NCBI GenBank assembly: GCA_964511345.1
Contig: CAZEEV010000001.1
Coordinates: 72,089 to 136,088 of the forward strand
From: an uncultured Pseudomonadales bacterium
Lineage (GTDB): Bacteria; Patescibacteriota; Microgenomatia; UBA1400; PJMF01
Direction of reading: 5' to 3'
DNA length: 64,000 nucleotides
Shown here: positions 1 to 64,000 of the stretch, piece by piece
How positions within the stretch are numbered: the stretch's first letter is position 1
How the letters are laid out: every line of letters begins with the position of its first letter
The notes under the pieces: model-generated
Database searches by the model: none
What the model was told of the DNA's origin: nothing
What the model saw: only the letters and a program-made list of their open reading frames with translations
Made by a program: the position numbers and the translations under genes

Positions 1-546
1 TCTAAACAACGCCTTAATTTATTAAAAGCTGTGTTTTCAGAGGTTGAAGTAGAGCCAGCTAATCTTGATGAGTCAGCCGTGCCTTTTTCTAATCAATATA
101 ATAAAGCAGAGCAAATTGCTTTAGCCAAAGCTCTGAAGGTAGCCAGAAGTCATTCAGATGCCATTGTTGTAGCGGCTGACACTTTTTGTTATTTGCAGGG
201 CAGAATCTTAGAAAAACCTAAGACTCTTACTGAAGCCAGGGAAATGTTACATTTTCAATCAGACCAGGAAATAGAAGTGCTCACTGGTTATGCTTTTTTA
301 GATACTCAATCTAAATTACAGAAGAGCGGATACGAGAGGGTTATGGTGAAAATGCGTCATCTAAGTGACAGTGAAATTGAAAAATATATCACCACCGAAC
401 CAGTACTCACTTGGTCAGCAGCTTTTTCACCAGCTTATGATAGCGGTATGGCCTTAATAGAAAGCATTAATGGTAATCTAACGGCTTTTAGTCATGGTTT
501 ACCGATTAATTTGCTGATGGATTTTTTAGGCGTAAATCAAAAATAA
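1..546 (+). CDS. maf: Maf-like nucleoside triphosphate pyrophosphatase / septum formation protein; 5' end truncated by window edge (listed GTG at 31 is internal)
   Basis: Reading frame is open from nt 1 (SKQRLNLLKA...). Maf-family motifs AADTF, GRILEKP, EAREML, VLTGYAF, GLPINLL are present. Confidence 0.8.
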   Translation, partial: SKQRLNLLKAVFSEVEVEPANLDESAVPFSNQYNKAEQIALAKALKVARSHSDAIVVAADTFCYLQGRILEKPKTLTEAREMLHFQSDQEIEVLTGYAFLDTQSKLQKSGYERVMVKMRHLSDSEIEKYITTEPVLTWSAAFSPAYDSGMALIESINGNLTAFSHGLPINLLMDFLGVNQK

Positions 547-1518
547 AACTAGCAAAAACCAGACAAATACAGTAATTAATAAAGGTTTGTCTTTCAGTAA
601 AATATCTTCTGGCGCTTCACCTTTATTTTCTTCATAGATTAATTGTAAATATCTCATCACTCCAAAAATCACGAATGGTAGAGTGAGCATTAATAGTTTT
701 TGAGACTGTAGGGTTTTAGGTAGAATGAAATACAGTTCTGGAAATTTTTCGTAAAGTAAATTGACACCTTGGCTAGTGTAACTTTGAAAAGTGAAAATGG
801 CGTAGGTTAACCAAGTAGAAGTGGCAAAAACAGCCGTATATTGATCTAATAATCTCTGGCTATATTTTTTTAAACTTAGTCTGGCAAATTCGACGTGATT
901 ATTACTAAGTAAAGTTCGCTCACTTTGTCTTTTACCCACTGCCATAAACAAAGATACGGAAATAACTGTTAATAAAAACCAAACGTTCATATGCAAATTG
1001 ACCACCACTGCGCCAGCATAAACCCTAATGAGAAAACCCAGAGCAATGACGATGATGTCAAAAATGGCATAGTGCTTGAGCTTACTGGAATAGATAGTTT
1101 GTAAAACAAAATAAGCAAAAACTAAGATTTTGAAAAAATCTGGTAATTGTAGTGATAATAAAAACACCAAAGCTAAACCACTTACGGCACTAAAAATAGC
1201 GATGGGAATCGGTAATTTTCCAGAGGCAAGAGGACGATTTTTTTTGAAAGGATGCTTGCGATCGGATTGGATATCAAAAAGGTCATTAACAACATAAATA
1301 CTAGAAGTCAAAATACAAAAAATGACAAAAGCGTAAGTCACGATTAAAAAATAAGGAGCCTGGCCACTTTCTTGATAAAAGAAAAAACCAGAAAAGACTA
1401 AAGCTGCATAAACGGCAAAATTCTTAAGCCATTGTTTAGGGCGAAAAGATTTAATTAAAAGAAAAATTAAATTATCCATTTTGCTTAATTTTACTATATA
1501 CCAAAAAAGCGAAAACAA
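526..1518 (-). CDS. UbiA-family polyprenyl-phosphate transferase, decaprenyl-phosphate phosphoribosyltransferase (DPPR synthase)-like
   Basis: Polytopic membrane protein with motifs NDLFDIQSDRKHP (NDxxDxxxD), RPLASG and a second FDIIVIA Asp-rich motif. Confidence 0.7.
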   Translation of the reverse strand: MFSLFWYIVKLSKMDNLIFLLIKSFRPKQWLKNFAVYAALVFSGFFFYQESGQAPYFLIVTYAFVIFCILTSSIYVVNDLFDIQSDRKHPFKKNRPLASGKLPIPIAIFSAVSGLALVFLLSLQLPDFFKILVFAYFVLQTIYSSKLKHYAIFDIIVIALGFLIRVYAGAVVVNLHMNVWFLLTVISVSLFMAVGKRQSERTLLSNNHVEFARLSLKKYSQRLLDQYTAVFATSTWLTYAIFTFQSYTSQGVNLLYEKFPELYFILPKTLQSQKLLMLTLPFVIFGVMRYLQLIYEENKGEAPEDILLKDKPLLITVFVWFLLVLFLIYA

Positions 1519-2521
1519 TACAGGAAGTTACTAAAATGGTAATAATTTTACCAACTGTTCCCAGATACAGTGATAGAAATCCAAGTCCAGCACTACTTAG
1601 AATGTAGAAAACTGCTATCCTTCTTCTACCCCATCCATAATAGTCCATTAGTTTATGATGTAGATGACCTCTATCACCCCAAAAAGGAGATTTTCCAGCA
1701 ATAATGCGCCTAATAATGGCAAAGACGCCATCGGCTGTAGGAATAGCTAAAACCATTAAAGTGGTAGCTACTTTAGCTCCAGACAAAATAGCTAAAATAC
1801 TCAGAAAATAGCCAGCTAAAGAACCAGCTCCGTAACCAGGCATAATTTTTTGTGGATAGAAATTCCAAACCAAGAGTCCGGCAAAGGCTCCGGAAACAAT
1901 GAATGCTAAATTAGCGACATTGAATTGAGTCGGGTTATCAGCAAAACGATTGGCTAAAATAGCTATAAAAATACATGATACTGCAACAAATCCTGGTAGT
2001 TGGCCATCAACACCTTTAGCCCAATTAATGATGTTCATATTCCATATGATAAAAAACACCGCAAATAAACTAGATAAAATCCAGATTGTTCGATTCTCCC
2101 CAAATAGATACAAATTCAATTGTGGTTGATCGAGGTGGATCACTCCCGGTCCAAAGGGGTTACTTACATAGGCAATGCCAATACCTGCGCCAACAACGAT
2201 TAGACTAGCTAATAAGCCAGTGAAAAGTCTGATATAAGGATTAAGATCAAAAATATCATCGATGAAGCCAACTAAAGTGAGTAAGGTTGCTCCTAAGAAA
2301 ATCGCCAATAAGTACCTATCGAAATCTAAAATTAAAAGCGCTCCCACTAAGGTAGCCAGAAAAATAACTAAGCCTCCTCCTCTTGGTACTGCTCTAGAAT
2401 GAGTTTTTTTAACATGTTGATTTTTTTGAGGATCATCTAGCCAATGATAGCGACGATAGAAACGAATAATGAAAGGAGTGATAAACAAAGCTAATAAAAA
2501 ACTACTTAAGAAAGACCACAT
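1472..2521 (-). CDS. Glycosyltransferase family 4 polyprenyl-phosphate sugar-1-phosphate transferase (MraY/WecA family)
   Basis: Around 10 TM segments. Contains DDxxD-like FIDDIFDL motif and HxxKK...PRGGG cytoplasmic loop (HVKKTHSRAVPRGGG) typical of MraY/WecA. Confidence 0.7.
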   Translation of the reverse strand: MWSFLSSFLLALFITPFIIRFYRRYHWLDDPQKNQHVKKTHSRAVPRGGGLVIFLATLVGALLILDFDRYLLAIFLGATLLTLVGFIDDIFDLNPYIRLFTGLLASLIVVGAGIGIAYVSNPFGPGVIHLDQPQLNLYLFGENRTIWILSSLFAVFFIIWNMNIINWAKGVDGQLPGFVAVSCIFIAILANRFADNPTQFNVANLAFIVSGAFAGLLVWNFYPQKIMPGYGAGSLAGYFLSILAILSGAKVATTLMVLAIPTADGVFAIIRRIIAGKSPFWGDRGHLHHKLMDYYGWGRRRIAVFYILSSAGLGFLSLYLGTVGKIITILVTSCIVFAFLVYSKIKQNG

Positions 2522-2901
2522 TAAGAAACTATTATAATGATTCTCAGTAAAATCGCCAAAAGCAAAACTTGCAATAAAAGAGTCATTTTAATGAACATTC
2601 TTAAAATGTTGTCATTAATTTCTTTTTCAATGTAGACGATGATGAAGTGGGCAAGGTTAATTAGAGTTGCAATAATTGGTAAGATGAAAATAAATTTTTT
2701 GTTAGCCAATTGCTGATCACTAGAGAGAGAATAAAAAAGTGGTATTTCTTTTTGCAGAGAAAAATAAAAAATTACTACAAGCAATATAGAAATAAGATTA
2801 AAAACAATAGCAGCTAAGCCCATAGGACGTAAGCTTTTTGGTAGAAATTTTAGATAACGAATCCCAGTTTTCTTTTTTTCAGTTTTAAAAGTCAATTCCA
2901 T
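2521..2901 (-). CDS. Small polytopic membrane protein, hypothetical
   Basis: ORF with 3-4 hydrophobic helices, positioned between the GT4 and GT-C genes and overlapping the GT4 gene end. Confidence 0.4.
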   Translation of the reverse strand: MELTFKTEKKKTGIRYLKFLPKSLRPMGLAAIVFNLISILLVVIFYFSLQKEIPLFYSLSSDQQLANKKFIFILPIIATLINLAHFIIVYIEKEINDNILRMFIKMTLLLQVLLLAILLRIIIIVS

Positions 2902-2914
2902 GATTTAACTTTCA

Positions 2915-4507
2915 TTATCGCTTCAGATAAAGAATCATATGCTGAAAATCATTATTGGCAAGATAATAATTTTCCAGATACTCTTCTAGTTTTGGAAAGC
3001 GTTCTTGCTCATTTTTCATTATGATAATTAATTTAGGATTTTCTTTTTCAATCTGCGCAAAAGTGCGATCTTGATCATCAAAGTCTTTAATGTGGAAAGA
3101 AACCGTGAAACGAGAAGTGGGAATAGCCTGACTTTGAGCATAAAGTAGAGGATTAGTGCCCCAAATAAACATTTTTTTGATACCCATATCTTTGATTAGC
3201 TTACTTACCTGACGATTTTCTTCAACTAAAGAGTCAAAAGAGTTTTCATATTCTTCTTTACTAATTTGCAGAGTCGCATATTTATAGAATTGCTTGTAAT
3301 ATTTGGCACTCGAATATGGTCTGAAATTTAAACTCAACATCACATAGGCGGTCAATAACAATAAGCCACCGCTGATAATTAGTGCTTTAGCGGTATGTAA
3401 GATCTTTTTTTTCTTGATTTCTTTAAGAGTAATAAATAAATCAACTAGTAATAAAGCCAATGGAGGGACCATCTGAATGAAGTAATGTGGATATGGTCGG
3501 CTAGATAATAAGACAGAATAAAGAGTAAAGACAAAGTATAGACTGATAAATTGAAATCTTTTCTTTAACTTGTCGTTATTTAAAGAAACAAGAATAAAAA
3601 TAGCAAATAAAATAATAGTCTTGCCAGTCATGCTAAAAGCAAAATTAATCAGGCTGTTTCCAAAATCTAGTGGCCAAGATTGGCTATAACGCAGATTATA
3701 GAGCAAGCCATAGTCAAGATAGTCTTGACCTTGTCCTTTGGCGACGAAATAAATTACAGAAAATATTATTGGCAATAATAATCCAGCTCCGAAGAAAAGT
3801 CCTCTATTGAGCAGATAAAAGAAAGTTGTCCTAAATTGTTTTAGATTACTTTTTACGTCAAAGAAAGTGGTTACTAAAATTAGCCAAAAAATAGACAAAA
3901 ATCCAGCCACATCAAGTAAAGCTGGTACTTTAGTTAGAATACCGAGGCCCATTATAAAACCCGCTACCAGTAAGAGCGCCCCGTCTCCCAAGGTTTTATT
4001 AATGGTTATTTCTTTTTTGAAAAAATTAACAAAAATAGAGCTTTTACTAAACAAGATGGCTCCAAGCATAACAAAGCCCATAACAAACAATTCTCCATTG
4101 GGAATATTGCCTTCAAGCCATGGGAGAGTAGTTAAAATAACTAAAATTAAACTTGCTAAAAAAGCCCAGCGTTCTTTTTTAAATAATTTTTTGGCAAAGA
4201 TAAAGAAAAAAGAAGTGGTGAACAACATCCAAACTAGATTAAGGATACGAAAATAAAATTGATTTGGCACCATGGCCAAGTAATAGATCAGTGGGGTTTT
4301 GTGATCAATAATAGTAGTGTAAAGTTGCTCGCCATTTCTCAATGCATTTCCCAAAGTGAGATAAATAGCTTCATCTCCGTACCAGTAAGGTTCAAAAAAA
4401 TTAGGTAAACGCAAAAAAATAATTAACACCAAGAGTATCAGGAGTGGGGTTTGACGATCTAAAAAACGATCAACTTTTTTAAAAAGAGAAATTAGTTTCA
4501 TACGCAA
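2915..4507 (-). CDS. GT-C fold membrane glycosyltransferase (GT39/GT83, ArnT/PMT-like)
   Basis: N-terminal motif EPYWYGDEAIY after the first TM (PMT/ArnT DE-loop), around 11 TM helices, 530 aa. Confidence 0.65.
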   Translation of the reverse strand: MRMKLISLFKKVDRFLDRQTPLLILLVLIIFLRLPNFFEPYWYGDEAIYLTLGNALRNGEQLYTTIIDHKTPLIYYLAMVPNQFYFRILNLVWMLFTTSFFFIFAKKLFKKERWAFLASLILVILTTLPWLEGNIPNGELFVMGFVMLGAILFSKSSIFVNFFKKEITINKTLGDGALLLVAGFIMGLGILTKVPALLDVAGFLSIFWLILVTTFFDVKSNLKQFRTTFFYLLNRGLFFGAGLLLPIIFSVIYFVAKGQGQDYLDYGLLYNLRYSQSWPLDFGNSLINFAFSMTGKTIILFAIFILVSLNNDKLKKRFQFISLYFVFTLYSVLLSSRPYPHYFIQMVPPLALLLVDLFITLKEIKKKKILHTAKALIISGGLLLLTAYVMLSLNFRPYSSAKYYKQFYKYATLQISKEEYENSFDSLVEENRQVSKLIKDMGIKKMFIWGTNPLLYAQSQAIPTSRFTVSFHIKDFDDQDRTFAQIEKENPKLIIIMKNEQERFPKLEEYLENYYLANNDFQHMILYLKR

Positions 4508-4549
4508 TCATTTTATCTTGTTTTTTCCAATAAAAGCAAGCGAACAAGT

Positions 4550-6046
4550 CTAAACTTTTTCTGTGACTTTATATTCCATGTATTTGCCGAGCATGAGTCT
4601 AGTGTGAGCATCTATGCCTGGCAGAGCGGAAAAAAAGAAACCAATGATGGGAATCAGAATAAATTCAAGGGGTTGGATAACATAGGAGAGAATATTTCTT
4701 CCATTTTCTCTTTTGGGTCGATTATTGCTATCAATTAAGAAAATCGTAATCATGGAAATTAAGGACAAAGTCAATAAAGTAGAAGTAACTTGTGGCAAGG
4801 TTTTGCCAATAATCGTGCGAGTGAATTGATCGTTAAGTAGTGGTGGGAGCATAGCTGAGATGGTGACAGCGAACCAGTTTACAGGCCACAGGAAATGATC
4901 TTCAATAACTTTCAAGACACGGATAGTTTTGTCCCAAAAAGGAATTCCTTCAGTTAATACATATTGTCTGATTACATAAGCATCATCACTAACACCCCAA
5001 GCCCAACGTTTAATTTGTTCATATTGGTTGTGCATTGTTCTCCAAAAGCCATTGGATTGCACAGCATCAGCATAAATGGGCAAAAAAATTGGCTCAACCT
5101 CAAAATCACCTTTTTTAGCAAAATAAGATTTGAAAAATAAACGATAGTCTTCAGGAATTACGTCAGTGTCCCAGTAGCCAATGTCTTCAACATGTTTAAG
5201 GGTGGTGGAATAAGTGGAAAAATTAATCAAACGATCGCGACGAGACAAAATATAAATTTGAGTGACTGATTGAATGGCCGCTAAAACACGAATGGGAGCG
5301 GGTACTTTCCAGATATTGTTATAAAAACTAATCCCTCCTTGCCAACTACGATTATAAGGCTTGTCACTAGTTAAAAATAAATAAGTAAGATGAGAAAAAT
5401 AGTGAGGGTGAAAAATAGCATCAGCATCTTCACTGGTAATAGTAATGTTTTCGATAGGTATACCTGCTTGATCAACTAATAATTTCTTAGCAGCCTTGGC
5501 ACCATAACAAGTGTTGGAGGATTTGCCTTTAATTTCTCCAACAATGTCCGGATGTTTGCTAACCCACAAATGACCGAACTGTTTACCAAACTTTTTTTGC
5601 AAGGCAGCGGCTTTATCATCAACAATTTTGCCTTCTCTCTCTTCAAAAGAAAGCATGACATGGATATTTTTATTTGGAAAAGTTTGTTTGGTTAAGCCGG
5701 TCAGAGTTCTTTCCAAAGTAGAAATTGGTTCTTGGTAAGTGGGAATGACGATGATGTGGTGAATTTCATGATATTTTTTTGGAAAAAGTTTTTTTAATGT
5801 TGGCAAATAATCATATTTACTAAAGGCTTTAATTTTAAAGTGAGAAATAGTTGCAAAAAAAGTTAAAGCGAGGGAGCGATACAACCAATAAACAGCAAAA
5901 ATAATGACGTAATATGCAACCATTTGTGGAATTAACAAAGACCCCCAAATCGGAAAAAGAATGAAGAACCAAGAAAACAATCCAGGCAAAATTTCTAAGG
6001 CTCGTTTAGTGCGGATTGGATGGCGGCGAAAATATCTTTTGACCAT
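4550..6046 (-). CDS. Processive GT2 membrane glycosyltransferase (cellulose/chitin-synthase-like)
   Basis: GT2 A-domain start HIIVIPTYQEP, DxD as SEDADAI, QxxRW motif as EQIKRWAWG, flanking TM helices. Confidence 0.7.
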   Translation of the reverse strand: MVKRYFRRHPIRTKRALEILPGLFSWFFILFPIWGSLLIPQMVAYYVIIFAVYWLYRSLALTFFATISHFKIKAFSKYDYLPTLKKLFPKKYHEIHHIIVIPTYQEPISTLERTLTGLTKQTFPNKNIHVMLSFEEREGKIVDDKAAALQKKFGKQFGHLWVSKHPDIVGEIKGKSSNTCYGAKAAKKLLVDQAGIPIENITITSEDADAIFHPHYFSHLTYLFLTSDKPYNRSWQGGISFYNNIWKVPAPIRVLAAIQSVTQIYILSRRDRLINFSTYSTTLKHVEDIGYWDTDVIPEDYRLFFKSYFAKKGDFEVEPIFLPIYADAVQSNGFWRTMHNQYEQIKRWAWGVSDDAYVIRQYVLTEGIPFWDKTIRVLKVIEDHFLWPVNWFAVTISAMLPPLLNDQFTRTIIGKTLPQVTSTLLTLSLISMITIFLIDSNNRPKRENGRNILSYVIQPLEFILIPIIGFFFSALPGIDAHTRLMLGKYMEYKVTEKV

Positions 6047-6074
6047 TTTATGTTGTTATTATACCTGATTTCAC

Positions 6075-6938
6075 CTAATTGATATTAAAAGCCCTTAGTG
6101 AGTTTTGATAAATCTCTTCTAGATTAGCATTGAAATTATTTTTCAGATAGGCAGCCGTTTCGGCAATCATATAAGGTTCACAAATTTGTCCCCGATATGG
6201 TTCAGGAGCAAGATAAGGTGAATCTGTTTCCAAGAGAATTTTTTTAGGATCAGCTGTTTGTATCAAAGAGAAAATATCTCTAATATAATCTGCTTTTTTG
6301 AAAGTGATATTCCCATCGAAACCAAAATAGCTATTTTTCATAGTTAGAGCTTCTTTAATATAATCCAATGGTCCAGAAACGCAGTGAAAAATCAGAGAAT
6401 TTTTGAATTGCCAAAATTGTTCAATGAGTTTTAGAGTTTCAAAATAAGCTGCTTCTCCCTGATCTCTAACGTGCAGTACTAAGGGTAGATTTAATTGATT
6501 AGCAAGTTCAATTTGTGCGATAAAGAGTTTTTGTTGTTTTTCTTTGATTTGTTTTATCTCAATGTTGTTTTTAGTTGTTAAATAAAAATGATCCAAACCT
6601 GTCTCACCAATGGCAACAACTTTGTTATTTTGTGCTAGTTCTTTTAATTCGATGACGGCTTGCTCGATTCCATTAACATTATTGATTTCTTCTGGATGAA
6701 TGCCAATCACTGCATAAAGATTTTCATCTTGCTTAGCAATTTCAATAGCTTTTTGACTATGCGCTAAACTTGGTCCCACAATAATACTTTTTTTAATGCC
6801 TGTTTCTTGAGCTTTTTGCCAATGATCCTGCCAGTTTTGAGTGAGAATTGGATCTTGGTTATGGATTTTAAAGTGAGAAACTTGACCGCTATAAAGTGGT
6901 TCTAAATTATAATGGCAATGAGTATCAATAATTGGCAT
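6075..6938 (-). CDS. tatD: TatD-family metal-dependent hydrolase/DNase
   Basis: N-terminus MPIIDTHCHY with TatD His/Glu ligand pattern (GIHPEE, ETGLD, HVRD, LETDSPYLAP). Confidence 0.85.
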   Translation of the reverse strand: MPIIDTHCHYNLEPLYSGQVSHFKIHNQDPILTQNWQDHWQKAQETGIKKSIIVGPSLAHSQKAIEIAKQDENLYAVIGIHPEEINNVNGIEQAVIELKELAQNNKVVAIGETGLDHFYLTTKNNIEIKQIKEKQQKLFIAQIELANQLNLPLVLHVRDQGEAAYFETLKLIEQFWQFKNSLIFHCVSGPLDYIKEALTMKNSYFGFDGNITFKKADYIRDIFSLIQTADPKKILLETDSPYLAPEPYRGQICEPYMIAETAAYLKNNFNANLEEIYQNSLRAFNIN

Positions 6939-8360
6939 TTAAGTTAATCTCGGGAAAAGACCTTCAGTAAAAGCCTTAATGGAACCGCTGAAATGATTTT
7001 TGATTTGTTGAGCGGTCTCTGGCATAAATGGAGTTAGTGCATAGGCAATGTCTCTAATTTTCTGACTAGCTGCTTGTAAAACTAATGCTTTTTCTTGTTC
7101 TGGTAATTTCCATGGAGTTTGAGTTGCTAAAAATTTATCTAAAGAATTAACTAGACTATCAATATATTTCAGAGCTTCGCTAAGATCGTAATTATTCATT
7201 AATTTAGTAAAGTTTTCGTCGATTAAATTTTCTTCTTCAATCATTGTTAGTCCGATTTGTTCTGCCATTTTTGCCACTCTTGAACAAAGATTGCCAATTC
7301 CATTAGCCAAATTAGCGTTATAAAGAATATTTAATTTTTCAAAAGTCACGTCACTATCTTCGCTAAAAGTGCCTAAACTAACTAGTAAATAGCGGGTTGC
7401 ATCTAAACCATAGCGATCAACCATGTCGTTTGGACTAATGACATTTCCAAGAGATTTGCTCATTTTTTGGCCATCAACGCCAATAAAACCGTTGATTAAG
7501 ATTTGTTGAGAATTTGGCAATTGAGCTGATAAGAGCATAGCTTGCCACATAGCTGCTTGTTGGCGCAAATTGTCCTTACCAGCGAGTTGGATACCAGGCC
7601 AAAAATTATTAAATTGTTCTTGATTTTGAGGCCAGTCTAAAGTGGAAATGTAGTTGACTAAGGCATCAAACCAAACATACATCACATGATCCTCATCTCC
7701 AGGAACAGGAATTCCCCAAGGCATATTTTTTTTAAGTCGAGAAATACTAAAGTCTTCCAAACCTGCTTTGACAAAAGCCTTAATTTCATTGAAACGAGTG
7801 GCAGGTTTAACAAAATCAGGACTATTTTCGTAAAGTGCTAATAATTTTTCACCATATTTACTAAAACGGAAAAAATAGTTTTCTTCCTCTCTTAATTCTA
7901 GTTCTTGATTTGGATGAAGTGGACAGCGACCATCAATTAGTTCACTTTCGGTCTTAGCTAACTCACAACCCACGCAATACTTGACCTTGTATTTGGCTTT
8001 ATAAATATCACCACTTTGCTCGCAAAGACGCCAAAATTCTTGAGCAGCTGTAATGTGTTTTTGATCGGTGGTGCGGATAAAATTGGTAAAACTTAAATTC
8101 AATAGTTCTTTTAATTGTAAAAATTTGGCAGCCCATTGATCACAGTATTCTTGAGGTGTAGTATTGAGTTCTTGAGCCTTTTGGTAAATTTTTTGTCCAT
8201 GTTCGTCAGTGCCGGTATTAAAAACAACTTCTTTTTTTAAAATCTCTTTTTGATAACGAGCGATAATGTCTGCTTCAATAATTTCTAAAGCAAAGCCAAT
8301 ATGGGGAGCAGCATTGACGTAAGGTAAAGTAGTAGTGACGTAGAATTTGTTGTCTTGCAT
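6939..8360 (-). CDS. metG: Methionyl-tRNA synthetase, short form without C-terminal tRNA-binding domain
   Basis: YVTTTLPYVNAAPHIGFA (HIGH-region variant) and KMSKSLGNVI. Confidence 0.9.
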   Translation of the reverse strand: MQDNKFYVTTTLPYVNAAPHIGFALEIIEADIIARYQKEILKKEVVFNTGTDEHGQKIYQKAQELNTTPQEYCDQWAAKFLQLKELLNLSFTNFIRTTDQKHITAAQEFWRLCEQSGDIYKAKYKVKYCVGCELAKTESELIDGRCPLHPNQELELREEENYFFRFSKYGEKLLALYENSPDFVKPATRFNEIKAFVKAGLEDFSISRLKKNMPWGIPVPGDEDHVMYVWFDALVNYISTLDWPQNQEQFNNFWPGIQLAGKDNLRQQAAMWQAMLLSAQLPNSQQILINGFIGVDGQKMSKSLGNVISPNDMVDRYGLDATRYLLVSLGTFSEDSDVTFEKLNILYNANLANGIGNLCSRVAKMAEQIGLTMIEEENLIDENFTKLMNNYDLSEALKYIDSLVNSLDKFLATQTPWKLPEQEKALVLQAASQKIRDIAYALTPFMPETAQQIKNHFSGSIKAFTEGLFPRLT

Positions 8361-8402
8361 TGCTGTTTATTATAGAAAACTCAAGGCAGAAAAGCCAGAG
8401 TG

Positions 8403-8807
8403 CTATTTTTTAATTAATTTTTTTAGTTCTCTGAAAAAAGTTAAACAAACTAATGTGGCAGTGGCAATGATGACTGTTAAAACACTTGCAGAGTCAAAAC
8501 TAATTTCGTTTATCTTAAAATAAAGTAATAAATTGATGAAAAAAGCAATAACTACACCAATTTTTTTATTCAAAAAGAGAAAAGTGAAAAAAAAGAAATT
8601 GGCTAAAAATAAAATTAAGAAAAATGGCAAATAGCTATTTTTAAAAATGAAATTTTGAATTTGATTGGGATAAATTTTACTTATTAATAAATAAAGTAAA
8701 AAGTAACCCACTAAAGAAATTAATAAACAGTAGATGTAACTTAAATATTTCTTGAAGAAAGGTGCTTTTTTGGGTTTTAATCTAGATCTGGCTTGGTTCT
8801 GGTCCAT
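8403..8807 (-). CDS. Small membrane protein, hypothetical
   Basis: Hydrophobic ORF with K-rich termini. Confidence 0.4.
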   Translation of the reverse strand: MDQNQARSRLKPKKAPFFKKYLSYIYCLLISLVGYFLLYLLISKIYPNQIQNFIFKNSYLPFFLILFLANFFFFTFLFLNKKIGVVIAFFINLLLYFKINEISFDSASVLTVIIATATLVCLTFFRELKKLIKK

Positions 8808-8829
8808 GTTTCTAGTATACTAATTTTAT

Positions 8830-9969
8830 ATGAATGCGACTACTCTTTTACTTTTAGCTTTATTTTTAATTGCTGTTTTAGCCAGTTTTTATTTTTTGCT
8901 TAAAAAACTTTTAGAAGAAAAAATGGGCAAAAACTCCGATGAACAAATTGAAGGCATGATTCATAAAGTTTTTGGTATGGCTTCCAATGAGATTGCCATT
9001 CAAAGTAAAGGCATCTTGCAAGGTGAAAAAGATTTAATTAAAAACGATCTTTCTAATAAACAGGCTGCTATTGAAAAAATGATTAAGGATCTTCGTCAAG
9101 AAATGGGTGATCAACAAAAAGAAATTCGCTCCATTGAAAAAGAACAAATTGATAAAATTAGCAGTGTCAAAACTGCAGTTGAAGAGCATCGCCAATTAAC
9201 TAAAGAATTAAAGATTTCCACAGAACAATTGGCTAAAGTGTTATCTAATAATCAGACTCGCGGAGCATGGGGAGAACGTATTATTGAAGATTTGTTACAG
9301 GCTAATGGTTTACAAGAAGGGATTCATTATTTACGCCAATCTAAATTAGGCGATTCAAGCATGAAGCCAGATATTACTTTGCTTCTCCCTGATCACCGTA
9401 ATGTGCCTGTTGATGTCAAATTTCCTTACCAAGAAGTACAAAAAATGTCGATGACTGATGATCAAAGTGAAAAACAAAGCCACATTCAGCAATTTAAGAG
9501 AGATTTAAAAATCAAAGTCGATAAAGTTGCAGCTTATATTTCTCCAGAAAACGATACTTTGGATTATGCGATTATGTTTGTGCCAAATGAGGCTTTGTTT
9601 TCTTTTATCAATCAGAAATTTCCGGACATCATCGATGAAGCTTTGGCCAAAAAAGTGATTATTTGTTCGCCTTTTAGTTTCTTGATTGTGGCGCGTACCG
9701 TAATGGAGAGTTATCGTAATTTCATGGTGGGTAAAAAAATTAAAGAAGTCATTAAGCACATTGATGCTTTTGCGACCGAATGGCTTAAATTTGATGACGA
9801 GTTTGGTAAGTTTGGTAGAAGTATTGAAGCCTTGCAGAAGAACTACGAAACGCTATCTACGACTAGAAAAAGACAGATGGAAAAGAAAATTGCTAAGATT
9901 GAACAATATCGCGGTAGCTCCGCAGAGTTATTAGAAGAAGGTGAGAAACCAAAGCTCTTAGCTTCCTAA
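8830..9969 (+). CDS. rmuC: DNA recombination protein RmuC
   Basis: N-terminal TM, long coiled coil, then RmuC core (VDVKFPYQ, IMFVPNEALF). Confidence 0.7.
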   Translation: MNATTLLLLALFLIAVLASFYFLLKKLLEEKMGKNSDEQIEGMIHKVFGMASNEIAIQSKGILQGEKDLIKNDLSNKQAAIEKMIKDLRQEMGDQQKEIRSIEKEQIDKISSVKTAVEEHRQLTKELKISTEQLAKVLSNNQTRGAWGERIIEDLLQANGLQEGIHYLRQSKLGDSSMKPDITLLLPDHRNVPVDVKFPYQEVQKMSMTDDQSEKQSHIQQFKRDLKIKVDKVAAYISPENDTLDYAIMFVPNEALFSFINQKFPDIIDEALAKKVIICSPFSFLIVARTVMESYRNFMVGKKIKEVIKHIDAFATEWLKFDDEFGKFGRSIEALQKNYETLSTTRKRQMEKKIAKIEQYRGSSAELLEEGEKPKLLAS

Positions 9970-11094
9970 TGGTTTATTAATTAAATATTTATCAAAAAAG
10001 ATTAAATCTTTTTGGACAGCTTCATTCCAATTGGGTTGCAGATTGTGATTAGCACCAAGATATTTATAAAAATCAATTTTAATTGGAGCCTTCTTATTTT
10101 CCGTGCTGCTATCGGTGGCTCGACGCTCATTTTCCAAGTCAACTTTAGTTAAAAATTCTTCCGTCCAGGAAACTAGAGCAGAATCATCATTGGTGCCGTG
10201 TTGAATTTGAATTGGTCCGTGCAACTGATCTAAGTGCTGAGTAATGGAAAAGTCAAAAACATCATAATCTTCTTCAAAAAGAGATAAATATTTGCGAGTT
10301 TCTTTACCTTCGTCTGCATATTCATCACTGAAATATAGAATAGAGTAAGGGAAAGGCGCTAAGACTGGCGCCCAAAGAGTAGTTGGTAAATTACTATTCA
10401 TAGCCTCCAAAACTGAGACAGCAATTTGTCCGCCATTGCTGTGTCCCCAAATGCCAATTTTGCTTGAGTCTAAAGTGATCTTTTTAATGGGAAAATTTTC
10501 AAGTTGGCCTAAATCTATTTCTGGAAAAGTTTGCACGGTTTTAATTAAATCAATAACATTAACTGTTTTAATAAATCTTGCTTCCCAGGTATCAGCCGGT
10601 TCAGAGTCGCTTTCACCGAAACCTAAGAAATCTGGGGCTAAAGTTACATAATTATTCGTAGCGAAAACCGAGGCAGCATTTTTAGTACCTAGACCAGAAT
10701 AATAATTTTCTATTGGAGCATAACCTCGCAGCATAATAATCGTAGGGTTTTTGGAGGTTTCATCAAATTTGTTATCAATTTTCAAGTTGAGAGCTCCAGA
10801 AATATTTTTTCCTTGACTTTCATATTTGAAAAGTAGGACATAGACGTTAGAATCTTTATCTTCGCTAATGATTTTTTCAACCTTCAATCCTTTTTGAGCA
10901 GTGAAATCTTTTAGACTGAGGTTTTTAAAAGAGTATTGTAGCAATGGCAGTGCTTTTTCTATTTTTATTTGTTCAGTGATGGTTTTTCCAAAAGGAGCTG
11001 ACTCATTTTTGAGATAAAAATAGGCAATCACAAAAGATAAACAACTAGTTAGCACTAATGACAAACAGATAAAAATGAAGTTTCTTGTTTTCAT
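9958..11094 (-). CDS. Secreted/anchored alpha/beta-hydrolase (S9/dienelactone-hydrolase-like)
   Basis: N-terminal TM/signal and nucleophile elbow GHSNGG; C-terminal Asp/His region (LGANHNL). Confidence 0.6.
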   Translation of the reverse strand: MKTRNFIFICLSLVLTSCLSFVIAYFYLKNESAPFGKTITEQIKIEKALPLLQYSFKNLSLKDFTAQKGLKVEKIISEDKDSNVYVLLFKYESQGKNISGALNLKIDNKFDETSKNPTIIMLRGYAPIENYYSGLGTKNAASVFATNNYVTLAPDFLGFGESDSEPADTWEARFIKTVNVIDLIKTVQTFPEIDLGQLENFPIKKITLDSSKIGIWGHSNGGQIAVSVLEAMNSNLPTTLWAPVLAPFPYSILYFSDEYADEGKETRKYLSLFEEDYDVFDFSITQHLDQLHGPIQIQHGTNDDSALVSWTEEFLTKVDLENERRATDSSTENKKAPIKIDFYKYLGANHNLQPNWNEAVQKDLIFFDKYLINKPLGS

Positions 11095-11280
11095 TTAATT
11101 GAAGTATAACAGTTTTACAGAAATTCTCCCAAAATTAATACTTGCAGAAATACCAGATGATATTAAAATGTTACAACATGTCAGTAAGTAAAAATTATTT
11201 CCACTTCTTTTTGGTCATTTTGCGCAAGAACGTGGTGGGGTAATTTTGTTGCATTAAAATAAATAAAAACAAAAATAAAC

Positions 11281-11307
11281 CCCGCCTTAAGAAGCGGGTT
11301 TTTTTGT
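11281..11307. terminator. Bidirectional rho-independent terminator hairpin
   Basis: aaaCCCGCcttaagaaGCGGGttttttt; the reverse complement is also followed by a T-rich run. Confidence 0.55.
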
Positions 11308-11436
11308 ACTTTTGATCTTTAACATTAACTAAGGGTTGCCTCAGCCTTCAATTATTCGAAAGTTAAGGCAACCCTTTGTGGCTAGAGCAAAGCGCTCTAG
11401 TTTCGAAGGGAAAAATTTTTTCTAGGAGGAAAAACC

Positions 11437-11589
11437 GTGTCAACAAAGAAATCTTCCAAGAATCAAAGCAGAGAGATTAAAAAACAAAAGGGCCCCAGGT
11501 GCCCAGTTTGTGGAAAACCGCATATTATTAAAATATGCCCAGAATTGAAGAAAAAAAGAGGGGAAAAGAATGGCACGCCTCCCTCCTAG
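11437..11589 (+). CDS. Unannotated 50-aa basic small protein with CxxC..H..C zinc-knuckle-like motif
   Basis: Perfect SD AGGAGG 7 nt upstream of GTG. Translation is MSTKKSSKNQSREIKKQKGPRCPVCGKPHIIKICPELKKKRGEKNGTPPS, followed by a 10-bp GC hairpin at 11601..11626. Confidence 0.35.
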   Translation: MSTKKSSKNQSREIKKQKGPRCPVCGKPHIIKICPELKKKRGEKNGTPPS

Positions 11590-11600
11590 AATCCAAAAAA

Positions 11601-11636
11601 CCTCCGACCCTATAAAGGGTCGGAGGTAAATCTTTT
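11601..11636 (+). terminator. Hairpin CCTCCGACCC-tataaa-GGGTCGGAGG followed by a T-rich stretch
   Basis: 10-bp perfect GC-rich stem immediately after the sORF stop and before the aspS -10-like TATAAT. Confidence 0.5.
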
Positions 11637-11664
11637 CAAATTTCAGTTATAATACTCGTTATCT

Positions 11665-13083
11665 ATGCAAAGAACTCTCATTATCGATTCACTTCAAAAA
11701 ATTGGTCAAACAGTTCGTTTGTGCGGCTGGGTAGACAGCAAGCGTGATCACGGCAAAGTGACCTTTATTGATTTAAGAGATAGAACTGGCAAAATTCAGG
11801 CTGTTGGTATTGGCGGCAAATTAAGTGATTTAAGCACAGAGTCGGTAGTAGAACTTATTGGTCAAATTAACGCTCGCCCAGAGAAACTAATTAATTCGAA
11901 CTTACCAACTGGTTCGATCGAAATTTTTGTTGAAGAATATAAAATTCTTAATAAAGCTAATGAATTACCCATTTTAGTGGAAGGTGATGGTTTAGATATT
12001 AATGAAGAGATGCGTCTCAAATATCGCTATCTTGATTTGCGTCGTGAGCGCATGCAAAAAATTATTCGCTTGCGTTCTAAATTTTATCAGGCATTGCGTG
12101 AACAATTAGAAAAAAAGGATTTTGTCGAAGTCGAAACTCCCATGTTAACTAAGTCTACTAAAGAGGGTGCGAGAGATTTTATTGTGCCTTCTCGTTTTAA
12201 TCCAGGGAAATTTTACGCTTTACCTCAGAGTCCACAACAATATAAGCAATTGCTGATGACTGCTGGTGTAGAAAATTATTATCAATTTGCGCGTTGTATT
12301 CGCGATGAAGATTTACGTGCCGATAGAGGTTTTGAATTTACTCAACTTGATTTAGAGATGAGTTTTGTCACCCAAAAAGAAGTCATGAACAACGTTGAGG
12401 AGATTGTTAAAAATGCTGTCAAAAAAGTTGGTGGTAAGCTTAAAGATGAAAATTTCCCAGTGATTGCTTATGAAGATGCCATTTCTAAGTACGGGGCTGA
12501 TAAATTTGATTTGAGAAACGAAGAAGAGAAAAAAGCCGGTATTCTAGCTTTTGCTTGGGTAATTAATTTTCCTTTTTTCAAAAAAGTGGATAAGAAAGAT
12601 ATTGCTGAAGTTAGAGATGGCAAGAGTGGCTGGACTTTCACTCATAATCCTTTTTCTAGCCCAATTCCAGAGTGTTTAGAAGATCATCAAAACGGTCGCA
12701 ATATTGGCAAAATTATCACTGCTCAGTACGACTTAGTTTGTAATGGTTATGAAGCTGGTGGTGGCAGTATTAGAGCTCATGATCCGGCAGTTTTAAAGAA
12801 AACTTTTGAAATTATGGGTTATAACGAGCAAGAAATTCAAGCCAGTGTTGGCCATATGTTGGAAGCATTCAAGTTAGGCACACCTCCACATGGTGGTATT
12901 GCGCTCGGTCTTGATCGTATCGTGATGCTTTTAGCTAACGAAAATTCTATTAAAGAAACCATTGCTTTTCCAATGAGTTCTTCTGGTCGCACTGCAATTA
13001 TGGATGCACCAAGTGAAGTTTCAGCTGAACAGTTAAAAGAGTTAGCTATTTCAATCACCCCTAATTTAGCTACAATGAAATAG
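11665..13083 (+). CDS. aspS: Aspartyl-tRNA synthetase, bacterial-type core lacking the GAD insertion domain (472 aa)
   Basis: Class II motifs FRDE-like CIRDEDLRADRGFEFTQLDLEMSF, QSPQQYKQLLM, GGGSIRAHD, GLDRIVML. Confidence 0.9.
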   Translation: MQRTLIIDSLQKIGQTVRLCGWVDSKRDHGKVTFIDLRDRTGKIQAVGIGGKLSDLSTESVVELIGQINARPEKLINSNLPTGSIEIFVEEYKILNKANELPILVEGDGLDINEEMRLKYRYLDLRRERMQKIIRLRSKFYQALREQLEKKDFVEVETPMLTKSTKEGARDFIVPSRFNPGKFYALPQSPQQYKQLLMTAGVENYYQFARCIRDEDLRADRGFEFTQLDLEMSFVTQKEVMNNVEEIVKNAVKKVGGKLKDENFPVIAYEDAISKYGADKFDLRNEEEKKAGILAFAWVINFPFFKKVDKKDIAEVRDGKSGWTFTHNPFSSPIPECLEDHQNGRNIGKIITAQYDLVCNGYEAGGGSIRAHDPAVLKKTFEIMGYNEQEIQASVGHMLEAFKLGTPPHGGIALGLDRIVMLLANENSIKETIAFPMSSSGRTAIMDAPSEVSAEQLKELAISITPNLATMK

Positions 13084-13985
13084 TGAAAAAAACGTCTTTT
13101 TTCTTGTTGCTAGTGCTGGTTTTTTCCTTGTCAGTGACAGTTTATTTGTGGTTTTTTTATCCACAAAGAATAGTTCAAAAATATCAAGTTGATCTTTATG
13201 ATTTAGACAACGTACCAGTTTTAAAGAGTAAAGAATTTTTTTTGGATGATTTATTCTTAAGTGCCACCGCGGTCTATGCAATTGATTTGTCTTCAATGAC
13301 CGTGCTTTATGAAAAAGACAGCCAAAAAGTTTTGTATCCAGCTTCCACTAGTAAAATGATGACAGCTTTAGTTGCTTTAGACACCTTTCCTTTGGAGAAA
13401 GATTTGTTGGTTGGTAAAGAAGCAACGATATCTGGAAATAAGCTTTCCTTAAAAGAAGGAGATTCGATCAAGGTTCAAGATTTGTTGGCAGCTTTATTGA
13501 TTTTTTCTGCTAATGATAGTGCTTATGTTCTAGCTAATAATGATGAATTTGGTTTAGATAACTTTATAAACAAAATGAATCAAAAAGCTAATTTACTAGG
13601 TTTAACGCAAACTCATTTTGTTAATCCAGCTGGCTTAGATGATCCAGGTCAAACCAGTACAGCTAGAGATTTAAGCATTATCGCTCAAGAATTATTGAAA
13701 CATCAACAATTGAAAGAGTTGGTCGCCACACAATACAAACATATTAGTGGTCAAAATTGGTCCTATGATTTATATAACAGCAATCAATTATTAGGCCAGA
13801 TTCAAGGTGTTGCTGGTGTTAAAACTGGGACTACAGAATTAGCAGGTGAGGTTTTAGTAACTCTAATTGAAAGAGATGGTCGCCAAATTTTAATTACTTT
13901 AATGAACAGCCAGGATCGATATCAGGATACGAGTAAGTTGATTGCTTGGATACTTAATAATTACGAGTGGAAAAAACTTGATTAA
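13083..13985 (+). CDS. D-alanyl-D-alanine carboxypeptidase (peptidase S11, PBP5/6-like)
   Basis: SxxK as ASTSKMM, SxN as SANDSA, KTG as KTGTT. N-terminal TM; GTG start overlapping the aspS stop. Confidence 0.8.
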   Translation: MKKTSFFLLLVLVFSLSVTVYLWFFYPQRIVQKYQVDLYDLDNVPVLKSKEFFLDDLFLSATAVYAIDLSSMTVLYEKDSQKVLYPASTSKMMTALVALDTFPLEKDLLVGKEATISGNKLSLKEGDSIKVQDLLAALLIFSANDSAYVLANNDEFGLDNFINKMNQKANLLGLTQTHFVNPAGLDDPGQTSTARDLSIIAQELLKHQQLKELVATQYKHISGQNWSYDLYNSNQLLGQIQGVAGVKTGTTELAGEVLVTLIERDGRQILITLMNSQDRYQDTSKLIAWILNNYEWKKLD

Positions 13986-14003
13986 AACGGTTAGAATAGA
14001 GAT

Positions 14004-15089
14004 ATGCCAACTTCAGCTACCAAAAGTTCTGGTCCAAATTTAACTAACATTAACTATTTTGGTAGATTATTTGTTAAATATGGCTTGGCATTTCTGGTTT
14101 TCCTAATGGTGGGCAGGGTTTTATGGAATGCTTTTGTGAATTATTGGAAAGCCACTCATCCAGATCCACCACCTCCACCCACAGTTGGGTTTGGAATTTT
14201 GCCGAACTTAAAGCTTCCAATGCAGGAAGATAGTGATAAACCAAAATCTTATAGTTTAGAAATGGTTTATGGTTTGAAAGAAATTAATGATCGGGCAAAA
14301 GTTTTTCTCATCACTAAATCATCTGCTAACTTATTAGCAGATGAAAGAGTTAAGAAAATAGCTTCCACCTATGGTTTCATTTCCACTCCGGAAGTTATTT
14401 CAGAAGAAATTTATCGTTTTACCAAAAATACTCCTTTAGAAATGGGCTTAGAAATTAACTCTGTGGATTTTACTTTTTCGCTGCAAAGCAATTTTTTATC
14501 TAGACCAGATTTATTAACTACTATGGGTACATTACCAGAAGAATTTGAAGCAGTAGAGCGAGTAAAAAAATTTATTAGCTCAGCTGATCTCATGGGAGCT
14601 GATTTGGCAACCGCCTCAGGCAAAGTTACTTTTCTTAAATCAATTGGCGGAGAATTGAAATCTGCCTTTTCTCTCTCAGAGGCTAATTTTTTGCAAGTGG
14701 ATTTGAATCGTAATCCAATTGACCAAACTTATAAAATTTATACTGATCAGGGAGAAAAAGGGATCATTTCTGCCAAAATAGCTTCGGCTTTTTCTGGTAA
14801 TAACTCTATTGTAGAAATGGATTATGCCTATCGCCAAGTTGATTACCTTAATTTTGAAACTTATCCCCTACGTAGTGTGAAATCTGCTTGGAATTTAGTG
14901 CAAGCAGGAGATGCTTATATTATTAATGGCAAAAATCTAGAAGAAGCGGTAATTAGAGAAGTGGAGTTGGCTTATTATGATAGTTTTGACGAACAAAAAT
15001 ATTTACAGCCCATCTATATTTTTAAAGGCGACAACAACGTAATGGCTTTTGTGCCAGCAATTAATGCCAATTATTTAAGTAAAAATTAA
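14004..15089 (+). CDS. Membrane-anchored hypothetical protein with polyproline linker
   Basis: N-terminal TM followed by DPPPPPT, then a soluble domain without recognisable motifs. Confidence 0.45.
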   Translation: MPTSATKSSGPNLTNINYFGRLFVKYGLAFLVFLMVGRVLWNAFVNYWKATHPDPPPPPTVGFGILPNLKLPMQEDSDKPKSYSLEMVYGLKEINDRAKVFLITKSSANLLADERVKKIASTYGFISTPEVISEEIYRFTKNTPLEMGLEINSVDFTFSLQSNFLSRPDLLTTMGTLPEEFEAVERVKKFISSADLMGADLATASGKVTFLKSIGGELKSAFSLSEANFLQVDLNRNPIDQTYKIYTDQGEKGIISAKIASAFSGNNSIVEMDYAYRQVDYLNFETYPLRSVKSAWNLVQAGDAYIINGKNLEEAVIREVELAYYDSFDEQKYLQPIYIFKGDNNVMAFVPAINANYLSKN

Positions 15090-15120
15090 AGACTACCACT
15101 AAAGTGATAAAATACAGATC

Positions 15121-16560
15121 ATGATGAATCAAGTTCGTACCCGAATGGCTCCTAGTCCAACAGGTGAAATGCATGTTGGCAGCATGGCAACTTTGTTAAA
15201 AAATTATGCTTTTGCCAAAAAGTATGGTGGGCAATTTATTTTGCGCATTGAAGATACTGACAAACTTAGAGAGGTTCCTGGGGGAGTTGAAGCTATTCAG
15301 GCCATTATCAAACGCTACGGATTAGATTGGGATGAAGGCCCAGGCAAAGGTGGTGAATACGGTCCTTATATTCAATCAGCGAGATTAGATATCTATAAAA
15401 GAGAAGTCCAAAAATTAATTGATAATGGTCAAGCTTATTATTGTTTTTGTTCTAAGGAGCGCTTGGCAGAAGTCAAAGAACAGCAAATAGCCAATAAGCA
15501 AGCTCCTCACTATGATCGTCATTGTCGAAATATTTCTCAAGAAGAGGCTCAGCAAAGAATAGCAAGCGGAGAAGAATATGTGATTCGCTTGAAGGTTCCA
15601 GAAAATCAAGAAATTACTTTCACTGATTTACTAAGAGGCGAAATAACCTTTAATTCTAATTTAATTGATGATCAGGTTTTACTTAAATCTGATGGTTATC
15701 CAACCTATCATTTAGCAGTGGTAATTGATGATTATTTAATGAAAATCAGTCACATCATGCGCGGTGAAGAATGGATTAGTTCTACTCCCAAGCATGTTTT
15801 ACTTTACCAAGCCTTTGGTTGGAGCGTACCTGTTTTTGCTCATATACCGGTGTTTTTAAACCCAGATGGCAAGGGAAAAATGAGTAAAAGAAAAGGCATG
15901 GTTTCAGCAGCTTCATTTTTAGATCGAGGATATTTAGCAGAGGCAATGCTTAATTTTTTTATGATTCTTGGTTGGGCTAAAAAAGATCAAGAAGAAGTGA
16001 TTAGCTTGGAAGAATATATTCAAGAATTTGAGCCGAGTGATCTCAGTAGTAACAGCGTGGCCTTTGATATCAAAAAATTAAATTGGCTTAATGGAGTCTA
16101 TATTCGCAAACTAAGTCCTGAACAATTGCTAGAGAAAATTGCGCCATTTGTGCCTCAAGATTTTCCAGCGGATAAAGTCGCTCAAGTTTTGCCCTTAATT
16201 CAAGAGCGCTTGGTGACGTTGGCAGATTTTAGAGAATTAACCAAATTCTTTCATGGCTCAATTAACTATGAAACTGACTTTTTATTGAAAAAAGCTGATT
16301 CTAAGGAACTAGTGATTTTAGAAATAAACGAAACAATTCAAGAAATAGAGGCTCTTTCAGATTGGAACTTGCTTAAATTGGAAGAGAAGATAATGGGATT
16401 GCAAGAGAAAAAAGATTGGCATAGAGGTCAATTTTTTATGATGTTACGCATTGCTGTTACTGGAGAAAAAGCTACACCACCTCTTTTTGATACAATGATT
16501 GTTTTAGGTAAAGAGTTGGTAATTAGTCGTTTAAAAGAAGCATTAAACAAATTAAGTTAA
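15121..16560 (+). CDS. gltX: Glutamyl-tRNA synthetase
   Basis: RMAPSPTGEMHVG (HIGH region), FILRIEDTD, KMSKRKG, Cys cluster CFCS...HYDRHCR. Confidence 0.9.
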   Translation: MMNQVRTRMAPSPTGEMHVGSMATLLKNYAFAKKYGGQFILRIEDTDKLREVPGGVEAIQAIIKRYGLDWDEGPGKGGEYGPYIQSARLDIYKREVQKLIDNGQAYYCFCSKERLAEVKEQQIANKQAPHYDRHCRNISQEEAQQRIASGEEYVIRLKVPENQEITFTDLLRGEITFNSNLIDDQVLLKSDGYPTYHLAVVIDDYLMKISHIMRGEEWISSTPKHVLLYQAFGWSVPVFAHIPVFLNPDGKGKMSKRKGMVSAASFLDRGYLAEAMLNFFMILGWAKKDQEEVISLEEYIQEFEPSDLSSNSVAFDIKKLNWLNGVYIRKLSPEQLLEKIAPFVPQDFPADKVAQVLPLIQERLVTLADFRELTKFFHGSINYETDFLLKKADSKELVILEINETIQEIEALSDWNLLKLEEKIMGLQEKKDWHRGQFFMMLRIAVTGEKATPPLFDTMIVLGKELVISRLKEALNKLS

Positions 16561-16564
16561 AAAT

Positions 16565-17377
16565 ATGACTGCCCGAGATAAATCACAACAAATTTTAGCG
16601 GGAATCGCTATGGCAGGACAGGTGGCGATGACTAGTCCGGCTATTTCCAATGTACCAAACAATCAAGTTTTAGACGAGAAATCTCGTCAGGTGGCTTTGG
16701 ATATTTCAGCTCAAGAACATCAAGAAATTATTGCCAAATTGAGTTCTTATGTTAATTCGCCAGCAGGTCATCTAGAAAGAGAAACTGAGCTCTATTTGGA
16801 ACAACAACTATCCGAAATCTTAGGTTTTAAAGTTAGGGCAGAATTAGAGGGACATCGTTTGAATCATAGCATTGGTATTATGGGTTCGGAGCAGCATTTA
16901 GCTCGTTTTCCTGGTGATCAAATTCAAGAACATGATGCTTACAGAGAAGCTGGTATGGCGCCTAATCGAGGAGCTTTTGGTTGGTTTACGGAAAATGGAC
17001 AATTAACTAAAGAAGGTATTTTAAGAGAAAAATATTATGTGGCGGTACAGTTAATGTATTTGCCGGAATGGAATCAAAGTCATCAAGAACTAAAACCATG
17101 GTATAAATTTCGTAAGATGATAGTTATTAATCCAATTGAACAAACTGCAGTGGTAGCAGCAGTAGCCGATGCCGGTCCCAGCATGTGGGTTAAAAAACAA
17201 TTTGGTGGTTCTCCAGAAGTTATTCGTGAAGCTAAGATTTGGAGCCCCAATAGCAAGGGGAAAGTAATGCTTTTATTTGTAGATGATAGCGAAGATGAAA
17301 TTCCGCTTGGTCCTATTTCTTTGGATTTTGCGACAGTCTTGGCTCGTAGTCAAAGTGATTCTCAGAAAATTATATGA
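16565..17377 (+). CDS. Hypothetical protein, conserved position upstream of ybeY
   Basis: 270-aa ORF with no recognised motif; stop overlaps the ybeY start. Confidence 0.45.
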   Translation: MTARDKSQQILAGIAMAGQVAMTSPAISNVPNNQVLDEKSRQVALDISAQEHQEIIAKLSSYVNSPAGHLERETELYLEQQLSEILGFKVRAELEGHRLNHSIGIMGSEQHLARFPGDQIQEHDAYREAGMAPNRGAFGWFTENGQLTKEGILREKYYVAVQLMYLPEWNQSHQELKPWYKFRKMIVINPIEQTAVVAAVADAGPSMWVKKQFGGSPEVIREAKIWSPNSKGKVMLLFVDDSEDEIPLGPISLDFATVLARSQSDSQKII

Positions 17378-17769
17378 TCAAAACAAACCTTTTCGTTGGC
17401 TCTCGTTATTTAGTGGATCGTAAAAAGATTAAGTCCACTGTGGAAAGAGTCTTAAACGAACACAAAATTGATAACGCACAAGTAGATGTCTCTATTGTTG
17501 GAGCTAGGAGAATTACGACTCTTAATGAAAAACATCTCAAACATCATGGACCCACCGATGTTTTATCTTTCCCTCAACACGACAAAGGGCAATTGCAAGA
17601 TGTGCCGTTTCCAGCTGGAGAATTAATTCATTTGGGAGATGTGGTTATTAGTTTTCCAGAGGCAGTTAGAACAGCTAAGAGATTTGGCAAAATGGTTGAT
17701 CAACAAATTTGTTTTTATTTAGAACATGCGCTGTTGCATTTACTTGGTTATCATCACGATGATCACTAG
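17374..17769 (+). CDS. ybeY: Endoribonuclease YbeY (rRNA maturation factor)
   Basis: C-terminal HALLHLLGYHHDDH zinc-binding H3xH5xH motif. Confidence 0.85.
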   Translation: MIKTNLFVGSRYLVDRKKIKSTVERVLNEHKIDNAQVDVSIVGARRITTLNEKHLKHHGPTDVLSFPQHDKGQLQDVPFPAGELIHLGDVVISFPEAVRTAKRFGKMVDQQICFYLEHALLHLLGYHHDDH

Positions 17770-17811
17770 TTTTCTTAAACATTGCTTTTTGATCTGTGAT
17801 AAACTCTAGCT

Positions 17812-19290
17812 ATGGCTTGGTATCGTTTGTATCGTCCCAAAAAAATTCAAGATCTCAACATTGGCTCAGTGAGAACTGCTCTCGAGCAAATGATGAAAAA
17901 CGGCAAGATTCCCCAGTCTTTGCTATTTGCTGGACCCAAAGGAACTGGTAAAACTTCCGCCTCACGTATTTTGGGAGCGATGCTTAATGATCCAGCTAAT
18001 GCCGATTTGGTGGATTATCTTTTTTTCAAAAAAGCTGCTCCTAAAAAAATATTTTTCCAAGAGCCTGATACAGACAATGAATTTGCTCAGAGGGTTTACG
18101 ATGGACATTCTTTTGTAGTACAAGAATTAGATGCTGCCTCCAATCGTCGCATTGATGACGTCCGTTTGTTGCGGGAAAGAATTAATTTACCTCCTTCTGA
18201 GGGCAAAATGATGGTTTATATTCTTGATGAAGTGCACATGTTGACCAATGAGGCTTTTAATGCACTTTTAAAGATCTTGGAAGAGCCACCTTCTCATGTA
18301 GTTTTCATTTTAGCCACTACAGAATTGCACAAAATTCCAGCCACTATCGTTTCTCGTTGCAGTGTCATTAATTTTAGGAAAGCCAGCTTGGACGAGGTTA
18401 AACAAGCACTTGAGAGGGTGCTCAAAGTCGAACAAATTAAGTTTAATGATGAGGATTTGGTAAAGATTGCCGCTCGCGCTGATGGCAGTTTTCGTGATGG
18501 AGTCAAAATTTTGGAAATGGCTTGTAAAGATGGCAAGCTTGACTTGGAGTTAATTAAGGATTTATTGGCCAGTGATAATGAGACTCATATTAAAAACTTA
18601 CTTGATTCGGTGATTCAAAAAAAAGAGCAGAATTTAATGCAAATCTTTGAAGAATTACGCGCGAATAATTACAACCAAAGAGACTTTTATAAAGATTTAT
18701 TTGAGTTTTTGCACAAAGATTTATTGTTAAATTTAGGTGTCGTTACAGGTGAAGCGCATTATGCCCTCAAAATTGACCAATTTTTCTTGAAAGAAATATT
18801 ATCTGTCGATCTGTATCAAGAAACACCAATCCCTTTTTTGGTATTAGAATTAAAGTTTTTGGATATTATTGAGCGTTCTAAAAAGACTAATCCTGCCGAT
18901 TCCGCCAATTTACAAAAAAAACATGAAGAGCCAGAGCCCACCGACAGCAAAAAAAAAATTCAAAAAAGCAAAATTGATTTAGAACCCAATGCGTTATGGC
19001 AAAAGCTCATTCAAGCCTTTGCTCCAGATAATTTTTCTCTTTTAACTTTACTTAAATCTTGCAAATTAGACAGTCTAAACGAGGGCATTGCGAAGGTTTT
19101 TGTTTACTATGCTTTTCATAAAGAGCAATTAGAACAGCGTAAGAATGTAGATTTGCTCAGCCAGGCAGCGAAAGAATTAATGGGAACCGAGGTTCAATTT
19201 AATTTTGTTCTTCAAGAAACAAATGACTTAGTAAACTCTCAATCCGCTGAACCAGATTTACTACTTGCGGCTAAAGATTCTTTGTTATAA
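17812..19290 (+). CDS. dnaX: DNA polymerase III subunit gamma/tau
   Basis: Walker A GPKGTGKTS, Walker B YILDEVHML, sensor LATTELHKIPATIVSRC, box VII SRC. Confidence 0.9.
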   Translation: MAWYRLYRPKKIQDLNIGSVRTALEQMMKNGKIPQSLLFAGPKGTGKTSASRILGAMLNDPANADLVDYLFFKKAAPKKIFFQEPDTDNEFAQRVYDGHSFVVQELDAASNRRIDDVRLLRERINLPPSEGKMMVYILDEVHMLTNEAFNALLKILEEPPSHVVFILATTELHKIPATIVSRCSVINFRKASLDEVKQALERVLKVEQIKFNDEDLVKIAARADGSFRDGVKILEMACKDGKLDLELIKDLLASDNETHIKNLLDSVIQKKEQNLMQIFEELRANNYNQRDFYKDLFEFLHKDLLLNLGVVTGEAHYALKIDQFFLKEILSVDLYQETPIPFLVLELKFLDIIERSKKTNPADSANLQKKHEEPEPTDSKKKIQKSKIDLEPNALWQKLIQAFAPDNFSLLTLLKSCKLDSLNEGIAKVFVYYAFHKEQLEQRKNVDLLSQAAKELMGTEVQFNFVLQETNDLVNSQSAEPDLLLAAKDSLL

Positions 19291-19395
19291 TCAATACAAT
19301 CTTTATCCTTTAACATAAGACACGTTTAATGGTCTTAGATTAAAGGATAAAGATTAGTTTAATTACAAAATATTAGTTTAAAGAAGGGAATAAAT

Positions 19396-19677
19396 ATGGC
19401 AGGAAATTTCATGAGTCAACTTGGAGACTTAAATAAATTACGTAAACAAGCTAAGCAAATGCAACAAGAATTAGCTGCAGAAGAAATTGTAGTTGAGCGT
19501 GGTGACATCGTGGTTAAGATCACTGGCGGTCAAGAAGTAAAAGATGTTGCTGTGCAAGGTATTCACAGTGATGAGCTAGTGAAAACTTTAAATGAAGCTA
19601 TTAAGAAGTCTCAAGAAGTAGCAGCCAAAAAATTGCAAGGCATGACTGGTGGTTTAGGTTCATTACTTGGCAAATAA
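19396..19677 (+). CDS. ybaB: Nucleoid-associated protein YbaB/EbfC
   Basis: 93 aa, MAGNFMSQLGDLNKLRKQAKQMQQEL...; conserved dnaX-ybaB synteny. Confidence 0.8.
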   Translation: MAGNFMSQLGDLNKLRKQAKQMQQELAAEEIVVERGDIVVKITGGQEVKDVAVQGIHSDELVKTLNEAIKKSQEVAAKKLQGMTGGLGSLLGK

Positions 19678-19683
19678 ATATTC

Positions 19684-20319
19684 ATGAAAATTTTTATTGC
19701 GAGCTCTAATTTGGGAAAAATTAGAGAAATGCGGGCGATTCTAAAAGATCAACATCTTCAATTATTGAGTATTTTGGATGTGGATGAGTTAAACAAACTA
19801 AGGATTCAGATTCCATCTGGTTTTGACGTAGAAGAAACTGGGAAAACTTTTAAAGACAATGCCTTACTCAAAGCTCAAGCTTATGCTCAATTAACCAATT
19901 TACCAACCATAGCCGATGATTCTGGCTTAGAAGTAGAAGTTCTTGATGGTTTTCCTTCAGTTAATTCGAATCGCTGGTTCGAGGGTAGCACTCATGAACG
20001 CAATTTGGCTTTGCTTGAAAAACTTAGAAATAAAAAAAATCGTCAAGCTAGATTTTACAGTGTGATTTGTTTTTTTAATCCTCAGACAAGAACAACTGAA
20101 TTTTTTGAAGGAGAAATTAAGGGTCATATCGCTCTTGAGCCAAAAGGAAATAAAATTGAAGGTTTTGGTTATGATCCGATTTTTATTCCAGAAGGATTTA
20201 CACAAACTTTTTCAGAACTGGGAGCAGAATTTAAAAATACTATTTCTCATCGTCGCCAAGCCCTAATTAAGCTAAGTCAATTTGTTTCTCAAGATAAACA
20301 TCTTGCACTGCATGAATAA
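19684..20319 (+). CDS. rdgB: Non-canonical purine NTP pyrophosphatase (RdgB/HAM1 family)
   Basis: IASSNLGKIREM N-terminal motif, GFGYDPIF, ISHR motif. Confidence 0.8.
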   Translation: MKIFIASSNLGKIREMRAILKDQHLQLLSILDVDELNKLRIQIPSGFDVEETGKTFKDNALLKAQAYAQLTNLPTIADDSGLEVEVLDGFPSVNSNRWFEGSTHERNLALLEKLRNKKNRQARFYSVICFFNPQTRTTEFFEGEIKGHIALEPKGNKIEGFGYDPIFIPEGFTQTFSELGAEFKNTISHRRQALIKLSQFVSQDKHLALHE

Positions 20320-21337
20320 TTTCCACGCCTTCATTCATGGGTCTTTTGAAAGCTTTGCGACCCATGATTAAACCAGCTCCACCAGCTCTTTTATTAATGA
20401 CGGCAGTTCTAATGGCTTCTTTTAGATCTGTCTGAAAGTTATCATCTGAGCTACTCTCGCCACCAGAATTAATTAAATTGATTTTGCCAGCGTAGCAATT
20501 CATGACTTGTAATCTCACCATATCAATTGGATTTTCAGTGCTAAGGCTTTCATACATTTCTTTATTTTCTTTACCAAATTTGAACTTACGAAAGGCGCCA
20601 TCTTTTTCTGGCATTTTTTGCTTAATAATATCTGCTTCGATAGTTACTCCCAAGCGGTTAGCGTAAGATGTGATGTCTGCAGAACTTTCATAATTACCTT
20701 CTTTATCTTGCCAGGCAGAATTACGTGGGTAACACCAGAGAATAGTGGCCAGACCCAATTGATGAGCTTCGTAAAAAGCTTTGGCAATTTCCGCAATTTG
20801 ACGATTAGAAGCAGCAGAGCCAAAGTAAATGGTTGCACCAATGGCAACTGCTCCCATTTCGTAGGCTTGGCGAACTTGAGCAAACAAAATCTGATCCCAT
20901 TTATTGGGATAAGTTAGCAATTCATTATGATTGATTTTGACAATAAAAGGAATTTTGTCAGCATATTTTTTACTAAGCAACCCTAGCGCTCCTAAAGTAG
21001 AGGCTAAACCATTGCATTGAGCTTCCATAGCTAGTTTAACTATGTTTTCTGGGTCAAAATAAAGTGGGTTTTTATAAAAAGAATAAGAGGCATTGTGCTC
21101 AATGTCTTGATCAACTGGCAAAATAGATAAATAACCAGTGTGGGCCAAGCGACCATGACCATAAAGTTTTTCTAAATTGTGAATTACTTTTTCGTTGCGG
21201 TCAGAGTCAGTAAAAACCTGTGAAACATGATCTCCTTTAGGAAATAAGATTAATTCTTTTGGTAATAATTTACATTGATGAGCCAGTAAATATTTAGCTT
21301 CATCTCCTAGTGAATCAACAATGTCTTGATAAATCAT
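20267..21337 (-). CDS. fbaB: Class I fructose-bisphosphate aldolase (FbaB/DhnA type)
   Basis: Near-collinear with E. coli FbaB: GTGYLSILPVDQ, PLYFDPENIV, IVKINHNE, GAVAIGATIYFGS, IIKQKM, RTAVINKRAGGAGLIMGRKAFKRPM. Confidence 0.9.
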   Translation of the reverse strand: MIYQDIVDSLGDEAKYLLAHQCKLLPKELILFPKGDHVSQVFTDSDRNEKVIHNLEKLYGHGRLAHTGYLSILPVDQDIEHNASYSFYKNPLYFDPENIVKLAMEAQCNGLASTLGALGLLSKKYADKIPFIVKINHNELLTYPNKWDQILFAQVRQAYEMGAVAIGATIYFGSAASNRQIAEIAKAFYEAHQLGLATILWCYPRNSAWQDKEGNYESSADITSYANRLGVTIEADIIKQKMPEKDGAFRKFKFGKENKEMYESLSTENPIDMVRLQVMNCYAGKINLINSGGESSSDDNFQTDLKEAIRTAVINKRAGGAGLIMGRKAFKRPMNEGVEIIHAVQDVYLEKQIDLA

Positions 21338-21852
21338 TTCTTAGATTTTTTAATTTTTTTAGTAATTACTTGACTTGATGAATAGCTATTCCTCAATTCG
21401 TATAGGAAATAAAGGCTTATGAGTAAGCCTAACAGGAGTCCAAAAATCCTGCTACCAAGAAAGATAACGCTAATGATGTTCATTAATAACTCTAAAATGG
21501 TTAATCCCAACAAAGCTAGCCAACCGATCATTAATTTACCTTTAAGTGCTTGATAAGCTGCAATAGAAATAACACCGGCCACAATTTGTAAAATGCCCAT
21601 GAGGTAAAAGTAAATTGAAGGAACATTGACTAAAAAGCCTAAGACATTATTTAAACTTTTAAAACCAAAAATACTACGCAGTCCACCGCTAATCATAAAT
21701 AAACCAGAGATTAAAACTAAAAAGGGAGCAATTTTAACTAAAACGTCAACTATTCTTTTTGGTAAATGCGGAGCATTAGCAAAAATTTTGAGTAATTCGC
21801 TGTCTAATTTTTGTAACATTGGATGAGAGAAAATTGAAATAATTTTTTGCAT
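21334..21852 (-). CDS. Polytopic membrane protein, hypothetical
   Basis: 4 TM helices and K-rich C-terminus. Confidence 0.45.
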   Translation of the reverse strand: MQKIISIFSHPMLQKLDSELLKIFANAPHLPKRIVDVLVKIAPFLVLISGLFMISGGLRSIFGFKSLNNVLGFLVNVPSIYFYLMGILQIVAGVISIAAYQALKGKLMIGWLALLGLTILELLMNIISVIFLGSRIFGLLLGLLISLYFLYELRNSYSSSQVITKKIKKSKK

Positions 21853-21891
21853 TACAAATTATATTAGCATAAATGCTAAGATGAATACATC

Positions 21892-24411
21892 ATGAAAGAA
21901 GCTTTTTATAAATTGTCTGTCGCAGAAAGTTTAAGTAAACTTGGTAGTCAAATTAATGGGCTCAGTGAACAAGAAGTGGCACGAAGATTACAAAGAGATG
22001 GCAAGAATCAATTAAAAAAAACACGACAATTTTTAGCACTTAAGGTTTTATTAAATCAGTTTAAAAGTTTGTTGATTGCGATTTTATTTTTAGCCATGGG
22101 CTTGTCGATTTTTTTAGGCGAAAAAATCGATGCAATTGCTATTTTTGTTGTGATTGCACTCAACACCATTTTGGGTTTCATCGAAGAATACAAGGCTGAG
22201 AAATCTATTGATTCTTTAAAAAATCTAGAAACTCTACAAGCCCTTGTTGTGCGTGATGGAGTGGAAAAATTAATTGATCCAGCTTTCCTAGTCAAGGGTG
22301 ATGTTTTAATTTTGAATGAGGGTGAAAAAATTCCAGCTGATTGTAGAATTTTAGAAGCTTTTTCCTTGGAAGTAGATGAATCGATGTTAACTGGTGAATC
22401 TGCTGTAATTGTTAAATCAACTGAAAAAATTGATTATGAAACAAGTATCGCGGATCGTAAAAATTTGCTTTATTCCTCCTGCTTAATTACCAAAGGGAAA
22501 GCTAAGGTGGTAGTGATTGCTACGGGTATGGCAACGCAAATTGGCCAAATCGCAACACAAATCCAAGCTGTCAAAGAAGAGCAGACTCCTTTACAAAAAA
22601 CTCTAGATCATTTAGGGAAAAACGTTGCTCTTTTGGCTATGGTCTTAGCGACTCCAATTTTATTAATTGCTCTTTGGCGCGGAGAAGATTTATTTGCAAC
22701 GATCATGATGGGCGTGTCCCTAGCAGTTTCTAGTATTCCTGAAGGGTTGCCAATCGTAGTGACAGTGGCTTTAGCTTTAGGAATCAAAAGAATGATGTCT
22801 GTTAATGTGCTTACAAAAAAATTACCCGCTGTTGAATCTTTAGGTGGAGTGGATGTGATTTGCTCAGATAAAACTGGCACTATTACCAAAAATCAAATGG
22901 AAGTGATGGACATTTTTATGATTCATTCTTCTGCGAGTGATTTAGCTCTAGAAGCAGTTTTATGCAGTGATGCCAAATTAGATCATGGTGATCCAACTGA
23001 GCGTGCCTTAGTTGATTTTTTGCAAAAGTATCCAGACCAAGAAAAGTTATTAAATACTTACCAGCGAACTGCAGAGCTACCTTTTTCTAGTGAAAATAAA
23101 TACATGGCGGTCATAGTTACCAATAAACAACAAACTAAAACCATTATTAAAGGAGCGCCTGAAATTGTTTTGCAATTTTGTAAGCTTGATTCTCAATTAA
23201 GAGAAAAAATTCTAAAAGCCAATGAAGATTTTACTAAAAAAGGTTTAAGAGTTTTAGCAGTGATTGCCAAAAACACCAAAGATGCTAGTGATTTTAGTGA
23301 ACTAAAGAATTTTAATTTTGCTGGTTTATTGGCGTTACAGGATCCTCCTAGAGAACAAGTCAAATCATCTATTTTGAAATGCAAATCAGCTGGAGTCAGA
23401 GTGATTATGATTACCGGTGATCATAAGAATACCGCTTTATCAATTGCTAAAGAGATTGGTTTAGAAGCAGACATGGCTTATACAGGACAAGAATTAGATC
23501 AGTTAAATCAAACAGAGTTAATTGAAGCAGTTAAAACCTGCCAGGTATTCGCTCGAGTGTCTCCACAAAATAAAGTGCAGATTTTGGAAGCTTTACAAAG
23601 CCAAGGTTTGCAAGTGGCGATGACCGGAGACGGAGTTAATGACGCGCCAGCTCTCAAAAAAGCAGATATTGGAATTGTAGTTGGCTCTGGCACTGCTTTG
23701 AGTAAAGATATTGCTGACATGATTTTATTAAGTGATGATTTTTCCAATATAGTAGATGGGATTGAAGAAGGTCGCCATATTTTCTTCAATATTAAGAAAT
23801 TTGTTCGATTTTTATTGAGTGCTAATTTTGACGAAATCTTATGTATTGCCAGTTCAATCCTATTTTCTTTACCTTTAGTTTTTATTCCGATTCAAATTTT
23901 ATGGCTTAACTTGGTAACAGACACTTTTCCTGCTTTAGCTTTGAGTAATGATAATGCCGATCAGTCTCTAATGAAGCAAAAGCCTTATACAGCTAAAAAA
24001 GAAGTTGTAAGAGGGGTAATTTCTTATGCAGCAGTAGCGGGCTTTTTTGGTTATATGATTACTTTTTCTACTTTTTTGTTTGCTCTTTTTGTAATGAACG
24101 TAGATGAAGTTTATGCGCGTACAATGAGCTTTTCAGCGATGATTTTCTTTGAATTATTTTTGGTGTTTTCGATCAGATCAGAAGAAAGTGCTTTAAGAAG
24201 CAATCCATTTTCTAATAAATTTCTTAATTTTGCCGTACTTTTTGCTTTTACTTTGCAGTTTTTAGCAATCTATCATCCGTTCTTACAGAACTTTTTAAAA
24301 ACCACAAGTTTAAAATTAGTTGATTTAGTCTGGCTTTTACTTTGGTCTAGCTGCGGATTTGTTTTTATGGAAGTTTATAAAAAGATAAGAAAAGATAGAG
24401 TAAGGCTTTGA
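21892..24411 (+). CDS. P-type cation-transporting ATPase (type II, Ca2+/Mg2+-ATPase-like)
   Basis: CSDKTGTIT phosphorylation motif, MITGDHKNTA, MTGDGVNDAPALKKADIGI, around 10 TM helices. Confidence 0.9.
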   Translation: MKEAFYKLSVAESLSKLGSQINGLSEQEVARRLQRDGKNQLKKTRQFLALKVLLNQFKSLLIAILFLAMGLSIFLGEKIDAIAIFVVIALNTILGFIEEYKAEKSIDSLKNLETLQALVVRDGVEKLIDPAFLVKGDVLILNEGEKIPADCRILEAFSLEVDESMLTGESAVIVKSTEKIDYETSIADRKNLLYSSCLITKGKAKVVVIATGMATQIGQIATQIQAVKEEQTPLQKTLDHLGKNVALLAMVLATPILLIALWRGEDLFATIMMGVSLAVSSIPEGLPIVVTVALALGIKRMMSVNVLTKKLPAVESLGGVDVICSDKTGTITKNQMEVMDIFMIHSSASDLALEAVLCSDAKLDHGDPTERALVDFLQKYPDQEKLLNTYQRTAELPFSSENKYMAVIVTNKQQTKTIIKGAPEIVLQFCKLDSQLREKILKANEDFTKKGLRVLAVIAKNTKDASDFSELKNFNFAGLLALQDPPREQVKSSILKCKSAGVRVIMITGDHKNTALSIAKEIGLEADMAYTGQELDQLNQTELIEAVKTCQVFARVSPQNKVQILEALQSQGLQVAMTGDGVNDAPALKKADIGIVVGSGTALSKDIADMILLSDDFSNIVDGIEEGRHIFFNIKKFVRFLLSANFDEILCIASSILFSLPLVFIPIQILWLNLVTDTFPALALSNDNADQSLMKQKPYTAKKEVVRGVISYAAVAGFFGYMITFSTFLFALFVMNVDEVYARTMSFSAMIFFELFLVFSIRSEESALRSNPFSNKFLNFAVLFAFTLQFLAIYHPFLQNFLKTTSLKLVDLVWLLLWSSCGFVFMEVYKKIRKDRVRL

Positions 24412-24471
24412 CAGAAGAATATTTACCTCAGGGTTTTGATTTAGAAAAATTACAGAATTGGCTTGCAGAAA

Positions 24472-26826
24472 TTAAACTGAAGCATTAAACAGTCGATTAG
24501 AGACTTCACTAAGCTTAATTTGCAAAGGTGGACCAGCCGGATCAATCGGCTCATGTTTGAAACCAATTAGAGCAATATTTTCTGGATTATCATCTTTTTC
24601 ATTGGTTAAGAATGTTGAATTGCCAGTTCCTAACATAATTTCTTTAATTTGCGCCTTAATGGTTTGAACTCTAGACTCATTCCAATTTTCTGGATTAGTT
24701 TTATCTTCAAGTCTTTTGAGAGAGGATAAAATAATACGCCTAAGTGTTCTATCTTTAAGATCGTCTAGATATTTTAGATTCTGTTGAGCTAAAGAAAAAT
24801 GCAAGTTAAGTTCTAGCAATGAATAGCCGAACTCTTCTTTTACCTCTAAATTAATAAATGAGTTTGGATCGTCCCAATCTTTGGGTTGGTATGAATATGG
24901 TAAGACGTAAAGATGAGAGCTATTAGTAGCTTCTTTTCGTTGGTGATCTTCTGTTTGTCTGGTTTCTGTTGCTTGATTTTCGCTAGTTTGCTTGGATACA
25001 ACAGCGGAAGTTTGGTAAAGATCGCGATTTTTAATTGCTAATAAATATGAAAAAACTACTCTTTCTACCCAAGCTCTTTCAGCAGGAGCTAATTTAAATA
25101 GTGCTGGAGTTTCCATCTGTTCATTAATTTCAAAAACAAACGCTCTTTTGCTTAGTTGCAGAGAAACTTCTAAATTATGAGGACTAGTAGTACGTCTAAA
25201 AGTAAGTTGCTTTAAGCCAATTTGAGCCAATAATTTGTCTTGGCCTTGAGACTGATCTAATTTGACACTAATGCCTCTTTTAGAAATAGGGAACATTCCA
25301 CCTCTAGCTTGATCTTTAAGTTCTGTTAATGGCGTGGTCTCATCCAAATCTAACTCAGGACGAAGAAAAGTCACAATGGCTGCCATTTCAGCTATTTCTA
25401 AAGGTTTAGTAGATGTATTAAGTAAATGAGGAAGATTAGCCTTAAGTTCTAAAATAGAAGCTGGGTCTAGTTTATCTAAATCGTTACGAGTAATATTTCC
25501 TCTCCAAGTAAGAAGACTATTTTCTTGATTCTGGGCAAATTGGGAGGGAATGACAAAGCCACCAAAATCGCCTTCTTTTTTTAACAAATCCAATTCTTTT
25601 TCCATGGCAAATTTAATTAACTCATTTGCCAATGGATCTGAGGCATAATTTTCTATTTTTTCACAAAATACTGGAAGATTATCTGTTTTTTTGGCCATTT
25701 CTATTCTAGAGTTAAATCCTGCGAATCTGAGAATTTCATCAAACTTTCGATCATCGCTAAGAGTATTGCTACTTTGCTCAAAGATTTTTTCTAAAATAGC
25801 CACTTTAATGATTGATTTTTTGACATTAGCCTGTAACTCAGATTGGCTAGTTTCTTCATTTGGATTCACACTGATGATTTCAACGACTTCTCCCAAATCA
25901 TTAGTTCTGCCGATCATATCCTCTGCCACATATGCTCCTAAGGAAGTAAAAGTTTCTAGCACATACTGAGCCTGTTGACGTACTTGTAAATCGGGGTGGT
26001 GAATATGAGTGAACTTAATTACGTCAAATAAATCACAATAATCTTCTATTGCCTCTCCTTGCTGATCCTTTTTTGGTTTATCAATACTTAAGTCTTCAAA
26101 TATTCTTAGGACCACTAATTGTTTTAAACTGTTTCTGCATTGTAGTGCTACTAAAGAAAGTTGATGAAGATTGTTAATAATTTTTTTAAATGGAAGTTGA
26201 TCGATTTTTGGAATTGATTCTGGACTTTTTGATTGCTCGTGTCTTCTTTTTGAATTTGATTCAGAAGTTAAGCCATTTGCTTGCTGTTCAATTGCTCTTC
26301 TAGTTCCTCTTATTCTAGATGGAATTATTTTAGACTCTTCTAACAATGGAAAAATATCTTCACTCGTATTAAATGATTTTAGTTTGTTACCATTCTCTTG
26401 GACAAACTGTTTCAAAGTCGGGCTGAAAATTTTAAAATCAGTCATTCCCATGTTCATTGCCAAAGTTAAGGCATTTTTATATTTATCATTTAATTTAGGA
26501 TTAGCACCTAAACCATTAATTAGAAAAGAGAATTCTTCCTGATTGCACCAGTAGTGTTCTTTTTTATCGGAGAGAAGTTCTGTGATTTTATCTAGGATTA
26601 ATTCTTCAAATTCTGCTAAAAGAAGATCAGAGCGACTTGCGACTTCTGTTTTTATGAGTCCCAACTCTTTGAGATTTTGAGCTTGTTGAATTTGTTGATA
26701 AATTTCTGATTGCTCTATTTTACTCATAATATTATCTTGTCTTTTTTCAAGAAGAAAATTTGTGGTGACCCTAAGGTTTCTACATCCGAACCAAATTATA
26801 ACAGATCTAGTTGATCTAATGAACAC
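24472..26826 (-). CDS. Large orphan protein (784 aa as listed; probable true start at 26727, MSKIEQ...). It has an ankyrin-like segment, no P-loop and no known catalytic motif
   Basis: Long uninterrupted ORF. LGANPKLNDKYKNALTLAMNMG resembles one ankyrin repeat. A TATAAT -10 box lies inside the listed N-terminal 33 codons. Confidence 0.55.
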   Translation of the reverse strand: MFIRSTRSVIIWFGCRNLRVTTNFLLEKRQDNIMSKIEQSEIYQQIQQAQNLKELGLIKTEVASRSDLLLAEFEELILDKITELLSDKKEHYWCNQEEFSFLINGLGANPKLNDKYKNALTLAMNMGMTDFKIFSPTLKQFVQENGNKLKSFNTSEDIFPLLEESKIIPSRIRGTRRAIEQQANGLTSESNSKRRHEQSKSPESIPKIDQLPFKKIINNLHQLSLVALQCRNSLKQLVVLRIFEDLSIDKPKKDQQGEAIEDYCDLFDVIKFTHIHHPDLQVRQQAQYVLETFTSLGAYVAEDMIGRTNDLGEVVEIISVNPNEETSQSELQANVKKSIIKVAILEKIFEQSSNTLSDDRKFDEILRFAGFNSRIEMAKKTDNLPVFCEKIENYASDPLANELIKFAMEKELDLLKKEGDFGGFVIPSQFAQNQENSLLTWRGNITRNDLDKLDPASILELKANLPHLLNTSTKPLEIAEMAAIVTFLRPELDLDETTPLTELKDQARGGMFPISKRGISVKLDQSQGQDKLLAQIGLKQLTFRRTTSPHNLEVSLQLSKRAFVFEINEQMETPALFKLAPAERAWVERVVFSYLLAIKNRDLYQTSAVVSKQTSENQATETRQTEDHQRKEATNSSHLYVLPYSYQPKDWDDPNSFINLEVKEEFGYSLLELNLHFSLAQQNLKYLDDLKDRTLRRIILSSLKRLEDKTNPENWNESRVQTIKAQIKEIMLGTGNSTFLTNEKDDNPENIALIGFKHEPIDPAGPPLQIKLSEVSNRLFNASV

Positions 26827-27041
26827 ATTTTTTCCAGATGTAAAAAAGATTCAAAACTATGCCTGGTCCTAGTACTCCTTAATGAGAATTGAACCAGAAA
26901 GAAAAAACAGCGACGTGTAATATTTTACCTATTAACGTGCAATCGTTGCACAAGCGTATGCGGTAAAGAACAGTCTTCCTCAATAGTTTTATAAGGTAAA
27001 TAAGTGTGAGTAAAGGTTGCAATGCTTTACACGTGAGGTCT

Positions 27042-28079
27042 TTATGGTCGTCGCGGAGGTCTTTGTGGTTGTTGCGGAGGTACTCCTCCTTGAAACATCT
27101 GGAAATGTTTGCCCCAAGATACACCAGTTTTACTTTCGTAAAGTTTTATAAATGGACTGATGCTAAAAAACCCGTTTAATAAAATATAGGCTTCCCATAG
27201 TAAATCCTTTAAACTACCAGAAGCAACAGATACTTTTAAATCTGTTAAATCTGCAATTTTTTCTGGCGTTAGTGGTCTCGAGTGTATTTTATGAGAGTTA
27301 TAGTCGGAAAAGTAGGAAACCATCTTTTTTAATTTTTGACCATTCATTCTTTGACCAGCAAACATGTATTTTTTTAACCATGTAGATACCAATTCTTTTG
27401 AAAGTTTTTCAGAGTCATAGCATAATTCGAATAAGTCTAGTGAATATTGTTCAATCAGAGGTAGATATGCTGGTAGTACTTTGGCGCCATCCCTCTTGAT
27501 TATGCTTTTTGCATGATCAAATCCATTTAAAATTGATTTTGCAGGGACAAAGCGCACAAGACCATTTTTTGCAGGGATCCCTACTTGAGGATCAACAGGA
27601 CCTAAGGTTGCACTTGGATGTAACACAATATTATTTCCTGATAAAGCTAGCATTGTTGCTGCGGAATATGCTGAGTGAGGAATAAGAAAGTCAACTTGTT
27701 GAAATCTGCTTCTAAGTATTTCGACTATTCTTTCGGTTGCATCTGGTCTACCGCCAGGACTATGTATTAGCACGTCAACACTAGTTATTTCTGACGGTAT
27801 TGAGTTGACTAAGTCAGTAAACCCATCAACGTCTGACAAGTCTATTTGATTTGGAGCCCCATCAGGAACATTTTCAATGAACTTAGTTGCATATACTAAC
27901 AATGGTTTCTCTCTCAATGCTTCAATTTCAGAATAACAAAGCTTCCTTAAATCAAATAGCGTGGACGCTTGAATTCCTTGCGGTTGTTGTAAAAGTGGGG
28001 CGATGTAATCGTGCCAATCTTGAGTAGTTTTAAAAATCCTGCGTTGTTGTTGAGAGGATGGCATATCTATTAATCTCAA
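27042..28079 (-). CDS. ClpP-superfamily serine protease (SDH/S49-like) with proline-rich C-terminal tail
   Basis: VLIHSPGGRPDATERIV oxyanion motif, catalytic Ser context HSAYSAATMLALSG, LGPVDPQVG, tail QGGVPPQQPQRPPRRP. Confidence 0.65.
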   Translation of the reverse strand: MRLIDMPSSQQQRRIFKTTQDWHDYIAPLLQQPQGIQASTLFDLRKLCYSEIEALREKPLLVYATKFIENVPDGAPNQIDLSDVDGFTDLVNSIPSEITSVDVLIHSPGGRPDATERIVEILRSRFQQVDFLIPHSAYSAATMLALSGNNIVLHPSATLGPVDPQVGIPAKNGLVRFVPAKSILNGFDHAKSIIKRDGAKVLPAYLPLIEQYSLDLFELCYDSEKLSKELVSTWLKKYMFAGQRMNGQKLKKMVSYFSDYNSHKIHSRPLTPEKIADLTDLKVSVASGSLKDLLWEAYILLNGFFSISPFIKLYESKTGVSWGKHFQMFQGGVPPQQPQRPPRRP

Positions 28080-28263
28080 AGTCTAGTGTAGAACTAACTT
28101 CTGATGAGTTTGCATAGAAGCCTCGTCCATAAGCAATTTCTGCTTCACTAAGAATTGCCTTTGCCTTTTTATACTTTTTATAATATGTAAAAGATTCTGG
28201 GATTTGTTTTTGAATTTTTTTAGTTGCAATCTTACTTACGATCGTTTTTTTAGTAGTTGCCAT
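28030..28263 (-). CDS. 77-aa basic small protein, first gene of the protease operon (possible regulator/partner)
   Basis: ORF overlaps the protease start by about 50 nt; K-rich; no recognised motif. Confidence 0.4.
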   Translation of the reverse strand: MATTKKTIVSKIATKKIQKQIPESFTYYKKYKKAKAILSEAEIAYGRGFYANSSEVSSTLDFEINRYAILSTTTQDF

Positions 28264-28599
28264 ATAAGTAAATCATATCACCTACGATTTAATTTTCTAG
28301 TAATAATAAACCCAGTGTCTGGTTCAAAAGTTTCTAGTGTTTAATTTGTCGATAGCTTAATTAAGGAGAATTCGTTAATACAGACATGTGATCTGTGGGG
28401 CTATTTTACAAGTAATTTATCCAAGTAGTAGTAAATCATCTAAGTATAAAAGAGAATTCAGTAAATATGTGTTGGATATATTAAAAATCAAAAATATAAA
28501 TGAAGCTACTAAAACAAAAACACTTTATTCATATAAGAAACCGAAATTTTGTAGAGTCGTTATGTAGTTGGCGTGAAGTTACAAAAAAATCAGATACAT

Positions 28600-28607
28600 T
28601 GTATAAT
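28600..28607 (+). promoter_or_regulatory. Extended -10 (TGTATAAT) candidate promoter for the OLD-family gene
   Basis: TGnTATAAT about 49 nt upstream of the ATG at 28656, in a 392-nt AT-rich divergent intergenic region. Confidence 0.35.
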
Positions 28608-28655
28608 TAACCTTCATAATGAAAAGCTGAGGATTGCATATTATATGGAAACTAT

Positions 28656-30608
28656 ATGTATATTAAAAAAGTATCGATAAAAAACTTTAAAAGTTTCAAA
28701 ACTGAGACAGAAGTTGTTTTACAAGATGGATTAAATCTAATAGTTGGTCCTAATTCTGGAGGAAAAAGCAATTTGCTTGAATTAATCCAAGCATTCTTCA
28801 ATGATGTTTTTTTTATGGATGCTAGCTTTGAACAAAACAATGAAAGCAATCCAAATAGATTGGTGGTAATAAAACCTTTTAAAGCTGTTCAACAACGTTC
28901 AGATGGCAATCAACTACAAAGAGTTTTTGATTCGCACGTAAATGGATCTGGTGAAAGCGTTCTTAAAGTTGTTTTAGCTATTACTAAAGATGATATAGAT
29001 AATATAAATGAATTTAAAAAAACAATAGATGTTTTGGAAGATTTTGAGAATAAAGAAATTGGCTCAAATTTTATAAGCCAAGTAAAAAGAGGTTTTAATC
29101 TATCTACCAAATATGAAAGCTATGTAGATTCAGATTTACCAATCATTTTTACTCTTAGTAATGATGCTCAAGTAGATAGCTCAGTAAAAACAAATGATTT
29201 AGAGGGATTATTTCATTTTTTACGTTGGAGTAGAGTTATATTTAAGTTAGCCTGGTTTTATAAACTTTTTAGACCAGATTATGAAGTAAAGTTGAGACCG
29301 TATTTTTACTATATCTCACCCGCAAGGGATTTTTCCCTTTCAGAGAATGAACATATTATTGATTTAGCTCAAGTGAATGGAAACAGTGCAAATCAATTCA
29401 CTCAGAGAAACATAAATCAGGAAAGTAGGATAAGTAATCTTGGTGTTTTAATAAGAATATTGGTTGAGAATTATTATTACGCTGGAAAGAAAAATAATCC
29501 AAGCAATGATGAGTTTAGAAAAATGTTGAATGATTATTTAAAAATGGATTTTTCAATAGCAACGCATGGAATAGAAACGCAAAATAAATACAAACTTATT
29601 TTCAGAAAAATAAGTAGTTCGTCTCTAAAACTAAGTTCTGGAGAAAGGGAATTTTTTAATTTATTGTCAACTGTATTTGCGCAGAACATACGTTCAGGAA
29701 TATTGATTATTGATGAGCCAGAAATACACTTACATCCTAAATGGCAACATATTTTTCTTGATCTTTTAAAGAGTATATCGGTAATTAGAAAAATACAGAT
29801 TATTTGTGTAACACATTCTGCATCATTTATCAGAAGAGATTTGCTTACAGGTATCATCAGAGTGTCAATGATAAATGATGAGAGTCATGTTTATCTTCCA
29901 AATAAAAGTCAAACGCAAAATACCACGATAAAAGATCAGTTTATGCTTGTTACGGCGTCGAACAATGAACGTGTTTTTTTTGCTGACAAGATAGTACTTG
30001 TTGAAGGTTATGCTGATAGAATCATTTTTCAAGCCATTTTAGATAAAGTTTATTCACAGGATAAACCAATAATTGAAATTGTTGATGTTTTTGGAAAATG
30101 TAATTTTGAAAGGTATAAAAACTTTTTATCGATTTGGGATATATCTACAAAAGTTATTGCTGACCTGGATTATTTAGCAATGGTGGATAGTGAAGCAAAA
30201 ACAAAAATTTTTTCAGTTGAAGAAAAGAAGCTACAGAAAAAATTGGAAAAAAATAATAGCGAAGATGGAAAAAGTTTATTAAAGATCTTATCTCATATTT
30301 GCGACAGTGAAGTGGACGAAGTATGTGAAATCGATAAAAATCAGTTGTGTAGTTTATATAAATATCTTAATACACGTCATTCATCTTTGGTTGTAACTGG
30401 CAGTCAAACAGATATAGATTATTATGTTGAAAAAAATAAAAAAGATAATTTGTATTTTCTTAAAAAGGGAGAAATTGAAGATTACTTTCCAGGTATAGGA
30501 AAGTTTGATATCGATTCAGCTATTGATATTGGTGAGAAAATAAAATCAGGTGAGATTGCGATAGATAAAGAGTTAGCAAAATTAATAAAAGAAGTTGCTC
30601 ACAGCTAA
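28656..30608 (+). CDS. OLD-family ATP-dependent endonuclease (ABC-type ATPase + C-terminal TOPRIM), class-1 (stand-alone) architecture
   Basis: Walker A GPNSGGKSN, ABC signature-like LSSGEREF, Walker B ILIIDEPEIHLHP, H-loop CVTHS. TOPRIM glutamate VLVEGYADRI and DxD as IADLDYL. Confidence 0.8.
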   Translation: MYIKKVSIKNFKSFKTETEVVLQDGLNLIVGPNSGGKSNLLELIQAFFNDVFFMDASFEQNNESNPNRLVVIKPFKAVQQRSDGNQLQRVFDSHVNGSGESVLKVVLAITKDDIDNINEFKKTIDVLEDFENKEIGSNFISQVKRGFNLSTKYESYVDSDLPIIFTLSNDAQVDSSVKTNDLEGLFHFLRWSRVIFKLAWFYKLFRPDYEVKLRPYFYYISPARDFSLSENEHIIDLAQVNGNSANQFTQRNINQESRISNLGVLIRILVENYYYAGKKNNPSNDEFRKMLNDYLKMDFSIATHGIETQNKYKLIFRKISSSSLKLSSGEREFFNLLSTVFAQNIRSGILIIDEPEIHLHPKWQHIFLDLLKSISVIRKIQIICVTHSASFIRRDLLTGIIRVSMINDESHVYLPNKSQTQNTTIKDQFMLVTASNNERVFFADKIVLVEGYADRIIFQAILDKVYSQDKPIIEIVDVFGKCNFERYKNFLSIWDISTKVIADLDYLAMVDSEAKTKIFSVEEKKLQKKLEKNNSEDGKSLLKILSHICDSEVDEVCEIDKNQLCSLYKYLNTRHSSLVVTGSQTDIDYYVEKNKKDNLYFLKKGEIEDYFPGIGKFDIDSAIDIGEKIKSGEIAIDKELAKLIKEVAHS

Positions 30609-30611
30609 TTT

Positions 30612-30941
30612 TTATAGATTCTTATATCTTTTAGGATACCTCTTTTTAAGATTAGAATTAGCTGCTTTTATTATATCTTTTCCCCAATCATCATTCTTTA
30701 GTTTGTTAGCCTTATTTGCATACAGTAGGCTTATGGGTTTATTCCATACTGATATTAGCCAAGCAATTAATATTGCCAATATTCCTACTCCACCGATAAT
30801 GATGCCAAAAATTCCGCCATAAAACATGGTAAGAACTAGGATTCCAGCAATGAGAATAGAAAGACCTCTCATTCCTTCCTTTTGAGCGACTGCTCCGCCT
30901 ATAAGCATGCTTAAAATCATCAATACAAGTATTTCAATCAT
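30612..30941 (-). CDS. 109-aa two-TM small membrane protein converging on the OLD gene (candidate membrane effector or immunity partner)
   Basis: Two Gly-rich TM helices (GILVLTMFYGGIFGIIIGGVGILAILIAWLI) and basic C-terminus; stop 3 nt from the OLD stop. Confidence 0.45.
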   Translation of the reverse strand: MIEILVLMILSMLIGGAVAQKEGMRGLSILIAGILVLTMFYGGIFGIIIGGVGILAILIAWLISVWNKPISLLYANKANKLKNDDWGKDIIKAANSNLKKRYPKRYKNL

Positions 30942-30992
30942 ATGTAAATGTATACTACCAGTAAGTCGACCAACAGTAAAGATTTTTAGAAA

Positions 30993-31016
30993 CTGTAACC
31001 ATGGTAAAAGTTACAG
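30993..31016. promoter_or_regulatory. Inverted repeat CTGTAAC-N10-GTTACAG spanning the HTH gene start codon (candidate autoregulatory operator)
   Basis: Perfect 7-bp arms at 30993-30999 and 31010-31016 bracketing the ATG at 31001. Confidence 0.4.
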
Positions 31017-31216
31017 CAATCTCAATTAAAATAGGCAAAAACATTAAAAAGATCAGAGTAAATAAAGATATGACTCAGGAAGCATTAGCTTTTGATGCTG
31101 GAGTGAACCGAGCTTACATTGGATATATAGAACGTGGTGAAAGAAATCCTTCAACTGAAACATTATCTAAAATATCAAAAGCATTAAAAGTTTCTTTAGG
31201 TGATCTTCTAAATTAA
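31001..31216 (+). CDS. XRE-family (Cro/cI-type) helix-turn-helix transcriptional regulator
   Basis: 71 aa with IRVNKDMTQEALAFDAGVNRAYIGYIERGERNPSTETLSKISKAL, the classic HTH_3 pattern. Confidence 0.75.
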   Translation: MVKVTAISIKIGKNIKKIRVNKDMTQEALAFDAGVNRAYIGYIERGERNPSTETLSKISKALKVSLGDLLN

Positions 31217-31501
31217 AGCAAAAAATCTCAAAATAACGTGTTTTTATGCATAATTGCACATAAAACGCTGTGATTTTTGTATTGCCAATAAAACCAAGCA
31301 AGGCTAATAAGATAGTTTCCAGACACGGTAAAAAGGGAGCTATAGTGTTGGTTGTTTTCCTATTGCCTTCACATAGTTTTGGTCCCTAAAATTTTATGTA
31401 ATATAAATTACGGGTAAGATTTAAATTTTTTTCAGATGACGGGAAAGCAAATCTAAGTGAATAGAATCTTCTAAGGTTCTATTTAGATTGGCTACCGTTC
31501 C

Positions 31502-31648
31502 ATGACAATCAAAGAGGCAAGGAAAATATTAGGGAGAAAAGCAAAAGATTTGTCTGATGAAGAACTTCAACAAGATATTGATGCGGCAGAATTATTAAAG
31601 GAAATTTTTTTTAGTTTATATCTTTCCAAAAGAAAATCTATTCAGTAG
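31502..31648 (+). CDS. Unannotated 48-aa ORF upstream of the recombinase (candidate excisionase/RDF-like small protein)
   Basis: Translation MTIKEARKILGRKAKDLSDEELQQDIDAAELLKEIFFSLYLSKRKSIQ. Below the ORF-track size cutoff; ends 30 nt before the recombinase ATG; no SD. Confidence 0.25.
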   Translation: MTIKEARKILGRKAKDLSDEELQQDIDAAELLKEIFFSLYLSKRKSIQ

Positions 31649-31657
31649 CCATTCAAT

Positions 31658-31674
31658 GTGCCATAATTCGGCAC
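31658..31674. promoter_or_regulatory. Hairpin/operator GTGCC-ataattc-GGCAC immediately upstream of the recombinase start
   Basis: Perfect 5-bp inverted repeat with 7-nt spacer, 4 nt before the ATG at 31678. Confidence 0.35.
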
Positions 31675-31677
31675 TAT

Positions 31678-33207
31678 ATGGAAAAAAGAGCAGTTATATA
31701 CATTCGCGTATCAGATCCCTCTCAAATAGAAAATAACAGCTTGGAGACACAAGAAAAAGAATGTCGAAAAGCTGCTGCATCTCAGGGTTACGATGTTATT
31801 AGAATTTTTAGAGAAGAAGGTAGGTCTGCCAAGCATATATATACAAGATTAGAGCTAAGGAACCTATTTGACTTTTGTTCAATCAAGAAACATGGAATTA
31901 GTGCAGTTTTTGTTTATAAAACTGACAGGTTTAGTAGAAATGTTGAAGAAGGATTGGCTGCCATTTCAAGGTTAGCAAAGCTAGACATTGAAGTTATTTC
32001 AGTTGTAGAAGGTTATGAAAACAGCGCAATGGGTCGTGCTCTAAGAGTAATGATTATGGCAATGGATCAATTAGATAATGAGCTAAAGGGAGAAAGAGTG
32101 AAGGAAAATATGTTGGCTTGTTTCAGGAAAGGATTGTGGGTTTTCAAATGTCCAGTTGGTTACAAACGAAAGTATCATACAAAAGAGGAGAATAAGGGTA
32201 TACCTCCAATAAAAGACCCCAATTTAGCACCAATCATTACAAAGATGTTCCAAAACGCAGCCACTGGTATTTACAGTAAAAGCCAGCTTGCGCGCATTAT
32301 GAACTTGGAGGGTTTCAGTGAGCATTACAGGGTAGAGGCTGATCACAAAATTGTTGATGGTATCCTAGAGAAAACTTTCTACCACGGACTCATGTATGCT
32401 CAAAAATGGGATTTATATTCTCAGGGTAAACATGAGCCGCTTATTGATGAGACAACTTGGAAAAAAGCCTATCATTATCTCATCTTAAAAAAGAAAAACT
32501 ACCAATATCATGATGAAGAACTATTTCCATTAAAAGGTACGCTTAAGTGTGAAATATGTGGGCATCCAATGACAACTTCCCCCTCAAGGGGTAATGGGGG
32601 GGTAGTGACTTACTATGAATGTCGCAATAAGGGATGTAAAAAGGTTCGTATTAATGCCAATAGTGCGCACCAGCAATTTAATGATTTACTTAGTAGAATA
32701 CAGCCGACTAATAGAGTCATTACGCTTTTTCAAAAGATGGTATTTGTTGAGTGGGATAAAGTGATTAATAAGACTCGAAAACAAGCAGATATCATTGATG
32801 ATCGTATTTATGCTTTCAAGCAAGAATTGAAGAGTATCCGCAAAGCCAAAGACGAAGGTTTGTATAGCATTGAGCAGGCTAAAGAAGAAGCTGAAAAAGT
32901 GAGTCAAGAAATTACAATATTGGAAGTAGAGCGTTCTGAAATAAAGTTTGAACAATACAATACAGAAATAATTAAAGATTTTACTGAAAGATTTCTGCGC
33001 GATCTTAATTTGTTATGGGAAAAGTTAGATCTACCTAAAAAACAGGCATTGCTTCAGAAGATATTCCTTAATACTTTGTTTGTATCAGAAGACAAAAAAA
33101 TCCGAACAAGTGAAATATCTCCATCCTTCCAACTAATTGAGGCTCTTGGTGCCTCTGATGGTGAAAATGTGACCCCATGGGGAATCGAACCCCAGTTATC
33201 GGGATGA
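31678..33207 (+). CDS. Large serine recombinase (resolvase N-domain + recombinase domain + zinc ribbon + coiled coil)
   Basis: Catalytic motif VIYIRVSDPSQ, TDRFSRN, zinc ribbon CEICGHPM...YYECRNKGCKK. Last about 13 codons overlap the tRNA-Glu 3' half on the opposite strand. Confidence 0.85.
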   Translation: MEKRAVIYIRVSDPSQIENNSLETQEKECRKAAASQGYDVIRIFREEGRSAKHIYTRLELRNLFDFCSIKKHGISAVFVYKTDRFSRNVEEGLAAISRLAKLDIEVISVVEGYENSAMGRALRVMIMAMDQLDNELKGERVKENMLACFRKGLWVFKCPVGYKRKYHTKEENKGIPPIKDPNLAPIITKMFQNAATGIYSKSQLARIMNLEGFSEHYRVEADHKIVDGILEKTFYHGLMYAQKWDLYSQGKHEPLIDETTWKKAYHYLILKKKNYQYHDEELFPLKGTLKCEICGHPMTTSPSRGNGGVVTYYECRNKGCKKVRINANSAHQQFNDLLSRIQPTNRVITLFQKMVFVEWDKVINKTRKQADIIDDRIYAFKQELKSIRKAKDEGLYSIEQAKEEAEKVSQEITILEVERSEIKFEQYNTEIIKDFTERFLRDLNLLWEKLDLPKKQALLQKIFLNTLFVSEDKKIRTSEISPSFQLIEALGASDGENVTPWGIEPQLSG

Positions 33208-33241
33208 GAACCCGATGTCCTAACCGCTAGACGATAGGGCC
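33170..33241 (-). tRNA. tRNA-Glu (anticodon CUC), 72 nt, no encoded CCA
   Basis: Manual fold of GGCCCTA-TC-GTCT-AGCGGTTA-GGAC-A-TCGGG-TTCTCAT-CCCGA-TAAC-TGGGG-TTCGATT-CCCCA-TGGGGTC-A. 7-bp acceptor has two G-U pairs; T-loop TTCGATT; architecture parallels E. coli tRNA-Glu. Confidence 0.8.
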
Positions 33242-33326
33242 GTTTAGCTTTGGAATTATAGCAAATTTGCTCGAATTTTGTAAACGTTACACTTCTTGCA
33301 ACTTGGTTCGTCCATAATTTAAATTA

Positions 33327-34091
33327 ATGATTATTACTTTGTTTCTTTTATTAGTAGCATTATTTTTATGGCGACCAGCACAAGTTCAGAGTTTTGACCA
33401 TCAATTTTTATTAGAAAATAATTCTATAGATCTTGATTTCTCTAAGATAGAGACAGACACCAGCTCATTAGTTGATGATTCGCAGATTAATAATATTTTA
33501 GCTTTTACTTACAAAATCAAATTAAAAGATAGCGTGCCAGCAGATTTGCCACTTTTTATTGTAGTTTTTAATAAGCAAATCATTTTTTTCGCTGATAGAG
33601 AAATGATTAATGAAGATGTAAATGAAATAGAAATTGATGTTGCTGAATTTTTAACTAAAAATCCCAACAAGTGGCCAATTTTTTATAAAAATAATGTAAT
33701 TAAAGATTTTGATCTGGAGGTAACCAATATTAGTTTAAGAAATGCATTCTCTACAGATAGAACATCAACCAAAATTCATGATTTAAATGCGATTAGAGAA
33801 AGAGATGGTTCTCTAACGATCATCTTTAATTTGGAAGAAACAAATAAATCCGTTCACTCTTATAAACTTTTTTGTCTTGATGAAAAAGAAGAAGTTGTAA
33901 GCTCAATCCCATTAAAACAAGAAAACAATTTTTTATGGCCTAGTTATTCTTTCTCTAACTTGCTAGCTAACCAGAAGAATGAACTAATTTTTAATTTATC
34001 AAAGTTTGATTGTGCTGGCAAACTTTACGTACTTGGTGATGATCAATTTATTTCTAATCAAACATTAATTGTTCAAGTGGAGGACTTATGA
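33327..34091 (+). CDS. Secreted hypothetical protein (N-terminal signal/TM)
   Basis: MIITLFLLLVALFLW hydrophobic N-terminus, acidic repeat-poor body. Confidence 0.45.
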   Translation: MIITLFLLLVALFLWRPAQVQSFDHQFLLENNSIDLDFSKIETDTSSLVDDSQINNILAFTYKIKLKDSVPADLPLFIVVFNKQIIFFADREMINEDVNEIEIDVAEFLTKNPNKWPIFYKNNVIKDFDLEVTNISLRNAFSTDRTSTKIHDLNAIRERDGSLTIIFNLEETNKSVHSYKLFCLDEKEEVVSSIPLKQENNFLWPSYSFSNLLANQKNELIFNLSKFDCAGKLYVLGDDQFISNQTLIVQVEDL

Positions 34092-34717
34092 ACCAAATTA
34101 AGATTGATTGTTTTGCTACCGATCAATCATGTCAATTAGTTTCTTTAGACCAGACTATTGAAGTTAATGATCCTTCCGAAAAAGAGGCCATTATAGAAAT
34201 TAGCAATCAAGGGCCCAATCGTTGTTTTGCCAAAATGAAGGTTCAGTCCTTAACTTCCGATGATGATTTACAAGTTTTTGAGCTGAGTATTAGTAGAGAA
34301 AAGCAAATACTTTTTAATAGTAGTTTTGCAAATTTTTCAAAAACAGAAATTAATTTAGGAGAAATATTAGCTAACTCATCTGCAACTTATGTTTTACAAA
34401 TGGATTTATTAGATCTGCTTTTAGAAGAAAAAAGCGTATTGCTTAATTTCACGTTGGTTTTTGATTTTACCTGTGAAGATTCTATTGAAGTTACTAATTA
34501 TGAGGACAAAATTTCTGTTATGGAAAGTACTCCAAACGAAAAAGCTGTTTTGTCGGCTACTAGCTCAACGGAAATAGTAGATTTATCTTCAAAATCTGTA
34601 CAAGAACCAGTCCATTTACTATTTTTATTGCCGATCTTGTTTGTCATAATTTTTTTTGTCATAATGAAACTTATTCATGGTCAAAAAAAGAAAAAAAAGA
34701 CAAAAATTGGGGTTTGA
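34088..34717 (+). CDS. Hypothetical protein with C-terminal TM anchor and poly-Lys tail
   Basis: C-terminus ...LLFLLPILFVIIFFVIMKLIHGQKKKKKTKIGV; ATGA overlap with the upstream gene. Confidence 0.45.
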   Translation: MNQIKIDCFATDQSCQLVSLDQTIEVNDPSEKEAIIEISNQGPNRCFAKMKVQSLTSDDDLQVFELSISREKQILFNSSFANFSKTEINLGEILANSSATYVLQMDLLDLLLEEKSVLLNFTLVFDFTCEDSIEVTNYEDKISVMESTPNEKAVLSATSSTEIVDLSSKSVQEPVHLLFLLPILFVIIFFVIMKLIHGQKKKKKTKIGV

Positions 34718-35606
34718 TTGGTGGGCTTTATTTAAACCTCAGGCCTCTAATCGCTATCGTTCTAAGTTATTGCATCCGCAGTCTTTAATGGTTTTATCCT
34801 TTGTATTATTGGCTTTTTTTGCTTTATTCAATGCTTTGAGATTTTTTCCAAACTTAGCAGACAAAGTATTGGGTTCTGATTCCAATATTAGCATTGATGG
34901 TTTATTGGAGAAAACTAATCAGGAACGTCAAAAAGCGGGTCTGTCAAATTTGGTGCTTAATAAAGAATTAAATCAAGCAGCCTTGGCTAAAGCACAAGAT
35001 ATGTTTAATGATCAATATTGGGCTCACACTGCTCCTGATGGAAAACAAGCCTGGGATTTCATTAAGGAGGCTAAATATGTTTATAAATATGCTGGTGAAA
35101 ATTTGGCTAGAGATTTTAATAATGACAGTGAGGTGGTTGAAGCTTGGATGAACTCTCCATCTCATCGTGACAATATAGTAAATGAGGAATTTACGCAGAT
35201 GGGACTAGCGGTGGTTACAGACACTTTAAAAGGTTTTAAAACTACTTTAGTAGTTCAAATGTTTGCCGTACCATCTTCGGTTTCGATGAAGGGAGATAAC
35301 AAAGAAAACTTTTTTTTACCCAAAACAGCCGAATTACCCGTGGATGAAATGGAACCAGATTCTAATGCTCTAGTAGCTGGTAAAAGAAGCATTAATACTG
35401 AATTAATTTTGTCAAAAATTAATTTAACCAGAAGCTTTTTTTTGATTGTAGTTTTATTAATTATTTTAACCCTGATCTATGATGCCGTTATAGCTTCAAA
35501 TAGAAAATACCAAAGATTGGTTGGACAAAATTTTGCTCACATAACTCTTTTAATTACAGTAGCCTTCTTGTTAATTTTGTTTAAAGGAGGGACGGTTTTA
35601 CCATGA
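34677..35606 (+). CDS. CAP/SCP/PR-1 domain protein (YkwD-like), membrane anchored at both ends
   Basis: QERQKAGL...LNKELNQAALAKAQDM...HTAPDG...GENLA...WMNSPSHRDNI CAP signature; start ambiguous (overlaps upstream ORF across a poly-A tract). Confidence 0.6.
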   Translation: MVKKRKKRQKLGFDWWALFKPQASNRYRSKLLHPQSLMVLSFVLLAFFALFNALRFFPNLADKVLGSDSNISIDGLLEKTNQERQKAGLSNLVLNKELNQAALAKAQDMFNDQYWAHTAPDGKQAWDFIKEAKYVYKYAGENLARDFNNDSEVVEAWMNSPSHRDNIVNEEFTQMGLAVVTDTLKGFKTTLVVQMFAVPSSVSMKGDNKENFFLPKTAELPVDEMEPDSNALVAGKRSINTELILSKINLTRSFFLIVVLLIILTLIYDAVIASNRKYQRLVGQNFAHITLLITVAFLLILFKGGTVLP

Positions 35607-35860
35607 AAAGTTTTTTAAAAAAAAATAAATTAGCTTATTTAATTTTGTTTTTACTATTAGCTTCATTTGTTTTCGCTTTTATGCGAGTTTGGCCCAATAG
35701 ACAATTACAACGCTATTTAACGATCGCTTTTGGTGTAAGTTATTTTTTTTGGGGTGTAATTACTCATCTTAAAAGTAAAAAGATCAATAGTGAGATAGTT
35801 TTTGAATATTTATCAATTTCTATGTTAGCTACGCTTATTATTGTTTTGATCACTTTATAA
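35603..35860 (+). CDS. Small 2-TM membrane protein, hypothetical
   Basis: 85-aa hydrophobic ORF with overlapping start. Confidence 0.4.
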   Translation: MKSFLKKNKLAYLILFLLLASFVFAFMRVWPNRQLQRYLTIAFGVSYFFWGVITHLKSKKINSEIVFEYLSISMLATLIIVLITL

Positions 35861-35921
35861 GTAATGGCTTGCTTTTAAAAAATAAGCGTGTTAGCCTTGA
35901 CTAGCTAAACGGAAAGGTTTT

Positions 35922-36668
35922 ATGGAAAATAAAAAAATGAAGGGAATTATTTTGGCTGGAGGAGCTGGCACTCGGCTTTATCCTCTCACCAAAGTGACTA
36001 GTAAACAGCTTTTACCTGTTTATAACAAACCCATGATTCACTATCCTTTAGAAACTTTGATTAAAGGTGGCATTAAAGACATCTTAATTATTGTTGCTCC
36101 AGATCATGCTGGTGATTTTTTAAAGTGTCTAGGCAGCGGTAAAGAATATGGTTGCCATTTCACTTATGAAATTCAAGATAAACCAGAAGGAATTGCTCAG
36201 GCTTTTTTGATTGGTGAAGATTTTATTGATCATGATAATGTCACTTTGATTTTGGGTGACAACCTTTATGAAGATGATTTCTCAGAAGCAATTCGTACTT
36301 TTAATGAGGGTGGACGAATTTTTGCCAAAAAAGTAGTTGACCCTCAACGTTTTGGCGTGGTGGAGTTTGATGAGAATAACAGAGCTATTTCTATTGAAGA
36401 AAAACCTCAGGTGCCGAAGTCAGACTATTCAGTGACTGGTCTTTATATTTATGATTCTACCGTGGTTGATAAAGTAAAAAGTTTGGCCTTTTCACATCGT
36501 GGCGAATTAGAAATTACCGACATCAATAATTTATATCTTAAAGAAGGTAGATTGGATGTGGCATTCGTTCAAGGAAGATGGTTCGACACTGGAACTTTTG
36601 AGTCGATGCATGAGGCAATTTCTTTTGCGCGAGATCGCTATCTAGCCAAAGAAGCTAGCTCACTGTAA
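35922..36668 (+). CDS. Sugar-1-phosphate nucleotidyltransferase (glucose-1-phosphate thymidylyl/uridylyltransferase, RmlA-like, short form)
   Basis: GIILAGGAGTRLYPLTKVTSKQLLPVYNKPMIHYPL signature. Confidence 0.8.
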   Translation: MENKKMKGIILAGGAGTRLYPLTKVTSKQLLPVYNKPMIHYPLETLIKGGIKDILIIVAPDHAGDFLKCLGSGKEYGCHFTYEIQDKPEGIAQAFLIGEDFIDHDNVTLILGDNLYEDDFSEAIRTFNEGGRIFAKKVVDPQRFGVVEFDENNRAISIEEKPQVPKSDYSVTGLYIYDSTVVDKVKSLAFSHRGELEITDINNLYLKEGRLDVAFVQGRWFDTGTFESMHEAISFARDRYLAKEASSL

Positions 36669-36677
36669 AATGATTTT

Positions 36678-37526
36678 ATGCAAAGATTGTTGGCCTGCTT
36701 GTTTGGATTTTTTCTATTGATATCTCCAGTTTATGCCCAGACTGTTGTAGATGAACAAGGCATTGCTGACAATGAGGTTTTAAAAACTGATTTGATTTGG
36801 CAAAAAGAGAGACTAGATGGAGAAATATCTGCCTTGAAGGCAACTTATCAAACCCAGTTAGAAAATTATTTATATCAAGAAAAGCTGTATAAAATTGCTT
36901 ACGATCAACATAAGCAGTTACAAACCTTGGTTTCGATTGAAGACTTAACTCAAAAAGCCAAAGCCTTAGGTCTTTCTAGAGATGAAGTACTGATTAGCTA
37001 TTTAGACTTATTAAGGTTGAACTTAATTGCTACAGAAGGTATAGAGTTATCCCTGAAGAGCAAATATTTAAGTCAACTCGAATCAAGTATTGTGTATCTT
37101 AAAGAACATCAGGAAAATCTCAAAAATTTCAATGATAGAGATGCGGTGTCTATCTCTTTGAGTACTTTTGCTAAAGATCAAAAAGATTTAGGTCAGCAAG
37201 CCAAGGAAGTACTAGTTTTGTTAGCCATTGGTAATTTACAAATGATTTATGACAAAGCAATTATCCTAAAAAAGGATATGGACACTTTTTTAGAAACTCA
37301 AGGATCCTTAAGCCTACCTGCTATAGGTAGGGCTAGCGATGAGACCAATCGCAGCTTGAGCTCGGCGAAGTTAAAGCTTGACGCTTTTTGGGCGGAAACT
37401 TTGAAAAGAAATGAAACCAATTGGTATTTGTCTAGATTTTATGATGATTTACCGAGGACGCTTAATCCCATTTATGTCAATTTATCTCAGTCCATATCTT
37501 ATTTAAATGAATTATTAGATATCTAA
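36678..37526 (+). CDS. Secreted coiled-coil hypothetical protein
   Basis: Signal peptide MQRLLACLFGFFLLISPVYAQ. Confidence 0.45.
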   Translation: MQRLLACLFGFFLLISPVYAQTVVDEQGIADNEVLKTDLIWQKERLDGEISALKATYQTQLENYLYQEKLYKIAYDQHKQLQTLVSIEDLTQKAKALGLSRDEVLISYLDLLRLNLIATEGIELSLKSKYLSQLESSIVYLKEHQENLKNFNDRDAVSISLSTFAKDQKDLGQQAKEVLVLLAIGNLQMIYDKAIILKKDMDTFLETQGSLSLPAIGRASDETNRSLSSAKLKLDAFWAETLKRNETNWYLSRFYDDLPRTLNPIYVNLSQSISYLNELLDI

Positions 37527-37530
37527 AATT

Positions 37531-37890
37531 ATGTTTGAACGTCAAGATTTTCAATCAAGCAATCAAACGGAGTTTGTTGATCAAGCTCAGTTTTTAGAAA
37601 AACAACGCACAGGTTTGTTGGATTTTCGTAATTTGAAAAAAAATAAAAATTTATTACCTTTTTCTATTTTAATTATTTTTGTTCTGTTATTTTTACTTGT
37701 GGTTATTTTGAAGGCTTTTTTGCCAGGTGATCAAGCAGAAATAGGTAAAACAGAAGAAGTTAAAGAAGAAGTCCAAGTTGACCCCATGCAATCGCGAGTC
37801 AATGAATTGCAAGAAAATCTTAAAACACACAACCCAACCAAACAAAGCTTACCATTTCCTCAGGTTGATTTAGAATTTAATATCAATTAG
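37531..37890 (+). CDS. Single-pass membrane hypothetical protein
   Basis: Central TM LLPFSILIIFVLLFLLVVILKAF. Confidence 0.4.
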   Translation: MFERQDFQSSNQTEFVDQAQFLEKQRTGLLDFRNLKKNKNLLPFSILIIFVLLFLLVVILKAFLPGDQAEIGKTEEVKEEVQVDPMQSRVNELQENLKTHNPTKQSLPFPQVDLEFNIN

Positions 37891-37891
37891 A

Positions 37892-38464
37892 ATGCTTCTC
37901 AAGAAAACTATGTCAATTAATAAAGATTCTTATCTAGAAAAATTTGAAAAAACTTTAACTTTTGCGCAAAATGATTTTGCGACTTTACGCACTGGTAGAG
38001 CTAGTGCCCAACTTTTAGATGGGGTTTCTGTAGAAGCTTATGGAACGAAAATGGCCTTGAACGAAGTGGCATCTATTTCTGTACCTGATACTCAACTTTT
38101 AGTTGTTAAGCCTTGGGACAAAAGTCTTTTATCTGAGATAGAAAAAGGTATTCAATTAGCACAGCTCAATCTCAATCCGATTGTTGATGGCGATATTATT
38201 AGAATTGCGGTACCTACTTTGACTCAAGAAAGAAGATTGGAAATGGTTAAATCTTTGCATCAAAAAGAAGAGGAAGTGAAGATTATGTTACGCAATATTC
38301 GTGCTGAGAGTCGCAAAGAAATCGAAAAACAAGAAGGTTCTGTTGGTATAAGTGAAGACGACATTAAGACAGAAGTTGAAGAGTTAGACACTTTTGTTAA
38401 AGAGTATGTTGGCAAGTTAGAGGATTTATCTAAGCGTAAAGAGCAAGAGCTTTTAAGTATTTAG
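37892..38464 (+). CDS. frr: Ribosome recycling factor
   Basis: LRTGRASAQLLDGVSVEAYG...PWDKSLL...RNIRAESRKE. Confidence 0.9.
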   Translation: MLLKKTMSINKDSYLEKFEKTLTFAQNDFATLRTGRASAQLLDGVSVEAYGTKMALNEVASISVPDTQLLVVKPWDKSLLSEIEKGIQLAQLNLNPIVDGDIIRIAVPTLTQERRLEMVKSLHQKEEEVKIMLRNIRAESRKEIEKQEGSVGISEDDIKTEVEELDTFVKEYVGKLEDLSKRKEQELLSI

Positions 38465-38465
38465 A

Positions 38466-39587
38466 ATGCTGACTTTTATGACAGCTTTAATTTTTATTGT
38501 CATTTTATCTGTTTTGGTAATTATCCACGAGTTCGGTCATTTTCTTTTCGCTAAAAAAAATAAAATTAAAGTTCATGAATTTGGACTTGGCTATCCACCT
38601 CGTCTTTTCAAGTTATTCCGTCATCAAGAAACTGTTTTTTCTATTAACTTGATTCCTTTTGGTGGTTTTGTGCAAATGGAAGGAGAAAATGGACCAGAAG
38701 AAAATGATGATCAAAGTGGTTCATTTCATCACAAATCAGCGAAAGCAAGGTTGAAAGTAATTTTAGCAGGAGTGTTGTTTAATTTTATTTTCGGTATTTT
38801 AGCCTTCACCATTGTTTTTTATCAACTGGGCATTCCTAAACAGTTATCAAATCAGGCTCGTATTAGTCAAATCACTGAAAATTCACCAGCTTCAAAAGCT
38901 GGTCTGCAGGCTAATACCAACATTATAGCCTTCAAGGTAGATGAGCAGTGGATAGAAATGAATAATATATCTCAAATACAAGATTTTGCGAGCCATCACT
39001 TGGGAGAAAATCTATCGATTAAAACTTCTTTGCTTTGTAAAGAAGAAAAATGTCCCTCGGTTTATGAAGAAAAACAAATCTATTTAAGGACGGCAGCAGA
39101 AACTCCTGAAGGAGAAGGTTCGATGGGTATTATTTTTACTGACGTAATTTTCAAACATTATCCTTGGTACCTCATGCCTTTTATGACAATTTTTTATGCT
39201 TTTAAGCAATCAATAGATCTTGGAATCTTAATTCTTCAGTCTTTGTGGAAATTAATTCTTGATTTGTTTGCTGGGCGCGGATTGCAACAAGAAGTGGCTG
39301 GTCCGATTGGTATTATAGATCAAGCCAGTACCTATGGTTTCTTCGAGGGTGGATTCCTGAGCATTCTTAATTTTGCCGCTCTTTTATCAATTAATTTGGG
39401 TATTATGAACTTGTTGCCAATCCCAGCCCTAGATGGTGGTAGAGCGGTCTTGGTTTTATTGGAAAAAGTTTTTGATAGAAAAAAAATAGACAAAATTGCG
39501 CACTATTTAAATTATTTTGGTTACATTTTTCTACTTGCTTTAATGGTCGTAGTTTCTTTTAATGATATAAGAAATATTTTTAGATAG
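38466..39587 (+). CDS. rseP: Site-2 protease (M50, RseP-like) with PDZ domain
   Basis: HEFGHF zinc motif in TM1, PDZ-like middle region, C-terminal NLLPIPALDGG. Confidence 0.85.
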   Translation: MLTFMTALIFIVILSVLVIIHEFGHFLFAKKNKIKVHEFGLGYPPRLFKLFRHQETVFSINLIPFGGFVQMEGENGPEENDDQSGSFHHKSAKARLKVILAGVLFNFIFGILAFTIVFYQLGIPKQLSNQARISQITENSPASKAGLQANTNIIAFKVDEQWIEMNNISQIQDFASHHLGENLSIKTSLLCKEEKCPSVYEEKQIYLRTAAETPEGEGSMGIIFTDVIFKHYPWYLMPFMTIFYAFKQSIDLGILILQSLWKLILDLFAGRGLQQEVAGPIGIIDQASTYGFFEGGFLSILNFAALLSINLGIMNLLPIPALDGGRAVLVLLEKVFDRKKIDKIAHYLNYFGYIFLLALMVVVSFNDIRNIFR

Positions 39588-39591
39588 ATTT

Positions 39592-39813
39592 ATGGCAAAA
39601 CATCGTACTAAAAAACTTCGTATTCGTGCTAAAGAGCATCGAACTGTGCGGTTGGAGAGTCAGAATTCTGAAAAGACTGTGCTCGATAAAGCTAGTCAAG
39701 AAGAAATTTTTAGTTATAGTCCTAAATTAATTGCTAAAGATTTGAAAAAAACTTTTTTATTAGTAATATTTATTTTACTTGTTTTGTTAAGCATTGCTTT
39801 AATATATACTTGA
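39592..39813 (+). CDS. Small C-terminal-TM protein, hypothetical
   Basis: 73 aa, basic N-terminus, TM at C-terminus. Confidence 0.35.
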   Translation: MAKHRTKKLRIRAKEHRTVRLESQNSEKTVLDKASQEEIFSYSPKLIAKDLKKTFLLVIFILLVLLSIALIYT

Positions 39814-39852
39814 GGCTTAACTTTAAAATGAAAAAATGAAGAAAGGTTTTTA

Positions 39853-41049
39853 ATGCCAAAGAAAAAATTGATTATTGCCTTAGTTTTGTACGTAGTGAGT
39901 GCTGGCCTGTCTTTTTTTGCCTTTTCTGCTTTTGGTGAGGGTACCCTTGCCAGTAGTCTCAACACTAAAAAAACCAATGAGCCAGAAGAAACTTTGCTTA
40001 CTAGCTTGCTTAATATAGCTCCCGGCGAAGCTAAAGACCAGGCTTGTCCCTTGAATGGTGCTTACTACACCACGACTGAAAAAAATGCTTGGGAAACACG
40101 TCGTCCTCTTTACGTTATGATTGAAAACACCCCAGATTCTCGTCCACAAGCTGGCTTGAGTCGTGCAGACGTAGTTTTTGAAGCTGTGGCTGAAGGAGGA
40201 GTGACCCGTTTTGGAGCTTTATTTTATTGCGCAGCTCAATATCAAGAGCTAACTTTGGCTCCAATTCGCTCTGCTCGTACCTATTTTGTTGATTGGGCAT
40301 CAGGATTCAATTTGCCAATGTATGTGCATGTTGGTGGAGCTAATGTAGCTGGACCAACTGATGCTCTTGGTCAAATTGGAGATTATGGATGGGAAGGTCA
40401 AAACGATATTAATCAATTTTCAGTGGGTTACCCAACTTTCGTTCGCAATTACAATCGTATTCCTGGTAAAGAAATTGCCACGGAACACACCATGGAAACC
40501 ACTACGGAAGCTTTATGGGCAGTGGCCGCCAAACGTAATTGGACTAATATTACTCCAGAGAGAATGGTAGCTAGAAGAACAATTCCAGCTGCTTCTTGGA
40601 GCAGTGCTTACAAGGGATGGATTTATGAAACAGAAATTCCAGCTGCAGGTTCAACCACCAAAATTGCCTACGATTTCTGGTCTGGATACAATCAATATTC
40701 AGTTGAGTGGAATTATGATGCTACTGCCGATGCTTATAAGAGAAATAATGCTGGTGAAGCTTTTACTGATATTAATAATAATGAACAAATTGCTAGTAAA
40801 AATGTGGTAATTTTGTTGACTACAGAAAAAGGACCGATTAATGAAAAGAAACATATGCTTTATGGCACTACTGGTCGCGGCAAAGCTTTGATTTTTAAAC
40901 ATGGTCAGGCACCTATTGAAGCTAATTGGGTCAAAGCAACTCGTGAAGCAGAACTGCAATTTGTTGATGTACGCGGCAAAGATGTAGAGTTGGCTAGAGG
41001 ACAAGTTTGGATTTCAGTTTTAGCCACTGGTTCTGAAGTTATCTACTAG
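39853..41049 (+). CDS. DUF3048-family lipoprotein/secreted protein (YerB-like)
   Basis: RPLYVMIENTPDSRPQAGLSRADVVFEAVAEGGVTRFGALFY typical of DUF3048; N-terminal TM. Confidence 0.6.
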   Translation: MPKKKLIIALVLYVVSAGLSFFAFSAFGEGTLASSLNTKKTNEPEETLLTSLLNIAPGEAKDQACPLNGAYYTTTEKNAWETRRPLYVMIENTPDSRPQAGLSRADVVFEAVAEGGVTRFGALFYCAAQYQELTLAPIRSARTYFVDWASGFNLPMYVHVGGANVAGPTDALGQIGDYGWEGQNDINQFSVGYPTFVRNYNRIPGKEIATEHTMETTTEALWAVAAKRNWTNITPERMVARRTIPAASWSSAYKGWIYETEIPAAGSTTKIAYDFWSGYNQYSVEWNYDATADAYKRNNAGEAFTDINNNEQIASKNVVILLTTEKGPINEKKHMLYGTTGRGKALIFKHGQAPIEANWVKATREAELQFVDVRGKDVELARGQVWISVLATGSEVIY

Positions 41050-41071
41050 TCACATAAATTAAAAAATTAAA

Positions 41072-41108
41072 AGCTGGTGAAGTAGTATTTACTTCCCCAG
41101 CTTTTTTT
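41072..41108 (+). terminator. Rho-independent terminator after the DUF3048 gene
   Basis: AGCTGGtGAAGTA-gtatt-TACTTCcCCAGCT followed by TTTTTTT. Confidence 0.6.
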
Positions 41109-41155
41109 GTTACTATTTGAATTGAGTACAAATTGACTTCAATTAAGGATTCTTT

Positions 41156-41755
41156 ATGGCAGACTTAAGTGATTTATTGGTTTCCAAAGTAAGAGTAAAA
41201 ATGCTATCGCTTTTTTTTGAAAAATCTAGCGACATGTTTTATGTACGTGAAATCACTCGTTTGATCAAAGAAGAAATTAATGCAGTGCGTCGTGAATTAG
41301 ATCGCATGTTGGAATGTGGCTTATTGAAAAGTGAGCAGCGTGCCAATCGTCTCTATTATTATCTCAACAAAAAGTACCTCTATTTTCAAGAGTTACAAAG
41401 AATGATTATTAAAACTACTGGTCTTGGCAAAAAAATTAGAAAATATAGACGCAAATTAGGTGACGTTAATTATGTTGTTTTTACTGGGGCTTTTTTGAAT
41501 CAAGAAAAATTAAATAAAGATGAATTAGACATTTTGGTAGTGGGTGAAGTGGTTTTGCCTGAACTAGAAGCCTTAATAAAAGCAGAAGAGAAAGAATTTG
41601 GTCGAGAAATTAACTATGCAGTTTTAGCTGCGGAAGAGTTTGAATTTCGTAAAACTCGCCGAGACCCATTCATTATGGAAGTTATGTACGGAGTGAGAGT
41701 AATGGTTATTGGAGATGAATTGGAATTTTGTCATCGAGAATTACCTACCATTTAA
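41156..41755 (+). CDS. Winged-helix regulator-like hypothetical protein
   Basis: N-terminal wHTH-like segment (MFYVREITRLIKEEINAVRRELDRML); C-terminal domain unknown. Confidence 0.4.
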   Translation: MADLSDLLVSKVRVKMLSLFFEKSSDMFYVREITRLIKEEINAVRRELDRMLECGLLKSEQRANRLYYYLNKKYLYFQELQRMIIKTTGLGKKIRKYRRKLGDVNYVVFTGAFLNQEKLNKDELDILVVGEVVLPELEALIKAEEKEFGREINYAVLAAEEFEFRKTRRDPFIMEVMYGVRVMVIGDELEFCHRELPTI

Positions 41756-41758
41756 TAT

Positions 41759-43135
41759 TTGCCACATATGAAGAAAAAATCTTTAACTAAGCCTTTATTT
41801 TTAATTTTTTTCTTAACTGTTGCAGCTGGTTTTATTGCTTTGCCAGATCAATTTGGAAATTTTAAAAAACCTAAAATAGATTTTTATTTTTGGGGAAAAC
41901 ACATTTATAAAGATTATCAGCTGCGCAAAGGCCTAGATATTCAGGGAGGAATGCAAGTGGTTTTGGAAGCAGAAATGAATGATATTCCTGATGAAGATAA
42001 AGAGATTGCTTTGGAATCTGCTCGTGAGGTGATTGCTAAAAGAGTAGATTTATATGGTATTAGCGAATCATCAATTCAAACTTCTAGAGCTAATGAACAA
42101 AATCGTTTAATTATTGAATTGCCTGGCGTTTCTGATCCGGCTCAGGCTTTAGAATTAGTTGGGCGCACCGCTCTTTTGGAATTTAAGTTACAAAGAGAAC
42201 TTACTCAAGAGGAAAGCATTGAGGCGACTGCATCACCACAAATTTGGCTCAATTCTTTTGTGGATACAGGATTAACTGGCAAACAGTTAAAAAAATCTCA
42301 GGCTCAACTAGATCCACAAACTTCTAAACCGATTATTTCTCTGGAAATGAATGAAGAAGGTCGAGAATTATTTGCTGATATTACCAAAAACAATGTTAAC
42401 GAAGTTTTGGCTATTTTTGTTGATGGTATGCCAATTATGACTCCTGTCATTTCTACGCCGATTTTAGATGGCAAGGCAGTCATTAATGGTGAATTTAGTG
42501 TCGAAGAAGCCAAAAATCTAGCCATTCAATTAAACGCTGGTGCTTTGCCTGTTAATATTAAAGTTTTGGAACAAAAAACCATCGGTGCTAGCTTGGGTGA
42601 CGAATCCATCCAAAAAAGTGTCAAAGCTGGTTTGATTGGTTTGTCTTTAGTTTTATTATTCATGATTCTTTATTATGGTTGGTTAGGTTTTGTAGCCAGT
42701 TTCTCCTTAATTATTTACGCCATTTTGACCATTGCCCTCTACAAAGTTCTAGGCGTAGTTTTGACTTTACCAGGCATAGCTGGCTTGATTTTAACGATTG
42801 GCATGGCGGTGGATGCTAATATTTTAATCTTTGAGAGAATGAAAGAAGAATTGCGAGTGGGTCATCCTTATGCTCGAGCCATGGAATTAGGTTTTGGTCG
42901 TGCTTGGGATAGTATTAAAGATGCTAATTTAGCTTCGATTTTCACCGCTTTGGTTTTAATCAATCCATTAAATTTTGCCTTCTTAAATACTAGTGGCATG
43001 GTCAAAGGTTTTGGTCTAACTTTTCTGATTGGTACGCTTTTGAGTTTATTTACAGGTGTAGTCGTTAGTAGATTATTGTTAAGAGCCTTCTTGCCAATTT
43101 TTTTGAAATTAAGCAGAAAAAATGAGGAACCCTGA
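41759..43135 (+). CDS. secD: Protein translocase subunit SecD
   Basis: LDIQGGMQVVLEA, periplasmic domain, 6 C-terminal TM helices. Confidence 0.85.
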   Translation: MPHMKKKSLTKPLFLIFFLTVAAGFIALPDQFGNFKKPKIDFYFWGKHIYKDYQLRKGLDIQGGMQVVLEAEMNDIPDEDKEIALESAREVIAKRVDLYGISESSIQTSRANEQNRLIIELPGVSDPAQALELVGRTALLEFKLQRELTQEESIEATASPQIWLNSFVDTGLTGKQLKKSQAQLDPQTSKPIISLEMNEEGRELFADITKNNVNEVLAIFVDGMPIMTPVISTPILDGKAVINGEFSVEEAKNLAIQLNAGALPVNIKVLEQKTIGASLGDESIQKSVKAGLIGLSLVLLFMILYYGWLGFVASFSLIIYAILTIALYKVLGVVLTLPGIAGLILTIGMAVDANILIFERMKEELRVGHPYARAMELGFGRAWDSIKDANLASIFTALVLINPLNFAFLNTSGMVKGFGLTFLIGTLLSLFTGVVVSRLLLRAFLPIFLKLSRKNEEP

Positions 43136-43137
43136 GC

Positions 43138-44013
43138 ATGAAATTAATGAGATTCAAAAAAATTTATTTTTTAATTTCCTTAACTTTTTTAGTTCCAGGA
43201 ATAATATCTTTATTGTTATTTGGTTTAAAACCAGCCATCGATTTTACCGGAGGTTCATTGTTGGAGCTACATTTCACTGATCAAAGCAAAACCACTTTGC
43301 AAGAAGATGATTTTAAAAATACTTTGTCGCAATTTTATGAAGCTAATGTGGTCCAAAATTCTGGAGAAAATAAAATGATTATTAAGGGTAAGGAAATTAA
43401 TAATCAAGAGAAGGATGAGCTTATTAATAAGTTGAGTCAAAGTTATGGCTTATTGGAGGTTCTACGTTTTGAAACTGTCGGGCCTATTTTGGGAGCAGAA
43501 TTATTAAAGAAAACTTTAGTGGCAGTGGTTTTAGTAGCTGGCATTATTACTTTTTATGTGTGGAAACAATTTAGTGAGCTTAAATACGGCGTTTGTGCAG
43601 TTTTAGCCATGTTGCATGATTCCTTGATTTTAATTGGTGCCTTTAGTTTGCTGGGTCATTTTTTTGATGTCGAAGTTGACGTTTTATTTGTTACTGCTTT
43701 GTTAACCACACTCTCTTTTTCTATCCACGACACAATTGTGGTCTATGACCGCATTAGAGAATTAAAGCGCAAACATCCGCGCTCTGACTTAGAAGAAATT
43801 GCCAATGCCGCAGTTTTGGAAACCTTAAGTAGATCGATTAATAATTCAATGACCATTATTATTATGTTATTAAGCTTGGTTGTTTTGGGTGGGGATACGA
43901 TCCGTTGGTTCTCAATGGCTTTATTAATCGGTGCTATCACCGGTACTTATTCTAGTACTTTTACGGCTGTACCATTGCTTTTAGTAGTTAATAGAAAAAA
44001 ATTAACTAAGTAG
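43138..44013 (+). CDS. secF: Protein translocase subunit SecF
   Basis: IDFTGGSLLELHF, RND-like 6 TM, follows secD by 3 nt. Confidence 0.85.
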   Translation: MKLMRFKKIYFLISLTFLVPGIISLLLFGLKPAIDFTGGSLLELHFTDQSKTTLQEDDFKNTLSQFYEANVVQNSGENKMIIKGKEINNQEKDELINKLSQSYGLLEVLRFETVGPILGAELLKKTLVAVVLVAGIITFYVWKQFSELKYGVCAVLAMLHDSLILIGAFSLLGHFFDVEVDVLFVTALLTTLSFSIHDTIVVYDRIRELKRKHPRSDLEEIANAAVLETLSRSINNSMTIIIMLLSLVVLGGDTIRWFSMALLIGAITGTYSSTFTAVPLLLVVNRKKLTK

Positions 44014-45585
44014 TTTTTTAGCTTCTTCAAGTAGTTGTTCTTTGGAATTTAACGCTGGATTTTCTAGCACTTTTTCTAATAATTTATCCAGGATTTCTCC
44101 CAAAATAGGTCCTGGTTTTAAATTTAGTTCGCTCATTAAATCATTGCCATTGATATTCAAATCATCTAAGCCCATTGGTTGATTTAGTTGCTCGATAATT
44201 CTCTGTTTCATTTCTTCTAAACGCCAACTAGTTTTTTTTGCTCCACTACCTAAGCGATCGCCTTCTCTCAAATCAAGAATGTCATCGATATTTTCAAATC
44301 CAACGCGACGAATAAAACGACGAATAGAAGCGTCCGAGTGGTGTTCTTGATAATGAAACATATGATAACGAACGAGAATAAAAACTCTTTGCACTTCTTT
44401 CTTATACAACCTCAGGCGATTAGCAATTTTACTTGCCAATCTAGAACCTAAAATATCATGATTATAGAAAGTAATTTCGTTAGTTTCTTCTTTGTAGGAA
44501 GGTGGTTTGCCAATATCGTGTAATAAAGTTGCTAAACGTACAACTGGATCTTTAGAAGGACAATATCTCAGTGCATCAATGCTATGAGTCCAAACATCAG
44601 TGGTATGGTGACCTTTTTGTTGCATATTAATACCTGGATAAAGTTCAGGTATGATTTGTTTTAACAAGCCAGTTTCATGGAGCATTTCTATACCTTTAGC
44701 AGGATTTTCACTGCTTAGAATTTTTAGAAATTCATCTCTAATTCTTTCAAAACTTACAAACCTTAAGGAATCTTTATGAAACTTGATGGCAAAATAGGTT
44801 TCTGTATCGATGTCCATATTGAGTTGGACAGCCAAGCGGATAGCGCGCAACATGCGCAGGGCATCTTCAGCGAATCTTTGATCTGGTTTGCCAACAGTAC
44901 GAATAATTCTTTTATTAAGATCATCTTGACCATGATGATGATCAATTAGCGTAAATTGCTCTTTTTCGATTAGATAATTTGTTTGCAGTGCTTTTTCTTT
45001 AAAAATTTGCTGTAAATACTCTTGATTAACTTCAATTGCCAAGGCATTAATGGTAAAGTCTCTTCTTTCTAAGTCTTCTTTAATATTTTTCCCAAAAGTG
45101 ACCTCTTCAGGACGACGATGATCTAAATATTCGCCATCGCTGCGGAAGGTTGTAATTTCAAAAGGTGTTAGCTTATTGGCAATTGGTTTTTCTTCATTTT
45201 CAACACTGTTAACTTTGTCTTTTAACGAGATATGAATTTTTTTAGCGTTTTTTAAATCAATAATTCTATTACTTGAGGGAGCGGCTTGCACAAATAGATG
45301 ACTGAGATTTTTAACAGGCAACTGATGGTTTTGTTCGACGAGTTCTAATAATTTCTCATGGGTGATGCTGACGGTACCAAACTTATTTTCATAAAAACTA
45401 TCTATGAAGATTTTTTGAATTTTTTCAGGAGTTGCATCAGTAGTAAAATCATAATCCTTAATTAACTCTGGTTTGCAATTCATCACTAAATCGCGCACTG
45501 CTCCTCCGACCAAAAAAGCAGTAAAACCATTTTTATTTAAAAGATGAAGGATGTATAAAATTTCAAATGGTAAATTCAAGCTCAT
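44002..45585 (-). CDS. cca: CCA-adding tRNA nucleotidyltransferase / poly(A) polymerase with HD domain
   Basis: FLVGGAVRDL, DYDFTTDATPE, C-terminal HD motif LLHDIGKP. Confidence 0.85.
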   Translation of the reverse strand: MSLNLPFEILYILHLLNKNGFTAFLVGGAVRDLVMNCKPELIKDYDFTTDATPEKIQKIFIDSFYENKFGTVSITHEKLLELVEQNHQLPVKNLSHLFVQAAPSSNRIIDLKNAKKIHISLKDKVNSVENEEKPIANKLTPFEITTFRSDGEYLDHRRPEEVTFGKNIKEDLERRDFTINALAIEVNQEYLQQIFKEKALQTNYLIEKEQFTLIDHHHGQDDLNKRIIRTVGKPDQRFAEDALRMLRAIRLAVQLNMDIDTETYFAIKFHKDSLRFVSFERIRDEFLKILSSENPAKGIEMLHETGLLKQIIPELYPGINMQQKGHHTTDVWTHSIDALRYCPSKDPVVRLATLLHDIGKPPSYKEETNEITFYNHDILGSRLASKIANRLRLYKKEVQRVFILVRYHMFHYQEHHSDASIRRFIRRVGFENIDDILDLREGDRLGSGAKKTSWRLEEMKQRIIEQLNQPMGLDDLNINGNDLMSELNLKPGPILGEILDKLLEKVLENPALNSKEQLLEEAKKLLS

Positions 45586-45609
45586 AGCTTTATTATAAGT
45601 CTAAGTATC

Positions 45610-47259
45610 ATGAAATGGCATATTCAATCCCCTCAAATTCCTGGAAATTCAGTTGAGCTTGAGAAAATTCTTTTAGAAAATCGTTCCATTCAAGATGTGG
45701 ACGATTTTTTTAAGGGCAAGTCGCCTTTTAAAATTTCCATAGAAGAATTAGGAATTAAGCAAGCAGCGCTAAGTAAAATAAAAAAAAGACTAGCTCGGGC
45801 TAAAGAAAAGCAGGAAAAAATTGTTATTTTTGGTGATTATGATGCAGATGGAATTAGTGCGACGGCTGTTTTGTGGCAAGTTTTGCATGATCAGGGTTAT
45901 CAAGTTTTACCCTTTATTCCTAATCGCCTTAAACATGGCTATGGTTTATCAGTTAAGGCTCTAAATGATTTAATGATCAAAGAGCCCGAAATCAGCTTAG
46001 TGCTCACGGTTGACAATGGCATTGTGGCGCATAAAGCCCTTGATTTTTTGGCACAAAAAAATATTGATGTGATTGTTAGCGATCATCATCAGAGTGATGG
46101 CAAAGCAATCAATGCTTTAGCAGTTTTTCATTCAAGTCAAGTTTGTGGTTGTGCTGTAGCTTGGTTTTTAGCCAGAGAGCTAAGTACAGAAGCGCAAAAA
46201 AAATTATTAATTGATTTACTGGGTTTGGTAGCGATTGCGACGGTGACAGATTTAATGCCGCTCTTATCACTAAATCGTTCTTTATTAATGTATGGTTTAG
46301 CTGTATTGCGAGCTAATCAAAATTTAGGCCTGAAAAGATTATTTAGTAAGGCTTCAATCGACGTATCAAAAATTGATGCCTATACGCTTGGTTTTCAAGT
46401 TGGGCCACGCATTAATGCTATGGGTCGTTTAGCTGATGGGATGGATGCGTTGCGCTTATTGTGCACTAAAAACGAAAAAAAAGCCGATGAGCTAAGTGAT
46501 CTATTACAAAATACTAATGAAGATAGACAAAACCTGACTTTTGACTCAATTGGACAAGCCGAAAAAATTATTAGTGAAGAAAAAGATCAGACCTTAATCT
46601 TTTTAAGTTCCAAAGAATATCATGAAGGAATCATTGGTTTAATTGCTGGCAAGATGACTGAAAAATTTTCTAAACCAAGTATTGTTGTTAGCGTAGGCGA
46701 AGAAGTATCTAAGGCTTCTGCTCGTTCTTTAGCTGACTTTAATATTACGCAGTTCATTCGCTTATTTAAAAAAGATTTGTTAGAGGTTGGCGGACATCCT
46801 CTGGCAGCTGGTTTTGCTTTGGAGACCTCAAAAATTGAATTAGTCAAAAAAGCTATGCAGAGTAAAGCAAATGAGTTGTTGACAGGTAAGTGTTTGGAAA
46901 AAACTCTTGAAGTCGAGACCGTGCTGCCTACAAATTTATTGACTGTAAAAACTATCAAATTAATAGATAAATTTGCACCCTTTGGTTTGGCTAACTCTAA
47001 GCCGATTTTTGTTTTAGAAAAAGCTTTAATTAAAAACTATAAACTTTTAGGTAGAGAACAAGAACATTTGAAATTAACTATTGTTTTCGACGATTCCGAG
47101 CAAGAATATGAGTTATTAGCTTGGGGGCAAGCCAGTAAACTTTCGGAATTCCAAATTAATGGATATTTCGATTTAGCAGTGACCTTAGAACTTAACGTCT
47201 ACCGTGATCTTGAAAAGATGCAATTAGTTTTAAGAGATTTCAAAAAACCGAGGCATTGA
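45610..47259 (+). CDS. recJ: Single-stranded-DNA-specific exonuclease RecJ
   Basis: DHH motifs IFGDYDADGISA, TVDNGI, VSDHHQ; DHHA1 GGHPLAAG. Confidence 0.9.
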   Translation: MKWHIQSPQIPGNSVELEKILLENRSIQDVDDFFKGKSPFKISIEELGIKQAALSKIKKRLARAKEKQEKIVIFGDYDADGISATAVLWQVLHDQGYQVLPFIPNRLKHGYGLSVKALNDLMIKEPEISLVLTVDNGIVAHKALDFLAQKNIDVIVSDHHQSDGKAINALAVFHSSQVCGCAVAWFLARELSTEAQKKLLIDLLGLVAIATVTDLMPLLSLNRSLLMYGLAVLRANQNLGLKRLFSKASIDVSKIDAYTLGFQVGPRINAMGRLADGMDALRLLCTKNEKKADELSDLLQNTNEDRQNLTFDSIGQAEKIISEEKDQTLIFLSSKEYHEGIIGLIAGKMTEKFSKPSIVVSVGEEVSKASARSLADFNITQFIRLFKKDLLEVGGHPLAAGFALETSKIELVKKAMQSKANELLTGKCLEKTLEVETVLPTNLLTVKTIKLIDKFAPFGLANSKPIFVLEKALIKNYKLLGREQEHLKLTIVFDDSEQEYELLAWGQASKLSEFQINGYFDLAVTLELNVYRDLEKMQLVLRDFKKPRH

Positions 47260-47274
47260 TAGCCTCGGTTTTTC
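47248..47274. terminator. Bidirectional terminator shared by recJ (+) and the DsbA-like gene (-)
   Basis: aaaaaaCCGAGGCattgataGCCTCGGttttt; the recJ stop codon lies in the loop. Confidence 0.65.
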
Positions 47275-47296
47275 AAATTTTAAAGTGAGAAAATTT

Positions 47297-48124
47297 TTAA
47301 AGATGTTTCTCTAACATAGTTTCCACTTGTTCGATAGGTAGAGCACCTGGAATAAGTTCAAAACCACCCTTTTTACTTATGATAATTGTTCCTGGAGTAC
47401 CAGATATGCCAGCTTTGGATCCGCCAGCGGCATCATCTTTAACAACTTGCTTCATTTCACCTTTATCTAAACAAGCTTTCACCTGACTGCGATTGGCTCC
47501 TGCTTCACTAGCCAAAGCCAAAATGGTTTCTTGATCAACTTTTTTGTTTTCTACGTTAGCGCCGTAAATAGAGCCATCGGCCATTTTTTCATAGACGCTA
47601 TCTGAAAATTTCCAGAAAGCTTCATTAGAACCATAGGTGGCAACGCATTCACTGGCTTCAGCCAAAGGTTGAGCATTGGGGTGAAAAGACAAGGGGAAGT
47701 GTCTGTATACCCAAGCAATATCATTTGGATATTTTTTCATCAACTCAACCATAGTGGGATGAAATTTATTACAGTATGGGCATTCGTAGTCTGAGTATTC
47801 AATCAAAACTACTTTAGCTTTTTCATTGCCACGAAAATGATCAGTTTTAGGATCAAAAGCTGATACGGCTTCTAGTTTTTTAGCAGCAGCAGCTTCAGCA
47901 GCGGCTTGATCATCGTTTTTCACCTGATTAGTGCCACTGGATTTTAAGATCTGATTTTCCTTCCAGAGAGAACCACCTAGAAAACCTAAAATGAAAGCAA
48001 TGACTAATAGAATGATTAAAGAAAAATTGCTATTCACAAAATCGCTAAATGCTTTGAAAGAAAATCTCTTCAAAGTGGACGCTGTATTCTTAGGAGCATC
48101 TTTTTTTAGAGTTTTTTTTGCCAT
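47297..48124 (-). CDS. DsbA-family thiol:disulfide oxidoreductase, membrane anchored
   Basis: CPYC active site in YSDYECPYCNKFH, N-terminal TM. Confidence 0.8.
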   Translation of the reverse strand: MAKKTLKKDAPKNTASTLKRFSFKAFSDFVNSNFSLIILLVIAFILGFLGGSLWKENQILKSSGTNQVKNDDQAAAEAAAAKKLEAVSAFDPKTDHFRGNEKAKVVLIEYSDYECPYCNKFHPTMVELMKKYPNDIAWVYRHFPLSFHPNAQPLAEASECVATYGSNEAFWKFSDSVYEKMADGSIYGANVENKKVDQETILALASEAGANRSQVKACLDKGEMKQVVKDDAAGGSKAGISGTPGTIIISKKGGFELIPGALPIEQVETMLEKHL

Positions 48125-48202
48125 AAGGCCTTTCTATAAATATTATAATAAAAGTAGATTACAATATGCCTTATTAGTAAACATTTTACAAGCAGAAATT
48201 AC

Positions 48203-48985
48203 ATGCAACAAAATCGGTTCTTGAGCATTTATGAAAAAAATCAGCTTTTAAAGTATGGTTTTAAGGAGCAGGATCTATTGACTCAAGGTGAATTACCGGT
48301 TGAATATTTAACTGGTTTGGTTGAATTCTGTGGTTTGACACTTAAAGTTAATCGTAAAGTGTTAATTCCAAGAGTTGAAAGTGAAGATCTAGTTGCATTG
48401 ATCAGCGATTTTTCTATTTCTTTGAAAAATAATCTTTCTTACTTAGAAGTGGGTACTGGTAGTGGCGCCATTAGTTTGGCTTTTTTTGCTTTTTTATTAA
48501 AACAGAAAAAGATTTCTCAAATCGATCAATTTCTAATTAGCGACATATCTCAAGATGCCTTGGCTTTGGCAAAAAGAAACTTTTATGATTTGTTTGATCA
48601 GCAGTTGATAAAGAAAATTAAACTTCTAGAAAGTAATTTGCTTGATGGTTTCGCAAGTAATAAATTTAATTTAATAGTGGCTAATCTGCCATATATTCCA
48701 TCAAGTTTAATTAAAAGTCTAGATGTAAGTGTGCGAGATTATGAACCATTATTGGCTCTAGATGGTGGGTCAACTGGTTTTGACTTGATTAATCAGTTTT
48801 TGGAGCAAGTTACTAGTCAAAATGTTTTAGCTAGCGAAGGTAAAATATTTTTGGAAGTTCACGAAACTCATGATTTTGAGTTTGTCAGAAAATATTTTCC
48901 AAATATCGAAAAAAACTTTTCAATTAAAGAAGTTGAGGATCAGTTTGGACGACATCGTTTTTTAATTCTTGCCAAAAAAGGTTAA
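48203..48985 (+). CDS. prmC: Release-factor glutamine N5-methyltransferase (PrmC/HemK family)
   Basis: SAM motif EVGTGSGAIS, NPPY-type motif as VANLPYIP. Confidence 0.75.
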   Translation: MQQNRFLSIYEKNQLLKYGFKEQDLLTQGELPVEYLTGLVEFCGLTLKVNRKVLIPRVESEDLVALISDFSISLKNNLSYLEVGTGSGAISLAFFAFLLKQKKISQIDQFLISDISQDALALAKRNFYDLFDQQLIKKIKLLESNLLDGFASNKFNLIVANLPYIPSSLIKSLDVSVRDYEPLLALDGGSTGFDLINQFLEQVTSQNVLASEGKIFLEVHETHDFEFVRKYFPNIEKNFSIKEVEDQFGRHRFLILAKKG

Positions 48986-48988
48986 ATC

Positions 48989-49237
48989 TTATTTCTTCTC
49001 GATTTGCACCACGATATCATTCATGTTTTTAGGAAGTTTGTCCAAAATTTGGTTAACTTTAGGACCAAGTAAGGGAACGAGAATTTTGGCTAAGAGTAAC
49101 AAAATAATAATATTAAAAAACCAAACTCCAGCGCTACGAGCAATGCCAGCTACAAAATTTTTTTTGACAATAGTCCAATTGCTGACATTGTAGAGCGTGT
49201 TTTGTTTTTTTAAGAATTCTTTAGCGATTTTAATCAT
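48989..49237 (-). CDS. Small single-TM membrane protein, hypothetical
   Basis: 82 aa, one TM (VWFFNIIILLLLAKILVPLL). Confidence 0.4.
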   Translation of the reverse strand: MIKIAKEFLKKQNTLYNVSNWTIVKKNFVAGIARSAGVWFFNIIILLLLAKILVPLLGPKVNQILDKLPKNMNDIVVQIEKK

Positions 49238-49285
49238 TGAATTATTTTAACTGTTATTTTTCTTTTTAGCTAGGTTTTTCGTTTA

Positions 49286-51583
49286 GTGTTATACTTACAT
49301 GCGTCTTTAACAAGGCTCATTTCAAAAGAGTTCGAAAATCAAAGAAAGGACAAAATGTCTTCTAAGAAGCAATTCAAATCCGGTATTTGGGAAAAAGAGA
49401 TCAATACTAGAGATTTTATCTTTAATAATTTTACCCCATATGATGGAGATAAATCTTTTCTTGTAGGACCAACAAGCGCGACTAAAAAACTTTGGGAGCA
49501 ATCAAGCGATTTGCTTAAACAAGAAATCAAAAATGGTGGTGTTTTAGATGTAGATACCAAGACCATTTCTTCAATCACTAGCCATAAACCAGGCTATCTA
49601 GACAAAAAATTAGAAAAAATTGTTGGTTTTCAGACAGATCAACCTTTAAAAAGAGCCATGAAACCTTATGGTGGTATCAGAGTTGTCGAAGCTGCTTGTG
49701 AAGAGAACGGCTATAAAGTTGATCCAGGTGTTTCAGAAATTTTTAATAAATATCGTAAATCTCATAATGATGGTGTTTTTGACGCTTATACCAAAACCAT
49801 GCGCCAATTACGTTCAACCGGAATTTTAACTGGTTTACCAGATAATTATGCTCGTGGTCGTATTATTGGTGATTATCGTCGTGTAGCTTTATATGGTATC
49901 GATCGCTTGATTGAGGCTAAGAGCGCAGATAAAGATGCTATTGATGGAGTAATGACTGATGATGTGATTAGATTGCGTGAAGAAGTCAGTGAACAAATCA
50001 AAGCTCTTAAAGAAATGAAAGAGATGGCAGCTAGTTATGGTTTTGATATTTCCAAACCAGCGAAAAATGCGAAGGAAGCGATTCAATGGACCTGGTTTGG
50101 CTTCTTGGCTGCTCTTAAGGAACAAGATGGTGCAGCCATGAGCTTAGGTAATGTCAGTACCTTTTTTGATGTTTACATCGAGAGAGATTTGGAGAATGGT
50201 AGTCTGACGGAAGTAGAGGCTCAAGAATTAATCGATCATTTCATCATGAAATGTCGTTTAATCCGCCATTTACGTATGGATGCCTATAATGAGCTTTTTG
50301 CTGGCGATCCAACCTGGATTACTGAAGCTGTTGGGGGCTTTTTTGCCAATGGTCAACATAAAATCACTAAAACTAGCTTCAGATTTTTACAAAGTTTATA
50401 CAACATTGGTCCAGCTCCAGAGCCAAATCTAACCATTTTATGGTCAGATAAATTGCCTGAAGGTTTCAAGAAATTTTGTGCTCAGGTTTCGATTGATACT
50501 TCTTCGCTCCAATATGAGAATGACAACTTAATGCGCGATGTCAGCAGTTGCGACGATTATTGTATTGCTTGTTGTGTTTCGATGATGGAAACCGGTAAAG
50601 AAATGCAATTCTTTGGGGCTCGTTGTAATTTAGCCAAAGCTTTATTGTTAGCTCTTAATGAAGGTCGCGATGAAAAAAGTAGTGAATTAATTGTGCCAGA
50701 TATTGCTAAAATGCCTGATGGACCAATTGATTATGAGGAGTTTAATAAGCGTTTTAAGAAAACTGTCGCTTATCTAGCTAAAGCTTACGTCAACACCATG
50801 GATGTGATTCATTACATGCACGATAAATATTATTACGAAAAAGCTCAGATGGCTTTGATGGATACTAAGGTCAAAAGAAACATGGCTTTTGGTGTCGCCG
50901 GTTTAAGTGTGGTGGCAGATTCTATTTCAGCCATTAAATTTGCCAAGGTAACTGCTGTTCGTGACGAAAGTGGCTTAACCAAGGAATTTAAAGTTGAAGG
51001 CGAATATCCAATGTATGGTAATGATAATGATAAGGTCGATTCGATTGCTCAGCAATTAGTTAAAGACTTTAATACTGAATTAGCTAAGCAACATATTTAT
51101 CGTGATGCAACGCCAACTTTATCAGTTTTAACTATCACTTCCAACGTGGTTTATGGCAAGAAAACTGGAGCTACTCCAGACGGTCGCAAGGCTGGAGAAC
51201 CTTTTGCTCCTGGTGCCAATCCCATGCACGGTCGTGATCATTCGGGAGCAATCGCTTCACTTAATTCAGTGGCTAAAATTGATTATAGATATGCCAGAGA
51301 TGGAGTCTCTAATACTTTCTCCATTGTGCCTAAAACTTTAGGTGAAAATAAAGAGGCGCAAGTCAAGAATTTATTAGCAATGTTGGATGGTTACTTTAAT
51401 AAAGGTGCTCATCATCTTAATGTGAATGTGCTCAATCGTGAGACTTTGGAAGATGCCATGGCTCATCCAGAGAAATATCCACAATTAACCATTCGCGTTT
51501 CTGGTTACGCAGTCAACTTTATTAGATTAAGTAAAGCTCATCAGCTGGAGGTGATCGCTAGAACATTCCATGCCAGCATGTAA
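49286..51583 (+). CDS. pflB: Formate C-acetyltransferase (pyruvate formate-lyase); probable true start at 49355 (MSSKKQ) with AAGGA SD
   Basis: Active-site CC in ACCVSMM, glycine-radical motif [11 protein letters not shown]. Confidence 0.9.
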
Positions 51584-52316
51584 ATTAAAAGTTCATTCAA
51601 TTGATACTTTTGGGACCCATGATGGTCCAGGTATTCGTTTGGTGATTTTTACTCAAGGTTGTCTTTTCAGATGTGCTTATTGTCATAACCCAGATACTCA
51701 AGATTTGGAAACAGGCAAAATGAGAATAATTGAAACGTCTGAAATACTTGAGCTTTTAGAAAAAGAAAAAACTTACTTTGGTAAAACTGGTGGCTTAACT
51801 GTTTCTGGTGGTGAACCAACTTTGCAAGCTTCAGTCCTAATCGAGCTTTTTCAAGAATGTAAAAAACGTGGTTTTAATACCTGCCTAGATACTTGTGGTG
51901 CTGTTTTTAATCAAACAGTTAATCAACTTTATGATTTAACAGATGTGGTGATGCTTGATGTTAAGCATATTGATCCAGTTTGGCATGAAAAGCTAACTAA
52001 ATTTAGTAATAATAACGTTCTGAAAAATGCTCTTTACCGCGAACAAAGTGGTAAAGAAATGTGGCTGCGTTATGTTTTGGTGCCTGGCTGGACAGATCAG
52101 GAAGAATATTTAGAAGCTTGGGCTAAATATTTTGCTGATTACAAATCAGTAACAAGAGTGGAAATTATTCCCTATCACAAATTAGGGGTTTTTAAATATG
52201 AGGCTTTGGGTCGCAAATATGAGCTCGATGGCGTAGAACCACCGAATAAAACTGAGACTGCCAAAGCAGAACAAATTTTTGTAAAGTATCTAGGTAAGAA
52301 AGTTGTAGTGGTTTAG
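51570..52316 (+). CDS. pflA: Pyruvate formate-lyase activating enzyme (radical SAM)
   Basis: [10 protein letters not shown] (CxxxCxxC), DGPGIR, SGGEP. Confidence 0.85.
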
Positions 52317-52343
52317 GTCATTTCAACACATAGAAAGAAAATT

Positions 52344-54434
52344 ATGAATTTTGATGCTATTTTTTATCCCAAAGCCATTGCCATTATTGGTGCTTCTAGT
52401 CGAGAAAAAACAGTGGGTAATGATGTAGTTAAAAATTTAGTGAGGCAGGGTTACACTGGCCAAATTTATCCAGTTAATCCAAAAATAGAGGAACTTTACG
52501 GTTTAAGGGTTTATCCTTCAATTGAAGAAATTGATAATGATGAAATCGAATTATTGGTGCTAGCTATTCCAGCTAAATTTGTAGCAGAGGAGATTAAGAA
52601 AGCCTCTAAAAAAGGTGCCAAAGCAGCGATTGTTATCTCAGCTGGTTTCAAAGAGGCTGGTAATTTAGACTTGGAAAAAGAATTAGCCCAAACTTGTAGA
52701 GATTTGGATATTACTCTGGTGGGCCCAAACTGCCTGGGAACTATTAATGCTGAGATTCAAATGAATGCCTCTTTTGCTAGTGTGATGCCGCCAGTTGGGG
52801 ATGTGGCCTTCATGTCACAAAGTGGCGCACTTTGCACTGCAGTTTTAGATTACGCCAAAGATTTGGGAATTGGTTTTTCCAAATTTATTAGTATTGGTAA
52901 TAAAGCTGCTTTAAATGAATTAGATCTCATCAAATATTTACATGCTGATAAAAAAACTAAAGTGATTTGTATGTATGCAGAATCACTAGAAAATGCGCCG
53001 GAAATTATAGAGGTTTTGCGCAAGTTAAATCGAGGCAAAAACCCCAAGCCAATTATTGTTCTTAAATCAGGAAAAACTGCTGCTGGAGCTGGAGCAATTG
53101 CTTCTCACACAGGATCACTCAGTAGTGGTGATAGTGCTTATCAGGCTTTATTTGCTCAAGCTGGCATGATTCGTGCCAATAGCGTTAGCGAACTTTTTGA
53201 TTTAGCGCAAATTTTTTCAATGAATGATTTACAAAAAGTGAATCATATAACTATTGTAACTAATGCTGGGGGTCCAGGAGTTTTGACTACCGATGCAGTG
53301 ATAGAGAATAATTTAGAAATGGCAGTGCTTGCACCAGAAACTGTTCAAGAATTGCGAAGCTTTTTACCTGCCGCTGCTAGTACGCATAATCCAGTTGATG
53401 TTTTGGGTGATGCGGTTGGTGAAGTCTATAAAAAAACACTTGAAGTTTTAGCTAAAGATAAGAACACCGATGCTATTATCGTGCTTTTAACGCCTCAATC
53501 AATGACAGAGCCAGTAGAAACTGCTCAAGCGATTGTAGCTATGCGCCACCTTAGCCAAAAACCAATAGTCGTTAGTTTGATGGGTAAAAAGCTGGTAGCT
53601 GAAGGCGTTAATATTTTGCGTGAGCAAAAAATTGCTGCCACTGCTTTTCCGGAACCAGCAGCTATGGCTATGGGTAAATTTGCTAAATTTGCTAATTGGA
53701 GCAAAAAACAAAACGAAACAATTTTAAGTTTTAATGACGTTGACAAAAATAAGGTAGCTGAAATTTTTGCTCAAGCCAAAGCTAAGAAACAGACTTCTTT
53801 TCCAGAGGCAGAAGCGATGGAAATTATGAGAGCATATAATTTTCCTTTAATGAAATCTGCGGTGGTTAAAAGCTCGCAAGAGGCCTTAAAAGTGATGCGG
53901 GAATTTAAGTGTGAAGTGGCTATGAAAATTGTTTCACCAGATATTTTACATAAAAGTGATGTCGGTGGGGTCAGCTTAAATGTGACCGTTGATACCGTAG
54001 TTGATGAATATGAGGCGATGATGAAAAGAGTGGAACAAAATAAGCCCAACGCAAAGTTAGAAGGCGTTTTATTATTGCAAATGGCTAAAAAAGGCACAGA
54101 ACTAATTTTAGGCATCAATAAAAACTCTTTAGGCACCATGTTAATGTTTGGTTTGGGTGGAATCTATGTAGAAGTTTTTAAAGATGTGAATTTTGCTTTT
54201 GCTCCGCTAACCAGAGAAGATGCTTTAAGCATGATCAATGGCCTTCGTTCTAGTAAGTTATTAGAGGGCGTGAGAGGCGAAAAACCAGTCGATAAAGAAA
54301 TTCTCATTGAAACGATTGGTCGTTTAGCGCAGTTAGTCAACGATTTTCCAGAAATTGTTGAGCTTGATATTAATCCTCTTTTAGCAAATGCAGATGGGGT
54401 GAAAGTGCTGGACACAAGAGTTGTTATAGAGTAA
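52344..54434 (+). CDS. ADP-forming acetyl-CoA synthetase (NDP-forming acyl-CoA synthetase, fused alpha-beta)
   Basis: CoA-binding N-terminus AIAIIGASSREKTVGNDVVKNL, succinyl-CoA-synthetase-like ligase domains, ATP-grasp C-terminal half. Confidence 0.8.
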   Translation: MNFDAIFYPKAIAIIGASSREKTVGNDVVKNLVRQGYTGQIYPVNPKIEELYGLRVYPSIEEIDNDEIELLVLAIPAKFVAEEIKKASKKGAKAAIVISAGFKEAGNLDLEKELAQTCRDLDITLVGPNCLGTINAEIQMNASFASVMPPVGDVAFMSQSGALCTAVLDYAKDLGIGFSKFISIGNKAALNELDLIKYLHADKKTKVICMYAESLENAPEIIEVLRKLNRGKNPKPIIVLKSGKTAAGAGAIASHTGSLSSGDSAYQALFAQAGMIRANSVSELFDLAQIFSMNDLQKVNHITIVTNAGGPGVLTTDAVIENNLEMAVLAPETVQELRSFLPAAASTHNPVDVLGDAVGEVYKKTLEVLAKDKNTDAIIVLLTPQSMTEPVETAQAIVAMRHLSQKPIVVSLMGKKLVAEGVNILREQKIAATAFPEPAAMAMGKFAKFANWSKKQNETILSFNDVDKNKVAEIFAQAKAKKQTSFPEAEAMEIMRAYNFPLMKSAVVKSSQEALKVMREFKCEVAMKIVSPDILHKSDVGGVSLNVTVDTVVDEYEAMMKRVEQNKPNAKLEGVLLLQMAKKGTELILGINKNSLGTMLMFGLGGIYVEVFKDVNFAFAPLTREDALSMINGLRSSKLLEGVRGEKPVDKEILIETIGRLAQLVNDFPEIVELDINPLLANADGVKVLDTRVVIE

Positions 54435-54454
54435 ATGATATAATTGCTTGCCTT

Positions 54455-55594
54455 ATGAAGTCAGCTATATACGCTTTTTCTGGTGACCCAATTACTTTTG
54501 GTCATCTTGATATTATCAAACGTGCTGCGGCTGTTTTTGATCGTGTGGTGGTAGCAATTGGGATAAATCCAGCCAAAAAATATCTTTTCTCTCAAGAAGA
54601 GAGAACAGAGATGGCTAAAAGATCTCTCTTTGACTTGAAAAATGTTGAAGTTAAATCTTTCAGTGGCATGTTGGTTGACTTTGCTTATGAAAACAATATT
54701 GATGTCATTGTTAAAGGTGTGCGCAGTAATCATGATTTTGAATATGAAATGAGTCTACATAATTTAGGAGAAAGTCAAAAACTTGGCATTGATACTTTTA
54801 TTTTGTTTGCTAGACCAAGCTTGGCTCATATTAGCTCTGGAGCTGTCAAAGAGATTCAAGAAGGTCAGGGTTTAATTCAAGACTATGTACCAGCTTATGT
54901 GAAGCAGTGTGTAGAGGCTAAATTAAGTGGCCAATATATTGTTGGTTTGACGGGCGAAATTGGTTCAGGCAAATCTTATGTTGGACAAAAACTAGTTGAG
55001 TTGGCTAGAAATCTAAATTTAGATGCTCACAACATTGAGCTTGACCATTTGTCTTGGCAAATTCAATCTGATTTAAAAGAAGAAAAATACGAAATAGTCA
55101 GAAAACAAATTATTGATACTTTTGGAGCAGAAGTAGCCAATTTAGATGGCAGTATCAATCGTAAAATTTTGGGAGAAATTGTTTTTGCTGATCAAAAAAA
55201 ACTAGAGCGACTCAATGAAATTATGGAAACTCCAATTTTAGTGCGTTTGCGTAGAGAATTAAAAAACAAAAAAGGATTAATTTTTTTAAATGCCGCTTTG
55301 TTAGCTGAGGCAAAAATGAGTCAGCTATCTAATTACAATACCATTCTTTTATCAGTTGGAGAAAAAAGCCAAAACCAAAGATTATCTGACAGAGATTTGA
55401 GCCAAGAACAAATTAAAAGAAGATTGATGAGTCAATATGATTTTGCTAGTAAGAAAAAATCTTTAGAAGCAGAAATCAAGCAGCATCAACAGGGAAAATT
55501 ATGGGTTCTAGATAATAACGACGTTCCCGACTTGGAAATTAAGAAATTATTACGAGACCTTTTGTCTTATTTTAGCTTGGATCAGCAAGCCTAA
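54455..55594 (+). CDS. Bifunctional phosphopantetheine adenylyltransferase / dephospho-CoA kinase fusion (CoaD-CoaE)
   Basis: N-terminus AIYAFSGDPITFGHLDII (PPAT). From about residue 160, VGLTGEIGSGKSYVG (P-loop of CoaE). Confidence 0.8.
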   Translation: MKSAIYAFSGDPITFGHLDIIKRAAAVFDRVVVAIGINPAKKYLFSQEERTEMAKRSLFDLKNVEVKSFSGMLVDFAYENNIDVIVKGVRSNHDFEYEMSLHNLGESQKLGIDTFILFARPSLAHISSGAVKEIQEGQGLIQDYVPAYVKQCVEAKLSGQYIVGLTGEIGSGKSYVGQKLVELARNLNLDAHNIELDHLSWQIQSDLKEEKYEIVRKQIIDTFGAEVANLDGSINRKILGEIVFADQKKLERLNEIMETPILVRLRRELKNKKGLIFLNAALLAEAKMSQLSNYNTILLSVGEKSQNQRLSDRDLSQEQIKRRLMSQYDFASKKKSLEAEIKQHQQGKLWVLDNNDVPDLEIKKLLRDLLSYFSLDQQA

Positions 55595-56155
55595 TTTGAA
55601 TTTAATCAGTGAGTAAAGAATCACGCAAATAAGAAAGATATAGACAGGAAATCCCCAGTGGGCAAAAGTCCAATCTTTAATAGCTAATAAAGTTATCCCA
55701 GCATTGATCATACCAAATAAGAAAATTAAGCTGCTTTCGGTTTCTGGTTGACGATACGATTTGATGACAGTTGGAATTGAAGCAAGTCCATCCGCTAAAA
55801 TCGAAAACAAAATCGCTAAATTACCCTCACCGGTAATTTGCCAAATGATAATGGCGAACAAAGAAATGGAGCCGTAAACATAATCCATTTTTTCTAGTTT
55901 CCAATAAGATTTTTTATTTAGAAAAGAAGCAATGACAATTAAAAGTGGATTAAAACCTGTCATAAAAGTCATCAATGAAGTTAAGCCCACTCCTTTATCT
56001 AACTCTGCAGCAAAGGCAATCATTGGTGCTAAAGCCCATAAAAACCAACTTACTCTATTAGGTTTGGTTTTGCCCTTGATAGTGTTAATAAGGTAATTAA
56101 GACCTCCACTAAAAGAAAGTAGGGCTCCTAAAATAATAAATCTTTCATCAATCAT
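55550..56155 (-). CDS. Polytopic membrane protein, hypothetical
   Basis: 6 TM helices, no motifs recognised. Confidence 0.45.
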   Translation of the reverse strand: MIDERFIILGALLSFSGGLNYLINTIKGKTKPNRVSWFLWALAPMIAFAAELDKGVGLTSLMTFMTGFNPLLIVIASFLNKKSYWKLEKMDYVYGSISLFAIIIWQITGEGNLAILFSILADGLASIPTVIKSYRQPETESSLIFLFGMINAGITLLAIKDWTFAHWGFPVYIFLICVILYSLIKFKLGLLIQAKIRQKVS

Positions 56156-56170
56156 GTGAACATTCTAGCA

Positions 56171-56935
56171 CTAAGCTATTTCTATCGAAATAGGGCAGTG
56201 ATCAGAACCTTGGATTTGACTGTGAATTTTTGCTGATTTTAATTTTTCTTTAAGATTTGAACTAATGAAAAAATAATCAATTCTCCAACCCACATTTCTT
56301 TGTCTAGCTCCAGAACGTTGACTCCACCAGGTATATTGATCTTTCTGAGTTGGATGAAGAGCGCGAAAACTATCGATAAAACCCAATTCCAATAATTTAT
56401 CAATCCACATTCTTTCTTCTTTTAAAAAACCTGAAATTAGTTCATTGTCTTTTGGTCTGGCAAGATCAACTTCTTGATGTGCTGTATTAACATCGCCACA
56501 AATAATAATATTTTTTTCTGTTTTTAATAATTTTTTAAGAAACTCAAGTAAAAAATTATAATAAGCCATTTTATAAGCCAATCTTTCTGAAGAAGCCTTG
56601 CCATTAGGAAAATAAATATTAAAAAGAGTAAAGTCTTTGTATTTAGTAATCAAAGTTCTACCTTCACGATCGAATTTATTTTCTTTAAGACCAACTTGTA
56701 TGTTTTCAGGTTCTTTTTTAGTGTAAGTAACTACACCACTATATCCTTTTTTTTCTGCCCAAGCGAAATAACTATGATAGGAATCAATATTAGTTAGATC
56801 AAAAGTAAGCTGATCTGGGGAAGCTTTGGTTTCTTGTAAACAAACAATGTCAGCATCGCTATTTTTCATCCAAGTAAGAAAACCCTTTTTTAAAGCAGCG
56901 CGGATACCATTTACATTCCAAGAATAAATCTTCAT
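56171..56935 (-). CDS. xth: Exodeoxyribonuclease III (AP endonuclease, Xth family)
   Basis: MKIYSWNVNGIRAA, DIVCLQETK, C-terminal SDHCPISIE. Confidence 0.9.
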   Translation of the reverse strand: MKIYSWNVNGIRAALKKGFLTWMKNSDADIVCLQETKASPDQLTFDLTNIDSYHSYFAWAEKKGYSGVVTYTKKEPENIQVGLKENKFDREGRTLITKYKDFTLFNIYFPNGKASSERLAYKMAYYNFLLEFLKKLLKTEKNIIICGDVNTAHQEVDLARPKDNELISGFLKEERMWIDKLLELGFIDSFRALHPTQKDQYTWWSQRSGARQRNVGWRIDYFFISSNLKEKLKSAKIHSQIQGSDHCPISIEIA

Positions 56936-56940
56936 ATAAT

Positions 56941-57864
56941 ATGGATTATAGCGTATATTTAAGACGTTGTTTTATGAACGAAATTGATCGCTTAATTTAT
57001 TTAACCATTGCTTATAGCAGTTGTTTTTCATTTGCTTTAAATAAAAGTGAGATTCTCAGGCGTTTACCTCTTTCTTCCAACCTTAAATATTTATTTGATG
57101 GAGAGAGCAAGTCTCCAGAAAAAATATTAATTTCAGAGCAGAAAATAAATAATTCTTTAAAAAAATTGCTAGAGCTGTCATTAATTAAAACTGATGGTGA
57201 ATATTTTTATTTACAAAAAAAAGACTTGCAAAATAGAAAACAAAGAACAGCTTTTTACGATTTGAAAAATGAAGAGGCAATGACTTTTGTAAAAATAGCT
57301 AAGAATATTCCTTTTGTTAAAGCAGTAGCTTTAACTGGATCAGCGGCTGTTGGTAATGCTGTCAAAGAAGATGATTTAGATTTCATGATTATTTGCCAAA
57401 GTAACACACTTTGGTTAACACGTTTTTTATTAATTCTTTTAATTAAATTAAAAAACAAAAGACCAAAAGTTAATAAGCCAGGAGCATGGTGCGTAAATTT
57501 ATTATTAGATGAGCATGATTTAATTTTAGATAATGAGCGAAGAGGATTATATGAAGCTTATGAAATTCTACAGATGAAATTTGTTTTTGATCGTGGTGGA
57601 TATGAAAAACTTTTTTTAAATGCTAACAATTGGCTTAGAAAATACTTAGCTTTTTATGGTAATTATAAATTTGGCGAATATAAGGAAAACAAGTCTTTTT
57701 CATTGATCAATCAACTATTCTTTTTTGTACAAAGAATTTATCGTTTAGCTATTTTTGGCAAAGAAAGTTTTTCATTGAGTCCAACTCAGGCTTTTTTTAA
57801 TGACATTGATTTTAAAAATAAGCTGCAAGCCAGTTTGGAAAAGAAAATAATTATCAAGGAGTAA
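56941..57864 (+). CDS. Nucleotidyltransferase-fold hypothetical protein
   Basis: Pol-beta-like NTase motif GSAAVGNAVKEDDLDFMII (GS-x10-DxD). Confidence 0.5.
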   Translation: MDYSVYLRRCFMNEIDRLIYLTIAYSSCFSFALNKSEILRRLPLSSNLKYLFDGESKSPEKILISEQKINNSLKKLLELSLIKTDGEYFYLQKKDLQNRKQRTAFYDLKNEEAMTFVKIAKNIPFVKAVALTGSAAVGNAVKEDDLDFMIICQSNTLWLTRFLLILLIKLKNKRPKVNKPGAWCVNLLLDEHDLILDNERRGLYEAYEILQMKFVFDRGGYEKLFLNANNWLRKYLAFYGNYKFGEYKENKSFSLINQLFFFVQRIYRLAIFGKESFSLSPTQAFFNDIDFKNKLQASLEKKIIIKE

Positions 57865-58062
57865 TTAGTAATGAATTGTAAGAATTGCCACTTGCAATGA
57901 TTTTTCATTTTTGTTAGTTTGATTGTTGCTGTGGAATGTAGTGAAAATCTACGACTGTGCCGCAACGGTGATTCTCATTAAGAGATTAGTCCGATCTTCA
58001 GCAAAAAAGAAATCTTGACGAGCATCGAAGTAAATTGAAAAGTGATATTTTTTAGAATCGAT

Positions 58063-58086
58063 GCTCCCCTAGAGGGAGCTTTTTTG
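58063..58086 (+). terminator. Rho-independent terminator / attenuator terminator hairpin
   Basis: GCTCCC-ctaga-GGGAGC followed by TTTTTTG. Its 5' arm is shared with an alternative 9-bp pairing (58020-58028 with 58058-58066). Confidence 0.55.
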
Positions 58087-58147
58087 TTCAAAGACCATTC
58101 CGCAACGATTTAGTAATTATAAAAATCCTCATAGAGTCTATTTCTCT

Positions 58148-58870
58148 ATGAGGCTAAGAAAGGTAGAAATGAACAGATCAGCTCTCGAAATGGCAGCAAG
58201 TATTGGGGTCGACCCAACACAAATGAATGAACAATGGAGATCGCTTAATGGTATTAATTTATCGTCGGCACTAAAAGATTTGGGGAAAGAAATTAACATT
58301 AGTGATTTGCAGTGGAATACAATTCTGGCTCAAGCAGGGTTAGGATTAATGAACAGCTTGGATTCCAGAATTGTTTCATTACAAAATAAAGCTGTTGAGC
58401 AAGCAACTGCCATTGAATTAAGACAAATGTTTGGCAAACCATTGTCTTTATTAGCTATGCCGGTTTTTGTCGAATTAGAAAAAATAGAGGTTGCTTCCAA
58501 GGTTTCTTTGAAAGAAGAGTCAATTTCCATGTCTCAAATTTGGGAGCAAATTAACAATCGCTTGCTTTATATGATTCAACTTTTTTTAGCTGAAAGAATT
58601 AACTCATTGGAAGAAGAAAAAAAGTCTCATGAAGAAGCTTTGAAAAATTCAAAGGCGGAAGCTGAAGGAATGCCTGCTTTGGCAGAAACAAGCAAAGAAG
58701 TTGGGGAGCAGTTTGATAAAAAATTTAAAACGTTAGATAAAGAAAAAGAGTCTTTATTAAATATTTTTAATAAAGTAACAAAAAACATAGCTGGTTCGAT
58801 TGAAAATGTATTTGAAACAACAGTTTTTAGTGCTAGTTTGCAAAGTGTTAATCCAGCGCCAGTTCAGTAA
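58148..58870 (+). CDS. Hypothetical protein (probable true start at 58169, MNRSALEM, with AAGGT SD)
   Basis: ORF of 240 aa; the listed ATG is buried in a 10-bp hairpin; acidic coiled-coil C-terminal half. Confidence 0.5.
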   Translation: MRLRKVEMNRSALEMAASIGVDPTQMNEQWRSLNGINLSSALKDLGKEINISDLQWNTILAQAGLGLMNSLDSRIVSLQNKAVEQATAIELRQMFGKPLSLLAMPVFVELEKIEVASKVSLKEESISMSQIWEQINNRLLYMIQLFLAERINSLEEEKKSHEEALKNSKAEAEGMPALAETSKEVGEQFDKKFKTLDKEKESLLNIFNKVTKNIAGSIENVFETTVFSASLQSVNPAPVQ

Positions 58871-58918
58871 CTCTGGAACAGAGTGATAAGAGAGATAGGC
58901 GTTTCTAGATAAAGACAA

Positions 58919-59290
58919 TTAGTTTTGAGAAATTTGCAGTTTGTGAGACCTCCTGTATTCTGGCAGTATCTTTTCAAGCCATTTTTTCTTCCCATTGCCT
59001 TTTTTTATTTCAGTTTCTCCTTCTTCAAATAGAAAATGGTCCTCTGTATATGTACCATTAGGTTTTATATATCTAATACCAATTACAAAGCAGTTTTTTC
59101 TTGAGATTGGTATTGAAAAGCTTTTATTAACAATTTTATGATTTGCTGGTCTCAACCCTGTGCCTTGATTTTGTAACAATTCTATGGCTTTATTGAATAC
59201 TATTTTTCCATTCTCTTTGGTCTGATTTGCGTAATAGTTATCACTACAAATTTTTAGTTCATCATATGGATTAAGTTTTTGACTTGACAT
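58919..59290 (-). CDS. Hypothetical 123-aa protein, second gene of the two-gene unit 3' of tRNA-Gln
   Basis: ORF only; no recognised motif. Confidence 0.4.
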   Translation of the reverse strand: MSSQKLNPYDELKICSDNYYANQTKENGKIVFNKAIELLQNQGTGLRPANHKIVNKSFSIPISRKNCFVIGIRYIKPNGTYTEDHFLFEEGETEIKKGNGKKKWLEKILPEYRRSHKLQISQN

Positions 59291-59366
59291 AATTATTTTT
59301 CAGTTTTCTATTTATTAAATCATCAGGTAATTTTTTTACTTAGCTGTAAAATCTCTAGAGTTTTTT

Positions 59367-60254
59367 CTATACTCGCTGTTGCTTCTTAATTCTTTTTAAT
59401 TCAAAAATACTTTTTTGCTCACCCACTGGCAACTTTTCTTCTATTATAATCCCGATACCAGAAAGTAATATGTCACAGGTTTTATAAAAAATTGTTGTAC
59501 AAAAATCATCCAAATCTTGCTCTTTTGATAATGGCCGATTATTGACTTTAATTGGCATTGCCTTTGATTTGATTACTCCAATTTTTGAATTATCATGAAC
59601 AAATTGAATATTTATCGTGCCAGTTGAAAGTGACCCAGCGTGTACTGCGTAATTCCTTCTAGATTTAGTCCCATTGTCGTTCTTAAACTCATTGATGAGT
59701 TGAAGAAAAGGTTGAGAATCGAGAAATTGTTTAATTTGAGCCCCGAATCCTGAAACTTTATCAATTTGATTCATTTCATTGATTAATTTCATTATGTTGT
59801 CTGACTTAAAACCAATTATTGATGAAAAAATAATCGCCAAAATATCCAATGAACTTCTTAGTGTCACAAGCATTGCTTCATAGTCATATCCAATTGGTTC
59901 GTAACTTGTACCAAAACTACCCCAGGTCCTAGCTGGAATTTTTGACTTTCTTTTTCTAGCAACTTCCGTACCCAAGTCTATTATTAATTTTTCATTTTCT
60001 TTTATTCGTTGAAGATGATAAAAACTACCGTTAATTTTGTTGAAAAGGCTTGATAATTGACCTTTGAAGAGATCTAAATCAACTAAATTATTTTTTAAAT
60101 TGTTTTTTTTTCTTTCCAAAATTTTTAAATAGTTAGTTTGGGCGAGCCAAGTATAGTGGGGCCAATACAATTCTCTTAAGGTATACATTTTATCGATGAG
60201 TATAAGTTCGTCTTCTGAAAGCTGCGGTATCACAAAATCGTCATTGCCTATCAT
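59367..60254 (-). CDS. Hypothetical 295-aa protein, first gene 3' of tRNA-Gln
   Basis: ORF only; no recognised motif. Confidence 0.45.
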   Translation of the reverse strand: MIGNDDFVIPQLSEDELILIDKMYTLRELYWPHYTWLAQTNYLKILERKKNNLKNNLVDLDLFKGQLSSLFNKINGSFYHLQRIKENEKLIIDLGTEVARKRKSKIPARTWGSFGTSYEPIGYDYEAMLVTLRSSLDILAIIFSSIIGFKSDNIMKLINEMNQIDKVSGFGAQIKQFLDSQPFLQLINEFKNDNGTKSRRNYAVHAGSLSTGTINIQFVHDNSKIGVIKSKAMPIKVNNRPLSKEQDLDDFCTTIFYKTCDILLSGIGIIIEEKLPVGEQKSIFELKRIKKQQRV

Positions 60255-60327
60255 ATTTATCTTTTTTTATATTTCTCAATTATCTGCGATGGACCTAGAG
60301 TCGCTATGGGTTCAAAATCGGTTGGTG

Positions 60328-60398
60328 ATCCCGGGCCAGGATTCGAACCTAGAATAATTGATTCAGAGTCAATGGTGATGCCATTTCACTACCCGGGA
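60328..60398 (-). tRNA. tRNA-Gln (anticodon CUG), 71 nt, U1:A72 acceptor pair, no encoded CCA
   Basis: Manual fold of TCCCGGG-TA-GTGA-AATGGCA-TCAC-C-ATTGA-CTCTGAA-TCAAT-TATT-CTAGG-TTCGAAT-CCTGG-CCCGGGA-T. Perfect 7-bp acceptor, canonical T-loop. Confidence 0.8.
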
Positions 60399-60510
60399 GG
60401 GTAAATTTTATGTTTTTTTACCTTCTGATTATATAACAAATATTAGTAAACATGGAATTAATTCTTGAGGGGATAAAATCATTGATAAATTATTTATCCC
60501 CTCAATTTAT

Positions 60511-60861
60511 TTAGGTTTTTTGGATGGTATCGTTAGTTATTAAATATACATAAACGGTGTTACAGTTTTCTGTTCCTCCTCCAGAATCGCCTTTCATTCC
60601 TAAGCTCAAAAAATATTTTTCAATTATTCTAACCTCTTCTTCATTACTTGAAACTCTATAAATCCATCCGTAACTATTTTTATTCACACAATGTTCTTCA
60701 AAAAGTCTTCGTTCGACATTATTAGTTATTCCTACATAACAATTTTCAATTGATATTCTTTTTATGTTTAGATAATTAATAATTTCTGTAATAATTTGGT
60801 TCGCGTTCATAACCCCTTTTTTAAATGGTCTATTTGTCATCCTCTTTACATACAAACACAT
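60511..60861 (-). CDS. GIY-YIG nuclease-domain small protein
   Basis: CYVGITNNVERRLFEEH (YIG + RRLxEH), downstream conserved Glu region, and a YVYLI GIY-like motif at the C-terminus. Confidence 0.55.
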   Translation of the reverse strand: MCLYVKRMTNRPFKKGVMNANQIITEIINYLNIKRISIENCYVGITNNVERRLFEEHCVNKNSYGWIYRVSSNEEEVRIIEKYFLSLGMKGDSGGGTENCNTVYVYLITNDTIQKT

Positions 60862-61062
60862 TTTATAGATAATAAAATTACAACAAATGATGGGAGCGGA
60901 GAGGATTAGTTTCTTTCCGCTTCTAGTTTGCCAAACTAATTTTTTGGCGTTATTCCTTTTTTTTACAAAAACTAATCGCGAATTATGACACTAAATATGG
61001 GGAACTGTAAATTATATATCTATATATAAAAATATATAGGACTAAGTCAATTTTGAGAGTTA

Positions 61063-62556
61063 TTACTTTTTTATCTCCCAAACCTGCAAACATGGGGCTT
61101 GGTTGGGTCGGCAGAAGCTTGCTAAGAGGTCAGATTCAGGTAGATCCATTTTTAAGCGATGTGAGTTAACCACTAATAATTTAACCTCAAATTTGTCGGC
61201 TTTTTGCCAAAAAAAGTTGGGGATTTCTCTGATTGGCTGCCCAATGCCTTCAACATAAATATTTTCTACATTTTTATTGTGTAAATTTAGGAGTATGCCA
61301 TCTGGGAGAGTTCCAAAATAGCCTTCGGTGGCGACAGCGACTTTTTTAGTTTTAGCCAGTTCTTCGATTAAGGCAGTGACTTCTTTAATGCCATGTCCAG
61401 ACGACCATTCTTCTAGATATTGTGACCTATCTGCCTTGCTAAGCTGTAATTGGTCAGTGTCAAAGTAGGCATTTTTAATGAATAAAATACTGGGAATTAA
61501 GATTAATGAGAAGACTAGGTATTGTAAAATTTTTCTATTTTTTAAATTTTGAATTGAAATAGCAGCAGAAGTAATGAAAAACAGACTGCTTGGTAAAGCA
61601 TAGCGAGAATAAAGAATTTTTCCTAAAAAGATTAGGGGTAATAAGAAAACAACACCTGAAAGAAACAAAACGGCTTGTTTTCGTCTAGTTTTGTTGAAAA
61701 GTGGTAAAGATAAGATTAAAACAATGGGTCCCAAATAAAGCCAAAGGTGTTCTAGAAAAAAAGTGCTATTTCTAATGATAATATGCAAAATTTCTGAAGA
61801 AAAAACAGTTTTTGGATCTTGTAAAAAATTTCCTCCTACGGCAAATAGTTGAGTGAAAAGAGGCACGATTCTGAAACTGTAGAAACTAAGGCCAGCAATT
61901 AATACACCAAAACTAATTTTGAAAAATTTATTGAAAATAAACTTTAAATTAATTTTTTCTTCAAAGAAAATAGTTAAATAAAATACAGGAGTAAATAACA
62001 AAGCTGGAGTTTTACTCATAATACTGAGTAAAAAGAAGAAGGCTAAGCCCAAAATTGACCAAGGATTTTTGTGTTTAATAATTCTTAAACTAAAATAATA
62101 AGCAATGCTTAGGTTAGCAAATAGCAAGGCGTCAGTAATAGCTAGGCGATTATGAAAAAAAGTAAAAGGCAGAACACTAAATAAAAACATTGCCACTAAA
62201 GCTGCCTTTTTTTCTTTAAGTTGTTTTAAAATCAAATAAATAAAAACAGTGCTTAGTGCCCCAGCTAACAAAGATAAAAATCTGGCAGCAAACAATTGAT
62301 TACTAAAAATTTTCAAAAAAGGCACAATAAGCCACATTAAAAGTGGAGTTTTGCCATCATTCATGGGATAAAAGAAATAGCGCTTGTAGTCATCAATTAT
62401 TAATTGTGACCAACGAATATAGATTGATTCATCAGCAAAAACTGGCAAAGATGTCAATTTAAAAAAATTTAAGCCGAGATATAAAGCCAACAACAAAACA
62501 AACAAAAATAAATTTTTATTTTTCACGTCTTCTATTAAATAGGAAAACAACCCCAC
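61063..62556 (-). CDS. GT-C fold membrane glycosyltransferase (GT39/ArnT-like), second paralog
   Basis: SLPVFADESIYIRW N-terminal DE-loop motif, around 12 TM helices, soluble C-terminal domain. Confidence 0.65.
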   Translation of the reverse strand: MGLFSYLIEDVKNKNLFLFVLLLALYLGLNFFKLTSLPVFADESIYIRWSQLIIDDYKRYFFYPMNDGKTPLLMWLIVPFLKIFSNQLFAARFLSLLAGALSTVFIYLILKQLKEKKAALVAMFLFSVLPFTFFHNRLAITDALLFANLSIAYYFSLRIIKHKNPWSILGLAFFFLLSIMSKTPALLFTPVFYLTIFFEEKINLKFIFNKFFKISFGVLIAGLSFYSFRIVPLFTQLFAVGGNFLQDPKTVFSSEILHIIIRNSTFFLEHLWLYLGPIVLILSLPLFNKTRRKQAVLFLSGVVFLLPLIFLGKILYSRYALPSSLFFITSAAISIQNLKNRKILQYLVFSLILIPSILFIKNAYFDTDQLQLSKADRSQYLEEWSSGHGIKEVTALIEELAKTKKVAVATEGYFGTLPDGILLNLHNKNVENIYVEGIGQPIREIPNFFWQKADKFEVKLLVVNSHRLKMDLPESDLLASFCRPNQAPCLQVWEIKK

Positions 62557-63709
62557 TAAGCAAGAGGTAGAAGCCAGGGATAGACCAGGTGATTATTTTT
62601 TGTAATGGGAAAAGCGAGCTGCTATCCAGATGAAAACTCATCCACGGGACATAATAGAGCCAAGGGAGATAGCGCAATAATGAAGACAAGGAAAAAACAA
62701 TTAAAAGATTTCTAATAAATTTCTTCTTGATTAAAGGTAAAAAAATCAGTGACCAGAGTAAATACCAAGGCAGAAAATATTTTGAACGCTCGATTAATAA
62801 GGGTGCAAACATAGCAATAGCCGCCAAATCAAAAATATATGAAGTTTTAATCAATTTTTCCAATTGTTTTCTAAATAAGAAATAAATTATGAAAGGTAAC
62901 AGAGCAATCGTAGCGAATTTAATAGAAATTGATACAGCCATTAAAAGAATGATTAAAAATATTTTTAAAAGTTTTTTATTTTGAAAATTGCTGGCAAGAT
63001 AAATCGCTAATAATGCTGGAGCAAGCATCCATAAATCGTTATGAGCACTACTGAGAACTTCAATTAAGAGAAGTGGATTTAAAAAAAACAGAGCGATCTT
63101 AGAATAATTGTTTTGTTTGGAAAGTTTCTCAACAACCAATAAAGCAAAGATTAAGGAAAGTAAAGCAAAAAATTTAAAGATAATAAAAGTGGAGAAAAAT
63201 TTACTAAAACCAGCTAAATATGGCAATATGGACAGTGCTGTCCAACCATAACCGTAGGGAGCGGGAGTGTGGATATTATTCATGAAACGAAGCATGGGTT
63301 CATCAGGAAAATTTAATGCTGTTTTGATGTGAGGATTGGCTCCGAATTCCACTACCATCCTGGCATTAAAGATGTAATTAAAGAGATCATGTGAGAGGGC
63401 ATTGTAAGAAAATACCAAGGGCAAACTAATTAAAATTAAAAATTTCCAGAAACTTTTTCGAGTATTAAGATTTAGTTTTGACCAATTTTTTAAAATTAAC
63501 AGATAGTTAACAAAAATTAATATGATTAATATTCCATAAAAAATAGTTCTAAAATTTTGCATTGGCAAAATATTTTTCCATAAATAAGTTTGAAAAGAGA
63601 TAAAATAATCAGACTTAAGTAGAATTAAATTAGGATCTGTGAGAACAAAAGAAAAAAGCGCAAAAATTACAAACAACAAGAAATAGCTAATCAATAAAAT
63701 GTTTTTCAT
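62516..63709 (-). CDS. Polytopic membrane protein, GT-C-like/DUF2029-like putative glycosyltransferase
   Basis: 397 aa, 10+ TM helices, conserved HDLFNYIFNARM loop after TM; overlaps neighbours at both ends (operon). Confidence 0.5.
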   Translation of the reverse strand: MKNILLISYFLLFVIFALFSFVLTDPNLILLKSDYFISFQTYLWKNILPMQNFRTIFYGILIILIFVNYLLILKNWSKLNLNTRKSFWKFLILISLPLVFSYNALSHDLFNYIFNARMVVEFGANPHIKTALNFPDEPMLRFMNNIHTPAPYGYGWTALSILPYLAGFSKFFSTFIIFKFFALLSLIFALLVVEKLSKQNNYSKIALFFLNPLLLIEVLSSAHNDLWMLAPALLAIYLASNFQNKKLLKIFLIILLMAVSISIKFATIALLPFIIYFLFRKQLEKLIKTSYIFDLAAIAMFAPLLIERSKYFLPWYLLWSLIFLPLIKKKFIRNLLIVFSLSSLLRYLPWLYYVPWMSFHLDSSSLFPLQKIITWSIPGFYLLLSGVVFLFNRRREK

Positions 63710-64000
63710 TTTTTTGGATATTTATTTGTCCAGTCAGCTAGTTTGATGCGCAAAATATCGGCAAACATTAAGAAAGAATCTCGTAATGGATTAACTCGAT
63801 TAGTTTGAAAATGTTTCCACAGGATTGGCACTTCTTTTAAACTGAAACCATATTTTTTGGCTAAGTATAAAAGCTCAACATCAAAGGCTCCAGTAAAAGC
63901 GTCTTGGCGTTCGTTTTCTCCAGAATAAACATATAAGTTGGCAAACAATTTTTCAGTTGCTGCTTCTGAAAACAATTTAAAGCCACATTGGCTATCTTGT
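63706..64000 (-). CDS. GT2 polyprenyl-phosphate sugar synthase (DPM1/ArnC/GtrB-like), 3' part only; gene continues beyond window end
   Basis: Frame open to nt 64000. Contains QDSQCGFKLFS (D-x-QCGFK[LA]F signature of DPM1-like GT2) and C-terminal VNPLRD. Confidence 0.7.
   Translation of the reverse strand, partial: QDSQCGFKLFSEAATEKLFANLYVYSGENERQDAFTGAFDVELLYLAKKYGFSLKEVPILWKHFQTNRVNPLRDSFLMFADILRIKLADWTNKYPKK

Follow-up and report, generated by a model that had tools for sequence, protein, structure and literature searches.

The 570-nt stretch at positions 11095-11664 of the window (the whole 64-kb stretch of DNA that was analysed, 64,000 nt) lies between a divergently transcribed S9/alpha-beta-hydrolase gene (9958-11094), whose product has a Pfam match to Peptidase_S9, and the aspartyl-tRNA synthetase gene aspS. 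It appears to be a compact, unannotated locus that is separate from aspS. Three units are packed into the 570 nt: A (11142-11305), B (11331-11627) and C, the promoter and start of aspS. In order, a predicted transcription attenuator that senses the ribosome is followed by a folded RNA leader, which is conserved, and by the gene of a 50-residue zinc-knuckle protein; this layout is common to a small group of ultra-small bacteria (Patescibacteria). The anatomy of the locus, the coding status of both of its orfs, the RNA helices and their strand, the alternative between antiterminator and terminator, and the independence from aspS are all read from sequence comparison. Every sequence feature listed in a preliminary description of the stretch was found at the position given for it; the statement that the region is unusually GC-rich did not hold, its GC content being 35.4% against 34.3% for the window, with 38% of all windows of 570 nt at least as GC-rich. 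The features are:

11103-11132, minus strand: promoter-like site TTGGGA-18-TATACT with TG, serving the divergent S9/alpha-beta-hydrolase gene (promoter scan)
11142-11169, plus strand: promoter A, with TTGCAG (11142-11147), a 16-nt spacer and TAAAAT (11164-11169) (conserved in close copies)
11178-11243, plus strand: attenuator leader orf, 21 aa, MSVSKNYFHFFLVILRKNVVG (start, stop and frame conserved in about 28 copies)
11199-11205, plus strand: segment 1, TTCCACT, which can pair with segment 2 as a putative anti-antiterminator (read from the sequence)
11234-11240, plus strand: segment 2, GGTGGGG, the final codons of the leader orf (duplex energy, compensatory changes)
11280-11305, plus strand: predicted attenuator terminator, with CCCCGCC (segment 3, 11280-11286), a loop, GCGGG (segment 4, 11294-11298) and T7 (11299-11305) (terminator scan)
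11331-11376, plus strand: helix P0, a long imperfect hairpin (98 bits with model R1; covariation over 20 rows)
11372-11410, plus strand: helix P1, CCCTTTG (11372-11378) with CGAAGGG (11404-11410), enclosing helix P2, CTAGAGC (11382-11388) with GCTCTAG (11394-11400) (covariation over 20 rows)
11424-11429, plus strand: Shine-Dalgarno (SD) sequence AGGAGG in an A/U-rich linker, 7 nt before GTG 11437 (every leader copy is SD-led)
11437-11589, plus strand: small orf (sORF), 50 aa, MSTKKSSKNQSREIKKQKGPRCPVCGKPHIIKICPELKKKRGEKNGTPPS (motif invariance, synonymous variation)
11600-11637, plus strand: terminator-like hairpin ACCTCCGACCC-TATAAA-GGGTCGGAGGT with the conserved tail AAATCTTTTC, an interrupted U-tract (terminator scan)
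11648-11667, plus strand: -10 box TATAAT (11648-11653) and start codon ATG 11665 of aspS (conserved in close relatives)

The ATG of the divergent gene lies 8 nt past the end of its -10 box, and a block AAGTATA(A/G)CAG at its promoter is kept in an alignment of related loci (A1). On the opposite strand, promoter A ends 8 nt before ATG 11178, so that the mRNA made from it would be leaderless or nearly so; the spacing from promoter to ATG is 7-9 nt across every attenuator copy. Promoter A has the form TTGCAx-N16-17-TA(T/A)AAT in all close copies, with TATAAT in L008, L009 and L012, and was missed by a strict promoter scan because its -35 box matches at just three of six positions. The leader orfs encode 20-30 aa and share a polar start (N/Q/Y/H), a hydrophobic run, R/K and G/V-rich codons. 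The frame antisense to the leader orf is without a conserved start in alignment A1. A run of one regulatory codon was sought in the leader orf and not found; what is seen there is that N, Y, H, Q and F are enriched ahead of segment 1 or within it.

Unit A is identified as a putative leader-peptide transcription attenuator because the 5′ arm of the terminator at 11281-11305 finds a pairing partner in the G-rich end of the leader orf. Segment 2 would be the antiterminator strand, as it complements the 5′ arm of the terminator and mimics the 3′ arm. In the window, its duplex with the 5′ arm (duplexfold) has an energy of -15.7 kcal/mol, against -8.4 ± 2.2 kcal/mol for shuffles; among the copies, duplexes of segment 2 with segment 3 range from -10 to -22 kcal/mol, against about -8 ± 2.4 kcal/mol for shuffles, and reach significance in 12 of 13 copies and in 14 of 15 (26/28 in total). 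Among the roughly 28 related copies, lineage-specific compensatory changes connect segment 2 with the terminator stem in L013 (stem CCTCGC/GCGAGG with segment 2 GCGAGGTA), L014 (stem CACAACCCCT with AGGGGTTGT), L018 (stem TTACTACCCCGC with GGTGGGGTAGTAA), L009 (stem AGCACCCCGC with GCGAGGTGCT) and L041, and the GCGGGG motif of segment 2 is retained although the reading frame differs between copies. A candidate anti-antiterminator helix of segments 1 and 2 inside the leader orf has moderate support: the pairing amounts to 7 bp in the window and L003 (three of them G-U) and to 8 of 8 in L009 and L012, it shows a C-to-U/G-to-A co-change in L084, and it is weak in L002 and L004.

The terminator is invariant among close relatives and present in all attenuator copies, at -9 to -15 kcal/mol. 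It had been described beforehand as a bidirectional terminator; CCCGCCTTAAGAAGCGGG plus T7 at 11281-11307 is indeed flagged on both strands, but it belongs to a separate upstream attenuator that had gone unrecognised. An nhmmer search found the attenuator in the window and at 14 loci with E <= 1e-17 (13 close ones and L041), together with about 15 weaker, more distant copies, and in every case it adjoins aspS. It faces away from aspS in most lineages. Its link with the cassette (leader B and the orf behind it) is therefore taken to be specific to the present clade, since the attenuators of distant relatives point away from aspS toward unrelated orphan genes, among which a search for Pfam domains or a common theme found none. 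A permissive Rfam scan gave weak matches to Phe, Leu, Trp, Thr and His leaders, all located on the attenuator terminator and all sub-threshold (19-30 bits).

Leader B consists of 85 nt with the three helices P0, P1 and P2. In an alignment of 20 rows, 92% of the cells pair and 20 of the 28 pairs are changed on both sides; 0 of 500 shuffles equalled these values and slid controls gave 29-60%. Both-sided changes affect nine of the 14 pairs of P0 (91% paired), six of the seven pairs of P2 (97% paired) and five of the seven pairs of P1 (4/5 in one block and 1/2 in the other; 88-92% paired). In P0, the 5′ arm (11331-11349) is rich in pyrimidines, the 3′ arm (11358-11376) resembles an SD (UUAAGG), and the loop is variable in length and sequence. 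One fixed position of P0 is mostly G-U (14 of 20 rows), indicating that leader B is a plus-strand RNA. Model R1 matches 19 plus-strand copies in 13 distinct sequences, solely upstream of aspS and nowhere else in the window, and relatives carry one or two leader copies, each before a different tiny, very basic orf.

Two hairpins noted previously, a perfect one of 9 bp whose fully complementary arms GGGTTGCCT (11333-11341) and AGGCAACCC (11366-11374) are 24 nt apart, and one of 7 bp (CTAGAGC-aaagc-GCTCTAG, 11382-11400), are part of this structure, and the covariation among relatives bears out their status as conserved RNA. The Rfam/Infernal scan suggested at that time identified no family that accounts for the hairpins: none reached the gathering threshold in the window, a permissive scan of 11000-11750 gave terminator-driven matches only, and nothing was consistent over nine related loci. 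The duplicated TTCGAA(A/G)G 8-mers that were thought to allow alternative pairings are present (TTCGAAAG at 11355 and TTCGAAGG at 11402, with one occurrence of each in the window), but were rejected as a switch, one copy not being conserved (TTCGAAAG reads TTTGAAAG or TTTGAAAA in relatives). The actual competition is for CCCTT (11372-11376), between AAGGG (11331-11335) and GAAGGG (11405-11410). An upstream orf running from GTG 11378 through P2 was also rejected: it keeps no constant frame with respect to the main orf, L008 and module 2 lack its GTG, and the compensatory changes in P2 are of the RNA type. Sequestration of the SD was rejected as a conserved trait, the predicted SD pairing ranging from 0.00 to 0.94 among leader copies.

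At least five unrelated peptide types sit behind the same leader, an arrangement that speaks against simple autoregulation by a single product. The presumed role of leader B is most likely to stabilise or process a short mRNA, or to serve as the operator of a shared trans-acting factor. Structured 5′ UTRs are known both as mRNA-protecting 5′ stem-loops and as processing hairpins, for example the RNase III sites between the early genes of phage T7. By analogy, the two long hairpins on the 5′ side and one on the 3′ side of a short cistron, repeated in tandem, may belong with such elements.

The sORF was found upstream of aspS in eight genome sequences fetched via AspS, the window included, and at the metagenome locus L084; L082 and L083 repeat L004 and L011. 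Its zinc-knuckle core (C22-P35, 11500-11541) has the motif CxxCGxxHxxxxCP, of which C, C, G, H, C and P are invariant in nine orthologues; the Cys, Gly, His and Pro codons vary synonymously. The pN/pS ratio is 0.13 for the close pair L011 and L084, and 0-0.06 for the poly-Lys orfs. By these measures of motif, codon variation and pN/pS, the small unannotated protein gene suspected in the preliminary description is real and conserved, as is its place upstream of aspS in relatives. AGGAGG at 11424, the 7-nt spacing, GTG 11437 and the end at 11589 had been given correctly, and the orf contains CPVCGKPHIIKIC; the CCHC-like label needs the correction that the spacing is CX2CX3HX4C, not the classical CX2CX4HX4C.

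With the 50-aa peptide as query, a word-indexed protein search found nothing, and an exhaustive phmmer search against 1.8 billion representatives found one spurious repeat protein that shares only RPxCxxCGKP. Nothing in Pfam or NCBIfam was above cutoff for the peptides. The retroviral-type knuckle PF00098 (zf-CCHC), which likewise has one Cys2-His-Cys knuckle and in nucleocapsid proteins has basic flanks like those of the sORF product, differs in spacing from all nine orthologues and is not among the matches at E <= 1; moreover, the sORF product and its kin are stand-alone bacterial peptides of 21-50 aa. The spacing and the positions of G and P are identical to those in the knuckles of eIF3g and Mit1: the eIF3g knuckle (PF12353 region) gave PDB matches with E of 0.005-0.015, and the Pfam eIF3g match was sub-threshold in four of nine sORF members (best E 0.028). 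Convergence may account for this likeness over 15 residues (E 0.003-0.03). One-domain C(P)XCG zinc-finger micro-proteins of Haloferax volcanii, which are shorter than 70 aa, mostly unannotated and of unassigned function (PMC6562870, PMC11241148), resemble the sORF product in being small and stand-alone with a CPxCG-type zinc motif, but they have two C(P)XCG motifs (Cys4) where the sORF product has one CPxCG followed by HxxxxC, and they share no sequence homology with it and belong to another domain of life and another regulatory context. AF2 run on the single sequence gave a pLDDT of 82-88 for residues 21-40 and a mean of 70; a Foldseek search of the PDB with this model returned no usable match. 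The peptide is predicted to be highly basic, with one compact zinc knuckle (putative zinc ligands Cys3His) between disordered Lys-rich tails, and its presumed activity is most likely the binding of RNA or the ribosome.

The SD of the sORF stands out in this genome. It had been remarked earlier that most genes lack one, and in the window 53 of 56 orfs of at least 100 aa are in fact without an SD-like sequence before the first start codon. Among the intergenic AGGAGG sites of the 64 kb, that of the sORF alone is properly spaced from a start codon that opens an orf, and behind each leader copy stand (A)AGGAGG, GGAGG or AGGAG, 4-10 nt and a start codon. The simplest reason for so strong an SD is that a long 5′ leader precedes the orf, in a genome that is largely leaderless: it would need an SD because, unlike most genes of the genome, it is far from the 5′ end.

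At the end of the cassette, what had been called a 10-bp GC terminator hairpin was recovered at 11600-11627 with 12 pairs, eight of them G-C, rather than ten. A GC hairpin and a tail of the type (A)A-T-C/T-T-T-T (AATCTTTT, GATCTTTT, AATTCTTT, AATTTTTT) follow most cassettes of relatives; the exceptions include module 1 of L004 and of L002. Beyond it, aspS has no SD and a very short leader, GTTATAAT-N11-ATG is conserved in all close relatives, and a -10 box is found equally far from the ATG at L006 and L010, loci that have no cassette. The product is AspS by NF001750 (596 bits) and a QSPQQYKQ motif, on which grounds the idea that the synthetase is LysRS, with the Lys-rich orfs as classical leader peptides, was rejected.

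The suggestion made previously that the sORF and the structured region are a cis-regulatory leader (leader peptide or attenuator) controlling AspRS synthesis is judged highly improbable. The region does lie directly upstream of aspS in every genome that has it, a hairpin lies 37 nt before the aspS ATG, and the upstream leader peptides carry a conserved Asn codon adjoining segment 1, AspRS being able to serve tRNA-Asn in an organism without AsnRS. However, the -10 box of aspS is fixed 11-12 nt from the ATG whether zero, one or two cassettes precede it, the cassettes generally finish in a hairpin terminator of their own, the sORF has 0 Asp codons, only two Asn codons and is under purifying selection as a protein, and the attenuator points away from aspS in most lineages; Rfam scans of the window and of 11000-11750 found no T-box. 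It is very unlikely that leader B acts as a riboswitch that senses a ligand such as zinc or another metal and controls small metal-binding peptides, an idea favoured by a fold conserved before unrelated orfs, many of them Cys- or His-rich, by the AAGGG/GAAGGG competition for CCCTT in some lineages, and by minimum-free-energy folds of L011, L029, L008 and L012 in which the 5′ arm can base-pair to the SD. Against it, neither the length nor the sequence of the loops and of both helix tips is constant, conservation extends to few unpaired positions, the fold lacks a multi-helix junction and an Rfam match, the alternative pairing is absent in L011 and L029, and Cys-free poly-Lys orfs stand behind the same leader. 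Tandem cassettes with structured 5′ UTRs, peptides under 50 aa, rapid turnover and hydrophobic tails in some orthologues (NALVAFFKRIFGV in L029, MKNLILSLVIWV in L008) recall type I toxin-antitoxin systems with a small toxic peptide, but the peptide of the window is hydrophilic, basic and without a membrane segment, SD sequestration is inconsistent among copies, and conservation of an antisense promoter is lacking (L011 does not have the minus-strand TTGACA-17-AAAAAT of 11443-11415), so that such a system is scarcely probable. Both strands fold better than chance, the minus strand (11270-11445, z = -5.8) more stably than the plus strand (11300-11445, z = -3.4), and with the minus-strand promoter-like site and a terminator-like site the hairpins could be part of a minus-strand small RNA ending at 11298-11281. 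This was rejected as extremely unlikely, given the strand asymmetry of the G-U pairs (predominant in P0, recurrent in P2), which would be A-C mismatches on the minus strand, and the lack of conservation of the promoter; moreover, the C-A mismatches favouring the minus strand are specific to the window and model R1 matches that strand solely via the palindromic P0.

The SD also bears on a further alternative, considered doubtful, in which the small basic peptides are ribosome-associated factors like ribosomal proteins (r-proteins), and leader B with the SD is a translational feedback operator that might, for instance, mimic an rRNA site or report free anti-SD. The precedent comes from the SD-blind Flavobacteria, where rpsU, coding for bS21, is the one gene led by a strong SD (PMC9976891, PMC7797042), and there, too, an SD-scarce genome has an extended SD on the gene of a very small, very basic protein; in addition, small r-proteins are missing in CPR (PMC9297842). 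Such a role would fit the SD-poor genome (53/56) with its sole well-placed intergenic strong SD on the sORF, cassette orfs that are all tiny and extremely basic, many with zinc motifs like those of zinc-type r-proteins, the resemblance of P0 to an SD:anti-SD duplex (pyrimidine-rich 5′ arm, UAAGG/UGAGGA 3′ arm), and weak profile matches to the zinc motifs of uS14 type Z and bL32. These matches are below threshold (13 bits against a cutoff of 77 for NCBIfam uS14-Z; E 0.014-2.5 for PDB profiles of uS14/bL32), and the sORF product is not bS21 and belongs to no r-protein family recognised above threshold. The peptide types turn over fast between close genomes, the cassette being absent in L006 and L010, unlike core parts of the ribosome, and one leader serves five unrelated peptides. 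The long 5′ leader of an internal cistron in a leaderless genome can by itself explain the SD more simply.

The preferred and probable explanation is that the 570-nt region is a small regulated gene locus independent of aspS, in which an attenuator is followed by leader B and an SD-led zinc-knuckle orf. Promoter A (11142-11169) would begin a leaderless mRNA at or beside ATG 11178, and the last codons for the 21-aa leader peptide (segment 2) would pair with either segment 1 or the 5′ arm of the terminator at 11280-11305. A ribosome reaching the stop codon would cover segment 2, allowing the terminator to form and transcription to halt; a ribosome stalled or lagging in the N-Y-F-H-F-F-L-V-I codons would leave segment 2 free to form the antiterminator, and RNA polymerase would continue. 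The read-through RNA would then carry leader B, folded into the stacked hairpin domains P0 and P1/P2, followed by an AGGAGG left exposed and the CCHC orf of 50 aa, and would end at the 11600-11627 hairpin. We infer read-through from promoter A as the source of the cassette transcript only because no recognisable promoter lies before leader B: a promoter scan of 11305-11331 found no promoter-like site, and the promoters of this lineage may not fit a sigma-70 scan. Between the terminator and P0 lies a conserved GATCTTTAACAT, which might act as a promoter that went unrecognised or as a site of processing. In L029, the attenuator is absent and a promoter matching the consensus at 12 of 12 positions lies 65 nt before the leader; in L007, attenuator and leader B are both absent and TGTTATAAT precedes an SD-led basic sORF.

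Unit A resembles the trp, phe and his leaders and antibiotic-responsive attenuators in its short upstream orf and intrinsic terminator, in an antiterminator that uses the 5′ arm of the terminator and may be sequestered by an upstream segment, and in the predicted choice of helix by the position of the translating ribosome. It differs from them in its leaderless leader orf, which has a conserved peptide pattern (hydrophobic run and R/K) and no run of cognate codons, in preceding variable orphan genes or tiny basic orfs instead of a biosynthetic operon or a recognised resistance gene, and in being absent from Rfam.

A more far-reaching possibility, speculative and unlikely, is that the attenuator next to aspS reports slowed or stalled translation and, in this clade, switches on tiny zinc-knuckle and poly-lysine peptides that act on the ribosome or RNA. 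If so, the stall might be caused by ribosome-targeting compounds of the host bacterium or by poor decoding of NAY and aromatic codons, translation of the fast-evolving peptides would take the rare SD-dependent route, downstream of a structured leader dedicated to them, and the whole would amount to a translation-stress response of micro-proteins that is invisible to every annotation pipeline. Patescibacteria make up a large share of bacterial diversity, and their gene regulation is almost unexplored. At this locus, current annotation misses a predicted ribosome-dependent attenuator that is widely conserved and whose leader orf is itself leaderless, a strongly covarying structured RNA motif that is new and has no counterpart in Rfam, and a family of basic and zinc-knuckle proteins of 15-50 aa under purifying selection. 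In a lineage of mostly SD-less genes that often appear to start at or close to the 5′ end of the mRNA, the canonical SD persists on genes behind regulatory leaders, and its occurrence may therefore be a practical finder of hidden regulated genes in such genomes.

The 570-nt region upstream of aspS (11095-11664) is three units, not one: a leader-peptide attenuator (unit A, 11142-11305), a structured leader with a 50-aa zinc-knuckle sORF (unit B, 11331-11627), and aspS with its own -10 box. The parts are established, as are their strand, coding status and alternative helices:

9958-11094, minus strand: divergent gene for an S9/alpha-beta hydrolase
From 11142: promoter A, TTGCAG-16-TAAAAT, ending 8 nt before ATG 11178
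From ATG 11178: leader ORF of unit A, 21 codons, MSVSKNYFHFFLVILRKNVVG
11331-11376: helix P0 of leader B
11372-11378 with 11404-11410: helix P1, CCCTTTG with CGAAGGG
11382-11400: helix P2
11665-13083: aspS, bacterial aspartate-tRNA ligase without insertion domain (NF001750, 596 bits)

The AspRS protein has only 472 aa and aligns to the 590-position bacterial model in two separate stretches, so the usual insertion domain is missing. The preliminary description had correctly placed a terminator (CCCGCCTTAAGAAGCGGG plus T7, 11281-11307), two 9-nt arms (GGGTTGCCT at 11333 and AGGCAACCC at 11366), a hairpin CTAGAGC-aaagc-GCTCTAG (11382-11400), a pair of TTCGAA(A/G)G 8-mers, an AGGAGG at 11424, 7 nt 5′ of GTG 11437, a 50-aa ORF containing CPVCGKPHIIKIC, and a hairpin after it (11600-11627, with 12 pairs instead of the 10 described). 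It had also called the region unusually GC-rich, which it is not (35.4% GC versus 34.3% for the window, with 38% of 570-nt windows equal or higher). On either strand the region is more stably folded than shuffled sequences (z = -3.4 for the plus strand, -5.8 for the minus strand).

The comparison set consists of 80 loci gathered via AspS relatives (labelled Pacebacteria, Microgenomates, Parcubacteria, "Patescibacteria group" and, for one complete genome, TM6) and five true loci added by a metagenome pattern scan; related loci bear L numbers. The source organism is treated here as a bacterium of Patescibacteria/CPR type. An AdoCbl (cobalamin) riboswitch match stands elsewhere in the window (57906-58050, plus strand; 50.4 versus the Rfam gathering score of 50), upstream of ORF 58148-58870. 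About 2 kb upstream of aspS, locus L029 has a partial tmRNA match (936-1009, plus strand) that, at 23 bits and E 2e-5, stays below the gathering score.

Each copy of unit A has a -10 box and, starting 7-9 nt after it, an ORF of 20-30 aa; an A-rich spacer separates this ORF from a GC hairpin with U-tract. Start, stop and frame of the leader ORF are all kept in close relatives, and a profile search found the attenuator in about 15 more distant loci. The end of the ORF, GGTGGGG (11234-11240), resembles the 3′ arm of the terminator and is complementary to its 5′ arm, CCCCGCC (11280-11286). The resulting duplex, usually stronger than the terminator hairpin, ranges from -10 to -17 kcal/mol among 13 close copies and from -12 to -22 among 15 distant ones, versus about -8 ± 2.4 for dinucleotide shuffles, and is significant in 26 of the 28. 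Terminator stem and ORF end vary in step between lineages: CCTCGC/GCGAGG goes with GCGAGGTA in L013, CACAACCCCT with AGGGGTTGT in L014, TTACTACCCCGC with GGTGGGGTAGTAA in L018, and AGCACCCCGC with GCGAGGTGCT in L009. The motif GCGGGG is retained across different reading frames (GCG|GGG in the window, G|CGG|GG in L008), indicating that selection acts on RNA. Within the ORF, the G-rich segment has a possible second partner in TTCCACT (11199-11205; 8 of 8 positions in L009 and L012), a pairing to which the sequences of the copies lend moderate support. The logic of 1:2, 2:3 and 3:4 helices, segment 2 being the G-rich ORF end and segments 3 and 4 the terminator arms, is that of ribosome-dependent attenuation; the mechanism is of a known kind, and weak Rfam matches to Phe, Leu, Trp, Thr and His leaders all fall on this element. 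No run of one single codon was found in the leader ORFs of the copies compared, the common pattern of their peptides being an N/Q/Y/H-rich start, a hydrophobic run and then R/K.

The hairpins of the preliminary description belong to an 85-nt, three-helix element, leader B, backed by pairing changes on both sides. A six-sequence covariance model detected 19 plus-strand copies, spread over 13 distinct genomes or contigs with one or two at each locus; all of them fall within the aspS-upstream region, and the 64-kb window has no other match. The alignment has 20 rows, one of which is P0 matched as a palindrome on the minus strand; in it, 92% of cells are paired and 20 of 28 pairs are changed on both sides; none of 500 shuffles reached this pairing, and sliding of partners cuts it to 29-60%. 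G-U pairs, predominant in P0 and recurrent in P2, fall on the plus strand, and the loops differ both in length and in sequence. Downstream of every copy come (A)AGGAGG, GGAGG or AGGAG, 4-10 nt, a start codon and an ORF of 15-50 aa, and most of these cassettes end with a GC hairpin and a AATCTTTT-like tail. Sequestration of the SD is not a conserved feature, its predicted pairing being anywhere from 0.00 to 0.94 among copies. The products, all very basic, are a CCHC knuckle (window, L003, L004, L005, L008, L009, L011, L029, L084), a Cys4 ribbon MAKKTRKHCKRCKRVTVHIHGQCQRCVRPK, or others (MKCQNCGRKVPDDCNICPYCKHK..., MKKDKKKKKGHRNKKGNK, MARKKKPSGEKKSHQKKK...).

The window has one cassette. A second, diverged leader copy stands in tandem in L004 (2706-2877), L011 (2726-2910), L002 (2746-2913), L084 (1203-1383) and L085 (6344-6510), where it drives a poly-lysine ORF of 15-18 aa (MKKDKKKKKGHRNKKGNK or MKKDKKKKRGHKKKH). 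The first-cassette ORFs of L002 (2574-2642) and L087 (3222-3302) differ by one A in a homopolymer (A8 versus A9), turning the C-terminus ...KKKVRRYMNGA into ...KKKCAVI, a difference that may reflect misassembly or a phase-variable length. A small basic family (..KPTPTRTAVEKFT..GWLxCLLKxQxPHDSSRxER..KK) is encoded upstream of the cassette in L005 (2308-2509) and L007 (~2481-2690), loci without the hydrolase gene and the attenuator.

The zinc-knuckle sORF, as the preliminary description supposed, is a real gene, conserved in relatives upstream of aspS and under purifying selection (pN/pS 0.13 for the closest informative pair; 0-0.06 for the poly-lysine ORFs). A six-frame search of ~620 kb for CX2CX3HX4C gave eight matches directly upstream of aspS and one elsewhere. 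Among nine orthologues, C, C, G, H, C and P are the only invariant residues, with synonymous differences among their codons (TGC/TGT, GGA/GGG/GGC, CAT/CAC, all four Pro codons). Single-sequence AF2 gave pLDDT 82-88 at residues 21-40 (knuckle and short helix) and ~60 in the Lys-rich tails. No homologue was found in the protein collections searched, and no Pfam or NCBIfam model was passed; the nearest motif of solved structure, the CxxCGxxHxxxxCP knuckle of eIF3g and Mit1, has identical spacing with marginal E-values. An antisense ORF of 37 aa (11463-11576, minus strand) is preceded by AGGAGGGAGG, the reverse complement of the C-terminal sORF codons CCTCCCTCC; in close relatives, CCUCC-like runs recur both at the 3′ end of the sORF and in the 5′ arm of the terminator that follows it.

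That the region might be a regulatory leader for aspS, as had been proposed, is contradicted by the -10 box of aspS itself, by the terminator that each cassette has, and by the sORF, which has zero Asp codons. The sequence GTTATAAT-N11-ATG at aspS is kept in all close relatives, and its -10 box is at the same distance in L006 and L010, which have no cassette, and in L007, which has a different one. The region is not an aspS leader. A scan of 11305-11331 detected no recognisable promoter for the cassette, and the loci L029 (attenuator absent; perfect TTGACA-16-TATAAT 65 nt 5′ of the leader) and L007 (promoter-like TGTTATAAT) have promoter-like sequences of their own; for these reasons, a ribosome lagging or stalling on the leader ORF would cause read-through of the attenuator and expression of the cassette. 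On this reading the sORF would lie 260 nt from the 5′ end, could not be initiated as a leaderless gene and would need its SD. Leader B may act on the short mRNA, by protecting it or taking part in its processing, or may be the binding site of a shared factor; the peptide, with disordered basic tails on both sides of a predicted zinc knuckle, is most likely an RNA- or ribosome-binding protein. The stretch that separates the attenuator terminator from P0 (11307-11330) holds a block GATCTTTAACAT(T/C)AAC, invariant in close relatives, with a similar TTCTTTAA(A/C)A in L009 and L012; this block fits no sigma-70 consensus and may mark a processing site or act as an atypical promoter.

In distant relatives the attenuator faces away from aspS, toward heterogeneous orphan genes. 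Opposite-strand copies lie 100-700 nt upstream of aspS in L006 (1770-1944, minus), L041 (2731-2908, minus), L032, L020, L028, L013, L025, L065 (two copies), L037, L068, L033, L018, L051, L014, L044 and L070; the genes behind them encode 55-746 aa with no Pfam domains, several being SD-led and starting MSPAQ. The site beside aspS behaves as if a single conserved sensor controlled a variable cargo.

Genes here mostly lack an SD, as the preliminary description remarked: 53 of the 56 window ORFs of at least 100 aa have none before the first start, and the sORF is the sole case in the 64-kb window of an intergenic AGGAGG correctly spaced before a start codon and ORF. A strict TAnA(A/T)T box ends 4-14 nt 5′ of the start in 14 of the 56, versus 2.8 ± 1.6 at random positions. 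With SDs rare and -10-like boxes close to starts, many genes look leaderless or nearly so. A parallel is rpsU, SD-led in SD-blind Flavobacteria (PMC9976891, PMC7797042), and several small ribosomal proteins are missing from CPR lineages (PMC9297842); the parallel concerns an SD in an SD-poor genome, the sORF product matching no ribosomal protein family above threshold. Within the literature searched, no papers were found linking CPR to leaderless translation or such elements, and Rfam 15, Pfam and NCBIfam contain none of the three elements: a leaderless, widely conserved Patescibacterial attenuator, the leader-B motif and a micro-protein family, all with putative functions. The mRNAs of this genome seem for the most part to be leaderless or to have very short leaders, often with one promoter per gene.

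Follow-up and report, generated by a model that had tools for sequence, protein, structure and literature searches.

An 8.8-kb block of genes separates a P-type ATPase gene from a tRNA-Glu gene in the 64,000-nucleotide stretch of DNA analysed here (the window), and it raises the question of whether the block is one mobile unit and whether its genes act together. An earlier note read it as a single island starting at position 24472, inserted at tRNA-Glu, with an OLD-family nuclease, a ClpP-like protease operon and an orphan 784-aa protein as parts of one candidate anti-phage module. Every gene that it named was found again, and the analysis bore out that tRNA-Glu is the site of a mobile element, whose driver is a large serine recombinase that runs 3' into the tRNA. 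With considerable confidence we conclude that the block is not a single 8.8-kb unit and is instead a composite of a lineage chromosomal gene for a 751-aa protein and a 6.4-kb serine-recombinase element, which has its attP within the open reading frame (ORF) of the recombinase and carries two independent cargo modules. The features are as follows.

21892-24411: P-type ATPase
24472..26727, minus strand: 751-aa lineage-specific chromosomal gene, outside the element (synteny in L004, L007 and L008)
26740..26800: attL, comprising the host B arm, the core GTGACCC (26765-26771) and the element P' arm (same core at 33169-33175)
26771..26872, plus strand: "tail exon" split off from the 3' end of the recombinase gene, 33 codons and a stop, LRFLHPNQIITDLVDLMNTFFPDVKKIQNYAWS (from the joined ORF and homologue tails)
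27042..28064, minus strand: 340-aa SDH-type ClpP-fold serine protease, downstream gene of cargo module 1 (PF01972)
28030..28263, minus strand: 77-aa conserved partner protein, upstream gene of cargo module 1 (overlaps the protease start by 35 nt)
28656..30608, plus strand: 650-aa stand-alone (class-1-like) OLD-family ATPase/TOPRIM nuclease, cargo module 2 (AAA_15 and OLD-like TOPRIM)
30612..30941, minus strand: predicted membrane protein of 109 aa, transcribed divergently from the XRE gene (hydrophobic; weak PHROG membrane-protein match)
31001..31216, plus strand: 71-aa XRE/Cro-type helix-turn-helix regulator (HTH_3, E 2.2e-18)
31502..31648, plus strand: 48-aa ORF directly upstream of the recombinase (conserved in related loci)
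31678..33207, plus strand: large serine recombinase, integrated 509-aa form (Resolvase, Recombinase and Zn_ribbon_recom domains)
33169-33175: attR core GTGACCC, at the 3' end of the tRNA acceptor stem
33169..33241, minus strand: tRNA-Glu(CUC), the target gene (ARAGORN, Rfam)

Extent of the mobile element

The long minus-strand ORF previously described as a 784-aa gene occupies 24472-26826. The gene proper encodes 751 aa from an ATG at 26727, and the 33-codon N-terminal extension of the longer ORF spans the left attachment site of the element. Homologues of the 751-aa protein (48-64% identity) lie directly downstream of tRNA-Glu in three related loci, L004, L007 and L008, all of which lack the island genes and have an identical or near-identical tRNA-Glu. 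Such conserved core synteny in island-free relatives is the pattern that the earlier note itself had named as evidence against its reading; it removes this gene from the island cargo and the island start from 24472. The protease and 751-aa genes cannot be one element-borne operon because attL separates them. Nor is the protein an orphan: its close homologues number 5 and its distant cluster representatives about 20. Only 25 cluster representatives were found among 1.84 billion. It had no match in Pfam, PHROG or PADLOC (PADLOC at E <= 0.01), and its AlphaFold2 model (mean pLDDT 48) was unusable.

The element itself extends over 26765-33174 (6,404 bp) with the repeat GTGACCC on both flanks, the repeat being situated at the extreme 3' end of tRNA-Glu(CUC). 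In two related species, which are not the same strain as that of the window, the site is empty and tRNA-Glu lies 33-35 nt upstream of the 751-aa homologue (L007 and L008); the host side of attL agrees with both. In L004 this spot is taken by a different insert, which contains a decayed tail remnant and lacks a recombinase. GC content gave no signal marking the island. As had been proposed, the cargo of the element includes no housekeeping genes, and no recognisable replication, transfer or packaging gene was found in it.

The recombinase and its split tail

The recombinase matches PF00239 (E 1.9e-25), PF07508 (E 5.2e-7) and PF13408 (E 1.3e-7), the last two above their cut-offs, and the PHROG integrase family phrog_95 (E 2.3e-67). 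Its catalytic motif residues Y8, R10, V11, S12 and D13 are invariant in 40 homologues. A search for the coiled coil embedded in the zinc ribbon gave only a sub-threshold leucine-zipper match at residues 365-425. No Phage_integrase (tyrosine recombinase) match was found in the element, its sole recombinase being of the serine type. With 210 homologues, the enzyme is a member of a large family, apparently a patescibacterial one; going only by how the records of homologues are named, the lineage of the window is probably Patescibacteria as well. The layout had been called classic for tRNA targeting, a description that applies only to tyrosine integrases.

The recombinase ORF overlaps tRNA-Glu by 39 nt, such that its last 13 codons are antisense to the tRNA. 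Joining 33169-33174 to 26765-26770 produces an in-frame ORF of 532 aa, and the 33-aa tail rebuilt in this way matches those of uninterrupted homologues of 531-536 aa (P0139, P0175 and P0185). The same tail is present at the far end of at least 12 related elements, and the reconstruction succeeds in 7 of 9 elements, which are 3.5-6.4 kb in length. The reconstructed attP agrees with the native attP in L109 and L110. Among the 120 homologues listed of the 210, 90 (about 75%) end in the tRNA-antisense peptide and 4-5 in the 33-aa tail; in 35 of 46 loci, the 3' end of the recombinase gene runs into a tRNA on the opposite strand, mostly tRNA-Glu but also tRNA-Arg, -Ile, -Met and -Ala.

The P' arm of attL is similar to the tRNA T-arm read in antisense. 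In the window, L037 and L041, the distance from the core to the GAACC motif is 5 bp greater in P' than in B'. Identity at the core is 4-12 nt across elements, and the core co-varies at both element ends, L038 having GTGACGCTA at each. Judged by their sequences, the sites appear to fit the large serine recombinase type in being short, with minimal identity and with attP half-sites longer than those of attB; their dyad symmetry is weak.

The sequences indicate that the recombinase recombines an attP in its own reading frame with an attB that takes in the final bases of tRNA-Glu; the acceptor and T-arm form the B' arm and the spacer beyond the tRNA forms the B arm, with crossover within the common GTGA(CCC) core. 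As attP is within the recombinase ORF, integration swaps the C-terminal tail of the protein: the last 33 codons move to the far end of the element and are replaced by the 13 tRNA-antisense codons, giving a 509-aa product in the integrated gene and a 532-aa product in the excised or unrecombined form. The tRNA stays intact after integration.

Three small genes accompany the recombinase. XRE homologues occur in about 15 related recombinase loci, and small membrane proteins adjoin XRE in related elements; the XRE protein is probably a regulator. For the 48-aa ORF, which has no family-library match, tblastn found counterparts ahead of the recombinase gene in 47 related loci, at a distance of 30-190 nt where both coordinates were compared; it is probably the recombination directionality factor.

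Cargo genes

The OLD protein has AAA_15, AAA_21 and OLD-like TOPRIM domains fused in one polypeptide. Its best solved relative is PDB 6P74 (E 6.4e-16), and in PADLOC the model "Old" (E 1.7e-37) ranks ahead of those for GajA and AriA. Its neighbours are the divergent protease pair and the convergent gene for the 109-aa membrane protein, with no dedicated partner gene; neither a helicase nor an AriB-like partner was found among the element ORFs. We rejected Gabija (GajA/GajB), no element ORF having a UvrD-like helicase domain, and PARIS (AriA/AriB), the ATPase and TOPRIM domains being fused in the 650-aa protein rather than encoded by separate genes. From its family, the protein is expected to be a single-gene anti-phage nuclease.

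The protease matches PF01972 with 54.9 bits (cut-off 31.3; E 9e-15). Its AlphaFold2 model has a pLDDT of 81.6, and the top Foldseek matches are the 1510-N NfeD protease and ClpP, at probability 1.00. It has 1,097 homologues, of which the 120 listed are 59-74% identical, with the motifs HSPGG and HSAYSAAT invariant, the latter holding the candidate nucleophile. In all 15 other distinct loci, which represent several phyla, the protease gene follows a homologous small gene; the partner is 73-80 aa long in most of these (three are called longer), and the two genes overlap by 26 or 35 nt in 14 loci and by 17 nt in L018. The 77-aa protein had no match in any family library.

The pair is a small, overlapping and translationally coupled two-gene operon with a toxin-antitoxin-like layout, and it spreads as a self-contained cassette, turning up whole in contexts that are unrelated to one another. 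We tentatively suggest that the pair most likely works in a toxin-antitoxin-like way or by abortive infection, with the protease processing its small partner. In some genomes the pair has housekeeping contexts, which weakens the defence reading.

The defence-database search that the earlier note had called for identified the OLD nuclease; the protease, 77-aa and 751-aa proteins were unmatched (PADLOC v2 at E <= 0.01 for the protease and 77-aa proteins, with no model for the pair). The idea of defence cargo holds for a stand-alone OLD nuclease and not for one large multi-gene defence system.

Alternative explanations

That the OLD nuclease, protease operon and 784-aa protein act jointly, as one new anti-phage system on an 8.8-kb island, draws on the adjacency of the genes, the shared strand of the protease pair and the big gene, and the known defence role of OLD. 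Against it, attL separates the protease from the big gene, the latter is syntenic in island-free relatives, and tblastn found neither OLD nor a 751-aa homologue in any of the 15 other distinct protease loci, and neither OLD nor the protease in any of the 80 related recombinase loci. We consider joint action extremely unlikely; the protease and the 784-aa gene, a pairing that the earlier note had suggested checking across genomes, do not occur together in the other loci examined. Cargo differs among related elements, whose other defence genes include retron RT_VI (E 4.6e-71), PDC-S39 (E 3.2e-51) and SLOG with NUDIX; by its distribution across these loci, the cargo appears to be two independent modules, OLD and the protease pair. 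It is also highly improbable that the block is a decayed prophage in which the ClpP-like protease is the leftover head-maturation protease of a morphogenesis cassette, an alternative raised at the outset. The protease has weak PHROG matches to head-maturation proteases (E 6.6e-6 to 7e-3) and some related elements have a gp3-type small-terminase-like gene, but the best PHROG match, phrog_11747 (E 2.9e-44), is a family of unknown function. Portal, capsid and terminase are all absent from the element, and there are no portal or capsid genes around the homologues. The pair is found by itself in bacterial chromosomes of many phyla, in heterogeneous neighbourhoods, and its distant homologues in phages occupy accessory-gene positions with the small upstream gene present. 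The recombinase family is absent from IMG/VR.

This last point also bears on whether the element is a phage satellite moved by a helper phage, with OLD and the protease pair serving conflict between satellite and helper and not defence of the host. The phage from which OLD was first known, P2, is a satellite helper; the elements are very small (3.5-6.4 kb) and contain a recombinase, a regulator and conserved short genes, and one subclade has a GP3_package small-terminase-like gene (E 8.4e-17); the window element has no packaging gene and no helper is known, and we regard a satellite as rather unlikely. A different objection concerns the tail: the recombinase/tRNA overlap and the tail likeness might be incidental, the true gene being the 509-aa one, with attP downstream and the "tails" being remnants of older tandem elements. 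Such remnants do exist, with 2-4 tail copies in several loci, and L109 itself, instead of being a free circle, may be an array of tandem copies in a chromosome. However, the tail always abuts the far-end core repeat and joins in frame, none of the integrated copies has a tail contiguous with the gene, and the contiguous full-length forms have no tRNA. Codon differences in tail codons 11-27 (217 synonymous versus 197 non-synonymous) further point to coding constraint beyond the length of a binding site, and an incidental overlap is very unlikely.

Beyond the composite reading, we consider it possible but doubtful that the recombinases form a class of serine integrases that is new to description and has become specialised for the 3' ends of tRNAs, in which the embedded attP senses integration state through 532-aa episomal and 509-aa integrated isoforms differing in activity or directionality and, separately, that the 77-aa/ClpP-fold pair is a new protease-activated abortive-infection or toxin-antitoxin module. 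If this is true, the elements would be a main vehicle exchanging defence genes in Patescibacteria.

Comparison with known systems

Like the serine integrases of phiC31, Bxb1, A118, SPbeta and SCCmec (Ccr), the window enzyme has the Resolvase, Recombinase and zinc ribbon domain set and short att sites with a very short identity core. The P' and B' arms are likewise similar and offset by 5 bp, and an A118-type structural model reportedly describes such an offset. Serine integrase domains are organised distinctly on attP- and attB-derived half-sites (PMC5499577). Unlike these systems, the window element targets the 3' end of a tRNA gene, a choice called previously unreported for serine integrases in 2020 (PMC7192596), window-type elements are only 3.5-6.4 kb, and attP lies inside the recombinase ORF, so that the C-terminus depends on integration state.

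With tyrosine-integrase tRNA islands of the Islander type, the element shares integration at a tRNA 3' end, a tRNA kept functional, an integrase gene adjoining the tRNA and a hotspot site that other inserts also use (L004). It differs in that the enzyme is a serine and not a tyrosine recombinase and in that the repeat is 4-12 nt, whereas theirs is a long duplicated tRNA segment. Archaeal integrases of the SSV1 type have attP within the coding sequence, and integration splits these tyrosine recombinases into two large parts; in cluster G/N/P mycobacteriophages, integration-dependent immunity also uses a tyrosine recombinase, and it is the repressor, not the integrase, that is truncated. In these systems, too, integration alters or splits a protein product via an attP in coding sequence, but in the window the exchange is confined to the last 33 aa of a serine recombinase.

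The tycheposons of Prochlorococcus (bioRxiv 10.1101/2020.12.28.424599) are similar as small cargo-carrying integrative elements at tRNA genes of streamlined genomes. An attP within an ORF does not appear in the available part of their description, according to which 910 of 937 elements (tycheposons and cryptic elements) use tyrosine recombinases, many have replication genes and a few tycheposons have large serine recombinases.

Among cargo counterparts, class 1 OLD nucleases (phage P2 Old; Thermus scotoductus OLD, PDB 6P74) likewise combine an ABC-type ATPase at the N-terminus with a TOPRIM at the C-terminus, encoded by a single stand-alone gene that a mobile element carries; the window OLD is a predicted nuclease of low identity, in a host that is probably a patescibacterium. 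The NfeD/STOPP 1510-N protease and its stomatin operon partner likewise combine a ClpP-fold serine protease with a possibly cleaved partner, but the window partner is a soluble 77-aa protein without a stomatin or known effector domain. In protease-effector defence modules, cleavage activates a small upstream effector (bioRxiv 10.1101/2025.11.14.688446); there too the protease is encoded with a partner that it may cleave, although those proteases are trypsin-, caspase- or subtilisin-like and that of the window is predicted to be ClpP-like. Set beside these systems, the tRNA-targeting serine recombinase with its split tail and the protease pair are what keep this locus of interest.

Gene content of the locus

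All of the genes named in the earlier note are present in the window, as judged from the ORF listing, ARAGORN and family scans, and the recombinase reading frame overlaps tRNA-Glu as described there, with the final 39 nt of the ORF lying within the tRNA.

Features between the P-type ATPase and tRNA-Glu
21892-24411, + strand: P-type ATPase (ORF listing and family scans)
24472-26826, - strand: long ORF (ORF listing)
27042-28064, - strand: SDH-type ClpP-like protease (family scan), its start overlapped by 35 nt by the upstream 77-aa gene
28030-28263, - strand: 77-aa ORF (ORF listing)
28656-30608, + strand: OLD-family ATPase/TOPRIM nuclease (PADLOC 'Old', E 1.7e-37)
30612-30941, - strand: 109-aa predicted membrane protein (ORF listing and family scans)
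31001-31216, + strand: XRE regulator (family scan)
31502-31648, + strand: 48-aa ORF, just upstream of the recombinase
31678-33207, + strand: large serine recombinase (LSR; family scan)
33169-33241, - strand: tRNA-Glu(CTC) (ARAGORN)

Base composition did not distinguish this block from its surroundings, and promoter and terminator scans gave counts no higher than in shuffled controls. Two further features were observed: a near-consensus extended -10 promoter immediately upstream of tRNA-Glu (33255-33284, - strand; TTTACA, 18-nt spacer, TG, TATAAT; 11 of 12 matches) and an AdoCbl (cobalamin) riboswitch upstream of the ORF at 58148-58870 (57906-58050, + strand; 50.4 bits against the Rfam gathering score of 50).

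Attachment sites and the split recombinase gene

The heptamer GTGACCC occurs twice in the window, at the tRNA 3' end (33169-33175) and at 26765-26771, just upstream of a 751-aa gene. Fusing the recombinase ORF at the right core to the sequence beyond the left core gives an in-frame 532-aa ORF terminating in GENVTLRFLHPNQIITDLVDLMNTFFPDVKKIQNYAWS, a tail which agrees in sequence and length with that of uninterrupted 531-536-aa homologues, and attP is therefore placed inside the recombinase gene. The reconstructed attP junction reads ...GGTGAAAATGTGACCCTAAGGTTTCTACATCC... and the reconstructed empty attB junction ...GAAAATTTGTGGTGACCCCATGGGGAATCG.... Integration would carry the last 33 codons of the recombinase gene (26771-26869) to the opposite end of the element, and the integrated gene would run 13 codons into the tRNA antisense and then stop. 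The element measures 6,404 bp; the gene content reported previously stands, the 8.8-kb extent does not.

A search for an extended direct repeat of the 3' half of the tRNA found none, the repeat being just 7 nt, and an apparent decayed tRNA remnant at the left end proved to be the P' arm. This arm resembles the tRNA T-arm antisense (the B' arm), yet its GAACC motif is 5 bp more distant from the core than that of B', an offset consistent with a model of the zinc-ribbon domain contacting attP half-sites further out than attB half-sites. A passage in one published account states a 'distinct domain organisation' for attP- versus attB-derived half-sites (PMC5499577). Dyad-symmetry analysis gave no clear crossover dinucleotide. 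The crossover is predicted to lie in or next to GTGA, because the two ends of L032, a related element integrated in tRNA-Ile, share GTGA only.

Empty sites and the 751-aa gene

The gene at the left boundary had been taken for a 784-aa orphan carried by the island. The ATG at 26727, which gives 751 aa, is the start chosen by the gene callers of the source assemblies, and homologues begin at the same place. Five homologues were found (48-64% identity), and on contigs L004-L008 gene order around the homologue is that of the window, with YbaB, Ham1, DeoC and a 172-aa gene on one flank and a 254-aa gene, a 209-aa gene, a CAP-domain gene and an 85-aa gene on the other. The window genes between 27042 and 33207 had zero matches in these five loci. 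L007 and L008 represent empty sites, because tRNA-Glu lies only 33-35 nt upstream of the start codon of the 751-aa homologue. With homologues in the same synteny in relatives that have no island, the 751-aa gene is a chromosomal gene outside the element and not cargo. The family is tiny (25 cluster representatives in 1.84 billion sequences in a full-library HMM search), had no match in Pfam, PHROG or PADLOC, and gave an unusable AlphaFold2 model (pLDDT 48).

At this tRNA-Glu, L004 carries another insert (7048-9957), which encodes a metallophosphatase, a DUF6602 protein and a protein of 410 aa; it retains a decayed piece of the recombinase tail (9253-9173) and lacks a recombinase gene. The site is a reused hotspot. 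The slot between the 172-aa and 751-aa genes is also variable, holding the P-type ATPase in the window (21892-24411) and L007, a NUDIX gene in L004 (12186-12683), and a PQ-loop protein with NUDIX in L008 (4425-5188).

A family of tRNA-targeting recombinases

Homologues of the recombinase number 210; identity is 46-74% among the 120 listed, and the few homologues that bear names are from Patescibacteria, including Beckwithbacteria. Among these 120, 90 have the C-terminal peptide '...ENVTPxG[IFV]EPxxxG', which is what the antisense of the tRNA acceptor and T-arm encodes, and four or five (531-536 aa) end instead in '...ENVT(L/P)xLPHPNQIIxDLVDLFNTFxPD...'. Metagenome loci were found with a family profile, a single-sequence recombinase scan having returned nothing, and in 35 of 46 of these ARAGORN found the 3' end of the recombinase gene overlapped by a tRNA in antisense orientation. 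The overlapped tRNAs are mostly tRNA-Glu(CTC or TTC) and sometimes Arg or Ile, with Met or Ala for relatives of 25-30% identity. The family was not found in IMG/VR.

In L031, L032, L035, L037-L039, L041, L043, L045, L052, L065, L066 and L081, tail exons precede the recombinase on the strand that encodes it, and fusion at the GTGA core restores ORFs of 532-536 aa in seven of nine elements tested, which are 3.5-6.4 kb long. The core co-varies between element ends, L038 carrying GTGACGCTA at both. The attP rebuilt from integrated copies matches the uninterrupted attP of L109 and L110, two contigs with contiguous recombinase genes (536 and 532 aa, respectively) and no tRNA. Beyond the first 10 tail codons, which were left out since constraint there could reflect a binding site, 217 synonymous and 197 non-synonymous differences were counted, and these numbers indicate that selection acts on the tail peptide.

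Some loci have two to four tail copies as tandem remnants. The arrays of two to four tail exons before a single recombinase in L045 (1524-6830), L052 (123-2998) and L035 (5151-6725) resemble the remains of repeated integration into a single tRNA. The 6.6-kb L109 contig carries two unrelated large serine recombinases (23% identity) at 1528-3138 and 5098-6609, the first with an intact attP inside its ORF; the contig may represent a tandem array and not a circle, and the two-recombinase arrangement can be read as a tandem or as a composite element. In L078 and L079, distant relatives (30% identity) overlap tRNA-Met, and another complete copy of this tRNA is found 10.6 kb upstream (L078 136-208 and 10754-10825; L079 859-931 and 11477-11548), which suggests a larger element with a whole tRNA at either end.

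Backbone and cargo of related elements

In 47 related loci a homologue of the 48-aa ORF directly precedes the recombinase; the 48-aa protein is a candidate directionality factor. XRE homologues occur in about 15 loci. Cargo changes from element to element. In one subclade it is a gp3-type small-terminase-like gene (GP3_package, 135 aa; L031 4196-4603, L032 1781-2188, L038 9151-9558, L039 4063-4470 and L109 4214-4621), often with a DUF7736 protein, which hints at phage-satellite behaviour of that subclade. Other relatives carry SLOG with NUDIX, an APH-type kinase or SEC-C proteins; the L065 element has a retron type VI reverse transcriptase with a helix-turn-helix protein (6227-7405; PADLOC RT_VI, E 4.6e-71), and another has PDC-S39 (E 3.2e-51).

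OLD nuclease and protease pair

The OLD protein has its ATPase and TOPRIM domains in a single polypeptide, and its best matches are the 'Old' model and the OLD-family endonuclease structure 6P74; it is a stand-alone, class-1-type OLD. Gabija and PARIS were considered and rejected on this fusion and on there being no partner helicase.

Of 1,097 homologues of the protease, the 120 listed are 59-74% identical. Sources of homologues include Gribaldobacteria, Paceibacterota, Sungbacteria, Saccharibacteria, Omnitrophica, Bdellovibrionales, Gammaproteobacteria and Lentimicrobiaceae. In 15 of 15 other distinct loci the protease gene follows a homologue of the 77-aa gene, the two overlapping by 26 or 35 nt in 14 and by 17 nt in L018. 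Some copies of the pair are found in toxin-antitoxin or restriction clusters and others among ordinary housekeeping genes, and in ten genomes the neighbours were heterogeneous, with few restriction-modification genes and no constant third partner. Because all 15 loci keep both genes in such heterogeneous surroundings, the pair is an autonomous two-gene cassette, with no assigned function. Distant phage homologues of the protease lie at accessory-gene positions, with a small upstream gene in two of three examined. The pair occurs on one IMG/VR contig (L111, 5929-7622), after a restriction-type helicase (965 aa) and two proteins without annotation (274 and 289 aa), in what may be a defence cluster.

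The protease model (pLDDT 81.6) has a ClpP fold, and the nearest structure is the stomatin-specific 1510-N NfeD protease, which cleaves its own operon partner; the window protease is likewise encoded with a small partner. It is reasonable to propose by analogy that it would process this partner, as in protease-effector defence modules. A literature search for PF01972/DUF114 in defence found no description.

The proposal that OLD, the protease operon and the 784-aa protein form one three-part anti-phage system is not supported: the 751-aa gene lies outside the element, and neither OLD nor the protease occurs in any of the 80 related recombinase loci. Neighbouring genes on an island need not form one system.

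Comparison with known systems

Serine integrases are major genome-engineering tools and are usually regarded as avoiding tRNA genes; a large family in nature directed at a sequence that is highly conserved and nearly universal would extend the range of targets known. The exchange of tails on integration, giving 532-aa and 509-aa forms, poses the direct question of whether the tail controls direction. OLD, the retron and PDC-S39 are all carried by these 3.5-6.4-kb elements, and the family offers a handle on defence-gene exchange in reduced genomes, apparently of Patescibacteria. The 77-aa/protease pair is a new candidate module, widespread and well conserved (59-74% identity across phyla among listed homologues). 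The findings bear on recombinase biology and Patescibacteria mobile elements, and provide a lead on the protease pair.

The element is a putative serine-integrase integrative element, which differs from described ones in target and layout. Its recombinase has the resolvase catalytic domain, the Recombinase domain and the zinc ribbon, and its att sites are short with minimal identity; for the coiled-coil motif of the zinc-ribbon domain there was a sub-threshold leucine-zipper hit at residues 365-425. The closest parallels to a gene that changes on integration are offered by SSV1-type archaeal integrases and by the integration-dependent immunity of mycobacteriophages, which both involve tyrosine recombinases. 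A 2020 survey noted that serine integrases were not previously known to target tRNA genes, reported only 14/297 candidate tRNA-targeting cases and called for experimental proof (PMC7192596). In the literature that could be searched we found no later tRNA-targeting serine integrase family and no attP inside a serine integrase gene, an absence that does not by itself establish novelty. The locus holds a 6.4-kb element with clear boundaries, whose tRNA-targeting serine recombinase, with its split tail, belongs to an apparently undescribed family. The cargo is a predicted single-gene defence nuclease of a known kind and a protease pair that is uncharacterised and widely mobile.

Follow-up and report, generated by a model that had tools for sequence, protein, structure and literature searches.

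Serine proteinases of the SDH type (PF01972; NF047768) combine a ClpP/crotonase fold and an HSPGG oxyanion loop with a catalytic set that the PF01972 family description gives as Ser, then Asp, then His. In the NfeD/STOPP system a ClpP-fold protease, the stomatin-specific 1510-N (PDB 6m4b, 3viv), shares an operon with the gene for its dedicated partner or substrate. Type II toxin-antitoxin (TA) and two-gene abortive infection (Abi) systems such as HicAB and AbiE are made of co-directional, overlapping genes with their own promoter, and in most two-gene modules in which the small gene comes first this gene is the neutraliser. Protease-repressor pairs adjoining defence genes are an established precedent as well; CapP/CapH and ImmA/ImmR consist of metallopeptidases with HTH repressors. 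We know of no ClpP-fold SDH protease with a reported role as toxin or Abi effector, and a literature search on PF01972, SDH proteases, ClpP-like defence or a comparable pair of genes found nothing relevant.

The window, i.e. the whole stretch of 64,000 nucleotides that was analysed, carries an SDH-type protease gene preceded by a small gene. Both form a self-contained, mobile two-gene cassette which lies at the distal end of the cargo of an integrated island, and we consider this genomic anatomy of island and cassette highly probable. A role in genetic conflict is plausible, for the two-gene cassette alone. The features of the cassette are as follows:

28272..28299, minus strand: cassette promoter, TAGAAA, 16-nt spacer and TG-extended TATGAT (promoter scan)
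28030..28263, minus strand: small basic partner gene, 77 aa, pI 9.6, present in 18/18 close cassettes
27042..28064, minus strand: SDH-type ClpP-fold serine protease gene, 340 aa (PF01972 match, invariant residues, AF2 model)
27663-27665, 27591-27593 and 27282-27284: codons of protease residues Ser134, Asp158 and His261

The first-pass annotation had placed the protease in the SDH/ClpP superfamily, and this assignment was confirmed. PF01972 matched above threshold (E 9.1e-15, 54.9 bits; Pfam gathering score 31.3 bits), the catalytic residues are conserved and the predicted fold is that of ClpP. Read from a TTG, the protease ORF spans 28079..27042 (345 aa); the start in the predictions of gene callers and in homologues is the ATG at 28064. 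The sequence elements named before were all present, namely HSPGG (residues 101-105, nt 27750-27764, 340-aa numbering), AYSAAT (residues 132-137, nt 27654-27671, same numbering) and the disordered Pro/Gln-rich tail MFQGGVPPQQPQRPPRRP (residues 323-340, nt 27045-27098). Alignments of 61 close homologues and of relatives down to 27-30% identity revealed that Ser134, Asp158 inside GPxDPQ, His261 inside HSR and the HSPGG motif are invariant, and the three residues come in the order Ser, Asp, His, as the PF01972 description has it. The AF2 model (pLDDT 80.9, pTM 0.79; pLDDT below 50 in the His261 loop) was compared with solved structures by Foldseek, and 1510-N and ClpP were the best matches in the PDB (probability 1.00), 1510-N ranking first (E 8e-7). 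Similarly, the top matches in BFVD were giant-virus SDH proteinases annotated as 'serine dehydrogenase proteinase'. A transmembrane (TM) segment is not predicted because the maximum hydropathy is only 1.37, and a signal peptide was not found. Sequence and model thus point to a cytoplasmic SDH-type ClpP-fold enzyme that is predicted to be active.

Nevertheless, the protease differs from described SDH proteinases. Only residues 91-182 align, with profile positions 85-175 of 286, and the score against the NCBIfam equivalog NF047768 (Clp_like_SDH) is far below the cut-off (66.9 versus 250 bits). Moreover, N-terminal helices of its own, a helical half at the C-terminus and the Pro/Gln-rich tail set the cassette protease apart, and a small gene always precedes its own. 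The protease represents a divergent subfamily and not an equivalog of NF047768. The best match in PHROG was phrog_11747 (E 2.9e-44), a family that carries no assigned function.

Membership of the neighbouring families S49 and S14, which had been considered together with PF01972, was not borne out, as neither profile reached its threshold; TIGR00706 (SppA) scored 18.7 bits at a cut-off of 155. An ATP-dependent ClpP (S14) subunit was rejected: there was no Clp_protease match in Pfam, the position equivalent to the ClpP His, which belongs to a Ser-His-Asp triad and lies in the strand following the nucleophile, falls in GPxDPQ and holds Asp instead, and no AAA+ unfoldase gene adjoins the protease at any locus examined. 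A stomatin-specific NfeD/STOPP protease was also rejected. Like 1510-N, the cassette enzyme is a ClpP-fold protease encoded together with a putative dedicated partner; however, PF25145 (NfeD) stayed below threshold (23.5 versus 40 bits), a membrane anchor is lacking, there is no stomatin/SPFH gene nearby, and the pattern of conservation suggests a Ser-Asp-His set, not a Ser-Lys dyad.

The 77-aa basic ORF was described earlier as preceding the protease gene and overlapping its start. This was confirmed, the overlap being 35 nt with the ATG start and 50 nt with the TTG start. A word-indexed homologue search with the 77-aa protein returned the query alone, and its homologues were collected from the fetched cassette loci, giving an alignment of 18 members. 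The pairing is far beyond chance: each of the 18 close cassettes has a homologue of the small ORF ahead of the protease gene, with overlaps of 26-35 nt. With a dN/dS of 0.05-0.35, indicating purifying selection, the small ORF is a genuine gene. Its product is strongly basic (median pI 9.8), has no TM segment and ends in an S/T-rich stretch (..LSTTTQDF). Searches of Pfam, PADLOC, PHROG, NCBIfam and PDB gave no match; in particular, neither an HTH or RHH domain (Pfam, NCBIfam, PDB) nor any recognisable antitoxin or DNA-binding fold was detected. AF2 run on the single sequence produced a low-confidence three-helix model (pLDDT 66.5). A programmed frameshift fusing both ORFs was considered as well and rejected: the frame of the protease is +1, and the 120 homologues listed, which measure 297-362 aa, include no fusion.

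These properties of the small protein could also be read with the roles exchanged, so that the harm would come from the small basic protein, which might for example bind nucleic acids, and the protease would be the antidote, degrading it continuously. The strongly basic character, the strict selection on the catalytic residues and an S/T-rich C-terminal end that could serve as a degradation tag would fit such an arrangement. However, the small first gene of modules with this layout is usually the neutraliser, and a stable enzyme as antidote to a small toxin makes poor addiction logic. We regard this polarity as unlikely and prefer the small protein as the partner that restrains the protease.

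The -10 element ends 8 nt upstream of the small-ORF ATG, so that the mRNA of the small gene is predicted to be nearly leaderless. An alignment revealed a counterpart (TTGATT-17-TGnTATAAT) 8-10 nt upstream of the ATG in 12 other cassettes. Including this promoter the cassette measures 1.25 kb. DNA similarity between cassettes begins at most 49 nt upstream of the small gene and stops at the protease stop codon, and nucleotide identity reaches 91% between different Patescibacteria lineages. At the protein level 59-74% identity was found across Patescibacteria, Omnitrophica, Bdellovibrionales, Gammaproteobacteria and Bacteroidota. Some close relatives carry the cassette and others lack it. Neighbours include HsdM/HsdS, an Eco57I-like methylase, PIN, AbiEii, HicB, Fic, transposases and integrases; some cassettes stand isolated within about 220 nt downstream of a tRNA or between housekeeping genes. 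An Rfam scan in and around the cassette found no RNA family. The unit that spreads horizontally is the two-gene cassette and nothing beyond, and it moves between bacteria and phages, with distant versions in phages and prophages.

In this respect the cassette resembles type II TA and two-gene Abi systems. The genes are co-directional and overlapping, the small one is first and has its own promoter, and the pair travels horizontally as a unit with a patchy distribution and empty sites in relatives. Likewise, it occurs in restriction-modification, TA and integrase neighbourhoods, at tRNAs and in phage accessory regions. In contrast to these systems and to protease effectors such as Lit, it contains no known toxin or antitoxin domain. 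PADLOC-DB v2.0.0 holds no model for either protein; the protease gave a chance-level AbiEii match (E 0.018).

A different explanation would be ordinary proteolysis without any genetic conflict, in which an NfeD/SppA-like housekeeping or quality-control protease acts on a dedicated small substrate or works with a small chaperone. This agrees with 1510-N as the best solved structural match, with the high sequence conservation, and with about one third of the cassettes lying amid housekeeping genes without defence neighbours, which is a point against a conflict role. Nevertheless, a housekeeping enzyme is hard to reconcile with the absence of the cassette from close relatives, its transfer as a two-gene unit and its presence on an integrative island and in phages, and the stomatin partner, TM segment and signal peptide are all missing. 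We therefore judge ordinary proteolysis very unlikely, and the conflict module is retained as the preferred reading. The protein conservation across phyla exceeds what is usual for fast-evolving defence genes, which also speaks against a conflict role.

Relatives of the protease were also found in viruses. While a viral scan with the single protease sequence as query found nothing, an alignment-based scan detected relatives in at least 146 viral loci or contigs. Distant relatives were located in accessory DNA of a Gordonia phage, in that of Porphyromonas phages, where HicAB lies next to them, and in a Klebsiella lambdoid nin region, and in each of these a small ORF lies upstream. Overall, an upstream small ORF was present at 22 of 25 testable viral loci compared to 35% of control genes. 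The small-protein profile showed no homology detectable by hhalign with four distant small ORFs (probability below 3%), and what the distant ORFs share with the 77-aa protein is only their position, their size and an S/T-rich end, the last with p = 0.004.

A further explanation would be a phage head-module remnant, in which a ClpP-like prohead protease would be accompanied by a scaffold-like small protein. Weak matches to phrog_1684, phrog_53 and the head-maturation protease NF045542 (30.3 bits at a cut-off of 120) are the traces in its favour. However, no capsid, portal or terminase gene was found in the island, its flanks or the 18 cellular cassette loci, the best PHROG lacks an assigned function, and in the Gordonia phage BeeGee the protease gene follows the tail genes outside the head module. 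Accordingly, a head-module origin is most improbable, in line with the first-pass annotation, which had noted the absence of head genes nearby and had doubted a head-maturation role here.

The cassette in the window is carried by an island of 6.4 kb (about 26772-33168) which was inserted into the 3' end of tRNA-Glu(CTC) by a large serine recombinase. Its boundaries were set from alignments with the empty sites at loci L025 and L026, and the features around the cassette are as follows:

24472..26727, minus strand: lineage-restricted 751-aa protein, host backbone gene outside the island (synteny and empty sites)
26765..26771, no strand assigned: attL junction, GTGACCC on the plus strand (alignment of empty sites L025 and L026 with both island ends)
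26772..27041, minus strand: non-coding island end downstream of the protease, conserved with loci L005 and L006
28656..30608, plus strand: OLD-family ATPase-TOPRIM nuclease, stand-alone (Pfam AAA_15, AAA_21, OLD-like_TOPRIM; best PADLOC match Old, E 1.7e-37)
30612-30941, minus strand: 109-aa membrane protein, island cargo
31001-31216, plus strand: XRE-type HTH regulator, island cargo
31678..33207, plus strand: large serine recombinase, the integrase (Resolvase, Recombinase, Zn_ribbon_recom; phrog_95 integrase E 2.3e-67)
33169..33241, minus strand: tRNA-Glu(CTC), target of the integration, forming the right island boundary attR (ARAGORN and Rfam)

The 3' end of the integrase gene overlaps the tRNA-Glu gene, and the attL sequence GTGACCC represents the 3' end of tRNA-Glu, which has been displaced and now abuts the host flank. 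The non-coding island end terminates in a tRNA-T-arm-like sequence, GGTTCGGATGTAGAAACCTTAGG, which we interpret as the att arm of the island. This end shares about 80% identity with the sequence that follows the cassette in L005 and L006, and the homology stops exactly at ..GGGTCAC. As RNA, the conserved tail of 277 nt folds with no more than mild stability (z-score -2.2). Long direct repeats were not found at the island ends, as is expected for a serine integrase. Housekeeping genes flank the island on the chromosome, locus L002 carries different cargo at the same tRNA-Glu, and at the two empty sites a 738- or 748-aa gene lies about 35 nt from tRNA-Glu. The element is thus a large-serine-recombinase integrative island. 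It shares the integrase, the XRE regulator, the OLD cargo, the tRNA 3' end as target, the empty site in relatives and the alternative cargo at the same tRNA with the small tRNA-targeting defence islands of serine integrases, and it differs from them only in the uncharacterised distal cassette and in locus L005, which keeps just the cassette and the island end.

The OLD protein is a stand-alone OLD-family nuclease with an N-terminal ABC-type ATPase and a C-terminal TOPRIM domain. No GajB- or AriB-type partner lies beside it, its neighbours being the 109-aa membrane protein and the cassette. The adjacency of protease and OLD nuclease emphasised earlier holds for this locus, where the OLD gene stands next door in divergent orientation; however, none of the 17 remaining cassette loci contains OLD. 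The OLD gene is co-cargo on the island that carries the cassette and does not belong to the cassette.

In the window the cassette and the divergent OLD gene share an intergenic region of 392 nt, which is compatible with a regulatory switch, i.e. a small repressor that the protease cleaves on a signal and that controls the island or neighbours such as OLD. The basic nature of the small protein and the precedents CapH/CapP and ImmR/ImmA, which likewise pair a small basic protein with a protease, would support this possibility, as would the position beside OLD. On the other hand, no HTH or RHH domain was detected in the small protein, the neighbours vary at every locus, and several cassettes stand alone amid housekeeping genes. 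There is no constant regulated target because the mobile unit ends at two genes. A regulatory switch is therefore quite unlikely.

The first-pass annotation had further proposed that the protease feeds into a 784-aa protein as its substrate or effector. In this three-gene system the protease would activate or process the large protein in connection with the OLD nuclease. The 784-aa ORF (26826..24472, GTG start) begins 215 nt after the protease stop codon on the same strand, as had been described. However, homologues of the large protein are 736-751 aa long, and its gene is annotated from the ATG at 26727 (751 aa), so that the true gap is 314 nt and contains the island boundary attL. Genes of the same strand 215-314 nt apart, together with an orphan protein without known domain, might suggest a functional link. 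Searches of Pfam, PADLOC, PHROG and NCBIfam did not identify the large protein, and its family alignment matched nothing in Pfam and PDB. Against such a link, the homologues of the large gene in L025, L026 and L002 occupy the corresponding place on the chromosome beside tRNA-Glu with no protease gene present, and the identity of the large protein to these relatives (58-63%) is within the range of the neighbouring genes (31-94%). Moreover, exhaustive phmmer found only 17 relatives of the large protein among 1.84 billion representatives, and depending on the search 5 to 17 relatives contrast with more than 1000 close homologues of the protease. Neither a large downstream partner nor OLD was found at the 17 other cassette loci. 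Thus, of the co-occurrence expected for the three genes, only that of small ORF and protease was observed (18/18), while a homologue of the large gene was present in 0/17 other cassettes. As a conserved system the three-gene arrangement is refuted by the attL boundary, the empty sites and these other cassettes, and we consider it to have next to no chance of being correct. The large gene is a lineage-specific host gene just outside the island and unrelated to the cassette. Its synteny also renders moot the question whether its product has a capsid or portal fold. Hence, this orphan should not be treated as a member of a system with the protease or OLD.

For the cassette itself we tentatively propose a TA- or Abi-like mechanism with the small protein as partner of the protease, although considerable doubt attaches to it. 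The small protein would be made first, together with the protease, as its dedicated partner. It would most likely serve as an inhibitor or pseudo-substrate whose S/T-rich C-terminal end occupies the protease. If phage infection, element loss or stress removed or displaced the small protein, the protease might be freed and would cleave cellular or phage proteins, so that the element is stabilised or the infection aborted. Anatomy and mechanism taken as one statement fall somewhat short of an even chance. That the pair constitutes a new, widespread two-gene TA/Abi class, with a ClpP-fold Ser-Asp-His effector restrained by a leaderless small basic protein through its S/T-rich end, is conceivable but rather doubtful. 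If the cassette is a conflict module, a ClpP-fold (SDH) protease would join the few protease effectors known from bacterial immunity and addiction systems, and a large, highly conserved and unannotated subfamily would receive its first function. The cassette should be easily testable in a heterologous host because it comprises only 1.25 kb with its promoter. The protease subfamily is common in Patescibacteria (CPR bacteria) and is also present in phages.

In our study we rate a minus-strand pair, formed by a 77-aa small ORF and an SDH-type protease gene, as a mobile cassette of the conflict type that has two genes and whose protease is unusual. The three minus-strand ORFs listed in the first-pass annotation were all found at their positions, and the HSPGG and AYSAAT motifs as well as the protease tail ..VPPQQPQRPPRRP were confirmed in the sequence. 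The features concerned are the following:

28299-28272, minus strand: cassette promoter (promoter scan)
28263..28030, minus strand: small ORF, 77 aa (ORF scan)
28079..27042, minus strand: protease ORF (ORF scan); ATG at 28064 (340 aa) preferred by gene callers and homologues
26826..24472, minus strand: 784-aa ORF with GTG start, the longest ORF; ATG at 26727 (751 aa) preferred by gene callers and homologues
28656..30608, divergent from the cassette: gene of an OLD-family ATPase-TOPRIM protein (profile matches)

The protease matched PF01972, the profile of SDH-type ClpP-like proteases, with 54.9 bits (Pfam threshold 31.3) and, at E 2.9e-44, the functionally unassigned family phrog_11747. Residue conservation was analyzed in an alignment of 61 close homologues with three more distant proteins of 27-30% identity: gp31 of Gordonia phage BeeGee, one protein from a Porphyromonas phage and one prophage-like protein from Klebsiella. 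D97, H101-x-P103-G104-G105 of the HSPGG loop and S134 were invariant in this alignment (340-aa numbering), likewise G155-P156-x-D158-P159-Q160, W229, H261-x-R263, K307 and E310; S102 of the loop was conserved in at least 90% of the sequences. The SDH family owes its name to this Ser, Asp, His order, as described in Pfam. An AlphaFold2 model built with the homologue alignment reached a pLDDT of 80.9 and a pTM of 0.79, with a disordered P/Q tail (residues 323-340) and low confidence in loop 260-263. Among solved structures, Foldseek ranked the stomatin-specific NfeD protease 1510-N first and ClpP next, and the best viral-model matches were giant-virus proteins annotated as "serine dehydrogenase proteinase". 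Profile, fold and residue order all place the protease in the SDH family. It widely missed the NCBIfam equivalog cut-off (66.9 vs 250 bits) and therefore represents a divergent subfamily. Since no hydrophobic segment was found, the protein should be cytoplasmic. ClpP, NfeD, and SppA or prohead protease were also considered as identities and rejected, as their defining features were tested and found to be lacking.

With the protease ATG at 28064 the two cassette genes overlap by 35 nt. We compared 18 loci that each encode a close protease homologue (59-74% identity) and originate from Patescibacteria (Gribaldobacteria, Paceibacterota, Sungbacteria, Saccharibacteria), Omnitrophica, Bdellovibrionales, Gammaproteobacteria and Lentimicrobiaceae. 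A homologous ORF of 73-100 aa precedes the protease in 18/18 loci, with 26 or 35 nt shared between its end and the protease start. The small proteins are basic (median pI 9.8), have the motifs K[VI]ASKKVLKQN, YK.T.D.I.R, ALG[RK]K and STLNFEI..YG..STT in common and show a dN/dS of 0.05-0.35 in the part not overlapping the protease. They had no match in Pfam, NCBIfam, PADLOC, PHROGs or PDB. The 77-aa protein is a genuine, dedicated partner of the protease.

In comparisons of cassettes from different genomes, nucleotide similarity started 1-49 nt ahead of the small ORF ATG, stopped within ~12 nt of the protease stop codon in most pairs and reached 88-91% between different Patescibacteria lineages. 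Judging from this similarity, the cassette is the mobile unit and moved horizontally as a pair. The ~45 conserved bases ahead of the small ORF form a predicted sigma-70-like promoter (TTGATT-17-TGnTATAAT), a layout matched in the window. Its -10 element ends 8-10 nt 5' of the ATG and a nearly leaderless mRNA is therefore predicted. These comparisons show the cassette as a self-contained expression unit, comprising a partner under purifying selection and a protease with conserved catalytic residues. Its neighbours vary between the relative loci (L numbers):

L009, L013, L016, L020, L030: HsdM/HsdS or other restriction-modification methylases among the neighbours
L007, L018: transposases and integrases nearby
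L005, L014, L028, L029: tRNA gene at most ~220 nt upstream
L011, L014, L017, L027-L029: plain housekeeping genes
Among cassette neighbours: PIN, AbiEii, HicB, Fic and DUF3368 genes

The cassettes at L016 2024-5529, L020 1243-2801 and L009 876-8035 lie right after, or overlap, hsdS/hsdM of type I restriction-modification operons, which are a known site of embedded accessory and defence genes. At L028 the cassette is flanked by two aminoacyl-tRNA synthetase genes, and two tandem tRNA-Val(CAC) genes (6387-6596) are located directly upstream; this duplication may be an integration footprint. OLD was absent from all other cassette loci, and so was any large conserved gene downstream of the protease. 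The three-gene system proposed in the first-pass annotation is refuted.

Moreover, the protease had been proposed to feed into the 784-aa protein. Homologues of 736-748 aa in L002 and in the empty-site relatives L025 and L026 share the backbone position of the large gene: one flank comprises Ham1, DeoC and a small membrane protein, the opposite flank 254-aa, 209-aa, CAP and NTP-transferase genes. They are 58-63% identical to the large protein, and the values for the adjacent genes (31-94%) span this figure. At the empty sites ~35 nt separate the start codon of the large gene and the tRNA-Glu(CTC) 3' end. In the window this flank continues to GTGACCC (26765-26771) and then breaks off, and an intact tRNA-Glu(CTC) is found 6.4 kb away at 33169-33241 (minus strand). 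Compared with the empty sites, ~26772-33168 therefore represents an insertion. Read from its GTG, the 784-aa ORF crosses attL, whereas the start conserved in the family is the ATG at 26727. A word-indexed search returned 5 relatives and an exhaustive search among 1.84 billion representatives 17; Pfam and PDB gave no match, and this very small family has a conserved core (~ residues 440-680) and no known domain. The position of the large gene outside the insertion, next to tRNA-Glu(CTC) in L025 and L026, contradicts the proposed link, and by synteny it is a lineage-restricted host gene outside the island, not a protease partner.

Besides the cassette and OLD, the island encodes a 109-aa membrane protein, an XRE regulator and a large serine recombinase; the 3' end of the recombinase gene overlaps tRNA-Glu. 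This overlap covers the last 39 nt (33169-33207), the 3' part of the tRNA. As the ORF ends within the tRNA, the integrase C-terminus differs between the integrated and the excised form. The predicted membrane protein (30612-30941, minus strand), encoded between OLD and the XRE gene, had no family match. The ~280 non-coding nt 3' of the protease (26772-27041) are ~80% identical to the post-cassette DNA of L005 and L006 and thereby more conserved than the coding region (~68%). This homology stops exactly at ..GGTTCGGATG..CCTTAGGGTCAC, a sequence similar to the T-arm and acceptor portion of the tRNA. We regard the region as the probable att arm; a less likely alternative is an RNA element, and the region contains a long imperfect hairpin (fold z = -2.2). 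In the more distant relative L005 (7505-9330), the cassette and the same island end directly follow tRNA-Glu(CTC), and both integrase and OLD are absent; this island is decayed or else a minimal one of 1.75 kb. In this small family of tRNA-Glu islands, the cassette is therefore the distal cargo that stays constant. At the same tRNA-Glu hot spot, L002 (6866-10000) carries other cargo, a Metallophos, a DUF6602 and a 410-aa protein; no integrase was called in this region and the 410-aa protein had no Pfam match. We consider the anatomy of island, cassette and host gene as read here highly probable.

Protease relatives were found on 146 viral contigs in an alignment-based scan. A same-strand ORF of 50-112 aa, ending 27 nt before to 68 nt after the protease start, was present in 22/25 testable near-full-length viral loci vs 35% of control genes in the same loci (p ~2e-5, conservative count 20/26), and as some loci are near-duplicates there are fewer independent observations than counted. 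Three annotated records show this arrangement: Gordonia phage BeeGee, Porphyromonas phages, where the pair adjoins HicAB, and a Klebsiella lambdoid nin region. The 58-aa ORF of BeeGee (L022 3747-3923 = MW601219 26498-26674) is unannotated and ends with ..YSTSATR; directly at its stop codon begins the ATG of gp31, the SDH-like protease. The distant small ORFs show Ser/Thr enrichment in their last 20 residues (24%, compared with 13% further upstream in the proteins, p = 0.004). Profile comparison detected no homology to the close small-protein family, so that the extension to these ORFs is based on position, size and composition only. The pair is thus also present in phage accessory regions.

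Restriction-modification, toxin-antitoxin and mobile-element genes are frequent, not universal, company of the cassettes. We tentatively propose a toxin-antitoxin-like or abortive-infection-like module as the likeliest of the mechanisms considered. The co-translated small protein would restrain the protease or be processed by it, and its loss would unleash proteolysis. Rival readings are the reverse polarity of the two proteins, a repressor-cleavage switch, ordinary proteolysis and the remnant of a phage head module. The pair matched no PADLOC model, and no literature on such a small-protein/protease pair was found. After the loss of the three-gene idea, what is left is an uncharacterised cassette that is clean, occurs widely and can be tested easily. 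Elsewhere in the window, an AdoCbl (cobalamin) riboswitch at 57906-58050 (plus strand) scored right at the Rfam gathering score (50.4 vs 50 bits).
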